A stretch of 63,551 nt of DNA, filler included, from Dugesia japonica (Eukaryota), in the NCBI GenBank assembly GCA_001938525.1. It is 5 parts of 5 records of this genome, joined end to end, with 100 filler letters (N's around TTAATTAATTAA, not from the genome) between each part and the next. Parts side by side here need not be neighbours in the genome. Positions count along the whole stretch, not along the records: positions 55,232 to 63,551 come from MQRL01598416.1; 4 more parts are not named here. One strand, written 5' to 3'. The notes below the pieces were generated by a model. That model saw nothing but the letters and a program-made list of their open reading frames with translations, searched no databases and was not told the origin of the DNA. Position numbers and translations under genes: made by a program. This document shows, piece by piece, positions 1-63,551 of this stretch. How positions within the stretch are numbered: the first letter of the stretch is position 1; each line of letters opens with the position of its first letter.

Positions 1-1174
1 TTTATTAATTAATTATTATTTCATTGTTAAATTTTAATTCTTAACTGATTATTATTATTAATCTTCATTCAAAAAAAAAATTAAACTGTAAATTAAAGAA
101 ACAAAATAGACAAATTTGTGAAATCGTTTGATATCAATGAGGAAACTGCGATCTTTTAAAAGATTTTGTTTGTAAATCAAAATATTTAGAAATCAATTTT
201 TGCTACATTATTACGGAATAATTGTTTATAAATCAACACATTTAAACAAATTATTCATTTCCGTTAATTTTCGTCTCTTGTGTTCCATCGAAAAAAGATT
301 TCTCTAAAATTTAACTTCTTTTTTCCAGTAACGATACTTGATAAAAATAGATAATATTCAAAACCAAACTTATTTGACCAACGGAATAACTTNNNNNNNN
401 NNNNNNNNNNNNNNNNNNNNNNNNNNNNNNNNNNNNNNNNNNTTTATTAATTAATTATTATTTCATTGTTAAATTTTAATTCTTAACTGATTATTATTAT
501 TAATCTTCATTCAAAATAAAATTAAACTGTAAATTAAAGAAACAAAATAGACAAATTTGTGAAATCGTTTGATATCAATGAGGAAACTGCAATCTTTTAA
601 AAGATTTTGTTTGTAAATCAAAATATTTAGAAATCAATTTTTGCTACATTATTACGGAATAATGGTTTATAAATCAACACATTTAAACAAATTATTCATT
701 TCCGTTAATTTTCGTCTCTTGTGTTCCATCGAAATAAGATTTCTCTAAGATTTAACTTTTTTTTTCCAGTAACGATNNNNNNNAAAAATAGATAATATTC
801 AAAACCAAACTTATTTGACCAACGGAATAACTTTTCAACTACACAACTGTATATCACACGATATTGACCGTCAATTCCATTAATATTTAATAACAAATTC
901 ACACTCTAGCAAAATGTGAAAAATAACGATTATATTGAAACATTTAAAGTAACAAATCAATTATTTTTAGATGACTAAATCAACGATTTATATTGTTATG
1001 AAACGTTTATTTTCGGCGTGTCAATATTTTAATTCTTTAATATTTGGATTTTTCTTTTACTCTGTGAATAAATCTATTAGCTATCAATAATTTTGAATAA
1101 TTTACTTTGTTATGTTTAAAGATAACACAATAAAAGCATTTACGTGGTTGTAAAATCTTATTACAATCATTTTT

Positions 1175-1202
1175 ATGAATCGTTATAGTTTAATGGTCTC
1201 AG
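1175..1202 (+). CDS. Candidate first coding exon of the block-1 gene (MNRYSLMVS)
   Basis: ATG at 1175, open frame to a strong donor TCAG|GTGAGT in phase 1, compatible with the phase-1 acceptor at 6035. No homology support. Confidence 0.3.
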
Positions 1203-1499
1203 GTGAGTAATTATCACTTTTGTTGAGTTTCGATGCTTTAAATCAGACATGAGCAATTATTTTTTTTCAAGCGAAAAATTCTCTATCGAATAAATTGCTT
1301 GATGATAAGAAAGGAATTAGAAAATTTTTTTCGAATATTTAGTCATGAAATTTTCCACTTGTTTTTCGATTTATTCCATCAGGGATAAGAAATAGAATAT
1401 TGTAAAATATTCCTTATTAAGAACTTGTTTTTATCGATTTGACGATTTTACAAAATTTTTAAAATTTTAGTTGATCAAAAATAAATAAAAATTTTAAAA

Positions 1500-2280
1500 A
1501 AATAAAAAAAATTTTTAAAAAAATCAATAAAAATTTAAAAAAAATAAATAACATTTTTTCTAATAAATTTTTTTGATTATTTCTTTGTTTAAATTTTTTA
1601 AAAATTTCTTTTTTTTAGTAATTTTTTTAAAAATTTTTAATTTAACTTTCAAAATTTTTTTACTGTTTAATTTTTTTATTATNNNNNNNNNNNNNNNNNN
1701 NNNNNNNNNNNNNNNNNNNNNNNNNNNNNNNNNNNNNNNNNNNNNNNNNNNNNNNNNNNNNNNNNNNNNNNNNNNNNNNNNNNNNNNNNNNNNNNNNNNN
1801 NNNNNNNNNNNNNNNNNNNNNNNNNNNNNNNNNNNNNNNNNNNNNNNNNNNNNNNNNNNNNNNNNNNNNNNNNNNNNNNNNNNNNNNNNNNNNNNNNNNN
1901 NNNNNNNNNNNNNNNNNNNNNNNNNNNNNNNNNNNNNNNNNNNNNNNNNNNNNNNNNNNNNNNNNNNNNNNNNNNNNNNNNNNNNNNNNNNNNNNNNNNN
2001 NNNNNNNNNNNNNNNNNNNNNNNNNNNNNNNNNNNNNNNNNNNNNNNNNNNNNNNNATAATAAAAAAATTAAACAGTAAAAAAATTTTGAAAGTTAAATT
2101 AAAAATTTTTAAAAAAATTACTAAGAAAAAAGAATTTTTTTAAAAATTTAAACAAAGAAATAATTAAAAAAATTAATTAGAAAAAATTTTAAAAAATTTA
2201 AAAAAAAAATAATAAAAAAATGAAATAGAAAAAATTTTTTAAAATAAATAAAATTTTTAAAAAATCAAAAAGAAAAAAAA
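1500..2280. repeat. A/T-rich low-complexity inverted repeat (foldback) flanking an N gap
   Basis: ~1575-1682 (ttttttactgtttaatttttttatt) is the reverse complement of ~2057-2165 (aataaaaaaattaaacagtaaaaaaa). Confidence 0.7.
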
Positions 2281-3537
2281 TTCTTATGTGTGACTCAGTG
2301 CACACCTATCTATCTACTTAGACTTTGAATAAGTTTGAGACTTTTAAAATGTTTCGCTTGCCGGATTTAAATCGCGCTAATTTGTTAATATGAATTTCAA
2401 TAACAAAAGTCTATTGAAAGCATGTTGTATAATAAAACTGTGAGACGTCCAAAGTTTAACTTTACTCAAATTTTATAAAGAGATTTTATTTTCACAACAA
2501 CGCTTCTGTAATCTTCAGAATTATTATAATTGTACATTAATCAAGTTTTTCACAGTTTGTACATACTCAGTCCGTAATGACTAAAGCACTTATCAAATAG
2601 TCTAACATTAATATTAATCTAGTTCTAGTTTGGGTCAGTGCGATATTTGACACTTCTTATCACCACACCAGTCTAAAGTATATGAAAACCAAAACTTATT
2701 ACTAATGCTTGAATGGAGGCCTTTATCATAGCTAATGCTTTAGACCAACTTAAGATTCTTTGCCTTGCATAATGGCCATCTTGGCTGGAAAGTCTCGTCA
2801 ACTACCTGAGACTATTTGGATGGGAAAGTCTGCTTGTTCAATGAAGCTGAAATGGTTTGGGTAATATTTAGTCCACATATGAACTAAGAATGCAGACTTA
2901 ACCTTGACTATATTAACAACTCAGATTTATATTTCTACTGTACTGAAAGCTTGCCATGGGTCAGGTTACATGTTGTTTATTAGAGCACACTAGGGCGGTC
3001 AAAAGACGTGTGATGGCCGGATCTTGCTCATACTTACTTTAAATATTGCTTTACAAATACATTTTTATTTTTTGCAGCTTCTCCATCTAATGAATTAATG
3101 AAGGTTCTTACGTTAGCACTTTGATTATGTAGGAGTTTTATTTACTGATTGGAAATAAAGCTGATAAAATAAAGTTTATCACATTAATTTCTTGATTTGA
3201 AATTAATTTTTCTAGTTTTTCAAAATTTCTTATCTTAAAATTGTTAAATCAAATGTATAAAATTTATTAATTTGATTACTTTGAATTAATTATTGAAAAA
3301 TGAATTTTGCAATTTTCTGATAAACATAATTTATCATTTCTTAACTCCTCAAAATTTTTTTACTTTAAACGTGTTCTTTATTATCCCCGATGACAACAAT
3401 CAAGTGTCGTAAAAGTTTAGTAGTATTATTCAACTGCCAATTCATTATTTTAATTAATATATCTTGGTAAGAAAAGCCAATATATTGATTAATAAATACA
3501 TTGTAAAAACATTAAATTTACAAAAGTTGTTTTAGTA

Positions 3538-4480
3538 ATGGAATCAAAACGACAACATGTATTTGACTTGTTACAAAAGCTTTAATCGTCAAATGGATAT
3601 TTTTCGAAAACTACAGTCCAATGGACAATTAAACGATATAAAAGATGCAATCTATGGCGGTAGGAAATGAACCGTACGAAGTAAAACCGTTATCAAGATT
3701 ATTGGTGAACGCTTTAGATGTAATTATGTTCGGTCTGCAAGAAACAATGCTAAGGAAATTGGAGTAAACAGAGAAACGGTTCGACTTGTAATTAAAATAA
3801 TTTTGGATTAAAGGCTTTCAAAAAAAGAAAATACCATGGATTAACTGATAAAAATAAAATAGAGTGAAAAGAAACAAGGAATTGAAGAAGCGGTACGTTA
3901 CTAATAACATCATCTTCATAGACGAAAAGTTATTCGTAGTGCAAGAAAACCATAACAGTCAGAATGATCGAGTCTATTCAGCAAGTTTTGAGTATATTCT
4001 TAGAGAGAAGCGAATTGTTGGATGATTTCAAAATCATTGATTATTGACCATTGAATCCTGGTTTTCGGAGTAATTAGCATAAAGAAAAATTGCCGTTTCT
4101 TTTCATCAAAAAGTGGATCAAATTAAACCAAATGTATTATTTGGAAAATGTTTTGAAAACTCTCAGATGCTGAAAAATTGTTTGGTGCAGAGAATTACTT
4201 ATTCCAACAAGACTCGGCACCTGTACATAAAGTAAAGATCGTACAACAATGGTGTTAGGCTAATTTATCGTATGATTTAAATCATCTTGATTATTCCATT
4301 TTGAGATTTATGTTAACAAAAATTGGGAGTGTAAAAAATCACAACCTGGAAAAATTAAAGAAACATTTGACCAAAATTTGGGACGAAATACCAGATTATG
4401 CCTGTCATGCTACATGCAACAGCTTTTTGGCTCGTTTACAGAGAGTTATCGAAGAAAAGGATGAAAGAATTGAATACAAA
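3538..4480 (+). mobile_element. Decayed Tc1/mariner transposase, maT/DD37D-like
   Basis: Broken frames give IIFIDEKLFVVQENHNSQNDRVYS, FQQDSAPVHK, DLNHLDYSI and LKKHLTKIWDEIP...RLQRVIE, with stops and frameshifts. Confidence 0.85.
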
Positions 4481-4655
4481 TTTATTAGCATCATTTTATG
4501 TGTACTCCTTGTTTCAATAAATATATTTTTAGTAAAAATCGCTTTATTTTATTTTACTTACATCTTCTTTAAAAAACGATACTTATAATTCCTAAAATTC
4601 AGCTTAAATTGATATATAATTTCAGACTTACTATTTCAACATCAACTATAATAAC

Positions 4656-5422
4656 TGGGTTCCATGACGAAATATATTAGACAAAATAGTAACGTGTCCC
4701 ATAAGTTCAATACTGTTTATTAACAAAATATCAGGTGACAAAATATCTCTTTCCTGATTTTTCAAAAAAAAAGTGAAAATAAGATATTTTAATTCATCAA
4801 AATAGAATCCATCACATTATATCACATTATGTCCCAACGGTTTTGAAATTTGGTAATGCCATTTTTTTAGAATTCTGTAGTTTTACTGAGGAAGACATGG
4901 GACAATTCCGTTTTTTGCTTCATTTCATTTTTGAACGTCTTTTTCCTCATATTAATATCAAGATTAAAAACAAGTGAAAATCTGTTGGTAAGATATCTGG
5001 TGAATATGATGGATGGGACATGATTTCCCATCAAAGTTGCGTTATCTTGTCAACAGTTTTTTGCCTTTGTGTGGAAAATATAGAACCTTCTTTCTGTTTA
5101 CTAATGTTTACCATTTTTCTTAAATTCTTTCTAATTGAGCAAAATAGATGTCGGCAGTTATGGGTTCTTTTATTTTTAGAAACTCGAAATAAATGATATC
5201 TTCACAAGTCCACAAAATTCACTGTAAAGCCTTTGAAACTTGTGGGAACAGATCATTAGGAGAAAATCAATGACGTGTTCTCTTAGGATTTGAATACATT
5301 ATCCACGTTTCGTTGCAAGTCAAGATTCTATCGAAAAATGGGTCTATTTTTAGCCAACTAAAATGAGAATTGCATATTGTAAGTTGTAACCTATTCTCTG
5401 GTGTCAGGTCATGTGGAACCCA
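4656..5422 (-). mobile_element. Internally deleted mariner (DD34D-type) element
   Basis: Imperfect terminal inverted repeats tgggttccatgac / gtcatgtggaaccca. Minus strand reads WTCEDIIYFEFLK..ITADIYFAQLE and WEIMSHPSYSPDILPTDFHLF (YSPDL motif). Confidence 0.75.
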
Positions 5423-5612
5423 TTTGCTTAATTTCCATTTCTTTCCAATTATTGTTTCTTAAATAATTTTATAAAATTTGTACAGAATATTTAGGTATAA
5501 GATGTATTAACCAAATTTTGTTTTCTGATGCGCCTTAGCCTGAAAAATACGTATTGAAACTGTCGATATTCGTAAATTCAACCGGCCGTGTGCTTCTAAT
5601 ATCTGTTTTGTG

Positions 5613-5715
5613 GCTTCACTAATACAATTTCTTACAATAAGAGAGATTCGGAAATTCAGAAAAGATTAAAATCATCGTCTTCATCATCAACAATGATAGT
5701 CACCCGAAATTCAGC
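5613..5715 (+). repeat. 103-bp diverged copy of coding sequence 6887-6989
   Basis: Gap-free alignment by eye with 8 substitutions. Confidence 0.9.
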
Positions 5716-6034
5716 ACGTACATATCTTTCATGGTTGACACTATCAAACCTGGAATTTTTATTTATATGATACTATAAATTTAAATCATTAATTTAAAGT
5801 TATGTCTAATAAAGAACATTGATGAAAATTTGAATTAAGAAATAAAATTTAATTCTGTTTTTTATTGAAATATATATTTAATTGTATTATATTTTCAACT
5901 TTAAAGGGCCCCCATTTCTAATTATTTAGAAAATTTATCAATAAATGATCTTTAAATAATAATTTTTGCTATTTGATTGGATTTGATTGATAATTTTAAA
6001 ATTTTTAACAATGATATAAGAATTTAATATTTAG

Positions 6035-7186
6035 AAGCTCTCCATAATAAAAAGCTTACAAAGAAATGCTCGAAATTTATAATTCCGTACAATGCTGTTG
6101 AAGTATATGACTTAATATGTGAACATAAATCGCAAAAGTTGTTATTAGCAAAGAAATCTAACAGCAGTAGTAAATGTAATGAAATCATTCAAATAAAAAA
6201 ACCGAAATTGGAAGTATTGAACAATAGTAGTAAAGAAACATTAAAAGCTATAGCTAAATTACAAAAACCTATAATACAATTAAACAAATTGATACAACCT
6301 TATGATATTATCAAAAAAGAAATTAAAATAGAAAGTGTGGTGGATGACAAAATTAATCTAGATCAGGAACCAGATTTAAAAATTGTAGATTGTCTTTTAA
6401 AATCAGAAATTATGCCAGTAGAAGATAAAGCTATCATTAAACCTGAAATTGATAGTAATTCTTTGAACAATGATTTAAAATTAAACATAAGGGTTAATTC
6501 AAATGGTATATTAACATCATCTATGAAAACGGAGCCGAACATATTCGATAGAATATCAACTATTTGTGACAATACTCTTAGTCAAAAACCAAATATCAGT
6601 ACAAATATACCTGGCAAAAAAGCCATTAAACAAACGGGATTTGATAAATCATACGGTTGTACTATTTTTACTGATGAACACAATAATTCGATTTTAATTG
6701 ACAATGATAAAGATGAATTAGAAGATTTTGATTGTTGTGAAAGTTCAATTAGCAATGATTCAGCTTACTATTCATTACCTAATACAACCGCATTAAATTC
6801 TCTTTCAAATCAACAATTGCGAAAATCGGCAAATTTTTACGATTCTAGTGTTGTTCCTCCTTTGGTAACAGCATATCAATTTTCAAGCTCCACTAATACA
6901 ATTTCTTACAATAAGAGTGATTCAGAAATTCAGAAAAGATTCAAATCATCATCGTCATCATCAACAATGTTAGTCACTCGAAATTCAGCCAAAAATTCAA
7001 CTTTTTCAACAAAATCGAATGTGAAACATAGATTCTATGTTTCAAGTCACAGTAATCAAAACATTTTAGACTCTATACGAAAAAATTCAAATTTAAACAA
7101 AATAAATTCCAGTGGATTATTAAAAGAAAGCGGAGAATACAGTTCTGATTTACGTCTTTCCGGAATTTTACACAACATTCAGAATG
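6035..7186 (+). CDS. Large internal exon of an unidentified Ser/Asn/Lys-rich protein (block-1 gene)
   Basis: Acceptor tttag|6035, 1152 nt open in AT-rich DNA, donor G|GTAAG in phase 1 joining the exon at 11210. No recognisable domain. Confidence 0.8.
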
Positions 7187-7361
7187 GTAAGATTTTTCTA
7201 AGCTTTTTACATAAATTGATATTTTAAAGATTTTTAAAATAAATTTTCAATGAATTTTTTAGAAATGATTTTAAAATTTAAATCGTGAATTTTCTTTTAT
7301 TAAAGATTTTAACAAACATTTATATATTTTTCATATCTTCGAATAAATTTTTAAATCTTAA

Positions 7362-7582
7362 CCCTTTCGCACCGACTTTCCGCTGATGACACTAAGCTAA
7401 ATTTATATATTGGAACTTGTTAATAATGACCTAAATATGAAAATTCTCATTTTTGTAATCGCGGCGCTTCTTAATATCCTATAACAATGAAACACTGAAA
7501 ATAAACTCTAACACCACAAATTGCTTTGAAAATATCCCAGTAGGATCATGAGGAAAGTTTCTGGGACGTAAGGGCGAAAGGG
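7362..7582. mobile_element. Non-autonomous piggyBac-type MITE
   Basis: TTAA at 7358-7361 and 7583-7586; terminal inverted repeats ccctttcgc / gcgaaaggg. Confidence 0.85.
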
Positions 7583-8932
7583 TTAAATATTGAAAACTGA
7601 ATCTTTTATTTATTATTATGCACGTAAAATTTTTTAATAAATTGTCAAATTAATTTTTTTATCTCCTGGAATCGTATTAATTGTCATCATTAGTCGATAA
7701 TCGATAAATTACTTATTGTTGAGTAAAATTATAAATATTATAATTAGCTGGTACCTACTGTGAGGTAAATTAAATAGACAGGTTGATTCGGAGAATTTTT
7801 TGTGGCAAATCAATAAAAGAATAATAATTTAAAATAAATATCAGAATTAATAATAGTAAGATCAGAATAAAACATTTTTAAATAAAGTAATGAAATATTT
7901 GAAAATTTTAAATTTAAGTAATAAATCAATAATAGTAGATTGGAATAAAATTTTAATAGAAGATAAGAATATTTTGAAATTTTAAATTTAAGTAATAAAT
8001 CAATAATAGTAGATTGANNNNNNNNNNNNNNNNNNNNNNNNNNNNNNNNNNNNNNNNNNNNNNNNNNNNNNNNNNNNNNNNNNNNNNNNNNNNNNNNNNN
8101 NNNNNNNNNNNNNNNNNNNNTTGAAATTGCCAAAAATAAATTCCTTGTCAAATTTGTTTGTTTAATCACCTTTTGTTATGAAATATATTTTTTTTTCAAC
8201 TCAATTGTTAATTTTTATGGAACCAAATAACGAAATAGAAGATTCTGAGGAAACTACTTACACCTACAAAAAATTAAAATTACTATATATTTGTTATATG
8301 ATTCTAAGATACTCATCGTAGAATTTAAGAGTATTTGAAAACATTGAAAATTTATTAAAAACAAAGATAACAGATTTACTTTTATTACTTTAAATAAATT
8401 AAATTAGCCAAACAATTTAAGTTCCATATTTAGCTTTTAAAATTTTAAAAAATCATTAATTGAGAATTTCATCTTATTTTACTTTATTTATTTGAAATAT
8501 TTGACACATTTTAAATTAAACTATTTTTTCATTAATTTAATATTTTAAATATAATCTCCAAAATAATTCTTTATATTTAAACGTTTAATAATTCTGTTAT
8601 TTTCAATTTTTTTTTTTGAAAATTAATTCTTTTTTATTTTAATAATTTTAATCAAAGCTAAAATTTCTAAAACTTTGTATACACAATTAATATTTTCTTA
8701 CAATATTAATACTAAAATTTTCAATAAATCATATTTTTATTTTTAAAATTTTTTAAATATTTATTCTCGTTGAAGATGAAATAATTACGAAAAGTTTAAA
8801 GTAATAAAATTGATTAAAATAATTTTAATTGTTATTTTATTATTTGAAACTATATTTGTATTTCGTGAATAAATTATGTTTGAAAATAATAGCGTTTTTA
8901 TTGCAAAAGTGTCTTCAGGCATATTTCCTTAT

Positions 8933-9060
8933 TTTACAATTGCAATTATTGCGAGAATAATTGTTGGACGTAACCAATGATCGTTTTTCAGAATTCATTT
9001 AAAAACAAGCTTCGATCAAAATTTGTTTTTTTTATTTTTTGATCAAAGCTTTAATTTTAA
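8933..9060 (-). repeat. Partial Penelope pseudo-LTR copy without the ribozyme core, with a short inverted segment
   Basis: ttgcaattattgcgagaataattgttggacgtaacca is the reverse complement of the family consensus seen at 27580, 29720, 51040 and 63420. Confidence 0.75.
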
Positions 9061-9199
9061 ATCAACTTATTTTATATATTAAGGGGGCTATCCCATATTT
9101 AAATAAAATGACCCGTGTCTCGTTTTTGTCAAGATTCGTCCCGTATTTTTTAATTTGATTTTTTTATGGTGACAGCGGCTAAAAATTTAAACTCAAAGA

Positions 9200-10826
9200 A
9201 TGCTGCAAAGTATTTTTGTATATTCTTTGAAATTCGAAAACAAAAAGAATGGTATATCCATTGATGAATGGACCAGCATGAAAAACAAAAGAGGTATGAA
9301 TGCACACCTTTATTATAATAACAAAGTTTCTGACAATTTGGGAATGGTTCCTGTGGTTGGTAGTCGCCCTGCAGAAAAAGAATTGGAACTAATAAAAGAA
9401 AAATTAAAATCCCTTAATATCATATTTAATGACGATATAGTAGCTACAATAAGTGATGGAAAAATTTGGAAGATTATCTTCTCAATTTCACCAACTTTGT
9501 CATAATCATGGGTTGCATTGGCTGTTCTAAAAGTTTTTTATATCAAGAAGGGGCATCTTGGTAATTTTGCAAGTATCGAGGAATTGGAATCTGATAGCGA
9601 ATCTGAAATAGAATATTCAGGAAATGGAAATAATAACTCCGACGACTCCGAAATAGAAGTTGTTAATGACTTTGATGTTTATTTGCAACCCCAAATCGAA
9701 AAAGCAATCAAATACATTAGAAAAATATCAAAAATGTTTAAAAATAATCCCCGTTAAAAATGCTATTTTACAAAAATATGTTATGGAAGAAGGAAAAAAT
9801 TGGTAATTTTAGACTGTTCTACACGATGGAATACCATGGAGGATATGCTAGAAAGATTTGCACGAATTAGTGTCCCAATCAAAAAAAGCTTTATTGATTG
9901 AATTAAATTTGGGTAGTTTGTGGAATGACAATTATGTTGAGGTTGTTAAAATAATATTAGCAACATTAAAACTCACTCCGGATTACAATTGAAAATCTTA
10001 GCAGAGAAGATTCCACCTCACGTTTTTATATACATTCTTGACAAAAAAATAAACGCTAATTTATGTGGAGACCTCCTTAATGCAGTTAGGTGGGAAATCT
10101 CTAAAATGAGTGATAATACTTTAGTATCTGTTATAAGATTCCTACAGAATCCTGATTGTATTTCACACATAGAAAATGATAGTTTTTTTGACATGGCACC
10201 AAATCTATATCATCTAGAATTTTTGAAACTAAAACCAGTGATAACAATAATACTGAAGAAACTGAAAATATTGAAGAATTTCCAGATCGAGAATAAGAGG
10301 CAAACTTACAGCAACAATTACAATTTTCAATAATGGACAATTTAAAAGAATATGAAAGTCCAGATGCTGACAAATTTCAATCATTAATAAAGGAATTTAA
10401 AATATTTGAAGCCAATAGGAAGAGAACCTCAAATTTGCAGAATCTTTTGGATGCAATTCTGACCATTAAACCAACTTCCACGCAAAACGAGCGGAATTTT
10501 CCAATTTCAACAGATTTTGTTACCAAAAAAACAACGAGAATGGAAGATTCAACTTTGGACTCTCTTTGTTTCCTAAAACATTATTTTATATAAAAAAAAA
10601 TAATTGAATTTATTGTAGTTTTATAAAACTTTTTATACATTTATATAAAAGTTTGTGAATTTATTTTTACGTTATTTTGTTGTATAATAAAAATGTGAAT
10701 TTCAGTTTACATTATAGTGCATTAGATTTTTGTTTTAATAAGTTCTTTTCTCAAGAAATCTCAAGAAAGCAAATATATGTTTTCTTTTCTCGAGAAATTA
10801 AAAAGTGTGAGAAATGAGGAACACTA
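9200..10826 (+). mobile_element. Decayed hAT transposon
   Basis: ISIDEWTS, ATISDG, LDCSTRWNTMEDMLERF and the C-terminal dimerisation motif LTIKPTSTQNERNF; 3' end ggaacacta matches a TAGTGTTCC-type terminal repeat. Confidence 0.88.
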
Positions 10827-11209
10827 CAGATCAATGGTAAAGTTCATTTTTAGAAAATAAATTTTAAAATGAAAGTTTTAAAATTAAAATTTCTAAAAAG
10901 AAAAGTATTAATTTTACTAATTTTTCAAAGTTTTTTCTATAAATGTATAATAATCATTTACACACTCTAAAAATTCAATAATTATTATTAATTAAAAATA
11001 GCCAATTCTTTTGCGGCAATTACATTCAATTTAAGTTTCTAGGATGTGAATTGACAATTTCCCAATTTTTATACTTGTAATATTAAATATCAAAAGAGTA
11101 TTTTTAGTTCAATAATTATTTAGAATTTCATTTTACAATTGAAGTTTAAGAATAAAACTTACTTCCATTATTACTATATGCAAATTTGAAATCAGTTTTA
11201 TTATTTTAG

Positions 11210-11265
11210 ATAACATGAATGTGTTAAATTTCGATTGTACTTCACCGTCAGAAATGAATTGTCAG
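11210..11265 (+). CDS. Small internal exon of the block-1 gene (DNMNVLNFDCTSPSEMNCQ)
   Basis: ttttag| ... CAG|GTAAT; phase 1 in and phase 0 out, matching both neighbours. Confidence 0.7.
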
Positions 11266-12719
11266 GTAATGTTTATAATTTTTTTATTCAGTTTCTCATT
11301 ATAATCTTTCGATTAATGTTTCTGTTTTAAATATCTATAAAAATCTTGATTAAATATTAATCTTTTACATTTGATATTAATACAAAGTTGCGTTTATCTT
11401 CATGAATTGGAAATTATATTATTTCTTAATAATTTTTCAATATAATGAATTCATTTAATAATAATTATTTTTTAATAACAAACAAATTTTAAACTTTGTA
11501 TTTTTATGACTAAACTAAATTTAAAATTTTCATTACACGAACATTAATCAGAAAAAAGATGAATTTCCATATTATCCAATGCCACTATTGAAGTTAAACC
11601 AATTGTACCGACTAGTTTATATTTTTTCAAATTATTTAAAAATAGTTTTAAATCATATTTTCTATTTATTTTCAAGTGAGTTATTTATTTTGATAATAAT
11701 TAAAATGCTGCGCTAAGCTCGTTTTATGAGATATATTGTCTATAGTTTATCGGTGCTAATGTGTAATAATCGTCCAAGTTGAGATACGCAATTGCAAATC
11801 TTTAATTTAATGAACTATTTTAAATTCTGGTTGAAATAAGTATTCTTAAAAATATGTCGAATAGTATTACTTATTATTAGTTTTAGATTATTTTAAATTT
11901 TTAGAAAAAAATTTTTTGTTTCATATATAGTAAAACAGAACCAAATCCGTGATATTGTTTATTTTAGTTTAATCGATCTGCAACACAGTTTATCGGCATG
12001 TTTATAATAAACTATTAGAAAACACCAAAAAACCAACTTCNNNNNNNNNNNNNNNNNNNNNNNNNAACTAATTGAGCGGCATCTCTTTGGATATCAAATT
12101 TAAAATTGCTCCTGTTCACCCATGCATACTTTAATACATTTCAATTGTGTAAAAACGTTTTATTTAGACATAAAATATATGCTTTCCAAAACTCATTAAG
12201 AATTATATAAAAATTAAAATTTATTGGTTTTAATATTTATTAAAGTAGAAAAACAGTTCTATGAAATATTATGTGGTTAAGTTAAATAAAGAGACAGCTT
12301 AAAAATACGTTAACGATAAAGGTTTGGTTCAGTTTATGCATGAAGGAATGCTGACCGTAATGTTATTCTTTGGTTAAATTAAGCGTTTTTTTTATTAACT
12401 TTGTAAGGCTTTTATAAAAGTAAAATTTCAATTTTGACATACGTTCAAATGATAAATAATACACATTTTTACTATTTATTAACTACAGATCCTTTGAATA
12501 TCNNNNNNNNNNNNNNNNNNNNNNNNNNNNNNNNNNNNNNNNNNNNNNNNNNNNNNNNNNTTCTTGTTTTCATAAGTGTAATATTATAAACTAATTTCCA
12601 CATCAAAATTTTATCAATTATTACAAGCTTGCTTCCAAAAATTACTTTGCCGATTTAATGCAAAATTACTTGAAACAGATTGTTTTAGTTTTTATTTTTG
12701 ATGATTTGGGAAAGAATAA

Positions 12720-13740
12720 AAATTGATTGTTGTCCAGAAAGCTGAACTATGGGGTGACAAGAATGTAAATTTTGTTGGCCTACTAAAATATCTAAACAAC
12801 CCTGAAACTTATAGATATAATACGTTCATAAACTCCATATTATTACTGCCGTCAAAACTAATAATAAAGACCATAAGTAGATGGATAGTGGTGCACTGTA
12901 CCAATTCCCTGCTAAAGCAATAAACACATAGTGTTCCCATTGTATTTAAGTGGTGATAATTTTACGTATAAAAATTTTGTTTGGAAAACAAAAATTATTT
13001 TTAAAAATTAGATTAATTTCAAAAAAAATGAGCTTTTCCGCCTAATTTCCGTGGTAAAAATTAAAATTTCCGAGTGATTACACAATAGAAAATGCAATAA
13101 TGACATAAGTGTAGTTGATACGTAATTTTAAGTTATCATATAATTATGATGCAATAACATATGTATGACGTGATATGGAATAACTGATTATCTAACCTCA
13201 CTCTATAAATGCGATTACATAATATTGTTACAACATTATCGCCGCCTAAATTCATTGGGAACACTATTTTGATTGCTGAAGCGAGAGGGAGGTAGTGCAG
13301 TCATAGTCGACAAGCAATTGTTTTAACGTTTTCTTACGAATAAATAAGCAGGAATTTACTCTAATAATGGAAAAGTAGATATACATGAAGGCTCTGATAC
13401 TTTATTGATATTAAAGACAAATATGTTGGATATATTTGAATTAACATATCATTAGAAACTGGATGCTGCCATTTCGATTTTTACTATTATCGAGAATTCA
13501 TATGAAATATCATACGATATTGATAGTACCTTTAAAGTAATGAATATTTCTTAAGAAACAGGGAAATGCACAAATAATTTGGACAAACTTTATAATGCAT
13601 TAATTAACATTCCACCAATATCATTGGGATATGAAAGAGCCTTTTCTACAGTAGGTGTTTTCATCATGAAAATTCGATCATATTTAAGTTATGGTGTCAT
13701 TGACAGCTTATGTATTTTATAGTGTTATTATAATAAAAAT
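12720..13740 (+). mobile_element. hAT transposase 3' remnant interrupted by a MITE
   Basis: FVGLLKYLNNP and LINIPPISLGYERAFSTVG...IDSLCIL (hAT dimerisation domain). Confidence 0.75.
12891..13298. mobile_element. MITE with imperfect inverted ends
   Basis: tagtgttccca (12928) / tgggaacacta (13266), with imperfect inverted similarity extending ~35 nt further out. No clear target-site duplication. Confidence 0.6.
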
Positions 13741-15016
13741 TAATCCTTTTATTTCATATTATAGTTTTTAAAATAAATACGAATTTATTTTATTTATAGC
13801 GAATTGCTCTTTGCTTTTTATGCATTACAATGATCTTTTTTAAAAATATTTTTACCACAACAACATTATGTGTACTAACTGGATAAAATCGTGATTTTAT
13901 CATGAATCTGGAATCTAAAATTTACAGGAAATGAGATGCCATAATTATTACGTATATTTTCCTTGTTATATGTACGTATAAATATTGTTATGTATTTTGT
14001 TGTCTCAAATGCGATGTTAGTTTTGCTGTTATAAAATAGAATGGTTGATATCTATGATGAAATCAATTAAATAAATAAAATTTTTAGATACCGAAATAAT
14101 TTATTGCTATTATTACATGATTTGGTAGCTTAGTTGTGAAACCGGTGTTTTTTATTTATGTAATGAGAAATGTTAGATAGGTAAACATATAAGATTTGAA
14201 ATAAAATTTCACCAGTAAATTTGATTCTGGTTTTAAAATTGAAATTTTAATGAAAATATATATTTAATCTTTAATAATCAAGAGTATTGAAATTATGTTC
14301 AGAAGGATTAAAATTTATTTCAAAAATTAGTTTCAAGTAAAATGGAACATCCTAAAAATTAATAATCTTACAACTTCTTGTCTTTTAAAAGTTAAAGTAT
14401 GTTGAACATAGGACAGACAACAGTGAATTCATGAACATTCATATTTAAGTAGAATTTTTAAAGTTTAATTGTATTTTAGTTAGAAATTGTATCTTAAAGA
14501 TAAGAAAAGTTGTCCATATAATTTTTTCTGCTTTATAATTTGGATTCATAATATGAACGAGAAATGCATGAATCATTAGTAATCTCTTGGTTCTTAAGTT
14601 TTGTACATATTTAATATTCAGTCGGTCATTTTTAGAATTTTTTAACATTTATTAAAAATCTTATTTTGTTTTTCAATAATTTAAATTTTTTTTGTAAGAG
14701 TAATTACTAATGTTATAATTTACATGGTGGAGTCAATAAATTTTAACACCTCCATAGTTTGTTATTGAATTTTATTTTTGATAAGATAACTGGTGACTTG
14801 TATTTTGGACACTATTTTTCTGCAATGAACTCTTTTTTCAAACAAAGAGCATGGGATTTTGTGTTTTAGCCAAAACAATTCGTTTCGAACAATAAATTAT
14901 CATTGTTCAAATATTTGTTTTATTGCTAAGTGTTTTTGTTGAAATATTATTATATAAATCTACAAAATTACGTTTATAATTTATAATGAAAAAAACATTT
15001 ATATGCATGTCTCAAT

Positions 15017-15180
15017 CTATTCACAATCATTAATCTTTTTATACTTTTGACATAAAATTGTGGTTTTAGAATGTTCACAACAAACTTTATTTTTGCAAAT
15101 TTTACAAATCTTTGTTTTTCTCCTGTTATTTTTTCTTGGACAAATGTAACATCTCTTTCGTTTGCTAGCAGAAGAAATCA
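15017..15180 (-). mobile_element. piggyBac transposase C-terminal cysteine-rich domain remnant
   Basis: Minus strand reads SKRKRCYICPRKNNRRKTKICKICKNKVCCEHSKTTILCQK then stop, the piggyBac CRD cysteine spacing. Not in the ORF track. Confidence 0.75.
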
Positions 15181-15715
15181 TTTTTGAAAATCTTTTTTAG
15201 CTCCATATGATTATGGATAAAATTTCATGAGGATAGGTGAAAAATTATGCTTTGATAATAAACCAACTTTATAAAATTTACAAAATACTGAAGTTGGTAT
15301 ATTTTTTACACCAACGTCACCAGTTAAGGGTTATGGGAGTTCTATGGTGTTCTTTTATTTTCTTATTTCAATTCTGTTTTTTACTGTAATTTTAATGAGA
15401 TATTTGGTTCATTCCAAGCATTTTACTAAAAGATTCTCTAATCAATTCACTGAATTTTAACAGTTGTTACTTAACTAATCTTTCGATTCCTCGATAACTG
15501 TCGTTTATCTCATTTTAGATTAGGGTATTTTAACACACTATTATGAAATATTTAAACTGAAATCTGTAACACAAACTTGTTATAATAGTTCTCATTTAAA
15601 AAGTAAAAAAAATGTTAATTTTTATTTTCAAATTTATATCATCAATTATATATACTTGTAATATTATTAATAATTTTTTATATAATCTAAGTAAATTTCA
15701 TTTTGTTTAATTTAG

Positions 15716-15786
15716 TTGAATATTTCGAGTTTGTCAGAAAATTATAGAGACGTATCGATTAGTTCTATGAATACTTGTGATAACAG
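15716..15786 (+). CDS. Small internal exon of the block-1 gene (LNISSLSENYRDVSISSMNTCDN)
   Basis: tttag| ... CAG|GTAC; phase 0 in, matching the 11265 donor. Confidence 0.65.
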
Positions 15787-17369
15787 GTACATTGAATTTT
15801 ATGTATATTTTCTAATATTTTTCCAGACATGTACTTTGAAATTAACATAAATATTAGATATTACTTAATAAATATATATGAATAATTTTCAAAAAAAGTT
15901 TACAATATGAGAAACCTTTTTACATGTAAAAGCAATTAGTAAATTTTCTATTGTTTTTTGATAGTTTGCGCAAATCACCATTACACGTATGCTTCCTTTT
16001 TTAAAAAAGTTTACGAGATCTTTTTAAATGGATAATTTCAAATCGTTAGATTCAAGATAGAAAATTTTAATTTATTGGATTTTGAAAATTAATACCGTTA
16101 CTTTATTTTATTCTATTTAAATTTTGTAAGTCTTACGTTCACTCACACATATTATATACATTGTCCAACAATAAATATGCTATCGCTCTAAAATTAACCA
16201 TACTTTATATATATTTGATTTTTGTGCTTTTCAAAGATTTACCTGTGGAATATTAGTTAATTATGTATGATAAAAATCTTGACCACTCGTGGTTGATTGC
16301 AAAAACTATATTTTTATTATTAATTCAGATACAATTATCAGTTAATTGGTAAACTTCGAAGGTCTCTGATTAACAATTGTTTATTATTGTACCAAATTAC
16401 ATTAAATATATAAATAAAGTGTATTGTATTATCTTGCATATTATATATGGGTAGCGCAACAGATATTTGAAATACCAAATTTACAAATGTCGACTACTTT
16501 ACAAGCATTTATATAAATCTGTGAAAATCAGGCTAGTTACAATATCGATTGCAGCGCCATCTATGAAGATTTGAAAAATGTTTTTGTACAAAAGTTTTCG
16601 TATTTTTAGACCATGCAAGTCGAATCTACAATCAACTCAATACGTCAACAAAATCTTAAAAAATCAATTAACTCAATGAAACCTCTTAAATACTATACAA
16701 TCAGATACATTCATTTTATGTCTTAGTCTGTTCATGGAGTAACTACTTTCAAATTTTTGTCAATCTTTTTGAAATGAGAAATTAAAATCAGTGTTTTCAT
16801 TAAATATTGAACTATTATACGCCAAGCTTACGTTAGACAGATTTGTAATCATCCTAGAAATGTTTGTTGCGGTTCGAACAATATTCATATCAACTATACA
16901 AATTTTAGCACAGTTTCACTAAGTGGCCGCCAGTTAGAACTACCATTCAAACATACCACAACAAACCTGTGGTCGCCGGTCAAACAACGAAGGTGTTGTC
17001 GCCGATCAAATATATCACAGCAAAGTTGTAGTAGCCAGTGAAAATAAGGTGAGTCGAATATCAACTCAGCAGTCAAAAACAACAACCGAAATTAGTAAAC
17101 CATCAGTTAAAAATAAGTCAGGTTGCCATAGGTAAGTCAACCAGGTAAAAATTAGTTAGTCAGTCCAAAGTGGCTGATCTAGGTAGTCGTGGTGCAGTGC
17201 TGTATTATCTACCTACTTTATCTCTAAGTCAATCGATGCAACAATTAACGAAACTAATAACTTTTTCATGATATTTTTAGAAAATTTATATTCTTTAAAT
17301 TATAGAATAAAAAATCTGTTTCGATTTTATATGTAGTTTTGGTGAATTGGTTCTGTTTTGTAATATAAT

Positions 17370-17469
17370 NNNNNNNNNNNNNNNNNNNNNNNNNNNNNNN
17401 NNNNNNNNNNNNNTTAATTAATTAANNNNNNNNNNNNNNNNNNNNNNNNNNNNNNNNNNNNNNNNNNNN
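17370..17469. other. Artificial contig linker
   Basis: 44 N + TTAATTAATTAA + 44 N. Confidence 0.95.
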
Positions 17470-19010
17470 ACAAAGTTCAGTGGACAGATGAAAATAAAGA
17501 ATATTTTTACAAGCTAAGTAAAAGGTTGATAGAACTACCAGTAATAGCTTTCCCAACAAAGGATGGAAAATCTATCTTGAATAATAATGCTTCTCAACTG
17601 GTGCTGTATTTTCTCAAGTACAAGATGGTGAGGAACGAGTATTATATTATGCATCGAAGACACTAACAAAAAGTCAAAGACAGTACTGCATCATAAAAAA
17701 AGATCTTCTGACAATATATGTGTTTGTCCTCAAGTTTAAGCACTATTTAATGGGATCACAATTTGTGGTACGAATGGATGCTTAATTAGGATAGACCAAA
17801 TACGTCGCAATACTGCATATGGAAAGCTGAATTGGAAATCTTTGATATGATCGTAGAATTTAGAAAAAGCCGTGAACATATTAATGCTGATGCACTTTCA
17901 CGATTATCAAATTGCGAGCAGTGTTTAATAAAACATGAGGATCCAAAAAGGAAAAGAAACGTTAAAATATACAAATCAACAGACAAAGATGAGGAACAAA
18001 GTATTTGCTCAGAAAAGTTTTAAATAAAATATACCACGAAGACAAATGGGAACAAAGAAAAGACATAAATATATGAATAATACTACAATCATTTTGAAAT
18101 ATCATAAATTATTGGGTCATTCAGGAGTGGAGAAACAACAAGAGTTATCAAAAATGAATATTATTGGCCATATATAGACAAGAACATAAGAGAACCACTA
18201 TCAAACTTTAAACAGTGTAATTCGCATAAATATATTAACGGAAGAATTAAAGCACCATTACAGAATATATCCAAAAAAGAACCATTTCAAAGTATTNNNN
18301 NNNNNNNNNNNNNNNNNNNNNNNNNNNNNNNNNNNNNNNNNNNNNNAGTATTTGCTCAGAAAAGTTTTAAATAAAATATACCACGAAGACAAATGGGAAC
18401 AAAGAAAAGACATAAATATACGAATAATACTACAATTATTTTGAAATATCATAAATTATTGGGTCATCCAGGAGTGGAGAAACAACAAGAGTTATCAAAA
18501 ATGAAAATTATTGGCCGTGTATAGACAAGAACATAAGAGAACCACTATCAAACTTTAAACAGTGTAATTCGCATAAATATATGAACGGAAGAATTAAAGC
18601 CCCATTGCAGAATATATCCAAAAAAGAACCATTTCAAAGTATTGCAATAGATATTACAGGACCATTTACACCAACGCAATATGGTTATAAATATATTCTT
18701 GGACTTGTGGATTATTTTTTCAAGTTTATTTGTTTAATTCTATTGCGAACAATAACAACTGAAGATATATGTGAAGCTCTTTGGATACATTGGATATCCA
18801 AGTTTGGAATACCTAGTCNAATTCACTCGGATTGTGGTAGTAAATTTAGTTCAGATGCATTTCAGAAATATTGCAAACAATTGGGAATCGTTAAAACAAT
18901 TTCATCTCCATATTACCCTTAAGGAAACTGATTAGTAGAAAGATTATTTAGAACTGCGAAACCTATGATTAGTGCATATAAAGTAACAAAAAAATTAATG
19001 AATGAACTTA
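17470..19010 (+). mobile_element. Ty3/gypsy pol remnant (RNase H and integrase)
   Basis: ERVLYYASKTLTKSQRQYC, HINADALSR, PFQSIAIDITGP, FGIPSxIHSDCGSKF, SSPYYP. Confidence 0.92.
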
Positions 19011-19429
19011 CACTTTGCTTGATGAAAATAGAAAAACTTTAATTCAAAGAAATTACAACCAAATCAAAAAAATAACAAGGGATGAACTTTCTTACAAGTC
19101 ATGGAGCACACAAATATCAGTAAGAAGTAAACAGAAAAAGCCTTACCAATACAACCTGACCGAAAAATTGAGAGCGATATCAGAAGACGTTATCCAGAAA
19201 GAATGACAAGGAATCTGAATTCTCAATATCGATAAAGCAAAAAGAGAAATGTGGTATATTTAAATTATGATATTTAAATATATCTAAATTCAAATTATTG
19301 AATATTTAAAATTAAATATTCAAAATATNNNNNNNNNNNNNNNNNNNNNNNNNNNNNNNNNNNNNNNNNNNNNNNNNNATAATTTTAACTAGTTAATAAT
19401 CTTATTATTTAATATCTACATTTATATAA

Positions 19430-22400
19430 CAAGAGTCATTACATCAAATTCTTTGCGGATTTCACTAGGTATAATACCCTGGATATAAATTAATATTGGG
19501 CTCACTATATGGAATCCCTACAAAGTAATATGTCCAGCAAAAAAGCAACGACATAAAAAATCGATAGACTAATACACGATCTATCGATGAAATTTCTAGT
19601 AACATAAAATCAATTCTAAACGAGCATGCATTACAGTTTTGTANCATTTTTTATTGCTCTTGATAAGAGTCTAGATCCTGCATATACAGCTAGATTAACT
19701 ATTTTTATTCTTGGCGTTGAAAGTAAATTTAGTTGTTTAGAAGAGTTACTTGCTTTTCAACCTCTAAATGATACTACAAAATAGAAAACATTTTTGAAGA
19801 ATTAAAACCGGTTTTTAATCAGTTTGAATTTAGTTGGGAGAGTAAATAAATTTTCTACTTATTGTGCTACAAATTCATTATTCACTTCAGTATTTCAGTT
19901 CATTATACATCAACAAAATTTATGCGCAAAATCAGTGAAATTTATTTATATAATAAAAACGGTAGTTTTTTGTAAAAATTTGATTAAATCAAAGAACTTT
20001 AAATCACCATAAATTTAAAAATTTTCTATAAGATGTTCAGTCCAATTATGAAGATTTTACTTTTTATTGTGAAGTGCGTTGATTAAGTAAAAAAATGTAT
20101 TTGAAAGATTTTACGATTTAAAAGTCGAGGTATTTATATGAATGGAAACACTGTAGAAAAGCTTATAAGCACAAAATATCTCTGTTATTTCGCATTTCTC
20201 GTTGAGGATACGACTCATATCAACATATTTAATTCTATATTGCAAACTCAAAACCAACTATTTCGTGACGCTTAGTGGCAGATTAAGTCATTTCAAAATA
20301 TAAAGGAATAATTTCAACNAATAATTATTAAGATAAATTATTTTTATTGATTATTTTTTATTACAAGTCGTTTTGTTGAATGAATTATAGTTTTAATTTG
20401 AAAATTCAAATACAATGAAAATTTTATGAAAAACTCGAAAATGACATTAGTAGTATTGAAGCAAAATTTGGGAGACTAATCTATAAGTTAGTGCTATTGA
20501 CAAGAACTTTAAGCATTATGAAGATTAAAGAGAATTTACGGTTATTCAAAATAGTTAGAAATAGTGATGTTTTATGGCTGATAAATTGGATGTTGGACGC
20601 GCACATCTGAAAAACACAAAATAATTACAAGTGGTTAACCAATTACAAATTATTATGTCATACAGGAGTTTAAAAGGTGTACAGATATATTAAAGACAAA
20701 TACATTGCAAAAATAATTTGTGGAGCCAAGTACAGAAGATATGTCCTAGTTTTGAAATTTGTTAAAAGGCCAAAATAGTAACAACAGAAATAGATTAGAT
20801 TAGTAATATTTACAGGTATATGTGGGCCAATGGTTTAAAACAATATATACTTAAAATAATAGACCAATTCAGTAAATATCTGGTTCTTATAGCACCGCCT
20901 AGACAAGACGAGGAAACAATACGATAAGCTCTTTGTGAGAAGAGAATATTGAGATTTGGAAGTTCAAGAGAGATAAGAATAGATTGTGGAAAAGTCTTTG
21001 AATCCAGAGTTATGAGAGAATTTGCACAGAAGCTAGACATTAAACTTGGCTTTTCAAGACCATATCATCACAATGCAAACAAACAAATTGATAGACAGTT
21101 CAGAACAATCAGAGGTTTAATTAANGCAACACTTAAAGAGAGAAANACAACAGATTTGTCAGCATCTTACCAGAAATAGAATTTATACTGAACGCAACAA
21201 AACAGAAGACGACTGAAAAGAGACCAGCTGAGATCGTATTTGGAATGAGAATTAGTAGAGAAGAGTGGTACGAGTCAAAAGCTTTAGAGAAAACTAAAAA
21301 TGATTTCAGAAGTAACTACTAATAGAGAATTCAAAGTATGAGATTATGTCTTCATCAAGTTAGAAACAAAAAATAAAAGACAAGACAGATTTAAAGGCGC
21401 TCATTGAATAATTGAGACAATTCATGGAAAAAGGTATGTAGTACAAAGAGAAAANGAAAAGCAATTGGAGAGAAATGGGGAAAATTTAGAAAGTTTTTTA
21501 AAAACGGGGATATAAGGGAATTATATGAGCCAATCGGAATTAAGATAAATTATTTTTATTAGTTTTCATTACAATTTGTGTGGTTTTAAAACCATTGATC
21601 TGTCAATAAATAAATTCGTTTTTAAAAACAAATAATTTCTTTTTTTTAAAATTATTTAACAATCAAAGATTGTTGCTGTTCTTTTATTTTCAATATGTCG
21701 CCATAGCCTTCTTCAGTAAATCCTTAATACAAACTTTGTCATAATGAGAATTCACAAATAAAAAAGAAACTGTTGAAGAATCAATCATTAGTGCCACATA
21801 TTCGACCGCTAACAGTGATATAAAACGTGTTCTTATAGACAACCCTGAACAATGCAAAAGGCGATATCCAACGAGAGAGAGGAAGCGAAATCTCAAATAT
21901 ATATTCAACTCTTAAAAGAAAAGGGATAAAATCATAATAGCTTTGAAGCATTTGCGAACGAATTACAATTTGTAATGAAAGAATTTAACACTAGATGTCG
22001 AGTTTTTGCTGTCAAGAATTAGGCTTGAAAATATATTCACCGCGATTTGATGTTGACTTGAAACTTATGTACAAATGGAGCTGATTGTGTTGAAAGAAAA
22101 ATCCAATCTCAAACCAATATTAAAAAACGTGCCATTACCTTTTAAGAAAAATATTTTCCAACTGATAAATTTCAAAAACTAGCATCTTTTGTTCAACAGA
22201 AAATTGTGTCATTTGGAAATACTTATAAANGCTAGCAGTAATTTTTGTAACTTAAGTTTGTTAAATGAAAAACAAGATTAAGAAAGCACATTACGTGTAG
22301 CGAAATTAAATATTAGTCCAAATACTGATTGTCTTGTCTGTAAAATGAAAACTCCTCATATAGTATCATCATAAAATATGTACTTATTATTTGTTCCAGT

Positions 22401-22605
22401 CTATTTTCATATTTGAAAAACTTATAAAAATAATTTATATTTGTCTGACCAAACTGATTAATTATCTAAATTTTTATTTTTTTGGTCATTTTATTTAAAT
22501 ATCATGACTCATATTATTCGTTAATATTTGTTAGTTATAAATCAGACCCGAAATTTGATATGATTGTTTTCTGGTCCGCGGTAACGACTACGTTGCACAG
22601 GCCTG
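19430..22605 (+). mobile_element. Decayed SPIN/Buster (GTF2IRD2-like) hAT element split by a gypsy insertion
   Basis: IALDKSLD, EELLAFQPLNDTT, IIHQQNLCAK, CEVR*LSK before the insertion and SFGNTY after it; terminus gttgcacaggcctg is a CAGG-type hAT end. Confidence 0.8.
20560..21520 (+). mobile_element. Ty3/gypsy integrase remnant nested in the hAT element
   Basis: IIDQFSKY, IRIDCGKVFES, RPYHHNAN, purine-rich tract at ~21500. Same family as 25780-27350. Confidence 0.85.
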
Positions 22606-23067
22606 ACTTGAACTTTATACTTTGAAGGCTATGGTCAAAAACCCTCATGTCTGTGCCTTATTCTGAAATTAAATGTTGTAATTTTTTATTGATCCACATA
22701 AATATTGAAGAAATGAGGCAGGGATTTGAGAATAAAGTTGGCACTAAAAAAACCTAACGTCATTGCTTAAATTTTTACATATTATTTGAACTTTTATTTT
22801 TTTTTCTGCAAATTTCTAATGTATTGTTAATAAAAATTGTTAGAGCAAAAATAATACCAATATTCAAAAGTGTAGAGATATCTTTGAATTCATATTATTT
22901 TTAAAACATATTTATCTTTTCCTAATTAAAACTTTGGAAATTGATCAGTAAATATCGGAAAGAATTTTCATTTAGCAGTTCAATTAAATATGAAAAAACT
23001 GAATAAATTATTATTTAAATCGTTTAATAATAAAATTTATAATTATAAATTTTCAATAAAATAAAAT

Positions 23068-24105
23068 ATGTATAAACATCAATCAGATGTTTCTGGCTTT
23101 CCTTATTTCTCTCAATTTACTAAAAACAGTAGTGGTATTACTTTTCTTCGAAAAGAAAAAAAATCCTTAACACATGTTTGGAATCCGAATGATGATCATC
23201 CAACTTCAGGCTCAAATTATTGCTTATTTTGTCATGTGGAATTTTCAGGTTTGATTCAATGGCATGCTCACATGGCCTCATATATTCATAAGACTCCGTC
23301 GCTTCCAGAACCTCAAGCTACACAACAGCATAAAGAGCAATTAATTCTATGTAAAATTTGTAAACAAGAAGTTCTAATTTTAACAGTAAATACTCATCGT
23401 TGCTTTCTCAATGAGGTTACCAAATTGCAAGAGATTGTTGACAATTTTAATAATTCTTATTGTCCATTAATATGTATTTTATGCAAAAAAGTTAAAGTAT
23501 TTAGCTCTCAAGCAGCACTTCAGATACATATAATTACTAGGCATAGTCCTATGAAACATCCTAGGCGATGCAGTCTGTGTAATTCTCAATTCAGAACAGC
23601 CGATGTTAGTGTTCATGAAGCTCATGCTGTTGATGTGCATGGTCCTGAACTTAATTTTTTATATTACAGATTAACTGAACATGCATCTAGTAAAAAGCAG
23701 AAGGAAGGAATAAGATATACATGCGCGCTATTTTATTATTCACATAGCCAACATAAAGACATTTTGAGTAATTGTGAAAATATTAACGATTTATTTGAAT
23801 TAACTACACATACTTTATGCTATCATGGATTTGTGCCATTAAAAAGGTTTACAGATCAGTTTCAAACAGAAGAAATATCTGTTATATCAAGCTATAGAAG
23901 TATTATGAAAATTGATTGTAAATATTGCGGATTTCAAGCTGGAAGTGTATTACAACTTAATGATCATATACTACAAAATCATACTTTGGAACTATTGTTG
24001 CGAAAGGATTTTATTCAAAAGAAAAAATTATTTGTCGGAAAAATTCCTATGAATCTAACCTGTTTTTACTGTGTTACTCTCTATACCTCAGTTTCTGAAC
24101 TACAA
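23068..24105 (+). CDS. Multi-C2H2 zinc-finger protein, 5' exon
   Basis: Intact 346 codons with repeated CxxC...HxxxxH units (CLFC..HMASYIH, CILC..HIITRH, CSLC..HAVDVH, CKYC..HILQNH). Ends mid-finger at donor CAA|GTTAG. Confidence 0.85.
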
Positions 24106-24171
24106 GTTAGTTAATTTTAATTTATTTATTTGACAAAAATAGTTTTCCATTGTGCAATTTATAATTTGTTA

Positions 24172-24609
24172 TCAGGGATCGGCAATTTATTTTAGTAGTC
24201 GAGCATATTTTTAAAATATCAAATTTTTGTGATCACAAAACACACCCCAGGAAAACTACCACTTCAAATACACAGGAACACAAACTACTTCGTATGATCA
24301 GCTTATTTTTCATCCTCAGGATTCTCGTATACGAAACGAGTATTGTAGGGAAAGAAAATATTTAGTTTAGTATATGCATAAACAGATGTCTCTAGTAGTT
24401 AGAAATTTTGAGTGAGTCCTAAGTCAGAATTTAAGTTTAAGTCGTTAACCATAAATTGTACAATTATTAAAATAGAGAAATTAAAATCACATTGTCCAAT
24501 TTTTACGACTTTACTAAATTTGTATTACATCTATGAATATTTACTAATTTTTAGATATGAATGGGGGAACTTTAAAATTATCTCGCTGGCACCACTTTAC
24601 TGACTCCTG
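24172..24609. mobile_element. Possible hAT/Charlie-type MITE
   Basis: Imperfect ends cagggatcggcaa / ttactgactcctg; no clear 8-bp target duplication. Confidence 0.4.
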
Positions 24610-25779
24610 GTTTATATAATTATACAACATAAAAGAAATATTGAGGATCGAAATTATTATTTAAAATCGAATATATTTATAGTTGGAAGCTAAGAGCCAT
24701 TAAATAGTTTTTTTATTTACTCTTTTTATTTTATTCTAGATCAGAGTTTCACAACCATTTTAATAATCAAGACCCACTTAGTCTTTCTAAATTTTTAATG
24801 CATTTTATGTAAAATATACATAAGTTTTAATATTCAAAAATTGGATAATGCACTAAATAAAACCTAACTAGAGTTTGTTTTTAGAAACATGACTTAGATT
24901 TTAGGAAGAAATTCAAGTACAAATTAATTTTCATGAAAGATCTTTCTATNNNNNNNNNNNNNNNNNNNNNNNNNNNNNNNNNNNTTTAATATTCAATATG
25001 AGATCATTTCTAGAATATTGTACTATATTTAATGAGATCCTTGTACTTGATGCATATTGCAGAAAGACTTTATCGTATGATCAGCTTCAGTTTCAGGTCT
25101 CACAATTTTTGGCATAAAGTCGATTTCACTTCTCTAATAACAAATTATTTCACTTTCAAATTGATAAGGAAAGTTTTTAGGAACAGTTCTTTTGGAAATT
25201 TGAAAGAATTTGAATGATTAATTTGTTTCATCACAAAGCCATGCCATCACTCATTTTGTATTGAATAAAATTTTAACTGACTCATTATTTTGCATTTCCG
25301 AAAGCTATCTTTGATATTGGATTTTTTTCCTTGATATCAGTCAAACCCACTAACATAAGCTGTGCTATCCGTATTGGTATTTCAGTTTGTTTCAAATCAG
25401 AAAATATTTCATTTAAATCAAATTATACATTATACAAATTATACATATAAAATTAATTTTTAAAATATAATTTTACGCTATCAGTTGCGCGTTTACGTAT
25501 TAACGCATTTGACACGCGCCTAAGGCTTCCGATCTATTGAAAAACCTTTTTACATAGAAAAAACATTAGTGAATTTTGACTTCAATAATTTATTGTAAAT
25601 ATAACCAATTTTAATTTCACAGTTTAGCATTCGCATAAACGTTTGCTGCACTAATATAATATAAATTTAATCAAGGTAATTGAAATTGTCAAGACGTAAG
25701 CATTAAATTTTTCTTGTTCTTTTGTATATGTTTATTATAATGTATTATTCGAAATAAATCTGCTTTTTTTTGAATATTG

Positions 25780-27350
25780 ATTGTAGCGGACCAAGCAACA
25801 AGAAATTAGAATTGACAGTTGAAATAAACGATACTTTTGAGGGTCTGAAGAAAACTGTAATGCCTTCGCCAATATTGTGTTTTCCATGCATAAACAAAGA
25901 TTTTATTTTAGATACAGATGCTAGTATTGATACAATTGGAGTAATATTGTCACAGAAAGATAAAGAAAGAAGAGAAAGAGTTGTTGCCTATGGATCANNN
26001 NNNNNNNNNNNNNNNNNNNNNNNNNNNNNNNNNNNNNNNNNNNNNNNNNNNNNNNNNNNNNNNNNNNNNNNNNNNNNNAAACATTACTTGTACGGTAAAG
26101 GATTTACCAGATGATAAAGCTTTTACTTTCATGATGACGACGAAGAAACCAATTACGTCACCATTCCAGACATGGATTAATTATCTGAGTAGTCTAGACA
26201 TAGTTTTGGAATATAGAAAAGGAATCCAACATAGTAATGTAGATATGTTATTTAGACCAAGATGTGAAGTATGTGTACAATGTCAAATGTCTATTGAAGA
26301 TGCCAAGAAAAGAAAGATTAAAACGAGAATACTGAGCATAATTGAAAATGAAAAAGAAGAGCATTTAAACATTTCTGAGTAAACAGATTTAGGCAAGAAA
26401 ATAAAAATTCCGGATGACAAAATATATGAGATAATAGAAGAAATACATAAAATGTTATATCTTGCAGGAGTTGAAAAGATGTACAAATATATGAGAAACA
26501 AATATTTTGCGAAAAATTTGTGGAGCCAAATACAAAAGATAGTTCGTACTTGTGAAATTTGACAGAAGACCAAGGTAGTGACAATAGCAACTAAAAAGAA
26601 GACAAAGAGCTTAGAAGCTACCAATTTATTTGAGGTGATATTCCCAGATATATGTAGGCTAATGTGGGAAACAAGTCGACGGAAAAAATATATTCTTGAA
26701 ATAATCGACTTTTACAAAAAATATATAGTTTTTATAGTATTACCCATGCAAAACTAAAATAATACGATAAACCTATTTTGAAAAGTGGATATTGATGTCC
26801 AAGAGTGATAAGATTAGATTGTGAAAAATTCTTTGAATCCAGAGTTATGAGAGAGTTTGCACTGAAGCTAGATATTAAACTTTACTTTCGAATCTCTATC
26901 ATCAACTACNNNNACGGACAAATTGAAAGCCACTTCAGAACAATATGAAATTGAACTAATGCAATACTTCAAGAAAGAAAGACAATAGAGTTGTTCAGAT
27001 ATTTTCCAGAAATAGAATTTACAATGAACGCAGCAAAGCAGAAGACAACTGGAAAGAGCCCAGTTGTGATCGTATTTGGAAAGATAATTAGCAGAGAAAA
27101 ATGGTATGAGTCAGGTGTTTCAGATAAAACTATAGAAAACACTTCAGACGTGATTACTAACAGAGAATTCAAAGTGCGCGATTTTGTACTCATTAAGATA
27201 GAAAGAAGAAATAAAAGTCAAGACAGATTTGAAGGACCTTATCGAATAATTTAGAAAATTTAAGAAAGACGGTATGCGGTACAAGGATAAAATTGACAGC
27301 GATATGGAAGAAATTTGGAAAAACTTAAAAGTTTCTTAAGAAGGAGGATA
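25780..27350 (+). mobile_element. Ty3/gypsy pol remnant (RNase H and integrase)
   Basis: FILDTDAS, ERVVAYGS, LEYRKGIQHSNVD, TTGKSP, DRFEGPYRI; polypurine tract aagaaggagga at ~27340. Confidence 0.92.
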
Positions 27351-27483
27351 TAAGAAATAATTATTATTTAATAATTTGAGCCAATATAAAGTGATTAAAT
27401 TGATTATTAATATTTAATTAATTCTAATCACTTATAATTATCTAATCAAATATCTGATTTAGTGGTGAAATAAATGAAATACA

Positions 27484-27612
27484 AGTCAATTCCAGACGAA
27501 CACAAAGTCGAAATATCGAAGTAATATCAAAAACAAAAAAAACCAATTTTGATTGAAGCTTTTATTTTAATTACATCCAACAATTATTCTCGCTATAATT
27601 GCAATTGTAAAA
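27484..27612 (+). mobile_element. Penelope pseudo-LTR copy with degenerate hammerhead core
   Basis: gtcaattccagacgaacacaaagtcgaaatatcgaa followed by the family tail caacaattattctcgc. Confidence 0.75.
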
Positions 27613-28675
27613 GAAATAAATGATGTATAAAAATATAAGTTGTGATTTGGAAAATGAATTATCAATTGGAAATTTACCTAACAATAACAAATAATTAAAA
27701 CGCAAGTGAATTTCAAATATTTGATTTTGATATATAAAAATTCCCTAGTTAAAAGTTTTACTAATTCGAATTTTGCAAAGTCATTCTCCTATTTCTCCAA
27801 TTTACAATTGAAGAGCTATTTAATTTTGCAATCCCAACGAGTTTCTAGTAACTACTTCAATGCCATATTTAAAATAAATTTTTTAAGAATTCTACAAGTA
27901 TGTAAGACTTATTTCATTCAAAAAGCTTGCAACAAAATCAAAAGAAATTTTATAACATTTTAAAAATGAGCTCTCTACAAAAATCTTATTGTTTATACTG
28001 CAANAAAACAAAATCAGCAGGAAATATATTCTAGATTTATTCAAGGATGTGTTAATTAAATGTGAAAAGTATAAAAAAAAAACCTAAAACTAAAGTTTAT
28101 AATAAAATGTATAAAAAATGTTTTAAAAAAATCTGACAATTTTTAGACACACTTTTTCATCAAAATCTAACTGGTAAGTGGTTAAATCTATCCGAACTAT
28201 TTGCTATGCAGCTGTTTTTCTCTGACAAACTAAATCATTAAATCATTAAGGAATTCATTAACTCAATCGCAACTTTCATTGCTTATCAATAACAGGTTGG
28301 TAAAAAAAGAATGTCATTTATTAATAGTTAACTTTAAAAGCAAATAGGTCATTCATAATAAAATTTATTAATTGAAATAAAATCCATTAGTATCTACACA
28401 ATTTTGTAAACATCAATCAAGTTTTTGAATTCTGGCAAAATAAAATTCATGGGTACTTGAGTTGACAAACTTGTTGAAAGTCGTTTCAGCCCCACCTTGG
28501 TTTTTGAAGAATTACTAGAACACAAAATTGTCGAGAGGTTTGAAGAAGTGATAATCTTTTGTCGAAAGTTCTGGTATATAAGGAAGTTGGGGCAAAGTTT
28601 CGTAGCCAAGTTATTCAATTTTTGCAAGCTTATGCTAATTTCGAAAACATTTAGTTTCCTTTTTGATGCTGAATT

Positions 28676-28775
28676 NNNNNNNNNNNNNNNNNNNNNNNNN
28701 NNNNNNNNNNNNNNNNNNNTTAATTAATTAANNNNNNNNNNNNNNNNNNNNNNNNNNNNNNNNNNNNNNNNNNNN
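28676..28775. other. Artificial contig linker
   Basis: 44 N + TTAATTAATTAA + 44 N. Confidence 0.95.
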
Positions 28776-29277
28776 ATTAATAATTCAAGACAAGATAAAA
28801 CTTTTGCATATTACATTAGAAAAAAGTTGTATAACATAACAAAGAGCATGCATGATACTGTGAGTAAAGATTTCTCTTTCATTTCCTAATATTACTAATG
28901 GATTACTAATAGTAATAATAGGCAGTAAGCGGAAACGTTTTTTTGTAAATTACCCTTACAGAATAATATCAATAATTATAATGGTAGCATGAAAAATTAA
29001 AAACACCTAAGATTATAAATTAATGTTTTATAGACTTTACCATATTCTTTTAGACACCTAATTAAGTTATAATAGAACCATGTTAAAACGAGAATTTATT
29101 TTTTATTTTGAACTTGTAAAATAAAAGATCATTTTTCTCTTTCAAAAATTCGTGTTTCATTTTCTACCTCAAGTCAACGATTAAAACATTGTTCAATTTA
29201 ATTTCACTCGGTTTCAAGATCTGAATAATTATATTCAAATCGATTTCAATTGTAAACTAAACTTATTTTTATAATAG

Positions 29278-29360
29278 ATCTGGACAATTAAAGTTTCAAA
29301 CTTAAACATAGAACATGAAGAAGAAACATATGTTACTAGTTTTATTGAAATTGATCCAGA
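29278..29360 (+). CDS. OCA2: P protein (OCA2) exon, lumenal loop
   Basis: IWTIKVSNLNIEHEEETYVTSFIEIDP; AG/GT bounded, phase 2 out matches the exon at 31935; position fits the OCA2 loop before TM2. Confidence 0.75.
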
Positions 29361-29517
29361 GTAAGAATTTGGTTTTATTATAATAATGCATGTATGGTTA
29401 AGATTCAAGTGGTTTTATAATTAAACAATTTTATATTTGAATTTAATTTTGAAAATATTTTAATGTTACATTATTAGTCGGCAACTTTTACTAATTTAAA
29501 TAATTTATAATATTTCG

Positions 29518-29771
29518 TTAAAAAAAAGCTTCGATCTAATTTTTTTTGTTTTTGATAGTATTTTGAATTATCGACTTTGTCTTCGTCAGGAATTGAAAAT
29601 CAATTCAAAGTCAAAAATTGAAAAGTTAATTCCTGACAAAGACAATAGTCTAAAATTAGAAATATTATCATTAAAAATAATTGATCGAAACTTTTATTTT
29701 AATGTAATTGCAAATACGATCAATGGTTAAGTCCAAAAATTATTCTCTCAATAATTCTTGTAATTGTAAAA
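29518..29771. mobile_element. Inverted pair of Penelope pseudo-LTRs with hammerhead-like cores on both strands
   Basis: tcgactttgtcttcgtcaggaatt (minus strand) and aattcctgacaaagacaatagtc (plus strand, degenerate), with inverted flanks. Confidence 0.8.
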
Positions 29772-30381
29772 ATTTACAAAATATTTTATTTAACCTCTTG
29801 AATTAGTTGTGTTAGATGAGTTTGAAGTACTCATCGGATAATTAATGTCGAAACTCGTTTCCATAAAAGATTTATTCACAAAACAAAGCTATATCTATCA
29901 CTATTTGTTTATTCCAACAATTTAAAACTAGGTTTTAATTGGAAATCGTTTTTAAATTTTAGATAAAATTTTTATTTTATTATTAAATTGTCATTTATTA
30001 TTAAAATTTCAATTAAAATATTTCCAGAATTTTAAATCAAATAGTCATTTCTAAAAATCTACAATAAATTATGTATAAAAATATTTAAACTAATCCTTAA
30101 ACTATTCATAATTTTTATACAAAAATTTTAATTTAATTTACTCCAATTTATTATTTAATTTCTAACTTCGAATTTTTAAAAAAAGATTTTACGAAAATGA
30201 TTTCCAACCTCACCAATACATTACTACTCGCTTTTCACAAAATACTAGCAAGTTATTTACTTAGTTTTTCAGGAAAAAAAATTATTCCTAATCAATTTCA
30301 ACTTATTTTGATTTCATTTATAATTACAAATGTAATTTTAATTATTAGAAATGTTAATTTTTTATTTCTTTTTTCATTTAA

Positions 30382-30513
30382 CTACTGTCTTCTCTCGTAA
30401 AATACGCCTAGGCTTAGTATTCTGGAGTACCAAAAATAACTGAAATCTAAAAATGAAAATAATTTTTCAAACAAAACGCCTAGGCGTTGTAATAGAGATA
30501 AATAATGAAGTAG
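30382..30513. mobile_element. Short TTAA-flanked MITE (piggyBac-like)
   Basis: TTAA-ctact...agtag-TTAA with an internal repeated palindrome cgcctaggc. Confidence 0.5.
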
Positions 30514-31934
30514 TTAATTTTTAAAATATTAAGTCAACATTTATTACAATAAAATAAACAAAACAAAAATTCACTTAAATGTAGGTAATTACAGAAATAA
30601 AGTACTTGAATAATTAATATCTACAATGTATTAAATAATTACATTTCACAACTTTTCTTATTGTTTTAAATATCATATTTTAAGACCATAAAAGTTTTCA
30701 ATTTTTATAATTTGCAAATCTTTGACTGGATTATCAACATTCATACCATAAGTTTCTTTATTTATTTTGCAGCAAATAGAGTCCAAACTGAGGCAAGTAA
30801 TAGTCCAATTTTCCATGATAGAAATTGCATATATTTCAGCACCTGATTCAGTCGATTGGCCAGTATTTTATGTATTTTCATCGTCATCGTCAATGAGACT
30901 AGNNNNNNNNNNNNNNNNNNNNNNNNNNNNNNNNNNNNNNNNNNNNNNNNNNAATTCACTTAAATGTAGGTAATTACAGAAATAAAGTACTTGAATAATT
31001 AATATCTACAATGTATTAAATAATTACATTTCACAACTTTTCTTATTGTTTTAAATATCATATTTTAAGACCATAAAAGTTTTCAATTTTTATAATTTGC
31101 AAATCTTTGACTGGATTATCAACATTCATACCATAAGTTTCTTTATTTATTTTGCAGCAAATAGAGTCCAAACTGAGGCAAGTAATAGTCNNNNNNNNNN
31201 NNNNNNNNNNNNNNNNNNNNNNNNNNNNNNNNNNNNNNNNNNNNNNNNNNNNNNNNNNNNNNNNNNNNNNNNNNNNNNNNNNNNNNNNNNNNNNNNNNCT
31301 TCTTAGTAAAGTAATAATCTCAGGGAGATATATTCTTTAATCCATTTGTTAAAATCACCGGAACACAATTTTGCAGCCTTTATACATTCGAAAAGGCCAA
31401 AAAAATGCTGTCTTCAAATGTTTTAATTTAATTTAATCAATTATGCAATGTATTCAATGAATAATTGAAAGTCTTTATTAAAAAATTGTCATTTTTATTC
31501 GATTATTTAAATATTAAAATATGTGAATTGAAAACATAAACCAATAATAGTTAAAATCCCTTAATTGATAATTATATTGATAATTTCTTTAGAAAACCAT
31601 TTTCGGAAAATTAATTTTAAATTTAGTTATTTTGTTTATTTATTCGAATTTAACGCTCAGTGGGCGTACTCTCGAACACGGCCCCTATGAGTTTACGATG
31701 GAAGACAGTAGTTGTAATCAGAGAAACTCTCTTGCAACTTCGATTGTATAGTTTCTTTAATCAATTTTAAAAATATTTTTTCTTTTTATTGCCGATTTGT
31801 ATAATTTGAAATAATTAATTTACAAAGTGTTATAAATTGAATATTTCATAAACTACTTAATCTTTGAATTATACTTATCATATGAACTTTGATTTGATTA
31901 ATTTTATTTCATCATCAAGTTTGATTTTTTACAG

Positions 31935-32091
31935 ATTTTCTAATGGAGAAATTGAAATCCAATTGCGAACTAACTCTATTACCCCAATACCGATTGGTTT
32001 AAATTTTATTTTCATGGCTTACTCAGTCTATTATCAAATTGTTATTGCCGGTATTATATTGTTAGGAATGTATTTATTAATTATATTTGAA
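31935..32091 (+). CDS. OCA2: P protein (OCA2) exon
   Basis: FSNGEIEIQLRTN...YQIVIAGIILLGMYLLIIFE matches OCA2 QVTIATAILAGVYALIIFE; canonical splice sites. Confidence 0.92.
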
Positions 32092-32147
32092 GTAATTTTT
32101 TTTTTAAAAATGTATTTAAAGAAAAATAAATTTGTCAAATAAAATAG

Positions 32148-32219
32148 CTTGTTCATCGGTCAATTGCAGCAATTTTAGGATCACTTAGCGCTTTTGCAAC
32201 TTTATCTACTTTAAATTTG
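32148..32219 (+). CDS. OCA2: P protein (OCA2) exon
   Basis: LVHRSIAAILGSLSAFATLSTLNL; preceded by a 56-nt intron. Confidence 0.93.
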
Positions 32220-32294
32220 GTAATACTTTAATTTTCTATATAATACTTATAAATTTAAGTAGTATATTAATTTTTAAAATAAAATAATTTCTAG

Positions 32295-32417
32295 AGGCCT
32301 TCACTTGAGACAATTATATCCTGGCTAGATTTTGACACATTAAATTTGCTGTTTGGAATGATGTTAATTGTCGGGATATTTTCGGAAACTGGATTTTTCG
32401 ATTGGATAGCTTTTCAG
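32295..32417 (+). CDS. OCA2: P protein (OCA2) exon
   Basis: [41 protein letters not shown]; preceded by a 75-nt intron. Confidence 0.95.
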
Positions 32418-33570
32418 GTTATCAAACAGTTTCTTTTTATTTTACGTACTTGACAATTATAATAAAAGTATTCTAATAAAAACGAGAACAATGCTAAATC
32501 ATAGAAAATAGAAAATAATAGATTAAAATTATGTTAACAATAAACGTATGAATTTGTTCATATAAATTGATATATTTATAAATATCAAATTATTTATTTT
32601 CTATTTTTTTTGTTTAAACAGTCAATACTAATGAATTTTGATTTTAAAATTTAACAACAAACAAGGCCTGGATACTGGAATGTACTTATTAATTTTGTTT
32701 AGTAATTAATCTTATAAGATTTATATTTTGCAAACATAAAGCTCTTCGAGAAAAATCTTTCAACTTAATTTTCTACCTTACAAAATTATGTCTCAACATC
32801 TTTGTCGATTTCTTTAATTTACTAGATATGGAATTTCTTTAATTACATCTTGCTTACTGTTGAAGGCTTTTTGTAAACAAACTTGAAATCCCTCAGCTTT
32901 TTTCAGAATATTGGCATACATTTCCAAGAAATATTCATCTACTATGCAGGGAACTAACATTATTGTTCACTTTGTGTGATACCTTTTACATTTCACATCG
33001 TTTAATGAATCTCTTGAGGTCAACATCGAGATAAAAACACTTTTGCTAGCAATTTAATAGTGATTGCATTAGTTTTCATTAAAATAAAACTGCGATCAAA
33101 TATATTTTTGTTTTTGATAATAATCAAACGCGTANNNNNNNNNNNNNNNNNNNNNNNNNNNNNNNNNNNNNNNNNNNNNNNNNNNNNNNNNNNNNNNNNN
33201 NNNNNNNNNNNNNNNNNNNNNNNNNNNNNNNNNNNNNNNNNNNNNNNNNNNNNNNNNNNNNNNNNNNNNNNNNNNNNNNNNNNNNNNNNNNNNNNNNNNN
33301 NNNNNNNNNNNNNNTGTGAATTTAATATTGCTAAATCTAGTCTATAGACTACAAATTTTGTAACCTATGACCAGAAACATACATCTTATTTGGAATTAGT
33401 ATTTCGGTTGCATTTCTTCTTGCTTGACTAATCACATGTTTTGTCTGCATCAGTTTCTTCTTTAGTCTGTACTTTAGTAGCCATTACGTAGGATTACTGT
33501 TAATTTTTCCGTGGGGAGGCGCAAAATATGAATGTTGTCCCCGGTCGCCAAACACACTAGCTACGTCTCT

Positions 33571-33720
33571 GATAATAATTCTTATTTTCGATTTTGTCTT
33601 CGTCAGGAAAAGTTAATTCCTGACGAAGACAAAGTCGAAAAGTAGAATTATTATCAAAAACAAAAAATAAATTTGATCGAAGTTTTATTTTAATAAAATC
33701 TCAAAAACGATCAGTTACAA
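33571..33720. mobile_element. Inverted pair of Penelope pseudo-LTR ends with back-to-back hammerhead cores
   Basis: 85-nt imperfect palindrome 33571-33655 followed by the family tail. Confidence 0.8.
33614..33650 (+). ncRNA. Minimal type I hammerhead ribozyme
   Basis: TAATTC-CTGACGA-A-GAC aaa GTC-GAAA-ag-TA-GAATTA; stem I closes U-A where the 50987 copy has C-G. Confidence 0.7.
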
Positions 33721-33812
33721 TGATTAACAATTTTTATTTTAATATTGGCGTAATTTTGATTTTAATAAATATTGTTATATTTAAAGAAGTCTTATTTGAA
33801 AAATAACTTAAC

Positions 33813-35640
33813 TGGCGTCCACGCCGAAAATGTTAATGTAGTGACACGCCAAAAGCAACAAAAAGATGACTCCGAAGCTTATAAATTTTAATATAAGAAA
33901 ATTTGATGTCAAAAATGCTTCAGAAGCTACATAATGACTGAAAGAAATCGAAGAATGGCTCATTTTGAATGATTTTAGCTTGATGGGATGTTTTGATCTC
34001 TTTTTATTAGAGGAAGCTGGAGTTTTATGGAAATATTCAAAGTGGAATGGAAATACGAAAGGAGAGACAATGTGGTTTGTAAGCACTTTTACAATAAAAA
34101 AATCTATCACGGAAATGATAATGGAGCTTGCAACAGTTAAAAAGATTCAGGAGAGATTTGCAACGTTCCAGATATGATTAAGAAATTAAGTTAACTGTGT
34201 TTTGAATTCAGGGTTAAGTCATGACAAAATTATAAATGATTTGCTGACAAAGAAAGTCAAGAATCGAAATTTGCAAGAGACACTTATAACAAGACCAGAT
34301 ATTAAAGTTGCCGAGGTGAGATTTCTGGCAAAAATATATGAAGATGAAAAACATTTTAAATTCGTTGCTGGAAATTGAAGATATTTTAACTCAATATCGA
34401 GAAAGAATTAATCAAATGTGTTAAAAGGAGACCAAAATAATCATGAGAGNNNNNNNNNNNNNNAGTAGTCAATTAATTTTAAAACCAATAATAATGTAAG
34501 ATATGAAAAACCAAGAACAGAAATGTCAACGTCTCAGAGAAAATACAACGAGAGGATGTCACAACCGGTGATTACAGAGACACAGTGTTTAAGTAGGAAG
34601 CTCGAGAAATGTTACGGCGTTTAGTACAAAAGGGGGTCAATTTAGGTTAAATCGGATCCCATTCGGGATAGCAACTGCACCGGAAACATTTCAAAAGTTT
34701 TTGCATGATATGTTACCAGGGGTAATTTTTAAAGGTGTTATTATATATTATTATATGGAAAGATAGTTGAAGTTCATAGAGAAATATAGAAAGTAGTTTT
34801 TAACAGAATCAGAGAATCTGAATTGAGGATAAATCCAGAAAAATGCAAATTTTACCAAAAACAACTGGTCTTTTTGCGACACACAATAAGTACAGAAGGA
34901 ATAAAAACAAACGAAACTAAAATTCAGGAAATAAAAATTCCTGAAGAACCAAAATTTTCATTTAAACTCAGATCTTTTCTTGGCTTAACGAATTTACTAC
35001 AGGTGTTTTATCAAGGATTACTCCAGAATTGGAACAACTTCATATGAAGCTATTCCAGGATGTGACAAAGCTTTGATGTGGACAGAAGCATACTGAACAA
35101 AATTTGAAAACTTAAAAGACAAGTATTTTAACGCATAATTTGAGATGAATTATCCGTACGATAAGAGATATGATTACAACTTCACTTAAAGGAAATTGTA
35201 GCGAGAAAAACTGGGATGCATTATCAAGAATTAAGTTCAATATAAATGCTACTGTTCAAGAGTCTACGAAATTGTCACCATTTGAGATTATTTTTGAAAA
35301 GCGGATAAATTTGCATGCCAAGAGGGAAACCTTTCTGTAAACAAAAAAGTTAATCTAGAGATAGTTAGACAAAATTTAAAAGCAGCAGCTAATAGAATGG
35401 CAAACTCTGAAAATGAACAGCGTGGACACAGAATTTTTAAAGTGGGGGAGCAGGTGTTAGTTTGTGTTGAACCAAACAAAAGAAAGAAGAATGACTCTCA
35501 TTATGAAGGACCATATCAAATAATAAAGTTCCTATTAGACCTGCAAGTAGAAATAAAATTTCCTCATTCTTCATAGTACAGAAGAAGAGAATGGCATTAA
35601 AAGTGGAAAGTAGTTTGAAGAAGGAGAGAGTTACAATGAT
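33813..35640 (+). mobile_element. Internally deleted Ty3/gypsy element (gag, RT and integrase fragments)
   Basis: Candidate primer-binding site tggcgtccacgccg at 33813; LRINPEKCKF...LRSFLGL; NATVQESTKLSPFEII; YEGPY; polypurine tract gaagaaggagagag at ~35618. Confidence 0.85.
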
Positions 35641-35740
35641 TAACACTTAGTTTTAATAATATTTAAAATTTCTGTAATTTTGATTTTTAATATATATTGT
35701 TATATTTAAATGAAGTCTGATTTGGAAAGTAATTTAACTC

Positions 35741-35790
35741 AATCAATGGTTACGTCCAACAATTATTCTCGTAATAATTGTATTTGTAAA
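35741..35790 (+). repeat. Penelope pseudo-LTR tail fragment
   Basis: atcaatggttacgtccaacaattattctcgtaataattg. Confidence 0.7.
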
Positions 35791-36759
35791 ATGATTGCAT
35801 CAATGTTAATAAAATCGTCTAAAGACAATTTATTTTCAATGATAACACCACTTGTTTTGTATATAATTTTTTTAAAAAAATCCAAAGATAGCTTGGTATA
35901 AAGTAGTTACATAGTGGTACTCCAGCTCACCCATCCCCGGGCTGAAAAGTTTTTTAGACCGACATTTTTATTCATAGAAATTTAGCTGAAAATTTTAAAA
36001 AACTTTTTTATTTTGGGAATTTGGAATTCAGTCTTATACACGCACTCACAAAAGGTTTCGTCCTGGCTTTTATCATGGTAAACATCATTCAAATCAAAGG
36101 TTTATTGTGATGAAAAATATCATAGTTAAAAGTGAAGATTACATATACACAATAAATTAAATGAAAAATAACATTGCGACTCTCTCCAAGGAATATTAAC
36201 ATTGAAATCTAGTTGCTCCCTGAGTGGTCATTAATATTAAAATAAAAATTCACAACCAAAAAATTAAATGAAAGAACACTAGAATTCTCACCGAGTAGAT
36301 TTAATATTATAATAATAGTATAGACATAACAAATTAAATAACAAAAGAACAGAAGATTTTTAAACAACAATATATTCAAATTAAATCTTCTTTTCTATCC
36401 ATCTGATTGAGTTATCTGAGACTTGTGAGTTGAATTTTTAAATAATAAAAATTATATAATTTCAATTAACAAATAAAAACATTAAAACCTTTACATTGAT
36501 TAGATAAANTTATTCATTACGGTTTGAAATACTATAATGCCCATATAGTATACTTTTATTTTTATCTACCNATACATGCATATCGTATGTATTAGTCAAA
36601 GCTACTTTGGAACGATTAATGCAAAATAGTTGTTGGTCTTAACTGCAAATTCCTTATTGGTTAACTGATAACTTTTGATTATTATTACAACAATTAAAGT
36701 GCGACTGATGATTTATGTTGGTACCTTTTAATTTTATTCACTTAGCCTTCATAAATGTT

Positions 36760-37627
36760 TTTCGCTAAGGAGACTGTAAACTTTAAACCTCTAAACTCAA
36801 ATGTCATCAATTTGGGATGCAGTTACTGAGGAAATGTACTTGAAAGCTGTTGAGATGTCGGAATTTTGTGGTTATAAAAATTTTTTAGATTATATGATGG
36901 TCTATTTGAAACTTGATGTTTTTCTTTTTTCCGATTTCTTTAGGCAATTTCTAGCTAAATCTTTAGAAGATAATAGGTTAGAACCACTTAATTTCTTTGA
37001 AATTCCTAGAATGAGTTGAGCTTTTAACTTGATGATTTTAAATGAATCCATTAAACTTTTGTCCGATATTGATATGCACACTTTCTTTGAAGGTGGTATC
37101 AGAGGAAGTTTAACTTTTGTAAATAAACATTATGTAGCTACAGATAATGATACTGAGCTTTTGTATATAGATATTGATAATCTATATGGTTGGGCGTTAA
37201 CCCTTTGTACGCATAAATCTACGATAATAGCTCAAGTTTCTTTTCTTTTCGACGCCTAAATCAACTATAGTCCATGGGTTTTTAAAAAAAAGCTATTTTC
37301 CGACGCGGTAGTCGACTTTGTATTTAATTTAGATATTGATTTTCAAAAAATTAAAAGGATTTTTTAGAATAATTTATTTTTTGCATTTTTCAGATCCAAT
37401 TTTATTTTTCGTTTAACGCGTTCAACGGGTTAAGCNNNNNNNNNNNNNNNNNNNNNNNNNNNNNNNNNNNNNNNNNNNNNNNNNNNNNNNNNNNNNNNNN
37501 NNNNNNNNNNNNNNNNNNNNNNNNNNNNNNNNNTATAGTGTTGAAGTTGATTTGCTGATACCTGACGAAATACATAACTACTTAAGTGATTTAGTGGTTG
37601 CTGCTGAGAAACAAATTGTACCAGGTA
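36760..37627 (+). mobile_element. Polinton/Maverick protein-primed DNA polymerase B remnant
   Basis: DYMMVYLKLDVFLFSDFF, FFEGGIRG, LLYIDIDNLYGWALS (region II; WALS is restored on removing the TTAA insert), VEVDLLIPDEIHNYLSDL. Confidence 0.9.
37201..37429. mobile_element. piggyBac-type MITE inserted into pPolB
   Basis: TTAA at 37197-37200 and 37430-37433; terminal repeats ccctttgtacgc / gcgttcaacggg (10 of 12 match). Confidence 0.85.
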
Positions 37628-38140
37628 CAGGTAACCTTCCTACAACGCGGTAGATAGGTTCCTAAAAAATGCCGAGTTGTAAGAAATTGTGTTGTAGGGA
37701 CGTTAACTCCATACAAAAATCAGAGTTTGGTTCCAAATCGCAAAATTGGTTTTTATTTGGTATATACTTACTATATTTTTGTTTTTTTATTGAGTCATTT
37801 ATTTAAACTTCATTTATTTAAACAAAAACAAAACAATATAAAATAAAAATAGAATTTAAAAGCTACTTAACATATTCAAGTTAAAAGATTTAATGAATAA
37901 AAAAATTGTTTCACAAAGTTTGTTTAATTTAATTCTTACGACTTCTTTGTGAATGACGGGAAAAGCATAAATTTCAATAACGTATTTTGAAATTTTATTA
38001 ACGGGAAAAACCCTATTTTTTAAATTGAAATAAAAAAACTGTTCAAAAAAATGGCGTTACATATAAAAAGAATTCCGTGAAAATCGCGTTGTAGGAAACT
38101 TTTCACATTTTTGCAAACCGCGTTGTAGGATGGTTACCTG
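37628..38140. mobile_element. pogo/Tigger-type MITE
   Basis: TA target duplication; 23-nt terminal repeats caggtaaccttcctacaacgcgg / ccgcgttgtaggatggttacctg. Confidence 0.9.
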
Positions 38141-39007
38141 TACTTTTTATTTTGATTTGAAATTAAATTAATAACAGTAGAATAAGTTGATAATAAAGTT
38201 ATTTCATAACTATTTGTTGTTGTCATTAACATAATTCATTATTATTGTTCATACCGGTTATTTATTATTATTTGAAATAATATAAAAGTTATTATTCAAT
38301 AATTGATATTAGTCAGTAAATATATTTTCCTCGACTGATGATTAAGAATTCATTATCCTCTAATAAGTACTGTTTCCAATTCGGGTATCCGATAATTTAC
38401 ACAATTATTTTAGGTATTTGAAAATCTGAGTGATTGAATCGGATTAAAGTTTTAATGTTCAATCTGAGAGTTTCTTAAATTTCTTCTAAATTAATTATTG
38501 TATTGTTGTGGATAAACTTTATTATAATTATTGTATTAGTAGACTTCAATTTGGTAACGTTACATTTCAAGAATTGTGAAATTTTTTACGTTTCATATTT
38601 TTTGTTATTTGTAATTTATTATTAAAATTAAAAATTAGACAAAGCATATATAAACTACTGGGAACTTTTGCAAGAAATTTAGTAAGATTAAGTTTTTTGG
38701 CATTCAATACTTTCGTTTTATTAAAATATTGTTTTCCGAATAAAATTTATATTAGAGTAATACCTGTATTTTATTATTTATTCTTTTTGAATATTCGGAT
38801 ATTTTGAAAAATAAATATCCGAATATCAGGGTAGTTGTAAATTGCGTAATTTGAAAACACTGTTTAGAAGCGGCAAAGCTTTTGACTATGATAAATAGTA
38901 AGATATCTTGGAAACTATTTAGCTGCATTTATTATTAAAACTATTAAATTTTCTTTTAATATACCTGATAATTTTATTATTGGTGAAATTAGTTTTATTA
39001 TTTTTAG

Positions 39008-39271
39008 GCTTTTAAAATTGCCCATGGTAAACCGTGGCCTTTGTTGATTATCCTTTGTAGTGTTTCAGCAATTGTATCGGGGTTTCTTGACAATGTAACA
39101 ACTGTTCTCTTGCTCACACCAGTGACTATCAGATTGTGTGAGGCTCTTAAAATGGATCCAAAAAGAGTACTTATCGCTGAAGTTTTATTTTCAAATATTG
39201 GAGGAACTGCTACAGCTATTGGTGATCCTCCAAATGTTATTTTGGTTTCATCAAATGTACTAAGTAAAAAT
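39008..39271 (+). CDS. OCA2: P protein (OCA2) exon
   Basis: [22 protein letters not shown]...[22 protein letters not shown], the ArsB/NhaD/P-permease signature, nearly identical to OCA2. Confidence 0.97.
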
Positions 39272-40049
39272 GTAAGTTTTGTTATTTAGTTATTTTGAGG
39301 ATCTTTCTTAAATTATAAGTGTTGGAGTTTCCAACACAAAAGGTTATAAAACTAAAATAAATTTCTAATTTCTTAAGAAATAACTAGACTTTAAGTGTCA
39401 GGTAAAGGTCCGTCTAGGAAGAAATTAAACTTTGTTTAATTTAGTTTGTTTTCTTTAATTCAAATCTTCTGAAAATTCAAATTAATTTTCTGTAAACCTT
39501 GATTTAAAAAAACAGTTGATGGGAATTGAACGTGAATCATTATTTNTACTTATTTTCCAACACAATGTCAAAAATATTTGAATTGATAACAAGAACTAGA
39601 AACCATCATTTTGATTTAAGCTTTTTAATTTATTGAAACTTTAAAGATAAACAATATTTAAAAATTTCCAAACACACGATTCAATTTACTTTTCTATTTT
39701 CCTTTTAATTGATACATTTAAACAATCAAATACTTTAAATATTTATTTTAAATATAAATTTTACGTTTAATTTGGCAAAGTTTAATATTTCAAAAATTCA
39801 TTTTAATATATGCTTTAAAAATTGTTTTTAATTAGTTTTGTTAATATAATCTTGTTAAAAAATAAACAAGAATAATTTTGGAAATTTAATCAATTTAAAT
39901 AAGTAGTTTAAACATATCCAAAATTTATTTTTACATGAATAAGAAATACATTTAAAATTTCATATTACGTGTATAAATAGAAATTGACCTGCAATTAGAA
40001 GCAAATTAACTTGAAATTTATTAAAGAAATGGTGTTTATTATAACTTAC

Positions 40050-41108
40050 ATTTATCGAAGATTGAAAATTTCTTTGTACACGCAATTATGAGAGAAAGTT
40101 TTTTGTTATCTTCGGTGGAGTTTGCCTCGTTTATCACTATCAGTTATTGAAGCTTTGAGGTCTTTTCCCTTTGTAGCTCTTGAAATTGCTACGTAAAATT
40201 GATCATAGCTGAATATAAGTGTTCTTTAAAAAATTCTAACTTTATCGAAAGTTTGTCCTCCTGACTAATAAAAGATGCGGTAACAGGGTTAAAATAGTTC
40301 AAACTAGAATAAAGTATAGCTCTTTTGGGAGAAGTTATAAAATGCCTCTTTTTTTTGCCAGTATTATTTTCAGCAATGAGAAACTTTTCTCTACAGAAGC
40401 AGAAGTCCATTGACATTTTTGTAATAACGCAAAGATTGATGGTGAAATTTACTTTCGACTGCCATTCACAATTGACAAGATCTCTTTGGCATTCAATCGC
40501 TTTTTTAAATAAGAAGCAAAAGCACATAGATCGATTTCAAATTGTAGGTTTCTAAGTATTCAACAGCTTGTTTAATGTTGCATCCACCATGTAAGTTTTT
40601 TGAGGATCTTCAATAACACCAACCAGGATATTTAAAAATTTAGAACCAGAAATTTTTGATTTATCAACAACCATAAATAAAAGTTTACCAGTGACTTTAT
40701 AAGGGAATTTATTCGACACATTTCATTTTAGAACAATTCAGGAATTTTTTCTCTACATGTTTGTTCAGATGGTAGCGGATGTTCAATTGTGATGAAGAAA
40801 TTGCGAAGCTCTGTATTCCTTAACTTTCATAAAGGAATATCTGCTGACAAGAAGGCTCTTACCACATGCTTTGCAAAGTCATTTGAATGAGGATTAATGA
40901 ACTGTTGAGCTTTTGAGGATGGCTGTTGGGACATACGCTTGTGCTTATCAGCACAATGATGTTTTTCAACAAAGAATTTTTTTCATGTTTCACAATGGTG
41001 TTGCATAACTTGAAAAAGTGCGTTCCTTGGTGTTGTAGTAAACTACAGTAGATGATTTCGTATGATGGTAGCTATCTTTGAACTTTGACACTTAGCGACT
41101 TTAGGCAT
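40050..41108 (-). mobile_element. Decayed hAT transposase, CGGBP1-related type
   Basis: N-terminal zinc finger KLCNTIVKHEK..FVEKHHCADKH, VVRAFLSADIP, LRNTELRNFF, FMVVDKS..FLNILVG. Confidence 0.65.
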
Positions 41109-42454
41109 GAGGTCTGAAATGAAAAGTGAGTAAAAATGGTAGGTCAGTGAAATACGTAAGAATATGTTATCACGAGTATCACACAATTACTCTGCAATAC
41201 AGTACCAATAAACTGTGTTAGGTCACTTGAGGAAGTGAAGAATGCACATGTGATGTGAAATCACGCGTGGTCAACACAACCATAGTCATATATTAATATT
41301 TGTATATATTTATCTTTCAGAGTGTAGACAACCTTATGGATAAAACCACATATCATAATCACTCGATACTTGCTGATATTTGACGTTTACAAATTTATAA
41401 CTCGCGCACTTTTTGTATACAATATATTTGTATGATGTATAAACTGTTAAGCTCAATCATCTATGCCGAAACATATTCATAGGCACTACAAAGGCAGAAA
41501 TCATCATTAAGTTACTTAAATTGACATAAAATGCAGTTATTGACTTTATTGGCCTTAAATGGAAAAATTGACTTTTTGTTGACCTAATAACTTTTTATAG
41601 GATGACGTAAATAGTTAGAAATCACATATTTGAATTTTTCTCAAAAAATTAAATCTGATATTTCAAGTTAACGTTATTGACTTTTTGTGGCTCTAATTAT
41701 TAGGTTAAGAATATTTATTGTGGTACAATGATTTTTAAAGATATTATTTTTATCTGATAATTTTGAAAAAATAATAAAAAATTAAATTTTTAATCGCAAT
41801 TTATATTAAAATAAAATAATAAAATAAAATAATAAAAAGTGATCATTTAACAAAATTCATAAAATTTCATAAAACTTTCCATAACAAATTACTTATTAAC
41901 TTATCATGAAAAATGACTTATTACTTAAATCAAATATACACAATAAAATTATTTAAACAATGTCTATAACAGGGATNNNNNNNNNNNNNNNNNNNATGAA
42001 TAATTGTTATTCGGTTGATTGAGGATTTTGCAGGATTGATTGAATATTATTTCGAATGTTATTTTGCTTACATATTAGGATATAAAACCAATAGTTCAAA
42101 GAGGATCACTAATATAATTGTCAGATAAGATCATGTAGGTATTTGATCTTCTATGGGTTGTTGATTTGGAATCTCGATAATTAATTTGTTTTAAGGGCTT
42201 CTGTTTTGATTGTATATCCACGTATTGTTATGAATGTCCGTATATTTGAATATAGTGCAAATGTTGTTTTATATTATCTGCTGTATACATTTTGTATGTT
42301 TGTTTTTTTTATTTTTCAATTGTTGCCTTCCCTAACAAAATTATTAAAAGTTATAAATATAAAAGCTATAAAATTATTGAAAGTTAAACATAAAAGATTA
42401 ATTTCAAATCGATAAAATTAATTTTCAAGTAAAATTATTAAATTTATTAAAAAT

Positions 42455-42665
42455 TTTATAATTACAATTATTGTGAGAATAATTGTTGGACTTAACCATT
42501 GATCGGATTTGAGATTTCANNNNNNNNNNNNNNNNNNNNNNNNNNNNNNNNNNNNNNNNNNNNNNNNNNNNNNNNNNNNNNNNNNNNNNNNNNNNNNNNN
42601 NNNNNNNNNNTTTTACAAATAAATTTTGTTTTGTTTTGATCGAAGCCTTATCTTATTTTAATGAA
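42455..42665. repeat. Inverted Penelope pseudo-LTR pair spanning an N gap
   Basis: Minus-strand tail gagaataattgttggacttaacc before the gap and plus-strand ttttgatcgaagc...ttttaatgaa after it. Confidence 0.65.
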
Positions 42666-43179
42666 ATTATTAAAAATTATTAAAAAAATAGTTTTATAAA
42701 AACTAAAGTATAGTCTCAAAATTTTTAGCTTATTTAATTAGTTTGAAAATAGCAAATGTAAATTGTTATTCTTTTTTTAAATAAATATTTCATGGATTCA
42801 AAAACTCTTAAATTCAACAGTGATCGTATTAGACTCACCTAATAATTTGTTTTTTATGTAGTTATTATTTTCAATTTTACCTTTATCATATACATTGATT
42901 TCAATCAATTAATTTTTAAAAGATTATTTTTTAATTGTAATTCTTATATAATTTTATTTCTAAATAATTCATGTTCGAAATAAATTTTATACAAATAATT
43001 AAGGTTTTCTTATACTGGTTTCTTTTTAAAATTCTTTTAATCCAATATCTAAATGAATTAATTTCCTTGTTTCTGATATTATTGACTCCATTTTATATTA
43101 TAACTATTTCGTGAGCAAAATGACTGATGAAGCAAATTTTTATATTAACTGAGAGATTAATTTACAAAACCTACGTTAT

Positions 43180-43712
43180 TATAGTAATTCTAGCCATCAC
43201 TGGATATATCAAATGAGGGAATGGCGCCCCTAAAGTGGTGGTGTGGTTATCTGTCCATTTTTTGATGGTGGAAATTTTAAATGCGATAAGTACCTCAAAA
43301 TGTTGTAAGAAGAGATTTTTTCATCCATACTAAATGAGGATTGTAACTTCTCAGCTTACTTTCATCATAATGGTGCTCCACCTCATTATGGTGCGCATGT
43401 ATGTCAATGGTTACTTGGGTAGGTCTCTCAGATCTCCAACCCGTTAGATTTTTATCTTTGAAGCCCTTTGAAGGCTATGGTGTATCAGGAAAAGATTTGA
43501 AACATAAATCATTTTAAAGAACGGATCACCAACGCGATTACAAGCATAACTTCAACTGTGCTTACACGAGTTCTTCAGAAGTAGATATTGTACATTAAAG
43601 AGTGTTTCCGGAACAATGGTGATCATGTAGGGCATGTTATATAAATAAGAATGGTTGTCCTTTCTTTTTTATATTTATATTTTATGTGTATGAACATTTA
43701 TAAGACACCTTG
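43180..43712 (+). mobile_element. Tc1/mariner transposase 3' remnant
   Basis: YFHHNGAPPHY, RSxDLQPxDFYL, LKAMVY; terminal-repeat-like end taagacaccttgta. Confidence 0.75.
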
Positions 43713-44225
43713 TAGACAAACTACAGACAGCAAGAATTGTTTTTTCTCCCTGGAGATCCACATGACCTTCGAAGTAACTATGGTTTAACTGGAGAAAATT
43801 TTTATTAAGATTTATTGTAATTTCATTAAAACTTTAGGTTTTTATTTATATTTTCCATGTTTTATTTGATTATTTAGATATTTTATTGAATAATTTTTTA
43901 AATAATTTATATTGGAGTATAAAATAATACCATTTGTGCAAAATATTTTTGGATTTGTTGAATTATTTTAGGTTTCAATTTAGATTTTTACAATTCATAT
44001 GCAAAAAAATATGTTTTTTATCAAAAATAATTTGGTCTTAGCTTACTACTCGGTTTAAAAATTACTGATGTTTTTTATATTAATTAAATCAATTGGGTTT
44101 AGAGAAATAAATTAATCAAATAATCTTAAAAATATTTTTTAAACGTTGATTAATTTACAATTTTTAGAAACAATTTTTTCTGATGATCATTATCCGATTA
44201 ATTATTTTAAAGTAATATTTTCTAG

Positions 44226-44364
44226 GGAGTTAATTTCGCAAATTTTACTATTCATATGTCTGTTGGATCACTGTTTGTTTTATTATTAGCTTTGCTTTTT
44301 TTGAGATTTTTGTATCGAGATTTATCTAATACTGTCGGTGATGAAGAATCTTACAGAATAGTTG
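44226..44364 (+). CDS. OCA2: P protein (OCA2) exon
   Basis: GVNFANFTIHMSVGSLFVLLLALLFLRFLYR matches OCA2 GLDFAGFTAHM. Confidence 0.93.
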
Positions 44365-44406
44365 GTTAGAAAATTAAATTTTTATTTGATGATATTATAT
44401 TTTTAG

Positions 44407-44597
44407 AATTGAAACGAGAAATTGAAGTCTGGAGAAGAAGTGCTTATAGTATAACTATAGCATCTAAAGAAGAAGCAACCGTTAGAGCATTATTATTAGA
44501 AAAAGCTGTTCAACTTGAACACGATTTGGGTGTACACACACATACTCGAAGACCATCAGCACATTTTCGNGAAACTCTTAAAGAAATGGAAAATAAG
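44407..44597 (+). CDS. OCA2: P protein (OCA2) exon; gene continues outside this contig
   Basis: ELKREIEVWRRSAYSITIASKEEATVRALLLEK matches OCA2 ELKHEIHVWR..ASREETAVR; preceded by a 42-nt intron. Confidence 0.95.
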
Positions 44598-45020
44598 GTG
44601 ACTAATTTCCATTTTTTATATATTCTATTTAATTAATTCTCTAAATACGAAAGTTTAACTTTGAAACTAAAAGAAATGTTGATTTCCAAATGATTCAATA
44701 CTGTTATAAGGGAAAATTTTGAAAATGTATAGTTTTTTTGAGGAATTTTAATTAATGTTGAATGTCATATTTGAGTTATTTCTATGTTCATTTTTAAAAG
44801 TATTTTGAAAAACGTGTATTTTCTGCTTAAAAGGAATACTTTTATAAATTGTAAGGGAAGTCAAATTTTTCATGAGTATAAGTTAGTATTGTTAATTTGT
44901 ATTTTGGTAATTAGTTTTTAATTAGTATATCAATTGTAAACAAAAATTATCACCGCCTAAAGAGACTGAAAAATTTGAAACTGATTGTGTTAGTGGGAGA
45001 AAGATTGGCTCCGTATGCAC

Positions 45021-45021
<1 letters not shown>

Positions 45022-45089
<68 letters not shown>
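45022..45089. repeat. (TTA)n microsatellite at contig end
   Basis: About 22 perfect units. Confidence 0.95.
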
Positions 45090-45189
45090 NNNNNNNNNNN
45101 NNNNNNNNNNNNNNNNNNNNNNNNNNNNNNNNNTTAATTAATTAANNNNNNNNNNNNNNNNNNNNNNNNNNNNNNNNNNNNNNNNNNNN
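45090..45189. other. Artificial contig linker
   Basis: 44 N + TTAATTAATTAA + 44 N. Confidence 0.95.
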
Positions 45190-45365
45190 CATCATTTTCT
45201 GGAAAATCATCTACTATTAAATAATTATTTCGATTAATATTAGTTATTATTATTACCTTGAACTAAAAATATTACCTTGAAGTAAAATTTAAATTATTTT
45301 ATTTAAAATAAATCAAAAATCATATTTAAGATATAATAGAACGGGTTCAATTTCCAAAGGAAAAC

Positions 45366-46203
45366 ATGGTGGTTACCGAAAAAAACATTATTAATGAAGA
45401 AATGGGGGACCAATTATTAGACGAAATCGATAAAAAAAAAACCACATGACCTCAGAAGAAATGAAACTGTTTTTCCAAGAAAAAGGTCTGGATTCTTCAA
45501 CAACAACAATATCGACCTTTTTGAAGAACAGATTTTATACGATCAAGAAGTTGCGATATTCTGTTGTTGAAAAAAATTCTGATTGAGTAAAAAATCTAAG
45601 AAAAGAATATGTGGAAAAATATTTCGAAGACAAAATACGGTCAAGTCAATGCATTTATATAGACAATACCTATTGCAATTTGTGGACCCAACGATTTAGA
45701 GGAAGGAGTTTCAGTGGTGACAATACTTATATTCAGGTACCAACTCAGCGTGGCAGAGTATTTCTATTATAATTTCCATTATAATGGCGATTGGAAAAAA
45801 AGGTCCAATTCATCATTTGGTTCATCAAAGGTTGGTCAACTAAGTACTCTACATGAAATTTGTCAATGACCTTTCATTAAAATTAGATGCAAGTTAATAT
45901 TACTTTATTCACGATAATGCATCTATCCACAACAATGTGCGGACAACAACAGAAAATATTTAAGGTCCTGCATCTACCACCATATAGCTCTTTCCAATAG
46001 AAACTTATTTTTCTGAATTCAAATGAAAACTAAGAATACTTTTGTCCAACTATTTGGATTTGGACTCATGTTCCAAATTCCAACAGATTAAGTCAGGAAT
46101 TTCCCAAGTTGTGGAAGAGAATAAAAATAAGTCTCTGAAACTTTATTATAATAACATAAAATATTTTTACCCGAAATGTTTGTTGCTGAAGGATATTTTG
46201 TAA
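45366..46203 (+). mobile_element. Decayed IS630/Tc1-type DDE transposase
   Basis: CIYIDNTYCNLW, FIHDNASIH, LHLPPYS..PIETYFSEFK. Confidence 0.75.
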
Positions 46204-47687
46204 AAAATATATAATTTCTTCGATTTATTCTTCTCTATAAATTTTTATTTAAAAATTGATATAAAATTTATATAAAAATTGTCATGTAAAAATTTTAACT
46301 TAATAATTATTAGAAACCATTAAAAATTAATTTACACAAAAAAAATTAAAAAATGCAGAAATTTTTAATAATAATTTTTAATAAAAACTTACAATATTAA
46401 ACAGTGTAGCTCTTAAACTTATGATTGTGTACAGATGTGTACTATTTGAAATCTTTCAGAAAGATTTAAAATCATGTTTATTCTGTTGTATAATGAGATA
46501 TTATAAATTCAGTGAAACTTAATTTTGATTTTTATCTATCTACTTATGTTCTATATGTGTAAATATATTTTCAGTTTTTTACATTATTTTTTATTATATT
46601 ACTCTTCGTCAACATTTTTATATCCCAGAAGAACATTTTTATATTTTAAAACAAGTATGTACTAAACATTGTTAATTGCTAATTAAAAATTTTTGATAAA
46701 CAAATTTATATTGTATTAAAAAAATATGCAAAAATAACTAAAATTGTTTTAGATAATAATGAGTGAATTCACCAAATACTAGTTTGAGATAGTTGGAAAC
46801 TACGTAAGGTTGAGAGCATAAGAAACACACGAGTCCTATTAAAAACATTTATCGTCTTAATGATTCCTGACTAAAAACAATATTTTTGTTCGTCCTGGTT
46901 TTAATGGTACTATGCAATTATTTGTAATTTTTTTTTAAATCTACAAATTTCATATTTGAATGTATTATTTCACAATGTACAGTTAAATAATCATTTTTTT
47001 TAACATTATCTATACATCTATGCATTTCTCTTTTTTGATATTGTAAAATAATTTGTCCACTTTTGAATTTTTTATGTAAGTAGCTTTTAATACCTAGTCA
47101 TAAATATGATTATACGTAAAATACATCATTGTTCATAAAAAAATAATGTTGTAATTGGTTCTTAAAGGACCATATAGTCAACTGTTCTATTTTATTTATA
47201 CAATTAAAATGGTTTCTAGAATAATTATTCAATTTAAACAATCTCAATTTTTTTTATTTTACTTTAGAAAAATATTTTCTTTTTATGCAGTATCATAATT
47301 GAAGTTTTCTCTTTGCAATCGAGTTTATTTTAAGGTAATATAACACATAATCAAAATCTATTTTTAATTCCTTCCTTGGTCTGGTTTCGTGAATCCACTG
47401 ATTCGCTCGCGTACATAAATGCGTGTTGTTTGTATGTCCGTTGATATCCTAAATTCATTTTTGGCTTTTATTCATATGAGAGCTTAAGTTTATTTTGTCA
47501 AATCATCTCATTAACACTACTTAGTTAATTTTTCCTAATAAGTTCTAAAAATTGTCAGGGTATGTTTACTTTTTTAGAGTTTTTTTTTTAATTTGCTGAA
47601 CTTAATTTACAATTGATTCCATTTTGGGGGAAATAATTTAATTTTCTGTAAAATATTTTGTAATTCATATAGCCAATTAGTTAATTG

Positions 47688-47888
47688 AATTAAAGAACAT
47701 CTTAAACAGAAAGAAAGTGAAGTCTTCAAACACTTTCAAAACAAACATAATTTTTTTACCAGAAAATCATCATATTACATGGAAAACATTAGGAACAGGC
47801 TACATCTCTACACTTCACAGAAAAAAACAATGAACAAATATTAATTAAAGAGGATAAACCCCAGATCAATATAATGTTCAATAATTAA
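47688..47888 (+). mobile_element. Penelope GIY-YIG endonuclease C-terminal remnant
   Basis: IKEHLKQKESEVFKHFQNKH..HITWKTLG..HRK..EQILIKEDKPQIN, with frameshifts. Confidence 0.7.
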
Positions 47889-48618
47889 ATAAATTTTGAA
47901 AAAATAAAAGGTTATATAAATATCAATAAATAATATGTTTAAAAAAAATAATATGAATTAAATAAAAAAAAATTTTTAATATTAATTTGAAAAAACTTTT
48001 AAAAAAAAATTAATTTTGTAAGTCTTTATTTAAGTCTTAATTTTAGGTCTTGATTTTTTTACGTCTTAAAAAATTAATTTTAATATAAAAATAATTCTTT
48101 TTTTAATTGATTTTAAAAAAAAATTTGTTAAAAATATTGCCGTTCGAGTATAACATAAATAAAATACTAATTATATATACAGTAAATAATTTTTAAAAAA
48201 ACAAAATTTAAAAAATTTTAAGTATAATACAATATAATAATTGTAAAAAAAAATTCCTAAAGTTTTAAAAAGTTAATTTAAAAATTAAAATTCATAATTA
48301 AATAAACCAATAAAATATCGATAAAATCTAAANNNNNNNNNNNNNNNNNNNNNNNNNNNNNNNNNNNNNNNNNNNNNNNNNNNNNNNNNNNNNNNNNNNN
48401 NNNNNNNNNNNNNNNNNNNNNNNNNNNNNNNNNNNNNNNNNNNNNNNNNNNNNNNNNNNNNNNNNNNNNNNNNNNNNNNNNNNNNNNNNNNNNNNNNNNN
48501 NNNNNNCAATTATTCTCACAATAATAGTAATTATAAAATTTAATACTCAATTTAATAATTGGCTTTTTCATAGTAAATTCAGATTTCTTAGAAAATCGAT
48601 TTGATATTTGTTATGCTA

Positions 48619-49810
48619 TTAGGTTGATGCATAAATCCGCTGAATATTTTTTAGAGTAACAGTGCTTAAAAATTAAATGCTGCTAGGCATATGTTAAAGT
48701 TATATTAATGACATACATTTGATAAAACGAATTATATTTTAAATTTCGATTTTAGTGATAATTTCAATACGATTATTTTCAAATAAAATAGAGCGTCAAA
48801 CATACTTTCATTTCCGGCATATATTATTATTTGAATTCAACAGAAGATTTAAGTCATCTGAAAATGCTAAGGGCATTTTTGCTGTTTATAGACAGAATGC
48901 AATTATAGCAAAGTAAAGCACAAAAATGGTTTCCCGTTTCAGAGGACCATTTTGACAAACTATTTTAAAAGTACTGGATGACAATCAAACAATCATGAGG
49001 ATTATATGGTTGTCTTAATTCATGAAAATCCATACAAAACAATTCTGGAATTAGCCATTATGACGGACGACTATAGTACGACATTTAAAATTCATGGGCA
49101 AAGTTCAAAAAATGAGCGTATATGTGCCGAATGCTTTGACTAAAATTAGCGTGTCAACATTTGTGACTTAATGCTAGCTCGTCATTGCTTAACTAGTCAG
49201 AAACTTCGACCTATTTTGTCTCACATTATTAATGGTGATGAAAAATGGTGCCTTTACGAAAACACTAAGAAAGTAATATTTTAGACCTAGCGAATGAAAC
49301 TTTGTATTCGTCCGCGTAAATTTGTGTTGTGCATTTTGTGAGACAAAAAGGTGTTATTTACTATGATTTGCTTCCAAGAAATATAACATTCACTTCCTGT
49401 ATTTATTGTCAACGACTCCGTCGTCTTGAAGCCGCAATTAAAGAAAAAAAGATTGGAAAGATATCATTAAGTCATTTTTAGCACGAAAACGCTCGTGCTC
49501 ATACTGCTAACATCACAAAGGTGGTCATTCTACATCTGCCATACTTTCCAGATTTGCATTTATTTCGATCTCTTGCTATTGATATTCAATGAATCGCCTT
49601 TGATGACGTCGTCGCGCTTCAAAATTGGTTCGATAATTTCTTTATTTTCAAACTAAAGGATTTCTTCAGCCTCGGAATCGAAAAATCGCCAAATCCTAGG
49701 AAAAGAATTTTAAATAAGGAATGGAATAGTTTCTTGATTAGTACTTGTACTTTTGAAAATCAATAAAATTTCATCGAAAGAAAACGCTACGGACTTATGC
49801 ATCAACCTAA
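48619..49810 (+). mobile_element. Near full-length decayed mariner element
   Basis: TA target duplication; terminal repeats ttaggttgatgcataaatccg / cggacttatgcatcaacctaa; IINGDEKW, HENARAHTA, HLPYFPDL. Confidence 0.93.
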
Positions 49811-50332
49811 TAGTTCTTCATTAATTTTTATAATAATTAATCCATTTTTGATTTGCATATATTGTTAATGTGATTTGGTGTTTTTACTATTTTTGGGTAT
49901 TCTATTACACTATAATAATTGATTGGGTTCTGTCCCAACAAACCTATTAAGAACAATAATTATTTTTAATGATTCAAAGCTACCTGGATCATTAGAATAC
50001 TAATCTAATGCAATTGTAAAATAAAGTAAGCATCACAAGTGTAGATAAAACTCCATTAAACAGATAATGGAAATTCTCTTCAAAATTGAATTTAATCTAC
50101 CATTCTAAGGAGATAATTGTCTTTAATAGGTTAATTAAAAACATTCTTACAGGATATTTATTTAAACATCGAAATTTATTTAATTATTTTTTTCAAATGA
50201 TTTTCTTAAAACAGTAACGAAATTATGTACGAAAATGTTGTTTTATTTTCAAAAATTGTTTAATCTGTATTTTAATCAGAATTTTTTAAAATTTGTCTCT
50301 TTTAATAAAAGGTTTTCATTGGTATTTTCCAG

Positions 50333-50473
50333 GTTGAATGGCAGAAAGTNGCTTTGGGAATTCAAGAAATTTCTGCTCAGAATCCATTGGTAAAACAGGC
50401 TCGAAACTTTCTAACAGATTTAAATCTATCTGATTCAAGTTTCGACTCCATGTCAGAATCAGAAATGCTGTGA
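50333..50473 (+). CDS. Probable terminal coding exon of an unidentified gene
   Basis: Acceptor ttttccag|, 46 open codons VEWQKVALGIQEISAQNPLVKQARNFL...EML then TGA, GC content above the flanks. Confidence 0.6.
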   Translation, partial: VEWQKXALGIQEISAQNPLVKQARNFLTDLNLSDSSFDSMSESEML

Positions 50474-50699
50474 TAATTAACTTTTGAATAATGTGACACG
50501 AAAATTAATTCATTATTCGCAGTTAATTAAGTGTTGCTTGGATTGTCTATTAGATATTATGTTATGCTAATCAACTAGTAAATTCTGATTTCATTATTCT
50601 ATCGAATGTGATTTATCAGATAAAACACTAATCTAATCAACGTAATTACTTTATAAATAATATTGCTGAAGTTATTTATATAAAACCAAATTTCAAACA

Positions 50700-51081
50700 G
50701 AAGTAATTAGTAATTAAAGTAAAATCTTCAAACACTTTCAACACAAGCATAAAATTTCACCAGAACAACATCACAATGCATGGAAAACACTAGGANNNNN
50801 NNNNNNNNNNNNNNNNNNNNNNNNNNNNNNNNNNNNNNNNNNNNNTAAAGAAGACAATTTTAAAATAAATGTAATTTATAATAATTAAGTATTTAAATTA
50901 AAATTAACCAATTAAAATTTAGTAAAAATAAATTAATTCACAGAAAATTACTATTATAAGAATAAATATTGAATGAATTAAACAGTCAATTCCTGACGAA
51001 GACAAAGTCGAAATATCGAATTGTTATCAAATGGTCAATGGTTATGTCCAACAATTATTCTCGCAATAATTGCAATTGTAA
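50700..51081 (+). mobile_element. 3' end of a Penelope-like element: GIY-YIG remnant followed by hammerhead-bearing pseudo-LTR
   Basis: 50700-50794 is a paralogue of 47710-47795 and the hammerhead follows within ~200 nt on the same strand. Confidence 0.8.
50987..51023 (+). ncRNA. Minimal type I hammerhead ribozyme, best-preserved copy
   Basis: CAATTC-CTGACGA-A-GAC aaa GTC-GAAA-ta-TC^GAATTG: 6-bp stem I, 3-bp stem II, palindromic AUAU stem III, AUC cleavage triplet at 51015-51017. Confidence 0.82.
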
Positions 51082-51099
51082 AGGAAGTAATTAGTATCA

Positions 51100-52350
51100 T
51101 AATTCTTACAGCTATTTCTTTTATATCTGCCTGGGGACTCACTGCAAACCTGGTAGAATTCCACAAAGAATGACGTCTGACTTTCAAATACAGATGATGA
51201 CTCGTTGTTTGAGTGTATTCTTGAATTTCTTTCATTCGGGTCTTTCCTCGCATGTGATATTCGTTTTGTGTCGATTTTCTTGGTGAGTGTCTGGTTACCA
51301 TGTCTTTTTCAAATGTCACTTTAACACCGTATTGTCTTTACTCATTGATATTTTCAATGATGACTGATATCTCTGCAATATTGATTAACCACCTCATTCC
51401 CCATATTATTGTTGACACTGACTTCAACATTGTGTTTATACTTTTGATCAATAATAATCAGGGCATGTTTTATTGTCTTTATAATAATATTAGGAATCAA
51501 GAAATGAGTTAACTCGGAAAGTTATATTCTAGATTAGCATTATAGATTACTTAGTACATTATTATTTAAATCCAATCATCACATAATAACCGTGTAATTG
51601 ACGAAAATGTTGCTCAATACGATTAATATATAACTAATGCGGATCATCACCTCTACCAATTGTGGATATGATTTCATTTAATCCTTTAGTATCATATCTA
51701 CACGAGAAGGATTATTTTATATTACTTATTGGGTTCTGTTTTAACAGTTAAGAACTTTGTTGAAAAATTTTTAACAGTAGCTCTTAAAACAGAACCCAAT
51801 AAGTAATCATATCGTTGATTAATTTTGTGAAATATACCGCGACTTATAGTTATCAGGAAGTAATCATTAACATCTTCAAAATTCTAGCTACTCTAATTAG
51901 CTGATTTTTCTTATATTTTCATATCAATTTCTTATTATTGGCAAACTTCTCATTAGCCTAATTATTGATATTCAAAAACTCCAATTGGCTACTTTTTAGA
52001 GCCCTTTAACTCTTTATAACTTGAATATTGGAATCCACTAATTGTTTCAACTATAATTTTCTTGTTTGCAGCATTGTTCCAGTTGTCTATTTATGTCCAT
52101 TCTCTTTATGTAATAAATTTACCAGCTATTCTTACTCACTTTATTTTCATTTATTAGTGGTTCCTTAATCATCTAGTAATATTTGTCTCGAATTACCATT
52201 ATGATACTTCCCATTCTGATTTATTACTTTGCATATGCAGCCCATTGGTTTTAGTTTACTGTTCAGATTACGTCTGCTACATATCTTATATTCTTTGATC
52301 TTCCTTTGAATTCTTAGTGTACTCGTCGATTTTCTCTTGATTCTGAAAGT
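51100..52350 (-). mobile_element. Heavily decayed non-LTR retrotransposon-like remnant
   Basis: Purine-rich minus strand with broken coding-like stretches; only weak resemblance to LINE C-terminal motifs. Confidence 0.3.
51721..51807. repeat. Hairpin with perfect 24-bp arms (mini-MITE)
   Basis: attacttattgggttctgttttaa / ttaaaacagaacccaataagtaat. Confidence 0.85.
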
Positions 52351-52544
52351 TTGAAGTGTCTCATCTTAACTTTATTATTATTATTTCAAAGTATTGCAGG
52401 AACAAAGACAATGGGGAAGAGGTGTTTTCTGAATTACCATATCGTGAATTTTATCCGCTGTCCATTCTTATAAAGATCTCTCGAAACAATGTTTTTGATT
52501 TTGTGATGTCCGAAATGCATGAATTAATGATAATGTTTTAGTAA

Positions 52545-53030
52545 AATTGTGAAGAATGAGAGTTTATATGGATGATATATTAACATTTTCAGAAATTGTA
52601 GAACAGCACAATAGAATATTAGACCTAGGTTTTAAGAAAATTCAAAAATTAGGATCAAGAAATAATTCGGGAAAATGTCATTTATTGCAAGCAGAAGTAG
52701 AATTTTTAAGGCATGTCATAGATAAAAATGGATTTACAAACAATCCGACAAAAATTGAAGCAATTTAAAATTTTGGAAGACCTACATGTGTGAAGGATTT
52801 GAGAAGGTTTTTAGGAATTTTCAATAAATATAGATTGTTCATAATTAATTACTCGATGGAAGCTAAAAGTCTACAAGGATAATTTGTAAAACTTGTGTGG
52901 TCGGACTGCTGTGATAGAGCTTTTTATGATTCGAGAGGCATTGACAAAAGTACCTATATTGAGTTTACTAGACATAAAAGTGTTTGTTCTAGACACAGAT
53001 GCGAGATTTGATGCAATAGGAATATTATCA
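52545..53030 (+). mobile_element. Ty3/gypsy RT and RNase H fragment
   Basis: VYMDDILTFS, KCHLLQAEVEFL, DLRRFLG, FVLDTDA. Confidence 0.88.
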
Positions 53031-53689
53031 GAATAGGAATATTATTAGAATATGTCCGAAATACATTTAAAGTGGTTTTTTAATGAATAGTGGTAATTTT
53101 GTCTCACGTGTTTTTTAATGGAAAGAAATGATATTCATCAATCAGTATCTACACGAGTGCAGGCACAATTTTTAAAACTAAAATTTTAACTCATTATATT
53201 AATTGCCACAATTTAAACTCAATTTTATAAATTTTATTTAAACCCAAATTGATCGAAACGATTTCATTAGATTCAAATTTTCATTGCAAAATAAACTTTC
53301 AATGATAAAGTTTTTCAGTATTTGAATAAGAAGCTTGATATTTCAACAGCCCGAATTTAATTATTTTATTTGCAATACAGATTCGATATTAAAAACTTAC
53401 AATTCAATTTTATCGATAACTTAAATCGAAACCGAATCATCATCATGCTTAAATTGTCTGATAGTTATATCATTGCGCAAAATTAAAATTAATTGCAAAA
53501 TGAGTTTTAACTTGATTTATTGAGAAATAATTTAGTTTTCGTGATTTTAAACTCAAGTATCTAAATACTCGAATATTTTATGATCCGGCTAATCGTAAAA
53601 TTTTATTATTTAATACCCAGGTATTAATCAATTTGGAAAATATGATGCATTCAAATATGTATTCAAATAATTTATTTTTTATTAATAAA

Positions 53690-54960
53690 ATAATATTCAA
53701 GCAATCCAATCTAAAGGCTATCTAAAGTTTCCATTTTTAATTGATTACCCACTTTAGTTAGGAAGCTAGATGCTGCTGAAAACACTCTCACTAGATATAT
53801 AGGTAGGTTGAATAGTCAGCAAAACCTGATACAATTTTTCGAAATAATATCCTCTTTTTCAACGATTTACTTCAATCAGGGTAGTTCTTTTTTTAACGTT
53901 GATAGTCTGCTCTGTTGTGGGAGTGAGCCTATTGTTTTTTGCATTTCAGTCAAAGTAAACACTTCATGTTCTGAATCCGTTTCTTGTTTAATATTTCCAA
54001 CTAAATTTTCAGATGCAAGAAACAACTGTTCAACTGTCTCCTTAGCTGACCACTTCATCAAGTATTTTTGAAGAATATTTAAAATAATAATTAGTCAATT
54101 AAAAATAATAATAATAATTTGCAAATTTGGATAATTACTATTTTGTAAAAAAACAATAGCGATATAATATCTTTGTTTCGTTTTTATTTGATTCCTTTTT
54201 TCAAGGCTAGTATCATTTCATTTAAGAGATAGGTATCAGCTTGTTGCAATTTATTTAATAGAAAAATGAAAACTACTTCAGCTTTAAGTAAATTGCTGTC
54301 CTTTTTGCTTAAATCTTTAACTGCAAGCTGTATAGACTCAAAAACTTGCGATATTTCCTTTAAAATATTGATGTTTGCATTATCAAATTGTTGCTGGTCT
54401 AGTTCGATTAACAGTATTTATACAGTTACTCAATTTTAGAAAATAATTTATCATAGGAAGCATAGAGTTCCACTGAGTTTTGCAGTCAAGTAATAATCGA
54501 AGTTTTTTCCCTTCTTGCTTGAATACATGTTTCTGAAAAATACTACTTCTTACAACTGACTTTTTGAAAACGTTTATTATTTTAAGAGTCTCAACTAGAA
54601 CTTTTTCAATATCTTTACAAATTTCTGGAATATCACTTATAGCTTCATCTTCAAAATTCAAATTATAGTCAGAAACCAATAATTTAACGTATAAATTGGT
54701 TATAACATGGTTATAACATAACTGAGAAAATGCTTGAAATTCTCGTCAATATTTGACCATAACTGAAGCTCCGTCTTAGGTTAAGGAGACCACATCTGAA
54801 TTTGAATACATTCTTAACTTTACAAGCTTGTCTTTGAATAGCCTTATTGTAACATCAGAATCACAAGAACCTTCGATAGGTACTAGGCCAATAACGCAAG
54901 GCGACATTACTGTTGAGTTGATGGTAATATTTATCTAACTTCTGATTTTAATGTCACTCA
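53690..54960 (-). mobile_element. Decayed hAT transposase
   Basis: LLLDCKTQWNSMLPMI, AVKDLSKKDSNLLKAE, SESVFSAASSFLTK; related to the 9200-10826 type. Confidence 0.85.
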
Positions 54961-55131
54961 CTGGTACTAATAAAACAGGTAATACACACCCATAGCAATT
55001 TAAGACAACTTACAGTACAGTGCTCTAGTGTAGTCATTCACTTATTCATCTGGCAAAGTACTGGTAGGAATATTGCTTGCTTGTTAACTTAATAACTTTA
55101 TAAATAAATTTGTTTGCATTTGATTATTCTC

Positions 55132-55231
55132 NNNNNNNNNNNNNNNNNNNNNNNNNNNNNNNNNNNNNNNNNNNNTTAATTAATTAANNNNNNNNNNNNN
55201 NNNNNNNNNNNNNNNNNNNNNNNNNNNNNNN
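55132..55231. other. Artificial contig linker
   Basis: 44 N + TTAATTAATTAA + 44 N. Confidence 0.95.
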
Positions 55232-55233
55232 CT

Positions 55234-56046
55234 CAATTAGTAGAAAAACATGGTTCTACTTACATAACAAGAATAATTTATTCAAATAAAATTATACTCA
55301 GAGTACCGGAAGATAAGAAGAATATAATGTATATCTCTGCGCATATAAAAGATAGCCCGAGAGTATACAAGGGGAAGGGTCAAATAGAAATAGGAGGATT
55401 AGAAGCTAACACTAAATATAAACTCTGGATATGGGTGCGAACAGGTAGATACAGGGTAGTAGAACATCATATATTTACTACACTGCCTAAGAAACGAGAA
55501 CAAGAAAAGTTAGGCGCAACAAGGATGTCATTAAAGACGCAATATACGAATATTCTGACAAAAAAAAGAAAGTTGAGTACAACCAAACCACAATCAGAAA
55601 AAACTATCCCTTAAGCAAAATCACAAATAAAGACACAATATAGAACTATTCTGACAAAACAAAGAAAGTTGAGTGCAACTAAACTACAACCAGAAACAAC
55701 TATTCCTCATAATACACCAGTATATGGTAATGCCATAATGACAAAAAAAATTAGAAATGAAAATCTAAAGAGAGATCCAAAAACTTTGAATAGTAACAGA
55801 AAATTAAATTATCAACAATTAAAACATGAAATTCTACATATGTTGGTTACAACAACAATAAAATCATTTGACATAAAAATACTACATCACCCTTTTACAG
55901 TATTGGGAATGATTGCAGTACTCTTCCTCCTCGCTTTCATAATTACATTAATTCAAATGCATAANCGATATAGGTGGAAGAGGCAGCGTTATCGGCGTCG
56001 CAATACCCCACAAATTCCGAATTGTGTCCAATGGACATTGGTCTGA
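55234..56046 (+). pseudogene. Fibronectin type III + stalk + single transmembrane protein, 5' truncated, one in-frame stop
   Basis: Frame is open from the contig edge; IEIGGLEANTKYKLWIWVRT...FTTLP (FN3 tyrosine corner); 96-nt tandem duplication; TM VLGMIAVLFLLAFIITLI then an Arg-rich tail. ORFs 55327 and 55669 share a frame across the TAA at 55612. Confidence 0.7.
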
Positions 56047-56301
56047 ACACCCTGCGGAAATTTTAAAAAAATAAATAATCTATATTATTATGTATACATA
56101 TTTTTATTTATATAATCAGCTACTAATACCTGTAGCAGTATATATGACTAACCAGTCCTTAAAATCAATCACTAATTATTCATTTATTTTAGAAAAAACA
56201 TTCGAACAATCTGTAGTTGTAATAATCAGTCGACAGTTGATACAGTCCAAAATACAAACACAAATATTTATACATAACAATCAATCAAGTATACGACATA
56301 A

Positions 56302-57478
56302 CATGCAGGCACATAATAATATAGCAAGACAAAATAATAAAAGCAATACTAACAACACACAGAAAAGTAATAATCAATCAAACAGAAATATACATACAGA
56401 TAGCAATACAGCAAATGTGCCTTCACCCTCTACCTTTACCACAAAAAGTATTCCTAAATTTTACGATAACATTCAGAATTTTACATTTAAAGAGAAACAA
56501 ACAGAACCCAGAATAGAAACGTTTACCGAAGTAGAAAAAATCCTTAATTCACCAAAAAATAACACTTTTGATTAAGACTTAATCATGATACGATTTCAGG
56601 AAGCAAAGCGATATACTCTTCAGCAGTTAATAGGTTATATAAAGATCCCTAAGAATCCTGAAAGTTCATTGATAAAAGGGAAGAGTTATAAAAGCCATTC
56701 AAATGCATGTTACAAAAACCCCTATAAAGTTTACACATAATAAAAGTGAAATAACGGTAATTAATAACATTTCGCTAATAATTGAAGAAATAATAAATAA
56801 AGATATAAATACTATTAAAGTAGCCATACAAAATATCCCAGCAGTNNNNNNNNNNNNNNNNNNNNNNNNNNNNNNNNNNNNNNNNNNNNNNNNNNNNNNN
56901 NNNNNNNNNNNNNNNNNNNNNNNNNNNNNNNNNNNNNNNNNNNNNNNNNNNNNNNAAAGTATGCAGTATTGACAAAAGAAGATATCGACCAACTTACGGT
57001 GTATATTGATGTGAAGACTGTGAAAGATGAATATTTCAACCCAAAATTGATAGAAATCACCATTATGTCAAATAATGGAACTATTTTAATGGACGAAACC
57101 CTCTGTCCAAGAGAAAGAATTAGACATTTCGATTCACACATCACAGGATGTGACCAGGAGAAAATTAGACAGTATAAAAATGCCTATCCATTGATATTAA
57201 GAGCAAGACAACTTCTTTATGGTCAAATATTAGTAGGTTATAATATTGGGAAAAATTTGATTAGTTTTCATATGGATCAAAGGCACGTAATAGGCATTAG
57301 AGATCTCGCAGAGGAAAAATGGAGACGATTATACACCCCGAATGTCAAAAAACTCAAACTCCTTAACTTAATGGAAGCAGTGTTCAAGCCATTAAAACAT
57401 GAATATATTATAAAAGATATGCATATATGTATATATATAAAGTATTTGTATGACCATTATTATATTATGAGTATGTGA
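56302..57478 (+). pseudogene. REX4/ISG20-like DEDDh 3'-5' exonuclease with Asn-rich N-terminal extension, decayed
   Basis: VYIDVKTV (ExoI), GTILMDETLCP, ITG, LLYGQILVGYNIGKNL (ExoII), IRDLA, HEYIIKD (ExoIII-like). Upstream part has a stop, a frameshift and an N gap, so its link to the nuclease domain is inferred. Confidence 0.75.
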
Positions 57479-57603
57479 TTTAATATGTATATATACTTTC
57501 AGAATATGGAATTAGCAGTTCAATCTAGNNNNNNNNNNNNNNNNNNNNNNNNNNNNNNNNNNNNNNNNNNNNNNNNNNTAATATGTATATATACTTTCAG
57601 AAT

Positions 57604-58870
57604 ATGGAATTAGCAGTTCAATCTAGAAGAAGCTTCTTACAAAACAATGCACAAATCGTACTCTACGAAAAAAACAGAAACATAAAAAATCCCTTTGATT
57701 ACAGTTAGCGTGATGCAGCTCTTGTATCCTTAAGTATTGACCACGATCCTATATGCCCTTTATGCTACGACAAACCCATAATGCCAAGAATAGCTCAGTG
57801 TGGACACTTTTTTTGTTTCTCTTGTATTATACAATACTTTGACATAACAACATCAAGTGTCGTCCCTTGTCCCTCAGGTAGAACTTACAAAATTCACCAG
57901 CGAAATCTTATACGTACCAAAATCTGTCACCAACAAGTTCCAACAATTGGGCAATTTGTACCTTTCACCTTACTAATAAAAATGCCACATAACAACAATC
58001 TTAGATTTGCTCACTTGACACCTTTCATGTATCAAATCGACACCCCAGATAGAAGCGACCTCACTAGTGAATTCCTCACTATATGCACACAACGTGATTC
58101 CATCTCAATTAAACAAATCAATGATGATATCCGTACTATTAGTTACGGACCCCTTCCTAATAAACAAAAAAGTAGATTAATACAGTTATTAAAAGGAGAA
58201 TGCTCTTATTTCTCAGATACAATTAAAATCCTGAACAAATTGTAATTTAACCGAGAATTCACAAAAGCCACCAGAGACGGAGACAGATATAATTTGATAG
58301 TCCATAACACCGAATTAAAAAATTGTTCACACGTTTACCAGACAGCCAAATACCCACGAACATTTTTAGACCATAAACAAGCAAATAAATACCTCAAATC
58401 CGCTCCAGAAGACATCCCTTTTCGTATGGGTGGTTATATAGAAATAATATTCAACTTAATTATTGATAAGGCCTTACATCCCAGTACATGTTTCTCATTC
58501 CTGCTTGATGGCCTGATGATTCGTATAATTTAAATACGAGTGGACACTATTTCTACCCCAAAAAGACTTGACGCCCTTAGCTATCTTCACTTACATGCTA
58601 AGCAAGTGAAGGAAAAGATCATGGAAGAAAATAAAAGGTTGCAAACAATTGCTGAGGAAAGTATAACTCGTATGGGCCAACCAGCTCGAATACTGTCTAG
58701 AGTAAATAACCCGAGAGACATCTTCTATTGAGAACCTTCCAACTCCCCTTCTAGTATCGACCCCGAATATGAATTCCCCGCTTGTATATTTAATGAACCC
58801 TGTATGGATGAAATACCATCAGCCTACCACGACATGGCGTGCCCGCGATTCTTATTCACACAAAGATGAC
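57604..58870 (+). pseudogene. Intronless, divergent RNF10/MAG2-like RING E3 ligase with in-frame stops
   Basis: SFLQNNAQIV (RNF10 LFLQANCQFV), CPLC..PRIAQCGHFFCFSCIIQY..CP, IGQFVPFTLL, VYQTAKYPRTFL (FYQAEDGQHMFL), coiled coil, EFPA. One reading frame with stops at 57706, 58243, 58531 and 58729. Confidence 0.8.
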
Positions 58871-59659
58871 GGAGCATCTTTTCGCAAGGGGGTACATTTG
58901 TTGAGATCTGAATATATACATATACATAACATAGCATGCAGGCAAAATATAACATTTTTCAAATCAACACCTAAAAGAATCAAAGGGGTATTCGAGTTCA
59001 TTATTCAATGCAATCCAACTCAAGATCAAATCAATGAACTTTCTATNCTTGATATAAAAACAATTATGATTTATTTTATTTTGTGAATATTTGGAACATT
59101 TATATTATTTGGAACATTTATTTTTATTTTTAACATTTGTTTTTATCTAAAAATGTTTTATGTTATGAATAATATTTTTGCAAAGTTTTATATTGTAAAT
59201 CATAATTTTTGCAAATAATAATTTTAATTATTTAAAAAGTCAGTTTGTTTTAATGATTTATTTTAATTTCTATTGATGTGTGTATAAACCTACGGATGTA
59301 AAATCAGTATAAATACTGATGAGTTTTAGCTAATTTTCAGTAACTTTTGATTCAACTAGAATCCAACCTCTCTGGGCAGCATATCTAGTTTGATTCTAAA
59401 TTATTGCTAATAAGCTATAAGGTGTTTATTGTGTATATACCAAAAATAAAACTTTTAAAAGGTATTCAATAGTTATTTATATAAGGGAATNNNNNNNNNN
59501 NNNNNNNNNNNNNNNNNNNNNNNNNNNNNNNNNNNNNNNNNNNNNNNNNNNNNNNNNNNNNNNNNNNNNNNNNNNNNNNNNNNNNTAAACATATTATTGA
59601 AAAATAGTTATAAAGTAATCGAACCATAAAATAACTTGTTGAGTAGAAATACCAAACAA

Positions 59660-60043
59660 AGTCTTAAAGCAGAAAATAATTCTGGTTCCAAGCAACGATT
59701 GTAGAGTTGTGCTAATTTATACAAATTTATTGAAACCTACATATTTACCACAATTGTTAGCAATTGTAAACATATATTTTTAATATCATAGAGATTCAAA
59801 TCTGGTGGCTCTAAAGGCTTCTTGCATCCCATTATTCTACATTTTCCTGTTCTAAAGAAAATAATCGTATACTTGTCACCTTTATCTGTACAACTATTTC
59901 ATAGTAAATAAACCATTCTAGATTTCGGACATTTAAAATTGTATACTTTTATCTTTGAATTGACATGGTTTTCCTATCGGAAAGCTTAATTTTTTCGTTA
60001 CTTCTAAGGACGTTACTCCAATGTAATTAATAGTAGTTATCAT
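59660..60043 (-). pseudogene. Highly divergent TATA-binding-protein-fold gene fragment
   Basis: MITTINYIG...KPCQFKDK|NKGDKYTIIFFRTGKCRIMGCK...INLYKLAQLYNRCLEPELFSALR (compare TBP LIFSSGKMVCTGAK and YEPELFPGL). Frame is kept by a putative 61-nt GT-AG intron (59946-59886); one TAG. Confidence 0.7.
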
Positions 60044-60619
60044 ACTTAATAAATTTGAGAGGAGCATTGAGGTTTGTTGGAATGAATTTAATTGATCCGT
60101 TAAAACCAATATAAAAAAGGAAATAAATTATAAATAAATTCTGAAAAACAAGATGAGGATATTAGGAAATGACGATGTACATCAAATTGTTGTTAACAGG
60201 AAAACTTTGATTTTATGTAAATTATTAAAATCGAATTTATTCAAGTCAAAATTTAACAAAATATACTGACATAGAGGGGCAGATGAAGAGAATGGACAAA
60301 TTCAATCTGAATTTTAAAATATTAAAATACTCGATAGATAGTGGGGGTCATAGCCAGCAAATATTCAGTAACCCGCCCCTCGTGACTTAAGGAAATTTAA
60401 TACTAATGCATTTAGTTGGGAATTTTAAAAAATGATATCATATTAGTTAATATTACGAAATGGGATTAAGTGTCCATGGATTTCCCCTGTGAATTTAGTT
60501 GTTAAAATTTTTTGCAACCAAATTATGTAATAAGATTAATTTCATCGTCGAGATTTTTACGTAATAGGATTAAGTGGCTATGTATTTTCCTGTGGTTTTA
60601 GTTGTAAAATTGTTTTAGG

Positions 60620-61605
60620 CTTTTTAGTTAAGGATTTGCTCAGTGAGGTTGAAATATGTCAATTTTTGATTAGTTTTCAATGGTTTTTGTCTAAACTTTC
60701 CTCGGAAATGGTTATTTTGGTCAATTATTCGGTTAATTGGTCAAATCTTTACTTGGGATTGCTCTGTTTGGGTAATTTTTGAACGATTTGGTCAATTTTT
60801 GGTTGGTTCAGGGAAACTTGGCTCATTTTTGGATGAATCGGTGAATTAATTACTTGAGAAAGGTAACTTGGTTAATTTTAGGCAATATTGGTCAAATTTT
60901 TCCTCGGTTTTGCTCGGTTTGGGCAAACTTGGTCGGTTTTAGGTAATTTTTGAGCGATTTTGTTAGGAATTTATTCGGTGAGATAGATTTTTGATTTGAT
61001 TTAGATCGTGTTTGTCCAAAATTTGCTCGGTGAGGTCAAATAAGGTCGATTTTCTGTTGGTTTAGGAAAATATGGTATAATATTTCCTCGGGATTGATAA
61101 TTTTTAGGGGATTTAGATAAAAGTGGTTGAAAATTTTCTAAGATTTCGTTAGCTTCGTTAATTTTTTGGGTGATTTGGTTAAAAATTTCCTTGGGATTAG
61201 TAATTTTCAGGTGATTCAGTCAATTATTTCCTCGGGATATGTCAGGTTAGGTAATTTATGGGCATTTTGGTCAATTATATACTCAAAAAAGGACAATATC
61301 GAGCAATTTTGAGAGATTTGGTCCAATATTTCTACCAGATTGATCATATTGACTCAGTTTTCAACAATTTGATCAATTATTTACTCGGTTTAATTAATAT
61401 TGGTCAAACTTTTCATCGGTGAGGTCGAATCTGGGCAAACTTGGTCGGTTTTAGGTTAATTTGGTCCAAGTTTCCTCGTGATTCGTCAGTTTGGGTAGTT
61501 TTTGGGTGATTCAGTCAAATGTTTTGTCGATCTGGTTGCATTTGGCTCATTGTTTGGCGATTTGGTCAATTATTTTCTCGGAAGGGACAAACTTGGTTAA
61601 TTTTA
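60620..61605. repeat. Degenerate G/T-skewed satellite
   Basis: Recurrent motifs gatttggtcaa, tttcctcgg, ggtgaggtc and gggcaaacttggtcggttttagg (60921 and 61433). Confidence 0.85.
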
Positions 61606-61859
61606 TGCTCACAAGGGTTATTTAAAAGTTTCATATAATAATAAAGGAAAACAATAAGACTGAGTGAGACCTAATATAATATGCATTTTATTTAAATTAA
61701 TAAAACTATTTCAGTATATTTTAATAATCTTATTGTACTTCAACTTCTTTGCTTGCTTTTTGGCAACTCTGCTTGCTCTTTGGTTTTATGGGTTTCTATT
61801 TTCTTTTAAATACCCAATAATCAGAAACATTGTTAAAGAATATTGTTGATATATTTTTC

Positions 61860-62050
61860 AACATAGAAAATACTGATCTTATCATCAGAAATATTGATCT
61901 CGTCATTATATTAGTTTCAATAGATAAAGTTATAGTTTCATCATTAAAAACATGGGGTTTATCATGAAAATGCTGGTTTCATCATCAAAATGTGTTTTTT
62001 ATAATGCAAACATTGGTTTTAACACGGAAATATTGGTTTTATCATTGAAT
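61860..62050. repeat. ~20-bp minisatellite
   Basis: aaatattggttttatcatca-like units. Confidence 0.75.
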
Positions 62051-62279
62051 ATAAGACTCTGAAACTAGATATTTTTAATACAGTAAATCTAGATATATTG
62101 ATATTTTCATCACTTAGACCAACACAGGGACAATCAAGTAATACTTATTCAATTATTTCTTATTCAAACTAGGTTTCGTTTCATTGTCAGTAAGTTTCCT
62201 TGAGTAAAGTTAGAAAAAATGATAAGTAAGGACAAGAATGAGAAGGATCGAATTTTCTAAAACTCGTGAGATTTAATCT

Positions 62280-62540
62280 GAAATTTTATAGTAGTCGATA
62301 AATATTTTATGAAATTGCACAGTAGTCGATAAAAATAATTTGAAATTGCACAGTAGTCGATAAAAATAATTTAAAATTGCACAGTAGTCGATAAAAAATT
62401 TATGAAATTGCACAGTAGTCACAAATTATTTTATCAAATTTTACAGTAGTCGATAAATCTTTTATGAAATTGCACAGTAGTGACAAATTACTTCATGAAA
62501 TTGTATAGAAGTATTAACACATTTTATGAAATTTATATGA
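62280..62540. repeat. ~29-30-bp minisatellite
   Basis: ttttatgaaattgcacagtagtcgataaa, about 8 copies. Confidence 0.9.
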
Positions 62541-62779
62541 AATAAGCAAGATGAATGAATAATATGTTGCATTACATACAAAGTATGTGTCCAGTACAAG
62601 TGTGAGAATAGTGCAATATAAATGCTACTCACTCGACATTCTAATATTACTCAAGGAAATGAATAAATGGAAATTACTGATTCTAATACTGACAAGTTTC
62701 ATGACCCACTAATTCTTTCATATAGTTACTTGGTAAAAATTGGTTTCAATTGTTAAAATTATAGGGGACAATATCAAAA

Positions 62780-63020
62780 CATACACCATACTCGTTACCA
62801 ACAGATTTATCAATACAATACTTGCTATCATCAAGTCTTGATACATAATGATCGCTACCATTACTTCTTAACATATACAATACTCACTGTCAGTAATTAT
62901 TAACATACACAATACTCGCTACCTTTAAGTCTTAACATGTACAATACTCACTAACAACAGTTATATCAACAAAATACTCGCTACTAAAACAGCTCTTAAT
63001 ATACAGATTACTCGTTATCA
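62780..63020. repeat. ~30-bp minisatellite
   Basis: caatactcgctacc...ttaacata, about 8 copies. Confidence 0.85.
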
Positions 63021-63269
63021 TAATTTACCTATTGATTATTCAGTTGATGGTTTAATCTGTTTATCGTCTATTTCATATAGTCAACCTTATATTTCATATT
63101 AAATATATACTTTGCAACCAATAACCGATTATTTCTTAATATATTTTCAACTTAATATAGAAATTTCCTTTGACAATAGATCTTCTAATGTGCTTTATTA
63201 ACCAATTAATCATATACTTGTATTATAAACCTATTCTTTCATTCAATGAAATTCTAACCAATTATCCAT

Positions 63270-63464
63270 GAATTCATTTAAAATAAAAGCTTCGATCCAA
63301 ACGTTTGTTTTTTATTGCTATTTGATAACAATACAATATTTCGACCTTGCCTTCGTCAGGAATTGACATTTTTTTTGATCAAAGCTTTTATTTTAAATGA
63401 ATTCTGTGGTTACGATTAGTGGTTACGTCGAACAATTATTTTCGCAATGACTGCAATTGTAAAA
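63270..63464. mobile_element. Inverted Penelope pseudo-LTR pair with a minus-strand hammerhead core (63330-63365)
   Basis: Reverse complement reads caattc-ctgacga-a-ggc aag gtc-gaaa; inverted arms gaattcatttaaaataaaagcttcgatc / gatcaaagcttttattttaaatgaattc. Confidence 0.8.
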
Positions 63465-63551
63465 CAATTATTCATGAGCCTAATACTTACCTTTGGAAAT
63501 AATTAATTAATTAAATTTTCAAAGAAATTCTTATTCAATCAATTAAAATTT

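Follow-up and report, generated by a model that had tools for sequence, protein, structure and literature searches.

The block at positions 55232..60043 of the Dugesia japonica DNA that we analysed (a stretch of 63,551 nucleotides, hereafter the window) is likely to be what decay has left of the 3' end of a Ty3/gypsy LTR retrotransposon that exists in many copies and has a tail of three accessory genes. One of these encodes a RING protein for which we predict ubiquitin-ligase activity on the ribosomes of the host. A preliminary description had seen in the block four genes moving as a single unit, the candidate cargo of an undescribed large mobile element or endogenous virus. A multi-copy mobile element with divergent host-type genes is indeed what we find, but the carrier appears to be Ty3/gypsy rather than a DNA virus or a Terminon, and only three of the genes belong together. 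The TBP-like gene is probably separate, as it lies beyond the likely LTR start, on the far side of a gap, and has decayed further. We assign the carrier to Ty3/gypsy with fair confidence, because an integrase is fused to the membrane protein in a relative found on a metagenome contig (L001), and because the window contains a polypurine tract and a likely LTR start. A four-gene unit, a DNA-virus carrier, single-copy retrocopies and a contaminant were all rejected as explanations.

Directly upstream of the block lies an artificial spacer of the scaffold (55132..55231, composed of 44 N, 12 bases and 44 N, with the same spacer at 17370, 28676 and 45090), and the 5' end of the block and the expected pol gene are therefore cut off. 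In the window, where the block's 5' side ends at the spacer, we saw no reverse transcriptase, integrase, env, primer site, paired LTR or target duplication. Downstream of the spacer are three co-oriented + strand reading frames with no evident introns (55234-56046, 56303-57478 and 57604-58869), as had been described, and the intergenic distances, claimed to be about 250 and 27 nt, measure 256 and 27 nt. The shorter distance is the true spacing once an assembly artefact is allowed for, namely an exact 48-nt duplication flanking a 50-N gap (57481..57626). The A/C-rich, G-poor character of the strand is likewise evident, with coding-strand skews of AT +0.20 and GC -0.12. The contrast drawn earlier with host genes of small exons kilobases apart is weaker than claimed, since the window also has two frames without stops, 399 and 349 codons long, one of which encodes C2H2 fingers. 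Rfam gave no matches within 55232-63551.

The relative is an intact 6,071-nt metagenome contig (Ga0073919_1000310) and carries P0155, a near-identical cluster member, with one or two residues different, of P0007, the one near-full-length match to the window's RING protein among the best 150 hits, discussed below. L001 encodes, all on one strand, a fusion of integrase, signal peptide, FN3-like part and transmembrane segment, then an RNF10-like protein, and then a 691-aa ORF. The integrase is of Ty3 type (E 8e-14 against Gag-Pol of Ty3), and the contig's skew (AT +0.18, GC -0.18) is in line with that of the window. The gene order differs, the exonuclease gene preceding the RING gene in the window and following it in L001. 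L001 has both of these frames without a break, 22-27% identical to those of the window, which implies long selection, and the retention of the gene set in two elements with such dissimilar proteins indicates that the set is old. Gag, protease, RT and RNase H were seen in neither of the two truncated loci, and we found no longer relatives; specifically, none of 1,753 candidates was a longer relative of the L001 membrane part.

L001 also bears on another possibility, in which a DNA virus or a Polinton-like element carries the three genes and the likeness to L001 arises by gene exchange between element classes. Accessory exonucleases are shared among rotifer retroelement classes (PMC5408684), Polinton-like MELD viruses carry TBP-like genes (PMC8502044; bioRxiv 10.1101/697771), and the discordant gene order would fit such exchange. 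We nevertheless consider it very unlikely, as L001 has all three gene types downstream of a gypsy integrase, the last gene in the window is immediately followed by a polypurine tract and TG, and our scans of viral contigs confirmed no relatives of the exonuclease, of P0007, of the TBP alignment or of L001 ORF1. Neither the frames of 48000-63551, where the surroundings are fragmentary, nor the viral-contig scans contained a pPolB, capsid, packaging ATPase or inverted termini.

The first gene of the retrotransposon tail (55234..56046, + strand) holds the 3' part of a frame for a type I membrane protein, with one stop, at 55612. It specifies, in order, a beta-type N-part, a Thr/Lys-rich stalk containing a 96-nt tandem duplication (55532-55707), a single transmembrane helix (residues 222-240) and a short basic tail. 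This architecture is common to L001 ORF1, and gene 1 is likely to be the end of a Pol polyprotein, as in L001. Sequence similarity between the two membrane proteins was not detected, since 830 and 906 of 1000 shuffles score equally high. As for the earlier label FN3-TM, the transmembrane part stands, while FN3 describes a motif without a Pfam or PDB match; Pfam fn3 detects domain 1 of L001 weakly (E 0.079) and nothing in the window's gene. The AlphaFold model of the L001 ectodomain is all-beta at a low-confidence pLDDT of 46, and Foldseek returned nothing for it at E 0.001.

The second gene (56303..57478, + strand) encodes an N-terminal domain followed by a REX4/ISG20-family (DEDDh-type) exonuclease-like domain (56957-57475), and is damaged by a single stop at 56573, a shift of frame around 56680-56735 and a 110-N gap. 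The proposed REX4-like identity is supported by an Atlas search in which 27 of 30 hits were RNase_T clusters, with best scores of 0.93-0.95 and 186-196 shared features in the best three hits. The domain also matches ISG20L2 at E 0.008; a direct Pfam scan of it gave no match, and the AlphaFold model of the exonuclease was weak (pLDDT 34), with nothing found by Foldseek at E 0.001. The 691-aa ORF3 of L001 is homologous to this gene: the exonuclease domain score of 94 was reached by none of 2000 shuffles, and the score of 50 for the N-terminal piece by 10 of 2000. In low-identity alignments, acidic residues at the catalytic positions of SDN1/ISG20 are absent from both elements, the unbroken L001 frame included; at least two aligned positions of the window frame, and three or more of L001, hold non-acidic residues. 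Judged from these alignments, the protein is probably a catalytically inactive pseudo-enzyme in both elements.

The third gene (57604..58869, + strand; stops at 57706, 58243, 58531 and 58729) encodes a compact RNF10/Mag2-like RING E3. The RING is recognised by Pfam zf-C3HC4 at E 1.3e-6, and its eighth zinc-ligand position is altered in the window copy. The RNF10-like identity suggested earlier was corroborated by a profile built from 60 cellular-type hits, which matches residues 36-175 at E 1e-31 and reaches only that part of the protein. We take the family to be RNF10/Mag2 from recognition of the architecture; no looked-up hit bore that name. The second conserved RNF10 domain, which follows the coiled region, is present in P0007, where the whole RNF10 architecture spans residues 40-368, and in the window protein it is poorly conserved and visible only in a multiple alignment. 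A search of 1.84 billion representatives gave 311 hits, and among the best 150 of these P0007 was the sole near-full-length match (12-420; 23% identity), with a pairwise E of 2e-17; a word-based protein search returned none of 1,476 candidates. In a quick tree of 36 of 151 sequences, the window protein and P0007 grouped only within a long-branch clade that includes a third protein (SH-aLRT 95), with branch lengths of about 2. P0007 furthermore scores higher against the cellular-type hits than against the window protein. These results leave a common origin of the two RING proteins less than firm.

The 3' end of the RING gene runs into a conserved signal (58862..58905, + strand) comprising a 7-bp hairpin (58862-58881) that overlaps the stop of the gene, a T run, a polypurine tract (58886-58893) and a TG at 58899. 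The polypurine tract and TG, at 58886-58900, contradict the preliminary statement that no termini are visible. From its position after the polypurine tract, the segment 58899..59060 (+ strand) is likely to be the first part of the 3' LTR, and the skew of the element strand stops near 59060. There was no second copy of this LTR piece within the window and no depth jump inside it (365-1,466 at 58923-59046). Separately, an 18-letter pattern of the hairpin had three matches in viral contigs, which we attribute to chance, as they had neither a polypurine tract nor protein similarity.

Reads were mapped to 57627-59046 only, that is, on 1,420 nt covering the RING gene and the 3' end, and this region is present in many diverged copies. 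Indeed, 957 and 994 contigs were placed on it in two DNA runs, most of them less than 95% alike. In run X1, summed depth over the RING gene was about 297-859 in 18 of 23 bins, compared with 5-11 for 15 of 16 listed long contigs, although summed contig depth does not equal copy number. The maximum fell at the hairpin and polypurine tract, with summed depths of 8,203-12,492 in bins of 58862..58905, and this 45-nt stretch is the only part to which RNA reads of related elements fit (58861/58862 to 58905-58909; 42 reads and 1 read placed, none 99% alike). At the four RING stops, 90-100% of the depth carries another letter, and at several places the window's own letter was found in no contig, so that some of the breaks may be assembly errors, or this copy may be absent from those animals.

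It is thus scarcely credible that the block consists of unlinked host retrocopies or comes from a contaminant contig, even though the best families of all three genes are cellular gene families. Hundreds of divergent contigs cover the RING gene region, the same gene set stands behind an integrase in L001, and a share of 0.32-0.46 of the block's words is present in each of seven DNA-type runs, which come from three studies and a single organism, with no RNA runs among those listed. We thus encountered none of the findings that, according to the preliminary description, would have refuted it: single-copy genes, near-identical retrocopies or a contaminant.

The remaining gene (59659..60043, - strand) is a broken copy of a gene of a 150-residue mini-TBP family. 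Its TBP-like identity was recognised correctly: there are six intact relatives at 54-73% identity, which match Pfam TBP in two stretches (E 2e-13) and PDB TBP (E 3e-13). The window copy keeps residues 1-105 only, having suffered an insertion of about 60-67 nt and the loss of its last third, and shows no A/C-rich coding skew. With these features, and its place beyond a 95-N gap, the earlier view that all four genes decayed together does not hold for this one. We consider it probably a separate element that landed beside the retrotransposon. Alternatively, it might be a fourth accessory gene of the same carrier, one that retunes transcription and is placed antisense within a 3' LTR that is very long and contains genes. 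Its location only about 760 nt past the likely LTR start, with tandem arrays following, is compatible with this, as is the size of planarian Burro elements, which exceed 30 kb in total and have LTRs (PMC6431247). Such an arrangement seems unlikely, given that the gene is separated from the likely LTR by the gap and by AT-rich sequence in which the skew is reversed, that the gene is more decayed, and that its relatives are 54-73% identical, whereas no relative of the other genes exceeds about 30% over long stretches (for the RING gene, among the best 150 of 311 hits). L001 also has no TBP-like frame, although that contig ends before its LTR. The mini-TBP family constitutes a separate, unnamed lead.

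Extrapolating from L001, the Pol polyprotein of an intact retrotransposon of the window's family would close with a signal peptide followed by FN3-like domains, a stalk and a membrane anchor, a portion that signal peptidase would set free to serve in attachment at the surface. Separate proteins would be made from the RING and exonuclease genes. Cellular RNF10 ubiquitinates the 40S protein RPS3/uS3 (PMC11604940), and the element's RING protein would similarly mark or compete for stalled 40S subunits. By this analogy, its action could keep the element's long mRNA translated or bend host ribosome quality control, which we regard as a reasonable possibility short of probable. More tentatively, the dead exonuclease might bind element RNA and shield it from host trimming or RNA surveillance. 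If the RING protein is active, the element would be a genome parasite with a handle on host 40S turnover. An invertebrate gypsy retrovirus lineage may even have acquired accessory genes in the manner of complex retroviruses, with a captured RNF10/Mag2 E3, a REX4/ISG20 RNA-binding decoy and an integrase-fused FN3 attachment protein, and use 40S ubiquitination to secure its own translation; we offer this broader proposal as less likely than not. An alternative on which we place limited but real weight retains the same carrier and takes the RING and exonuclease proteins either for decoys or anti-silencing factors with no tie to ribosomes, or for hitchhikers that evolve almost neutrally. It would be consistent with the strong divergence of both proteins (branch lengths of about 2), the missing catalytic residues of the exonuclease, the weak conservation of the C-terminal RNF10 domain in the window protein, and the case of rotifer accessory ORFs, for which the available text reports no clear advantage (PMC5408684). 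The unbroken L001 frames, with the long selection that they imply, and the whole RNF10 architecture kept in P0007 speak against it.

The element RING proteins resemble cellular RNF10/Mag2 in the C3HC4 RING and the following strand, and in P0007 also in the second conserved domain. They differ in being compact (420-445 aa, against mostly 500-800 for cellular-type hits), intronless, only about 22-30% identical and borne on mobile elements. We found no literature report of a transposon-borne RNF10, although Repbase entries or the original Burro description could hold one. Capture of exonucleases and of ubiquitin-pathway domains is known from LTR retrotransposons, but a ribosome quality-control ligase as cargo is unreported in the literature that we searched. 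The Juno and Vesta LTR retrotransposons of bdelloid rotifers have, as here, a captured 3'-5' exonuclease gene after pol (Rodriguez et al., PMC5408684). Their ORF3 is RNase D-like (DEDDy) with intact catalytic residues, whereas the present protein is REX4/ISG20-like, lacks such residues and, unlike ORF3, is accompanied by a membrane protein and a RING E3. The giant planarian gypsy elements Burro/GYPSM1 possess accessory ORFs and host-derived ubiquitin and apoptosis domains, their cargo (MATH/TRAF, BIR, ankyrin, BCL2, SUMO-like, dUTPase) being mostly in one polyprotein, and the text available on them mentions no RNF10-like, REX4-like or FN3-like genes after the integrase (PMC6431247). Burro-type domains (MATH, BIR, ankyrin, BCL2; polyprotein of about 5,000 aa) are absent from the 3' end of the window's element. 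A TBP-fold gene on mobile DNA, as here, is found in MELD/Polinton-like viruses (PMC8502044; bioRxiv 10.1101/697771), but the viral-contig scan found no link between these and the mini-TBP family. Lastly, the Platyhelminthes errantiviruses are GAG-ENV-POL elements with an HSV/gB-type env, represented in Schmidtea by six elements of 1-215 copies (Chary and Hayashi, PMC13524379). They are flatworm Ty3/gypsy elements like the proposed carrier in the window, and with POL as the last of their core genes, any additional genes would come after the integrase; the words fibronectin, exonuclease, RING and accessory do not occur in the main text of that report as available. It lists no LTR for the six Schmidtea elements, its LTR search having extended up to 3 kb past the POL stop and up to 14 kb between LTRs (PMC13524379). 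An accessory tail of 2.9-4 kb could defeat such a search, and the arrangement described here thus predicts where the unlisted LTRs of planarian errantiviruses may lie.

The block holds three frames on the + strand, namely the C-terminal end of a membrane protein (55234–56046; one stop, TM helix at residues 222–240), an exonuclease-like gene (56303–57478; one stop, one frame change, one gap) and a RING gene (57604–58869; four stops), with a TBP-like remnant split over two frames on the − strand (59659–60043). The preliminary description had placed the first three genes about 250 and 27 nt apart, and indeed the spacings are 256 nt and, once an exact gap-flank duplication is removed, 27 nt. Identical 100-nt assembly spacers occur at 17370, 28676, 45090 and 55132 (n = 4); the window is five joined scaffolds, and adjacency across the spacers may be unreal. 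Since the block starts right after a spacer, the upstream sequence is not trustworthy as its neighbor.

Pfam assigns the RING gene to zf-C3HC4 (E 1.3e-6). Scanning 1.84 billion representatives (cut-off E 0.001) gave 311 matches, and the best 150 have a common architecture that we take to be that of RNF10/Mag2; the name itself was absent from the records of ten matches looked up. Residues 36–175 match a profile built from 60 of the best 150 (E 1e-31), in agreement with an RNF10-like E3. P0007, a metagenomic RNF10-like protein, spans nearly the whole window protein (pairwise E 2e-17) and, of the best 150 matches, ranks first over the region after the RING, though with an E of only 0.019; it is itself closer to cellular-type matches than to the window protein. 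In a tree of 36 of 151 sequences, these two and P0005, a compact, divergent RNF10-like protein (319 aa) on a 7-kb Logan contig, form a long-branch clade (SH-aLRT 95). Common ancestry of the window protein and P0007 is plausible, if unproven; P0005 may represent a third element, or its grouping may be a long-branch artefact.

The cluster of P0007 lies on L001, a 6,071-nt metagenome contig (Ga0073919_1000310) and the one confirmed among 51 pattern matches, which has three unbroken frames, all on one strand. The first opens with an integrase of which only the C-terminal half is present (Ty3 Gag-Pol match, E 8e-14) and continues in frame through a signal-peptide-like hydrophobic stretch, a beta-rich region whose first part weakly matches Pfam fn3 (E 0.079), a stalk and a TM helix. 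An RNF10-like gene begins 250 nt later, followed by a 691-residue frame whose homology to the second gene of the window covers the N-terminal part (10 of 2000 shuffles scored as high) and the exonuclease-like domain (none of 2000 did). L001 and the block have an A/C-rich strand skew and the same three gene types in common, in L001 behind a gypsy integrase and with the RNF10-like gene ahead of the exonuclease-like one, the reverse of the block's order. The membrane proteins have a common architecture but no detectable sequence similarity, and of the FN3-TM label given to the first window gene the TM helix stands, while FN3 holds at motif level only. The carrier is probably a Ty3/gypsy LTR retrotransposon with three accessory genes at its 3′ end.

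The exonuclease frame has no match in Pfam and weak matches to SDN1 and ISG20 in PDB. RNase_T clusters account for 27 of 30 Atlas matches (REX4-like 0.94, ISG20 0.93) and a two-sequence profile matches ISG20L2 (E 0.008), which upholds the REX4-like identity. Acidic catalytic residues are missing, also from the unbroken L001 frame. The exonuclease-like L001 ORF (3801–5876) has 340 extra residues with no counterpart in the window gene, a linker rich in Pro and Lys plus a C-terminal aromatic part, which have no Pfam match.

No termini had been recognized in the block. We found that the RING stop overlaps a 7-bp hairpin (58862–58881); downstream come a run of T, a polypurine tract (58886–58893) and TG at 58899, a layout typical of gypsy 3′ ends. 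Over the hairpin-polypurine bins, summed contig depth reaches its maximum, 8,203–12,492 (two DNA runs), and reads of the RNA run X13 fit only from 58861/58862 to 58905–58909 and are unlike beyond; this stretch is thus a short signal common to many related elements, whose flanking sequences are unlike on either side of it. An LTR likely starts near the TG. No second LTR was seen in the window, and no depth rise inside the putative LTR (365–1,466 in two DNA runs), which counts against it.

The TBP-like remnant lies about 760 nt past the likely LTR start, beyond a reversed-skew stretch and a 95-N gap; an insertion of about 60–67 nt splits it over two frames, and its last third is missing. Six intact relatives among 16 candidates (P0163–P0168; 147–152 residues, 54–73% identity) match Pfam TBP and solved TBP structures, confirming its identity. 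Together with the remnant, these records, on contigs of 0.7–3.8 kb, make up an unnamed two-repeat mini-TBP family. That the gene resides inside a long LTR of the same carrier seems unlikely; it probably belongs to a different element. The proposal of a four-gene mobile unit is retained for the mobile carrier, given the gypsy-integrase linkage in L001 and many copies, but not for the fourth gene. Leads for the mini-TBP carrier are a Polinton-like virus or a long LTR. TBP-like genes are named for Polinton-like MELD viruses in the figure legends of two reports (PMC8502044; bioRxiv 10.1101/697771); a viral-contig scan gave no match to the family. A GC-box-like stretch lies upstream of the TBP-like start (about 60372–60386). 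Beyond it are a degenerate repeat of period near 51 nt (60500–61650) and tandem arrays of 31 nt (62279–62533) and 32/64 nt (62778–63003), and across 60500–63003 the minus strand is the A/C-rich one, so that the stretch looks like the end of a further large element oriented towards the block.

Of the words sampled from the block, a share of 0.32–0.46 occurred in each of seven DNA-type runs, all from one organism and spread over three studies; one of these runs may be that of the source sample. Read depth, a check named in the preliminary description, gave a multi-copy signal on 57627–59046: 957 and 994 contigs matched in two DNA runs, 657 and 677 of them less than 95% alike. Summed depth in the DNA run X1 was 297–872 in 18 of 23 RING gene-body bins, against 5–11 in 15 of 16 listed long contigs, which suggests a number of copies between some tens and about a hundred, summed depth not being copy number. 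At the four RING stops another letter makes up 432/432, 125/125, 334/372 and 407/412 of the X1 depth (similarly in the DNA run X2), and since nearly all depth differs, the stops belong to the window copy or are errors in it. Local depth peaks of 3,370–6,322 within the RING gene, at 58059–58106 and 58731–58826 (both DNA runs), suggest short stretches common to far more copies or sister families. In two RNA runs, 42 of 13.6 million and 1 of 11.6 million records matched 57627–59046, all only partial fits and none 99% alike; the window copy shows no sign of expression, and related elements are slightly transcribed.

Elsewhere the window holds ordinary gypsy fragments (18455–21516, 25758–27354, 35298–35576, 52165–52768; Pfam integrase and RT matches for two), decayed hAT-type transposase pieces (9191–10593, with a Pfam hAT dimerisation match at 10297; 53876–54745, by eye only) and about eight occurrences of a MITE-like short dispersed repeat with inverted ends (8922–9043, 27483–27638, 29518–29794, 33557–33693, 35742–35817, 42433–42519, 50957–51109, 63270–63490). 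Host-type coding pieces (23065–24114, 31861–32142, 39008–39289, 6028–7227) comprise a C2H2 zinc-finger frame, CitMHS-family (P-protein-like) transporter exons and a 399-codon Ser-rich frame with no Pfam match.

As to function, the Pol tail may be processed into a surface attachment protein, and the exonuclease-like protein, in which acidic catalytic residues are missing even in L001, would bind RNA instead of cutting it. RNF10 acts on 40S subunits, according to one report (PMC11604940). By analogy, the RING protein might free stalled ribosomes on element mRNA, or compete with the host ligase, a suggestion that we regard as tentative and somewhat short of even.

Among published systems, LTR elements of bdelloid rotifers have active DEDDy exonuclease genes (PMC5408684), and the cargo of planarian Burro elements includes domains of the ubiquitin and apoptosis pathways (PMC6431247). 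The main text on flatworm GAG-ENV-POL errantiviruses makes no mention of accessory genes, and six from Schmidtea are given without LTRs (PMC13524379). We found no report of a transposon-borne RNF10 in searches of the texts of openly available papers. An RNF10-type cargo would join the exonuclease and ubiquitin-domain cargoes already known from LTR elements.

Follow-up and report, generated by a model that had tools for sequence, protein, structure and literature searches.

The minus strand of the window, by which we mean the whole 63,551-nt stretch of Dugesia japonica DNA analyzed here, very probably carries a decayed Polinton/adintovirus copy of a small TBP-like gene (mini-TBP), and that copy is a pseudogene. 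Comparison with its relatives indicates that the TBP-like coding from 60043 to 59659 is a real gene remnant. The intact relatives of this fossil likely serve the element as an early-to-late transcription switch.

Translation of the minus strand recovered both the ATG at 60043 and the TBP-signature peptides on which an earlier, sequence-only reading of this DNA had been built. The coding from 60043 is split over two frames (Table 1), and the nearest relative aligns by tblastn in two segments, residues 1-33 at 60043-59945 and residues 32-106 at 59883-59659 (E 5e-36). The 5′ piece is 55-70% identical to the relatives P0002, P0003 and P0004 (tblastn, plus alignment). The 3′ piece, which reaches from the end of repeat 1 into repeat 2 as far as the EPELF stirrup, is 62-68% identical to P0002, P0004 and P0009 (tblastn). 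When this piece was searched with an X at its stop, 16 of 19 candidates were relatives (best E 1.4e-25, 68% identity), all of them 100-155 aa long and all with Pfam PF00352. The Pfam TBP search that the sequence-only reading had proposed did return a match for the 3′ piece, a weak one (E 7.7e-4, 19.7 bits) that falls under the curated cut-off of 22.9 bits, whereas P0002 reaches 47.2 bits.

Table 1. Window features that bear on the mini-TBP copy (59659..60043, minus strand) and its element.
Feature	Positions	Strand	Basis or remark
5′ piece of mini-TBP gene	59945..60043	-	family aa 1-33, first half of shortened repeat 1
Extra DNA, ~67 nt	59880..59946	-	ends uncertain by several nt; stops inside
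3′ piece of mini-TBP gene	59659..59886	-	family aa ~31-106
Premature in-frame stop TAG	59737..59739	-	translation; precedes INLYKLA
Decayed 3′ end	59586..59658	-	frame closes at 59610-59608, ahead of assembly gap
AT-rich 110-nt spacer between divergent TBP and ATPase starts	60044..60152	.	sequence; multi-copy in DNA runs
Packaging ATPase remnant (A32/FtsK-type, Pox_A32 family)	60153..60344	+	tblastn
Scrambled Polinton protein-primed DNA polymerase B remnant	36522..37626	both	tblastn

The window copy is a fossil rather than the hidden working gene that had been proposed. That proposal missed the TAG at 59739-59737, a codon at which paralogous RNA reads carry other letters. The EPE stirrup motif is present in the window sequence and the F116 region is missing; for family residues 107-150 there is no tblastn segment in frame on the minus strand here. 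We call the locus a pseudogene because it has an in-frame stop and the final third of the coding is missing, and it yields no working protein. The truncated second repeat described in the sequence-only reading is real in the window copy and is not a family trait, since intact relatives continue for ~45 residues past the copy's last matched residue. The fragment lies between repeats and an assembly gap (59491-59585, beyond the decayed 3′ end) in AT-rich DNA of about 25% GC. Paralogous contigs and reads still align on 59617-59678 at an identity of at least 80%.

Intact members of the family are intronless and ~150 aa long, with a median of 149 aa among 121 relatives. The minimal N terminus remarked on in the window copy proved to be family-wide, with N-I-N-Y at residue 4 or 5 in 105 of the 121. 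The search by which family size was judged gave 3,790 matches at E<=1e-5, cellular TBPs included, of which the best 120 were examined; a scan of IMG/VR gave 40 pattern matches and 0 relatives. The fold was modeled for P0004, an intact relative and not the window copy, using AlphaFold2 with 15 sequences (pLDDT 93.8). Foldseek matched this model at E 1.8e-9, with 44 PDB matches at E<=0.001, those listed all being TBP. Residues 1-150 superimpose on yeast TBP 66-240 with Z 13.1 and rmsd 2.6 over 148 aligned residues, and the next fold scores Z 6.8. An intact member is predicted to fold as a whole two-repeat TBP saddle. Its repeat 1 is ~25 residues shorter than in cellular TBP and matches the profile of repeat 2 with an hhalign probability of only 0.1; because repeat 1 is both this short and too divergent for a repeat 2 match, its DNA contacts are uncertain.

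In the EPE stirrup of these relatives, E96 is kept in 116 of 121 (D in 5) and P97 and E98 in 121 of 121; the C-terminal stirrup of TBP binds TFIIB, according to passages of PMC10005294. F41, F100 and F116 are kept in 120-121 of the 121, and F21, which presumably corresponds to the first repeat 1 Phe, is found in 112. At the positions that we take to match yeast I194, V203 and L205 (mapped via an Encephalitozoon TBP alignment, with colinearity to yeast numbering assumed), the relatives hold R in 119, C in 121 and N in 121 of 121. Mutation of I194, V203 and L205 alters the TATA specificity of yeast TBP in the mutant TBPm3, as given in passages of PMC1636458. Retention of the intercalating phenylalanines, together with invariant residues at the specificity positions, suggests sequence-specific DNA binding. 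Among the 80 mini-TBP loci kept for analysis, 39 have a complete ORF of 130-175 aa. In pairs with at least 70% identity and pS of 0.02-0.7, dN/dS was 0.13-0.45 in 20 of 20 qualifying pairs, which are not independent of each other. By this measure, intact mini-TBP genes are shown to be under purifying selection.

Pattern counts in the related loci show two classes of upstream box. We considered the 100 nt upstream of genes after removal of near-duplicates; the patterns were chosen from the same upstream sequences, and the loci are related to each other and all bear TBP. The pattern ATAAAC[AG] lies upstream of the ATPase in 24 of 26 cases, the PW-like gene in 14/18, F4 in 14/17, the PLA2-like gene in 10/12, the major capsid gene in 9/11, the integrase in 11/17, the minor capsid gene in 7/14, the pX-like gene in 4/5 and the protease in 3/7, against a shuffled expectation of 0.2-1.1 per class and a background of 4.7%. 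It is seldom found upstream of TBP (2/37), F2 (2/15), the zinc finger gene (1/10) or the polymerase (1/5). A different arrangement, TATA followed 19-27 nt on by an Inr-like TCANT, precedes TBP in 17 of 37 cases (0.8 expected) and the ATPase in 1 of 26. Before the major capsid, minor capsid and integrase genes, the ATAAAC box falls in the coding sequence of the preceding gene, and its enrichment there may partly reflect codons. In loci L003, L034 and L039, the box before the major capsid gene sits inside a small upstream gene, where its codons spell a peptide, S-I-N-K, that looks conserved; a promoter would here lie within a coding region.

We propose, with somewhat better than even confidence, that the intact mini-TBP is an early-to-late switch. 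An ordinary TATA+Inr promoter would first let host Pol II transcribe the TBP gene. With its changed DNA-reading surface, the mini-TBP would then bind the (T/C)ATAAAC[AG] box, which host TBP should disfavor, and recruit host TFIIB via the retained EPE stirrup. It would thereby turn on the ATPase, capsid, integrase and accessory virion genes late. No TFIIB was matched by Pfam among the 52 locus ORFs scanned, which are a subset of all ORFs, and no RNA polymerase of the element's own was seen in the TBP-bearing loci. It is also just on the probable side that many kinds of animal Polinton share such a virus-style transcription programme in two stages, without an RNA polymerase of their own: the mini-TBP, of changed specificity and made early, would redirect host Pol II to a private (T/C)ATAAAC box ahead of the packaging, capsid and integrase genes, and the window copy would be one fossil of this system.

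Protein and box are correlated within TBP-bearing loci, and another factor could read the box as a general Polinton promoter. On this reasoning the intact mini-TBP would not be a late-gene switch at all. It would act as a decoy or modulator of TFIIB, NC2, Mot1 or TAF1, or as a binder of DNA in replication or packaging, with the ATAAAC box read by another factor and the window locus still a dead Polinton TBP. We consider this unlikely, though it deserves the most serious attention among the alternatives: no surface is better conserved than the TFIIB-binding stirrup, repeat 1 is both shorter and remodeled, and the box counts come from TBP-bearing loci alone. Against this reading stand the retention of three or four intercalating phenylalanines, the occupation of the specificity positions by other, invariant residues, and a TATA-like box that marks virion genes and avoids the TBP gene.

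A Polinton/Maverick (adintovirus) type element is supported as the carrier of the mini-TBP. From 127 relatives confirmed in a metagenome scan we retained the 80 best loci, all of them partial contigs. A Polinton core gene is present in 41 of the 80 loci, in 28 of the 38 that are at least 3 kb long (and absent from the other 10) and in 22 of the 26 of at least 4 kb. The core genes counted were ATPase (28 loci), integrase (18), minor capsid-like (14), major capsid-like (13), protease (11) and polymerase (9). Pfam identified Pox_A32, rve, Peptidase_C5, DNA_pol_B_2 with Endonuclease_7, and PLA2 on the locus ORFs. The capsid-like families F8 (408-429 aa) and F7 have no Pfam match; by size and position we take them to be putative major and minor capsid-like proteins, respectively. 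In locus L076, a second TBP-domain gene of 268 aa (2065-2868, plus strand; Pfam TBP E 9.1e-7) lies directly upstream of the mini-TBP.

In the window, the only Polinton genes are two remnants, an adjacent ATPase and a pPolB 22 kb away from the same or a separate insertion, which is the kind of neighborhood that the sequence-only reading had suggested looking for. The ATPase remnant is 39-47% identical to the ATPases of TBP-bearing loci (E 1e-6 to 6e-4), with an eroded Walker A and in-frame stops. It stands head-to-head with TBP, 110 nt from the TBP ATG, an order found in 2 of 28 loci (the L054 row of the gene-orientation list is an artefact of how its ORF was chosen). No exact ATAAAC[AG] box is left before it in 60044..60152. 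RNA of run X10 over the ATPase remnant has the same mate orientation as over TBP (69 vs 22), so paralogous ATPase reads would be antisense to that gene in the case of a stranded library. The polymerase remnant is 49% identical to the L003 polymerase over 130 aa (E 1e-30); one C-terminal piece of it is inverted, and it apparently lies within an intron of a host transporter gene. An rve match at 18.6-19.0 kb was considered as a Polinton integrase and left uncounted, as it looks LTR-retroelement-like. The idea of an element-borne TBP-like factor is supported, and the virus-like element is of Polinton/Maverick type rather than a large DNA virus. The family, whose copy number was also raised in that reading, is abundant in this genome. 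Between 1,084 and 2,516 contigs per DNA run align on 915 nt, most of them less than 95% alike, with up to 91 contigs at one TBP position and 17-76 at an identity of at least 99%, figures that are not a copy number. The mini-TBP element is present in many copies in the Dugesia japonica genome.

The two pieces of the window copy are separated by extra DNA, in which the sequence-only reading had seen a 61-nt GT-AG segment that could be removed cleanly in frame. The GT..AG at 59946-59886 exists, but its removal is not clean: the excess is 67 nt, and the TAG follows. The spacing from KPxQ to F..G.CR is 12 codons in 100 of the 121 relatives (6 have other lengths and 15 are unmatched by the pattern), and it is 103 nt in the window, hence 67 nt in excess of the family spacing. 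In three DNA runs, each from a different study and one of them perhaps the source itself, window-identical contigs cross the segment, which is true genomic DNA of the window copy. Of the DNA joints listed across it in four runs (15 of 39 joints are listed), 6 of 10 are net 67 and none is net 61; the remaining crossing joints are larger or contain unknown filler. By these alignments, the extra 67 nt are specific to the window copy and absent from paralogous DNA. A tandem duplication of the flank was rejected as their source, because its score is equaled or exceeded in 861 and 1,593 of 2,000 shuffles, and neither the window nor the 80 loci yielded a source. Only short local near-repeats are visible by eye in the region.

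RNA reads bear on the same question. Four runs were sampled, 6-25% of each, with reads aligned at an identity of at least 80%; the sample included no positive-control gene, its animals may be of another strain and may not carry the window copy, and the power of the test is limited. One DNA run of the same species contains only 0.04 of the window's words. Among the 336 reads from these partial runs, none is at least 99% identical to the window copy and 3 are 95-99% identical; depth is zero in the bin 59896-59926. None of them shows a clean splice of 61 or 67 nt, the junction at 59946/59886 that had been suggested for checking included. Paralogues account for the joints that were seen, which are of net 67 in 10 X10 reads and 2 X9 reads and of net 68 in 3 X14 reads. 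Other letters intervene at these joints, unlike at a clean splice. Other copies of the family give low-level RNA.

These data weigh against the suggestion that the copy was intronized after integration, and a 61-nt intron is not supported. That the copy gained a real intron and is now a spliced, working, host-domesticated TBP-like gene is very improbable, even though a second AG (59946-59880) makes a 67-nt GT..AG exactly equal to the excess and the segment is real DNA. The same 140 nt hold 15 GT..AG pairs of 42-91 nt, 4 of which bridge both frames, and the candidate acceptors have no pyrimidine tract. With either candidate intron removed, the stop leaves 79-81 codons, which together with the missing last third are too few for the saddle. 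Equally remote is a degenerate host TBP paralogue (TRF-like) or an endogenous giant-virus gene: the EPELF loop is eukaryotic in type (archaeal TBPs read EPEQF) and NCLDV TBPs have the same fold, but identity to solved cellular TBPs is 18-25% and to viral ones 8-21% as against 55-70% within the Polinton family, a Polinton ATPase adjoins the copy, no giant-virus core gene was seen among the window ORFs scanned, and more than 1,000 divergent contigs per DNA run are unlike a single-copy host locus.

The rest of the window includes spliceosomal genes and LTR and hAT-like remnants in AT-rich DNA. A dense, intron-free, partly decayed cluster of ORFs occupies 55234-58950 (plus strand). It includes a fibronectin-III-like and transmembrane frame recognized by eye (55234-56043), an ISG20/REX4-like DEDDh exonuclease (56957-57475; RNase_T 0.95 in the atlas, PDB E 0.086) with 0 homologues among 42 candidates, and a RING finger, presumably RNF10-like (57709-58242; Pfam zf-C3HC4 E 1.6e-7), whose frame continues through stops to about 58870. 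We do not tie the cluster to the Polinton because it has no tblastn match with any ORF of the 80 loci; it resembles the cargo of a different large mobile element or of a virus. Host transporter exons, which we take to be OCA2/P-protein-like, lie at 31861-44633 (plus; CitMHS E 4.6e-27 for 39008-39286), a C2H2 zinc-finger exon at 23068-24114 (plus) and a 399-aa low-complexity exon of no family at 6028-7224 (plus). Remnants of LTR-retroelement integrase/reverse transcriptase and, recognized by eye, of hAT-like transposase occur at 18100-27250, 34790-35570 and 52480-53050 (plus), as well as at 54386-54745 (minus) and 9191-10590. The rve match at 18455-18919 (E 5.9e-14) is counted among these LTR-retroelement remnants. 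There is a degenerate, strongly G/T-skewed repeat at 60500-61600, and tandem arrays lie at 62279-62533 and 62778-63003, with units of 31 nt (8.2 copies) and 32/64 nt.

Why does a small TBP in a transposable element matter? It bears on how Polinton genes are transcribed and on what would trigger virion formation, which no paper in the literature searched addresses. The window locus alone adds little, being a pseudogene and not an intron gain. The factor-and-box pair, however, allows Polinton transcription to be tested using a single small protein and a site of 7-8 bp. If the proposed switch is real, the mini-TBP should prefer the C-containing box among TATAAACA, CATAAACA and TATAAAAG when compared with host TBP. 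The box would then mark late genes and potentially active elements, and the pair would be a natural orthogonal TBP-TATA system, smaller than TBP cores of 173-190 residues.

Virus-encoded TBPs were known before, and in the literature searched, as far as the passages available go, Polinton-like elements with TBP appear as a figure label only. In the passages and supplement text of Starrett et al. 2021 (PMC8502044, also a preprint), TBP is named only in figure legends, and neither a TBP family nor a promoter box is described. Across the open-access text available on Polintons, Mavericks, adintoviruses and polintoviruses, those legends were the only mention of TBP or TATA. A term search of PMC11131425, 10.64898/2026.06.19.733378 and PMC12220804 gave no mention of TBP or a TATA box.

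How does the mini-TBP compare with known systems? It shares with cellular TBP (PF00352) the two-repeat saddle (as modeled for P0004), the YEPELFP stirrup and the repeat 2 phenylalanines. Unlike cellular TBP, it is ~150 aa long with no N-terminal extension, is ~20% identical, has replaced specificity positions and is element-borne; the TBP cores in the PDB matches listed are larger, at 173-190 residues. The TBPs of large DNA viruses (Nucleocytoviricota, herpesvirus vTBP BcRF1/UL87 and nimavirus) are likewise virus-encoded proteins of the TBP fold, but they run from 169 to >1,000 aa and are 8-21% identical. Herpesvirus vTBP recognizes a variant box, TATT, and recruits host Pol II to late genes, and the switch logic proposed for the mini-TBP resembles that of the beta/gammaherpesvirus vTBP. 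Most NCLDVs use their own RNA polymerase. The three positions replaced in the mini-TBP family, taken to match I194, V203 and L205, are the same three changed in yeast TBPm3 in the passages of PMC1636458; the replacements differ, and what TBPm3 alters is base 2 of the box, while the main differences of the Polinton box are at bases 1 and 7. By this comparison, the parallel shows a changed surface and not specificity itself. Finally, the loci that bear mini-TBP genes share pPolB, rve integrase, A32 ATPase and adenain protease with Polintons/Mavericks, that is, adintoviruses as presented in passages of PMC8502044, and the likeness extends to putative capsid genes of ~410-430 aa and ~340-520 aa and to PLA2-like and pX-like genes.
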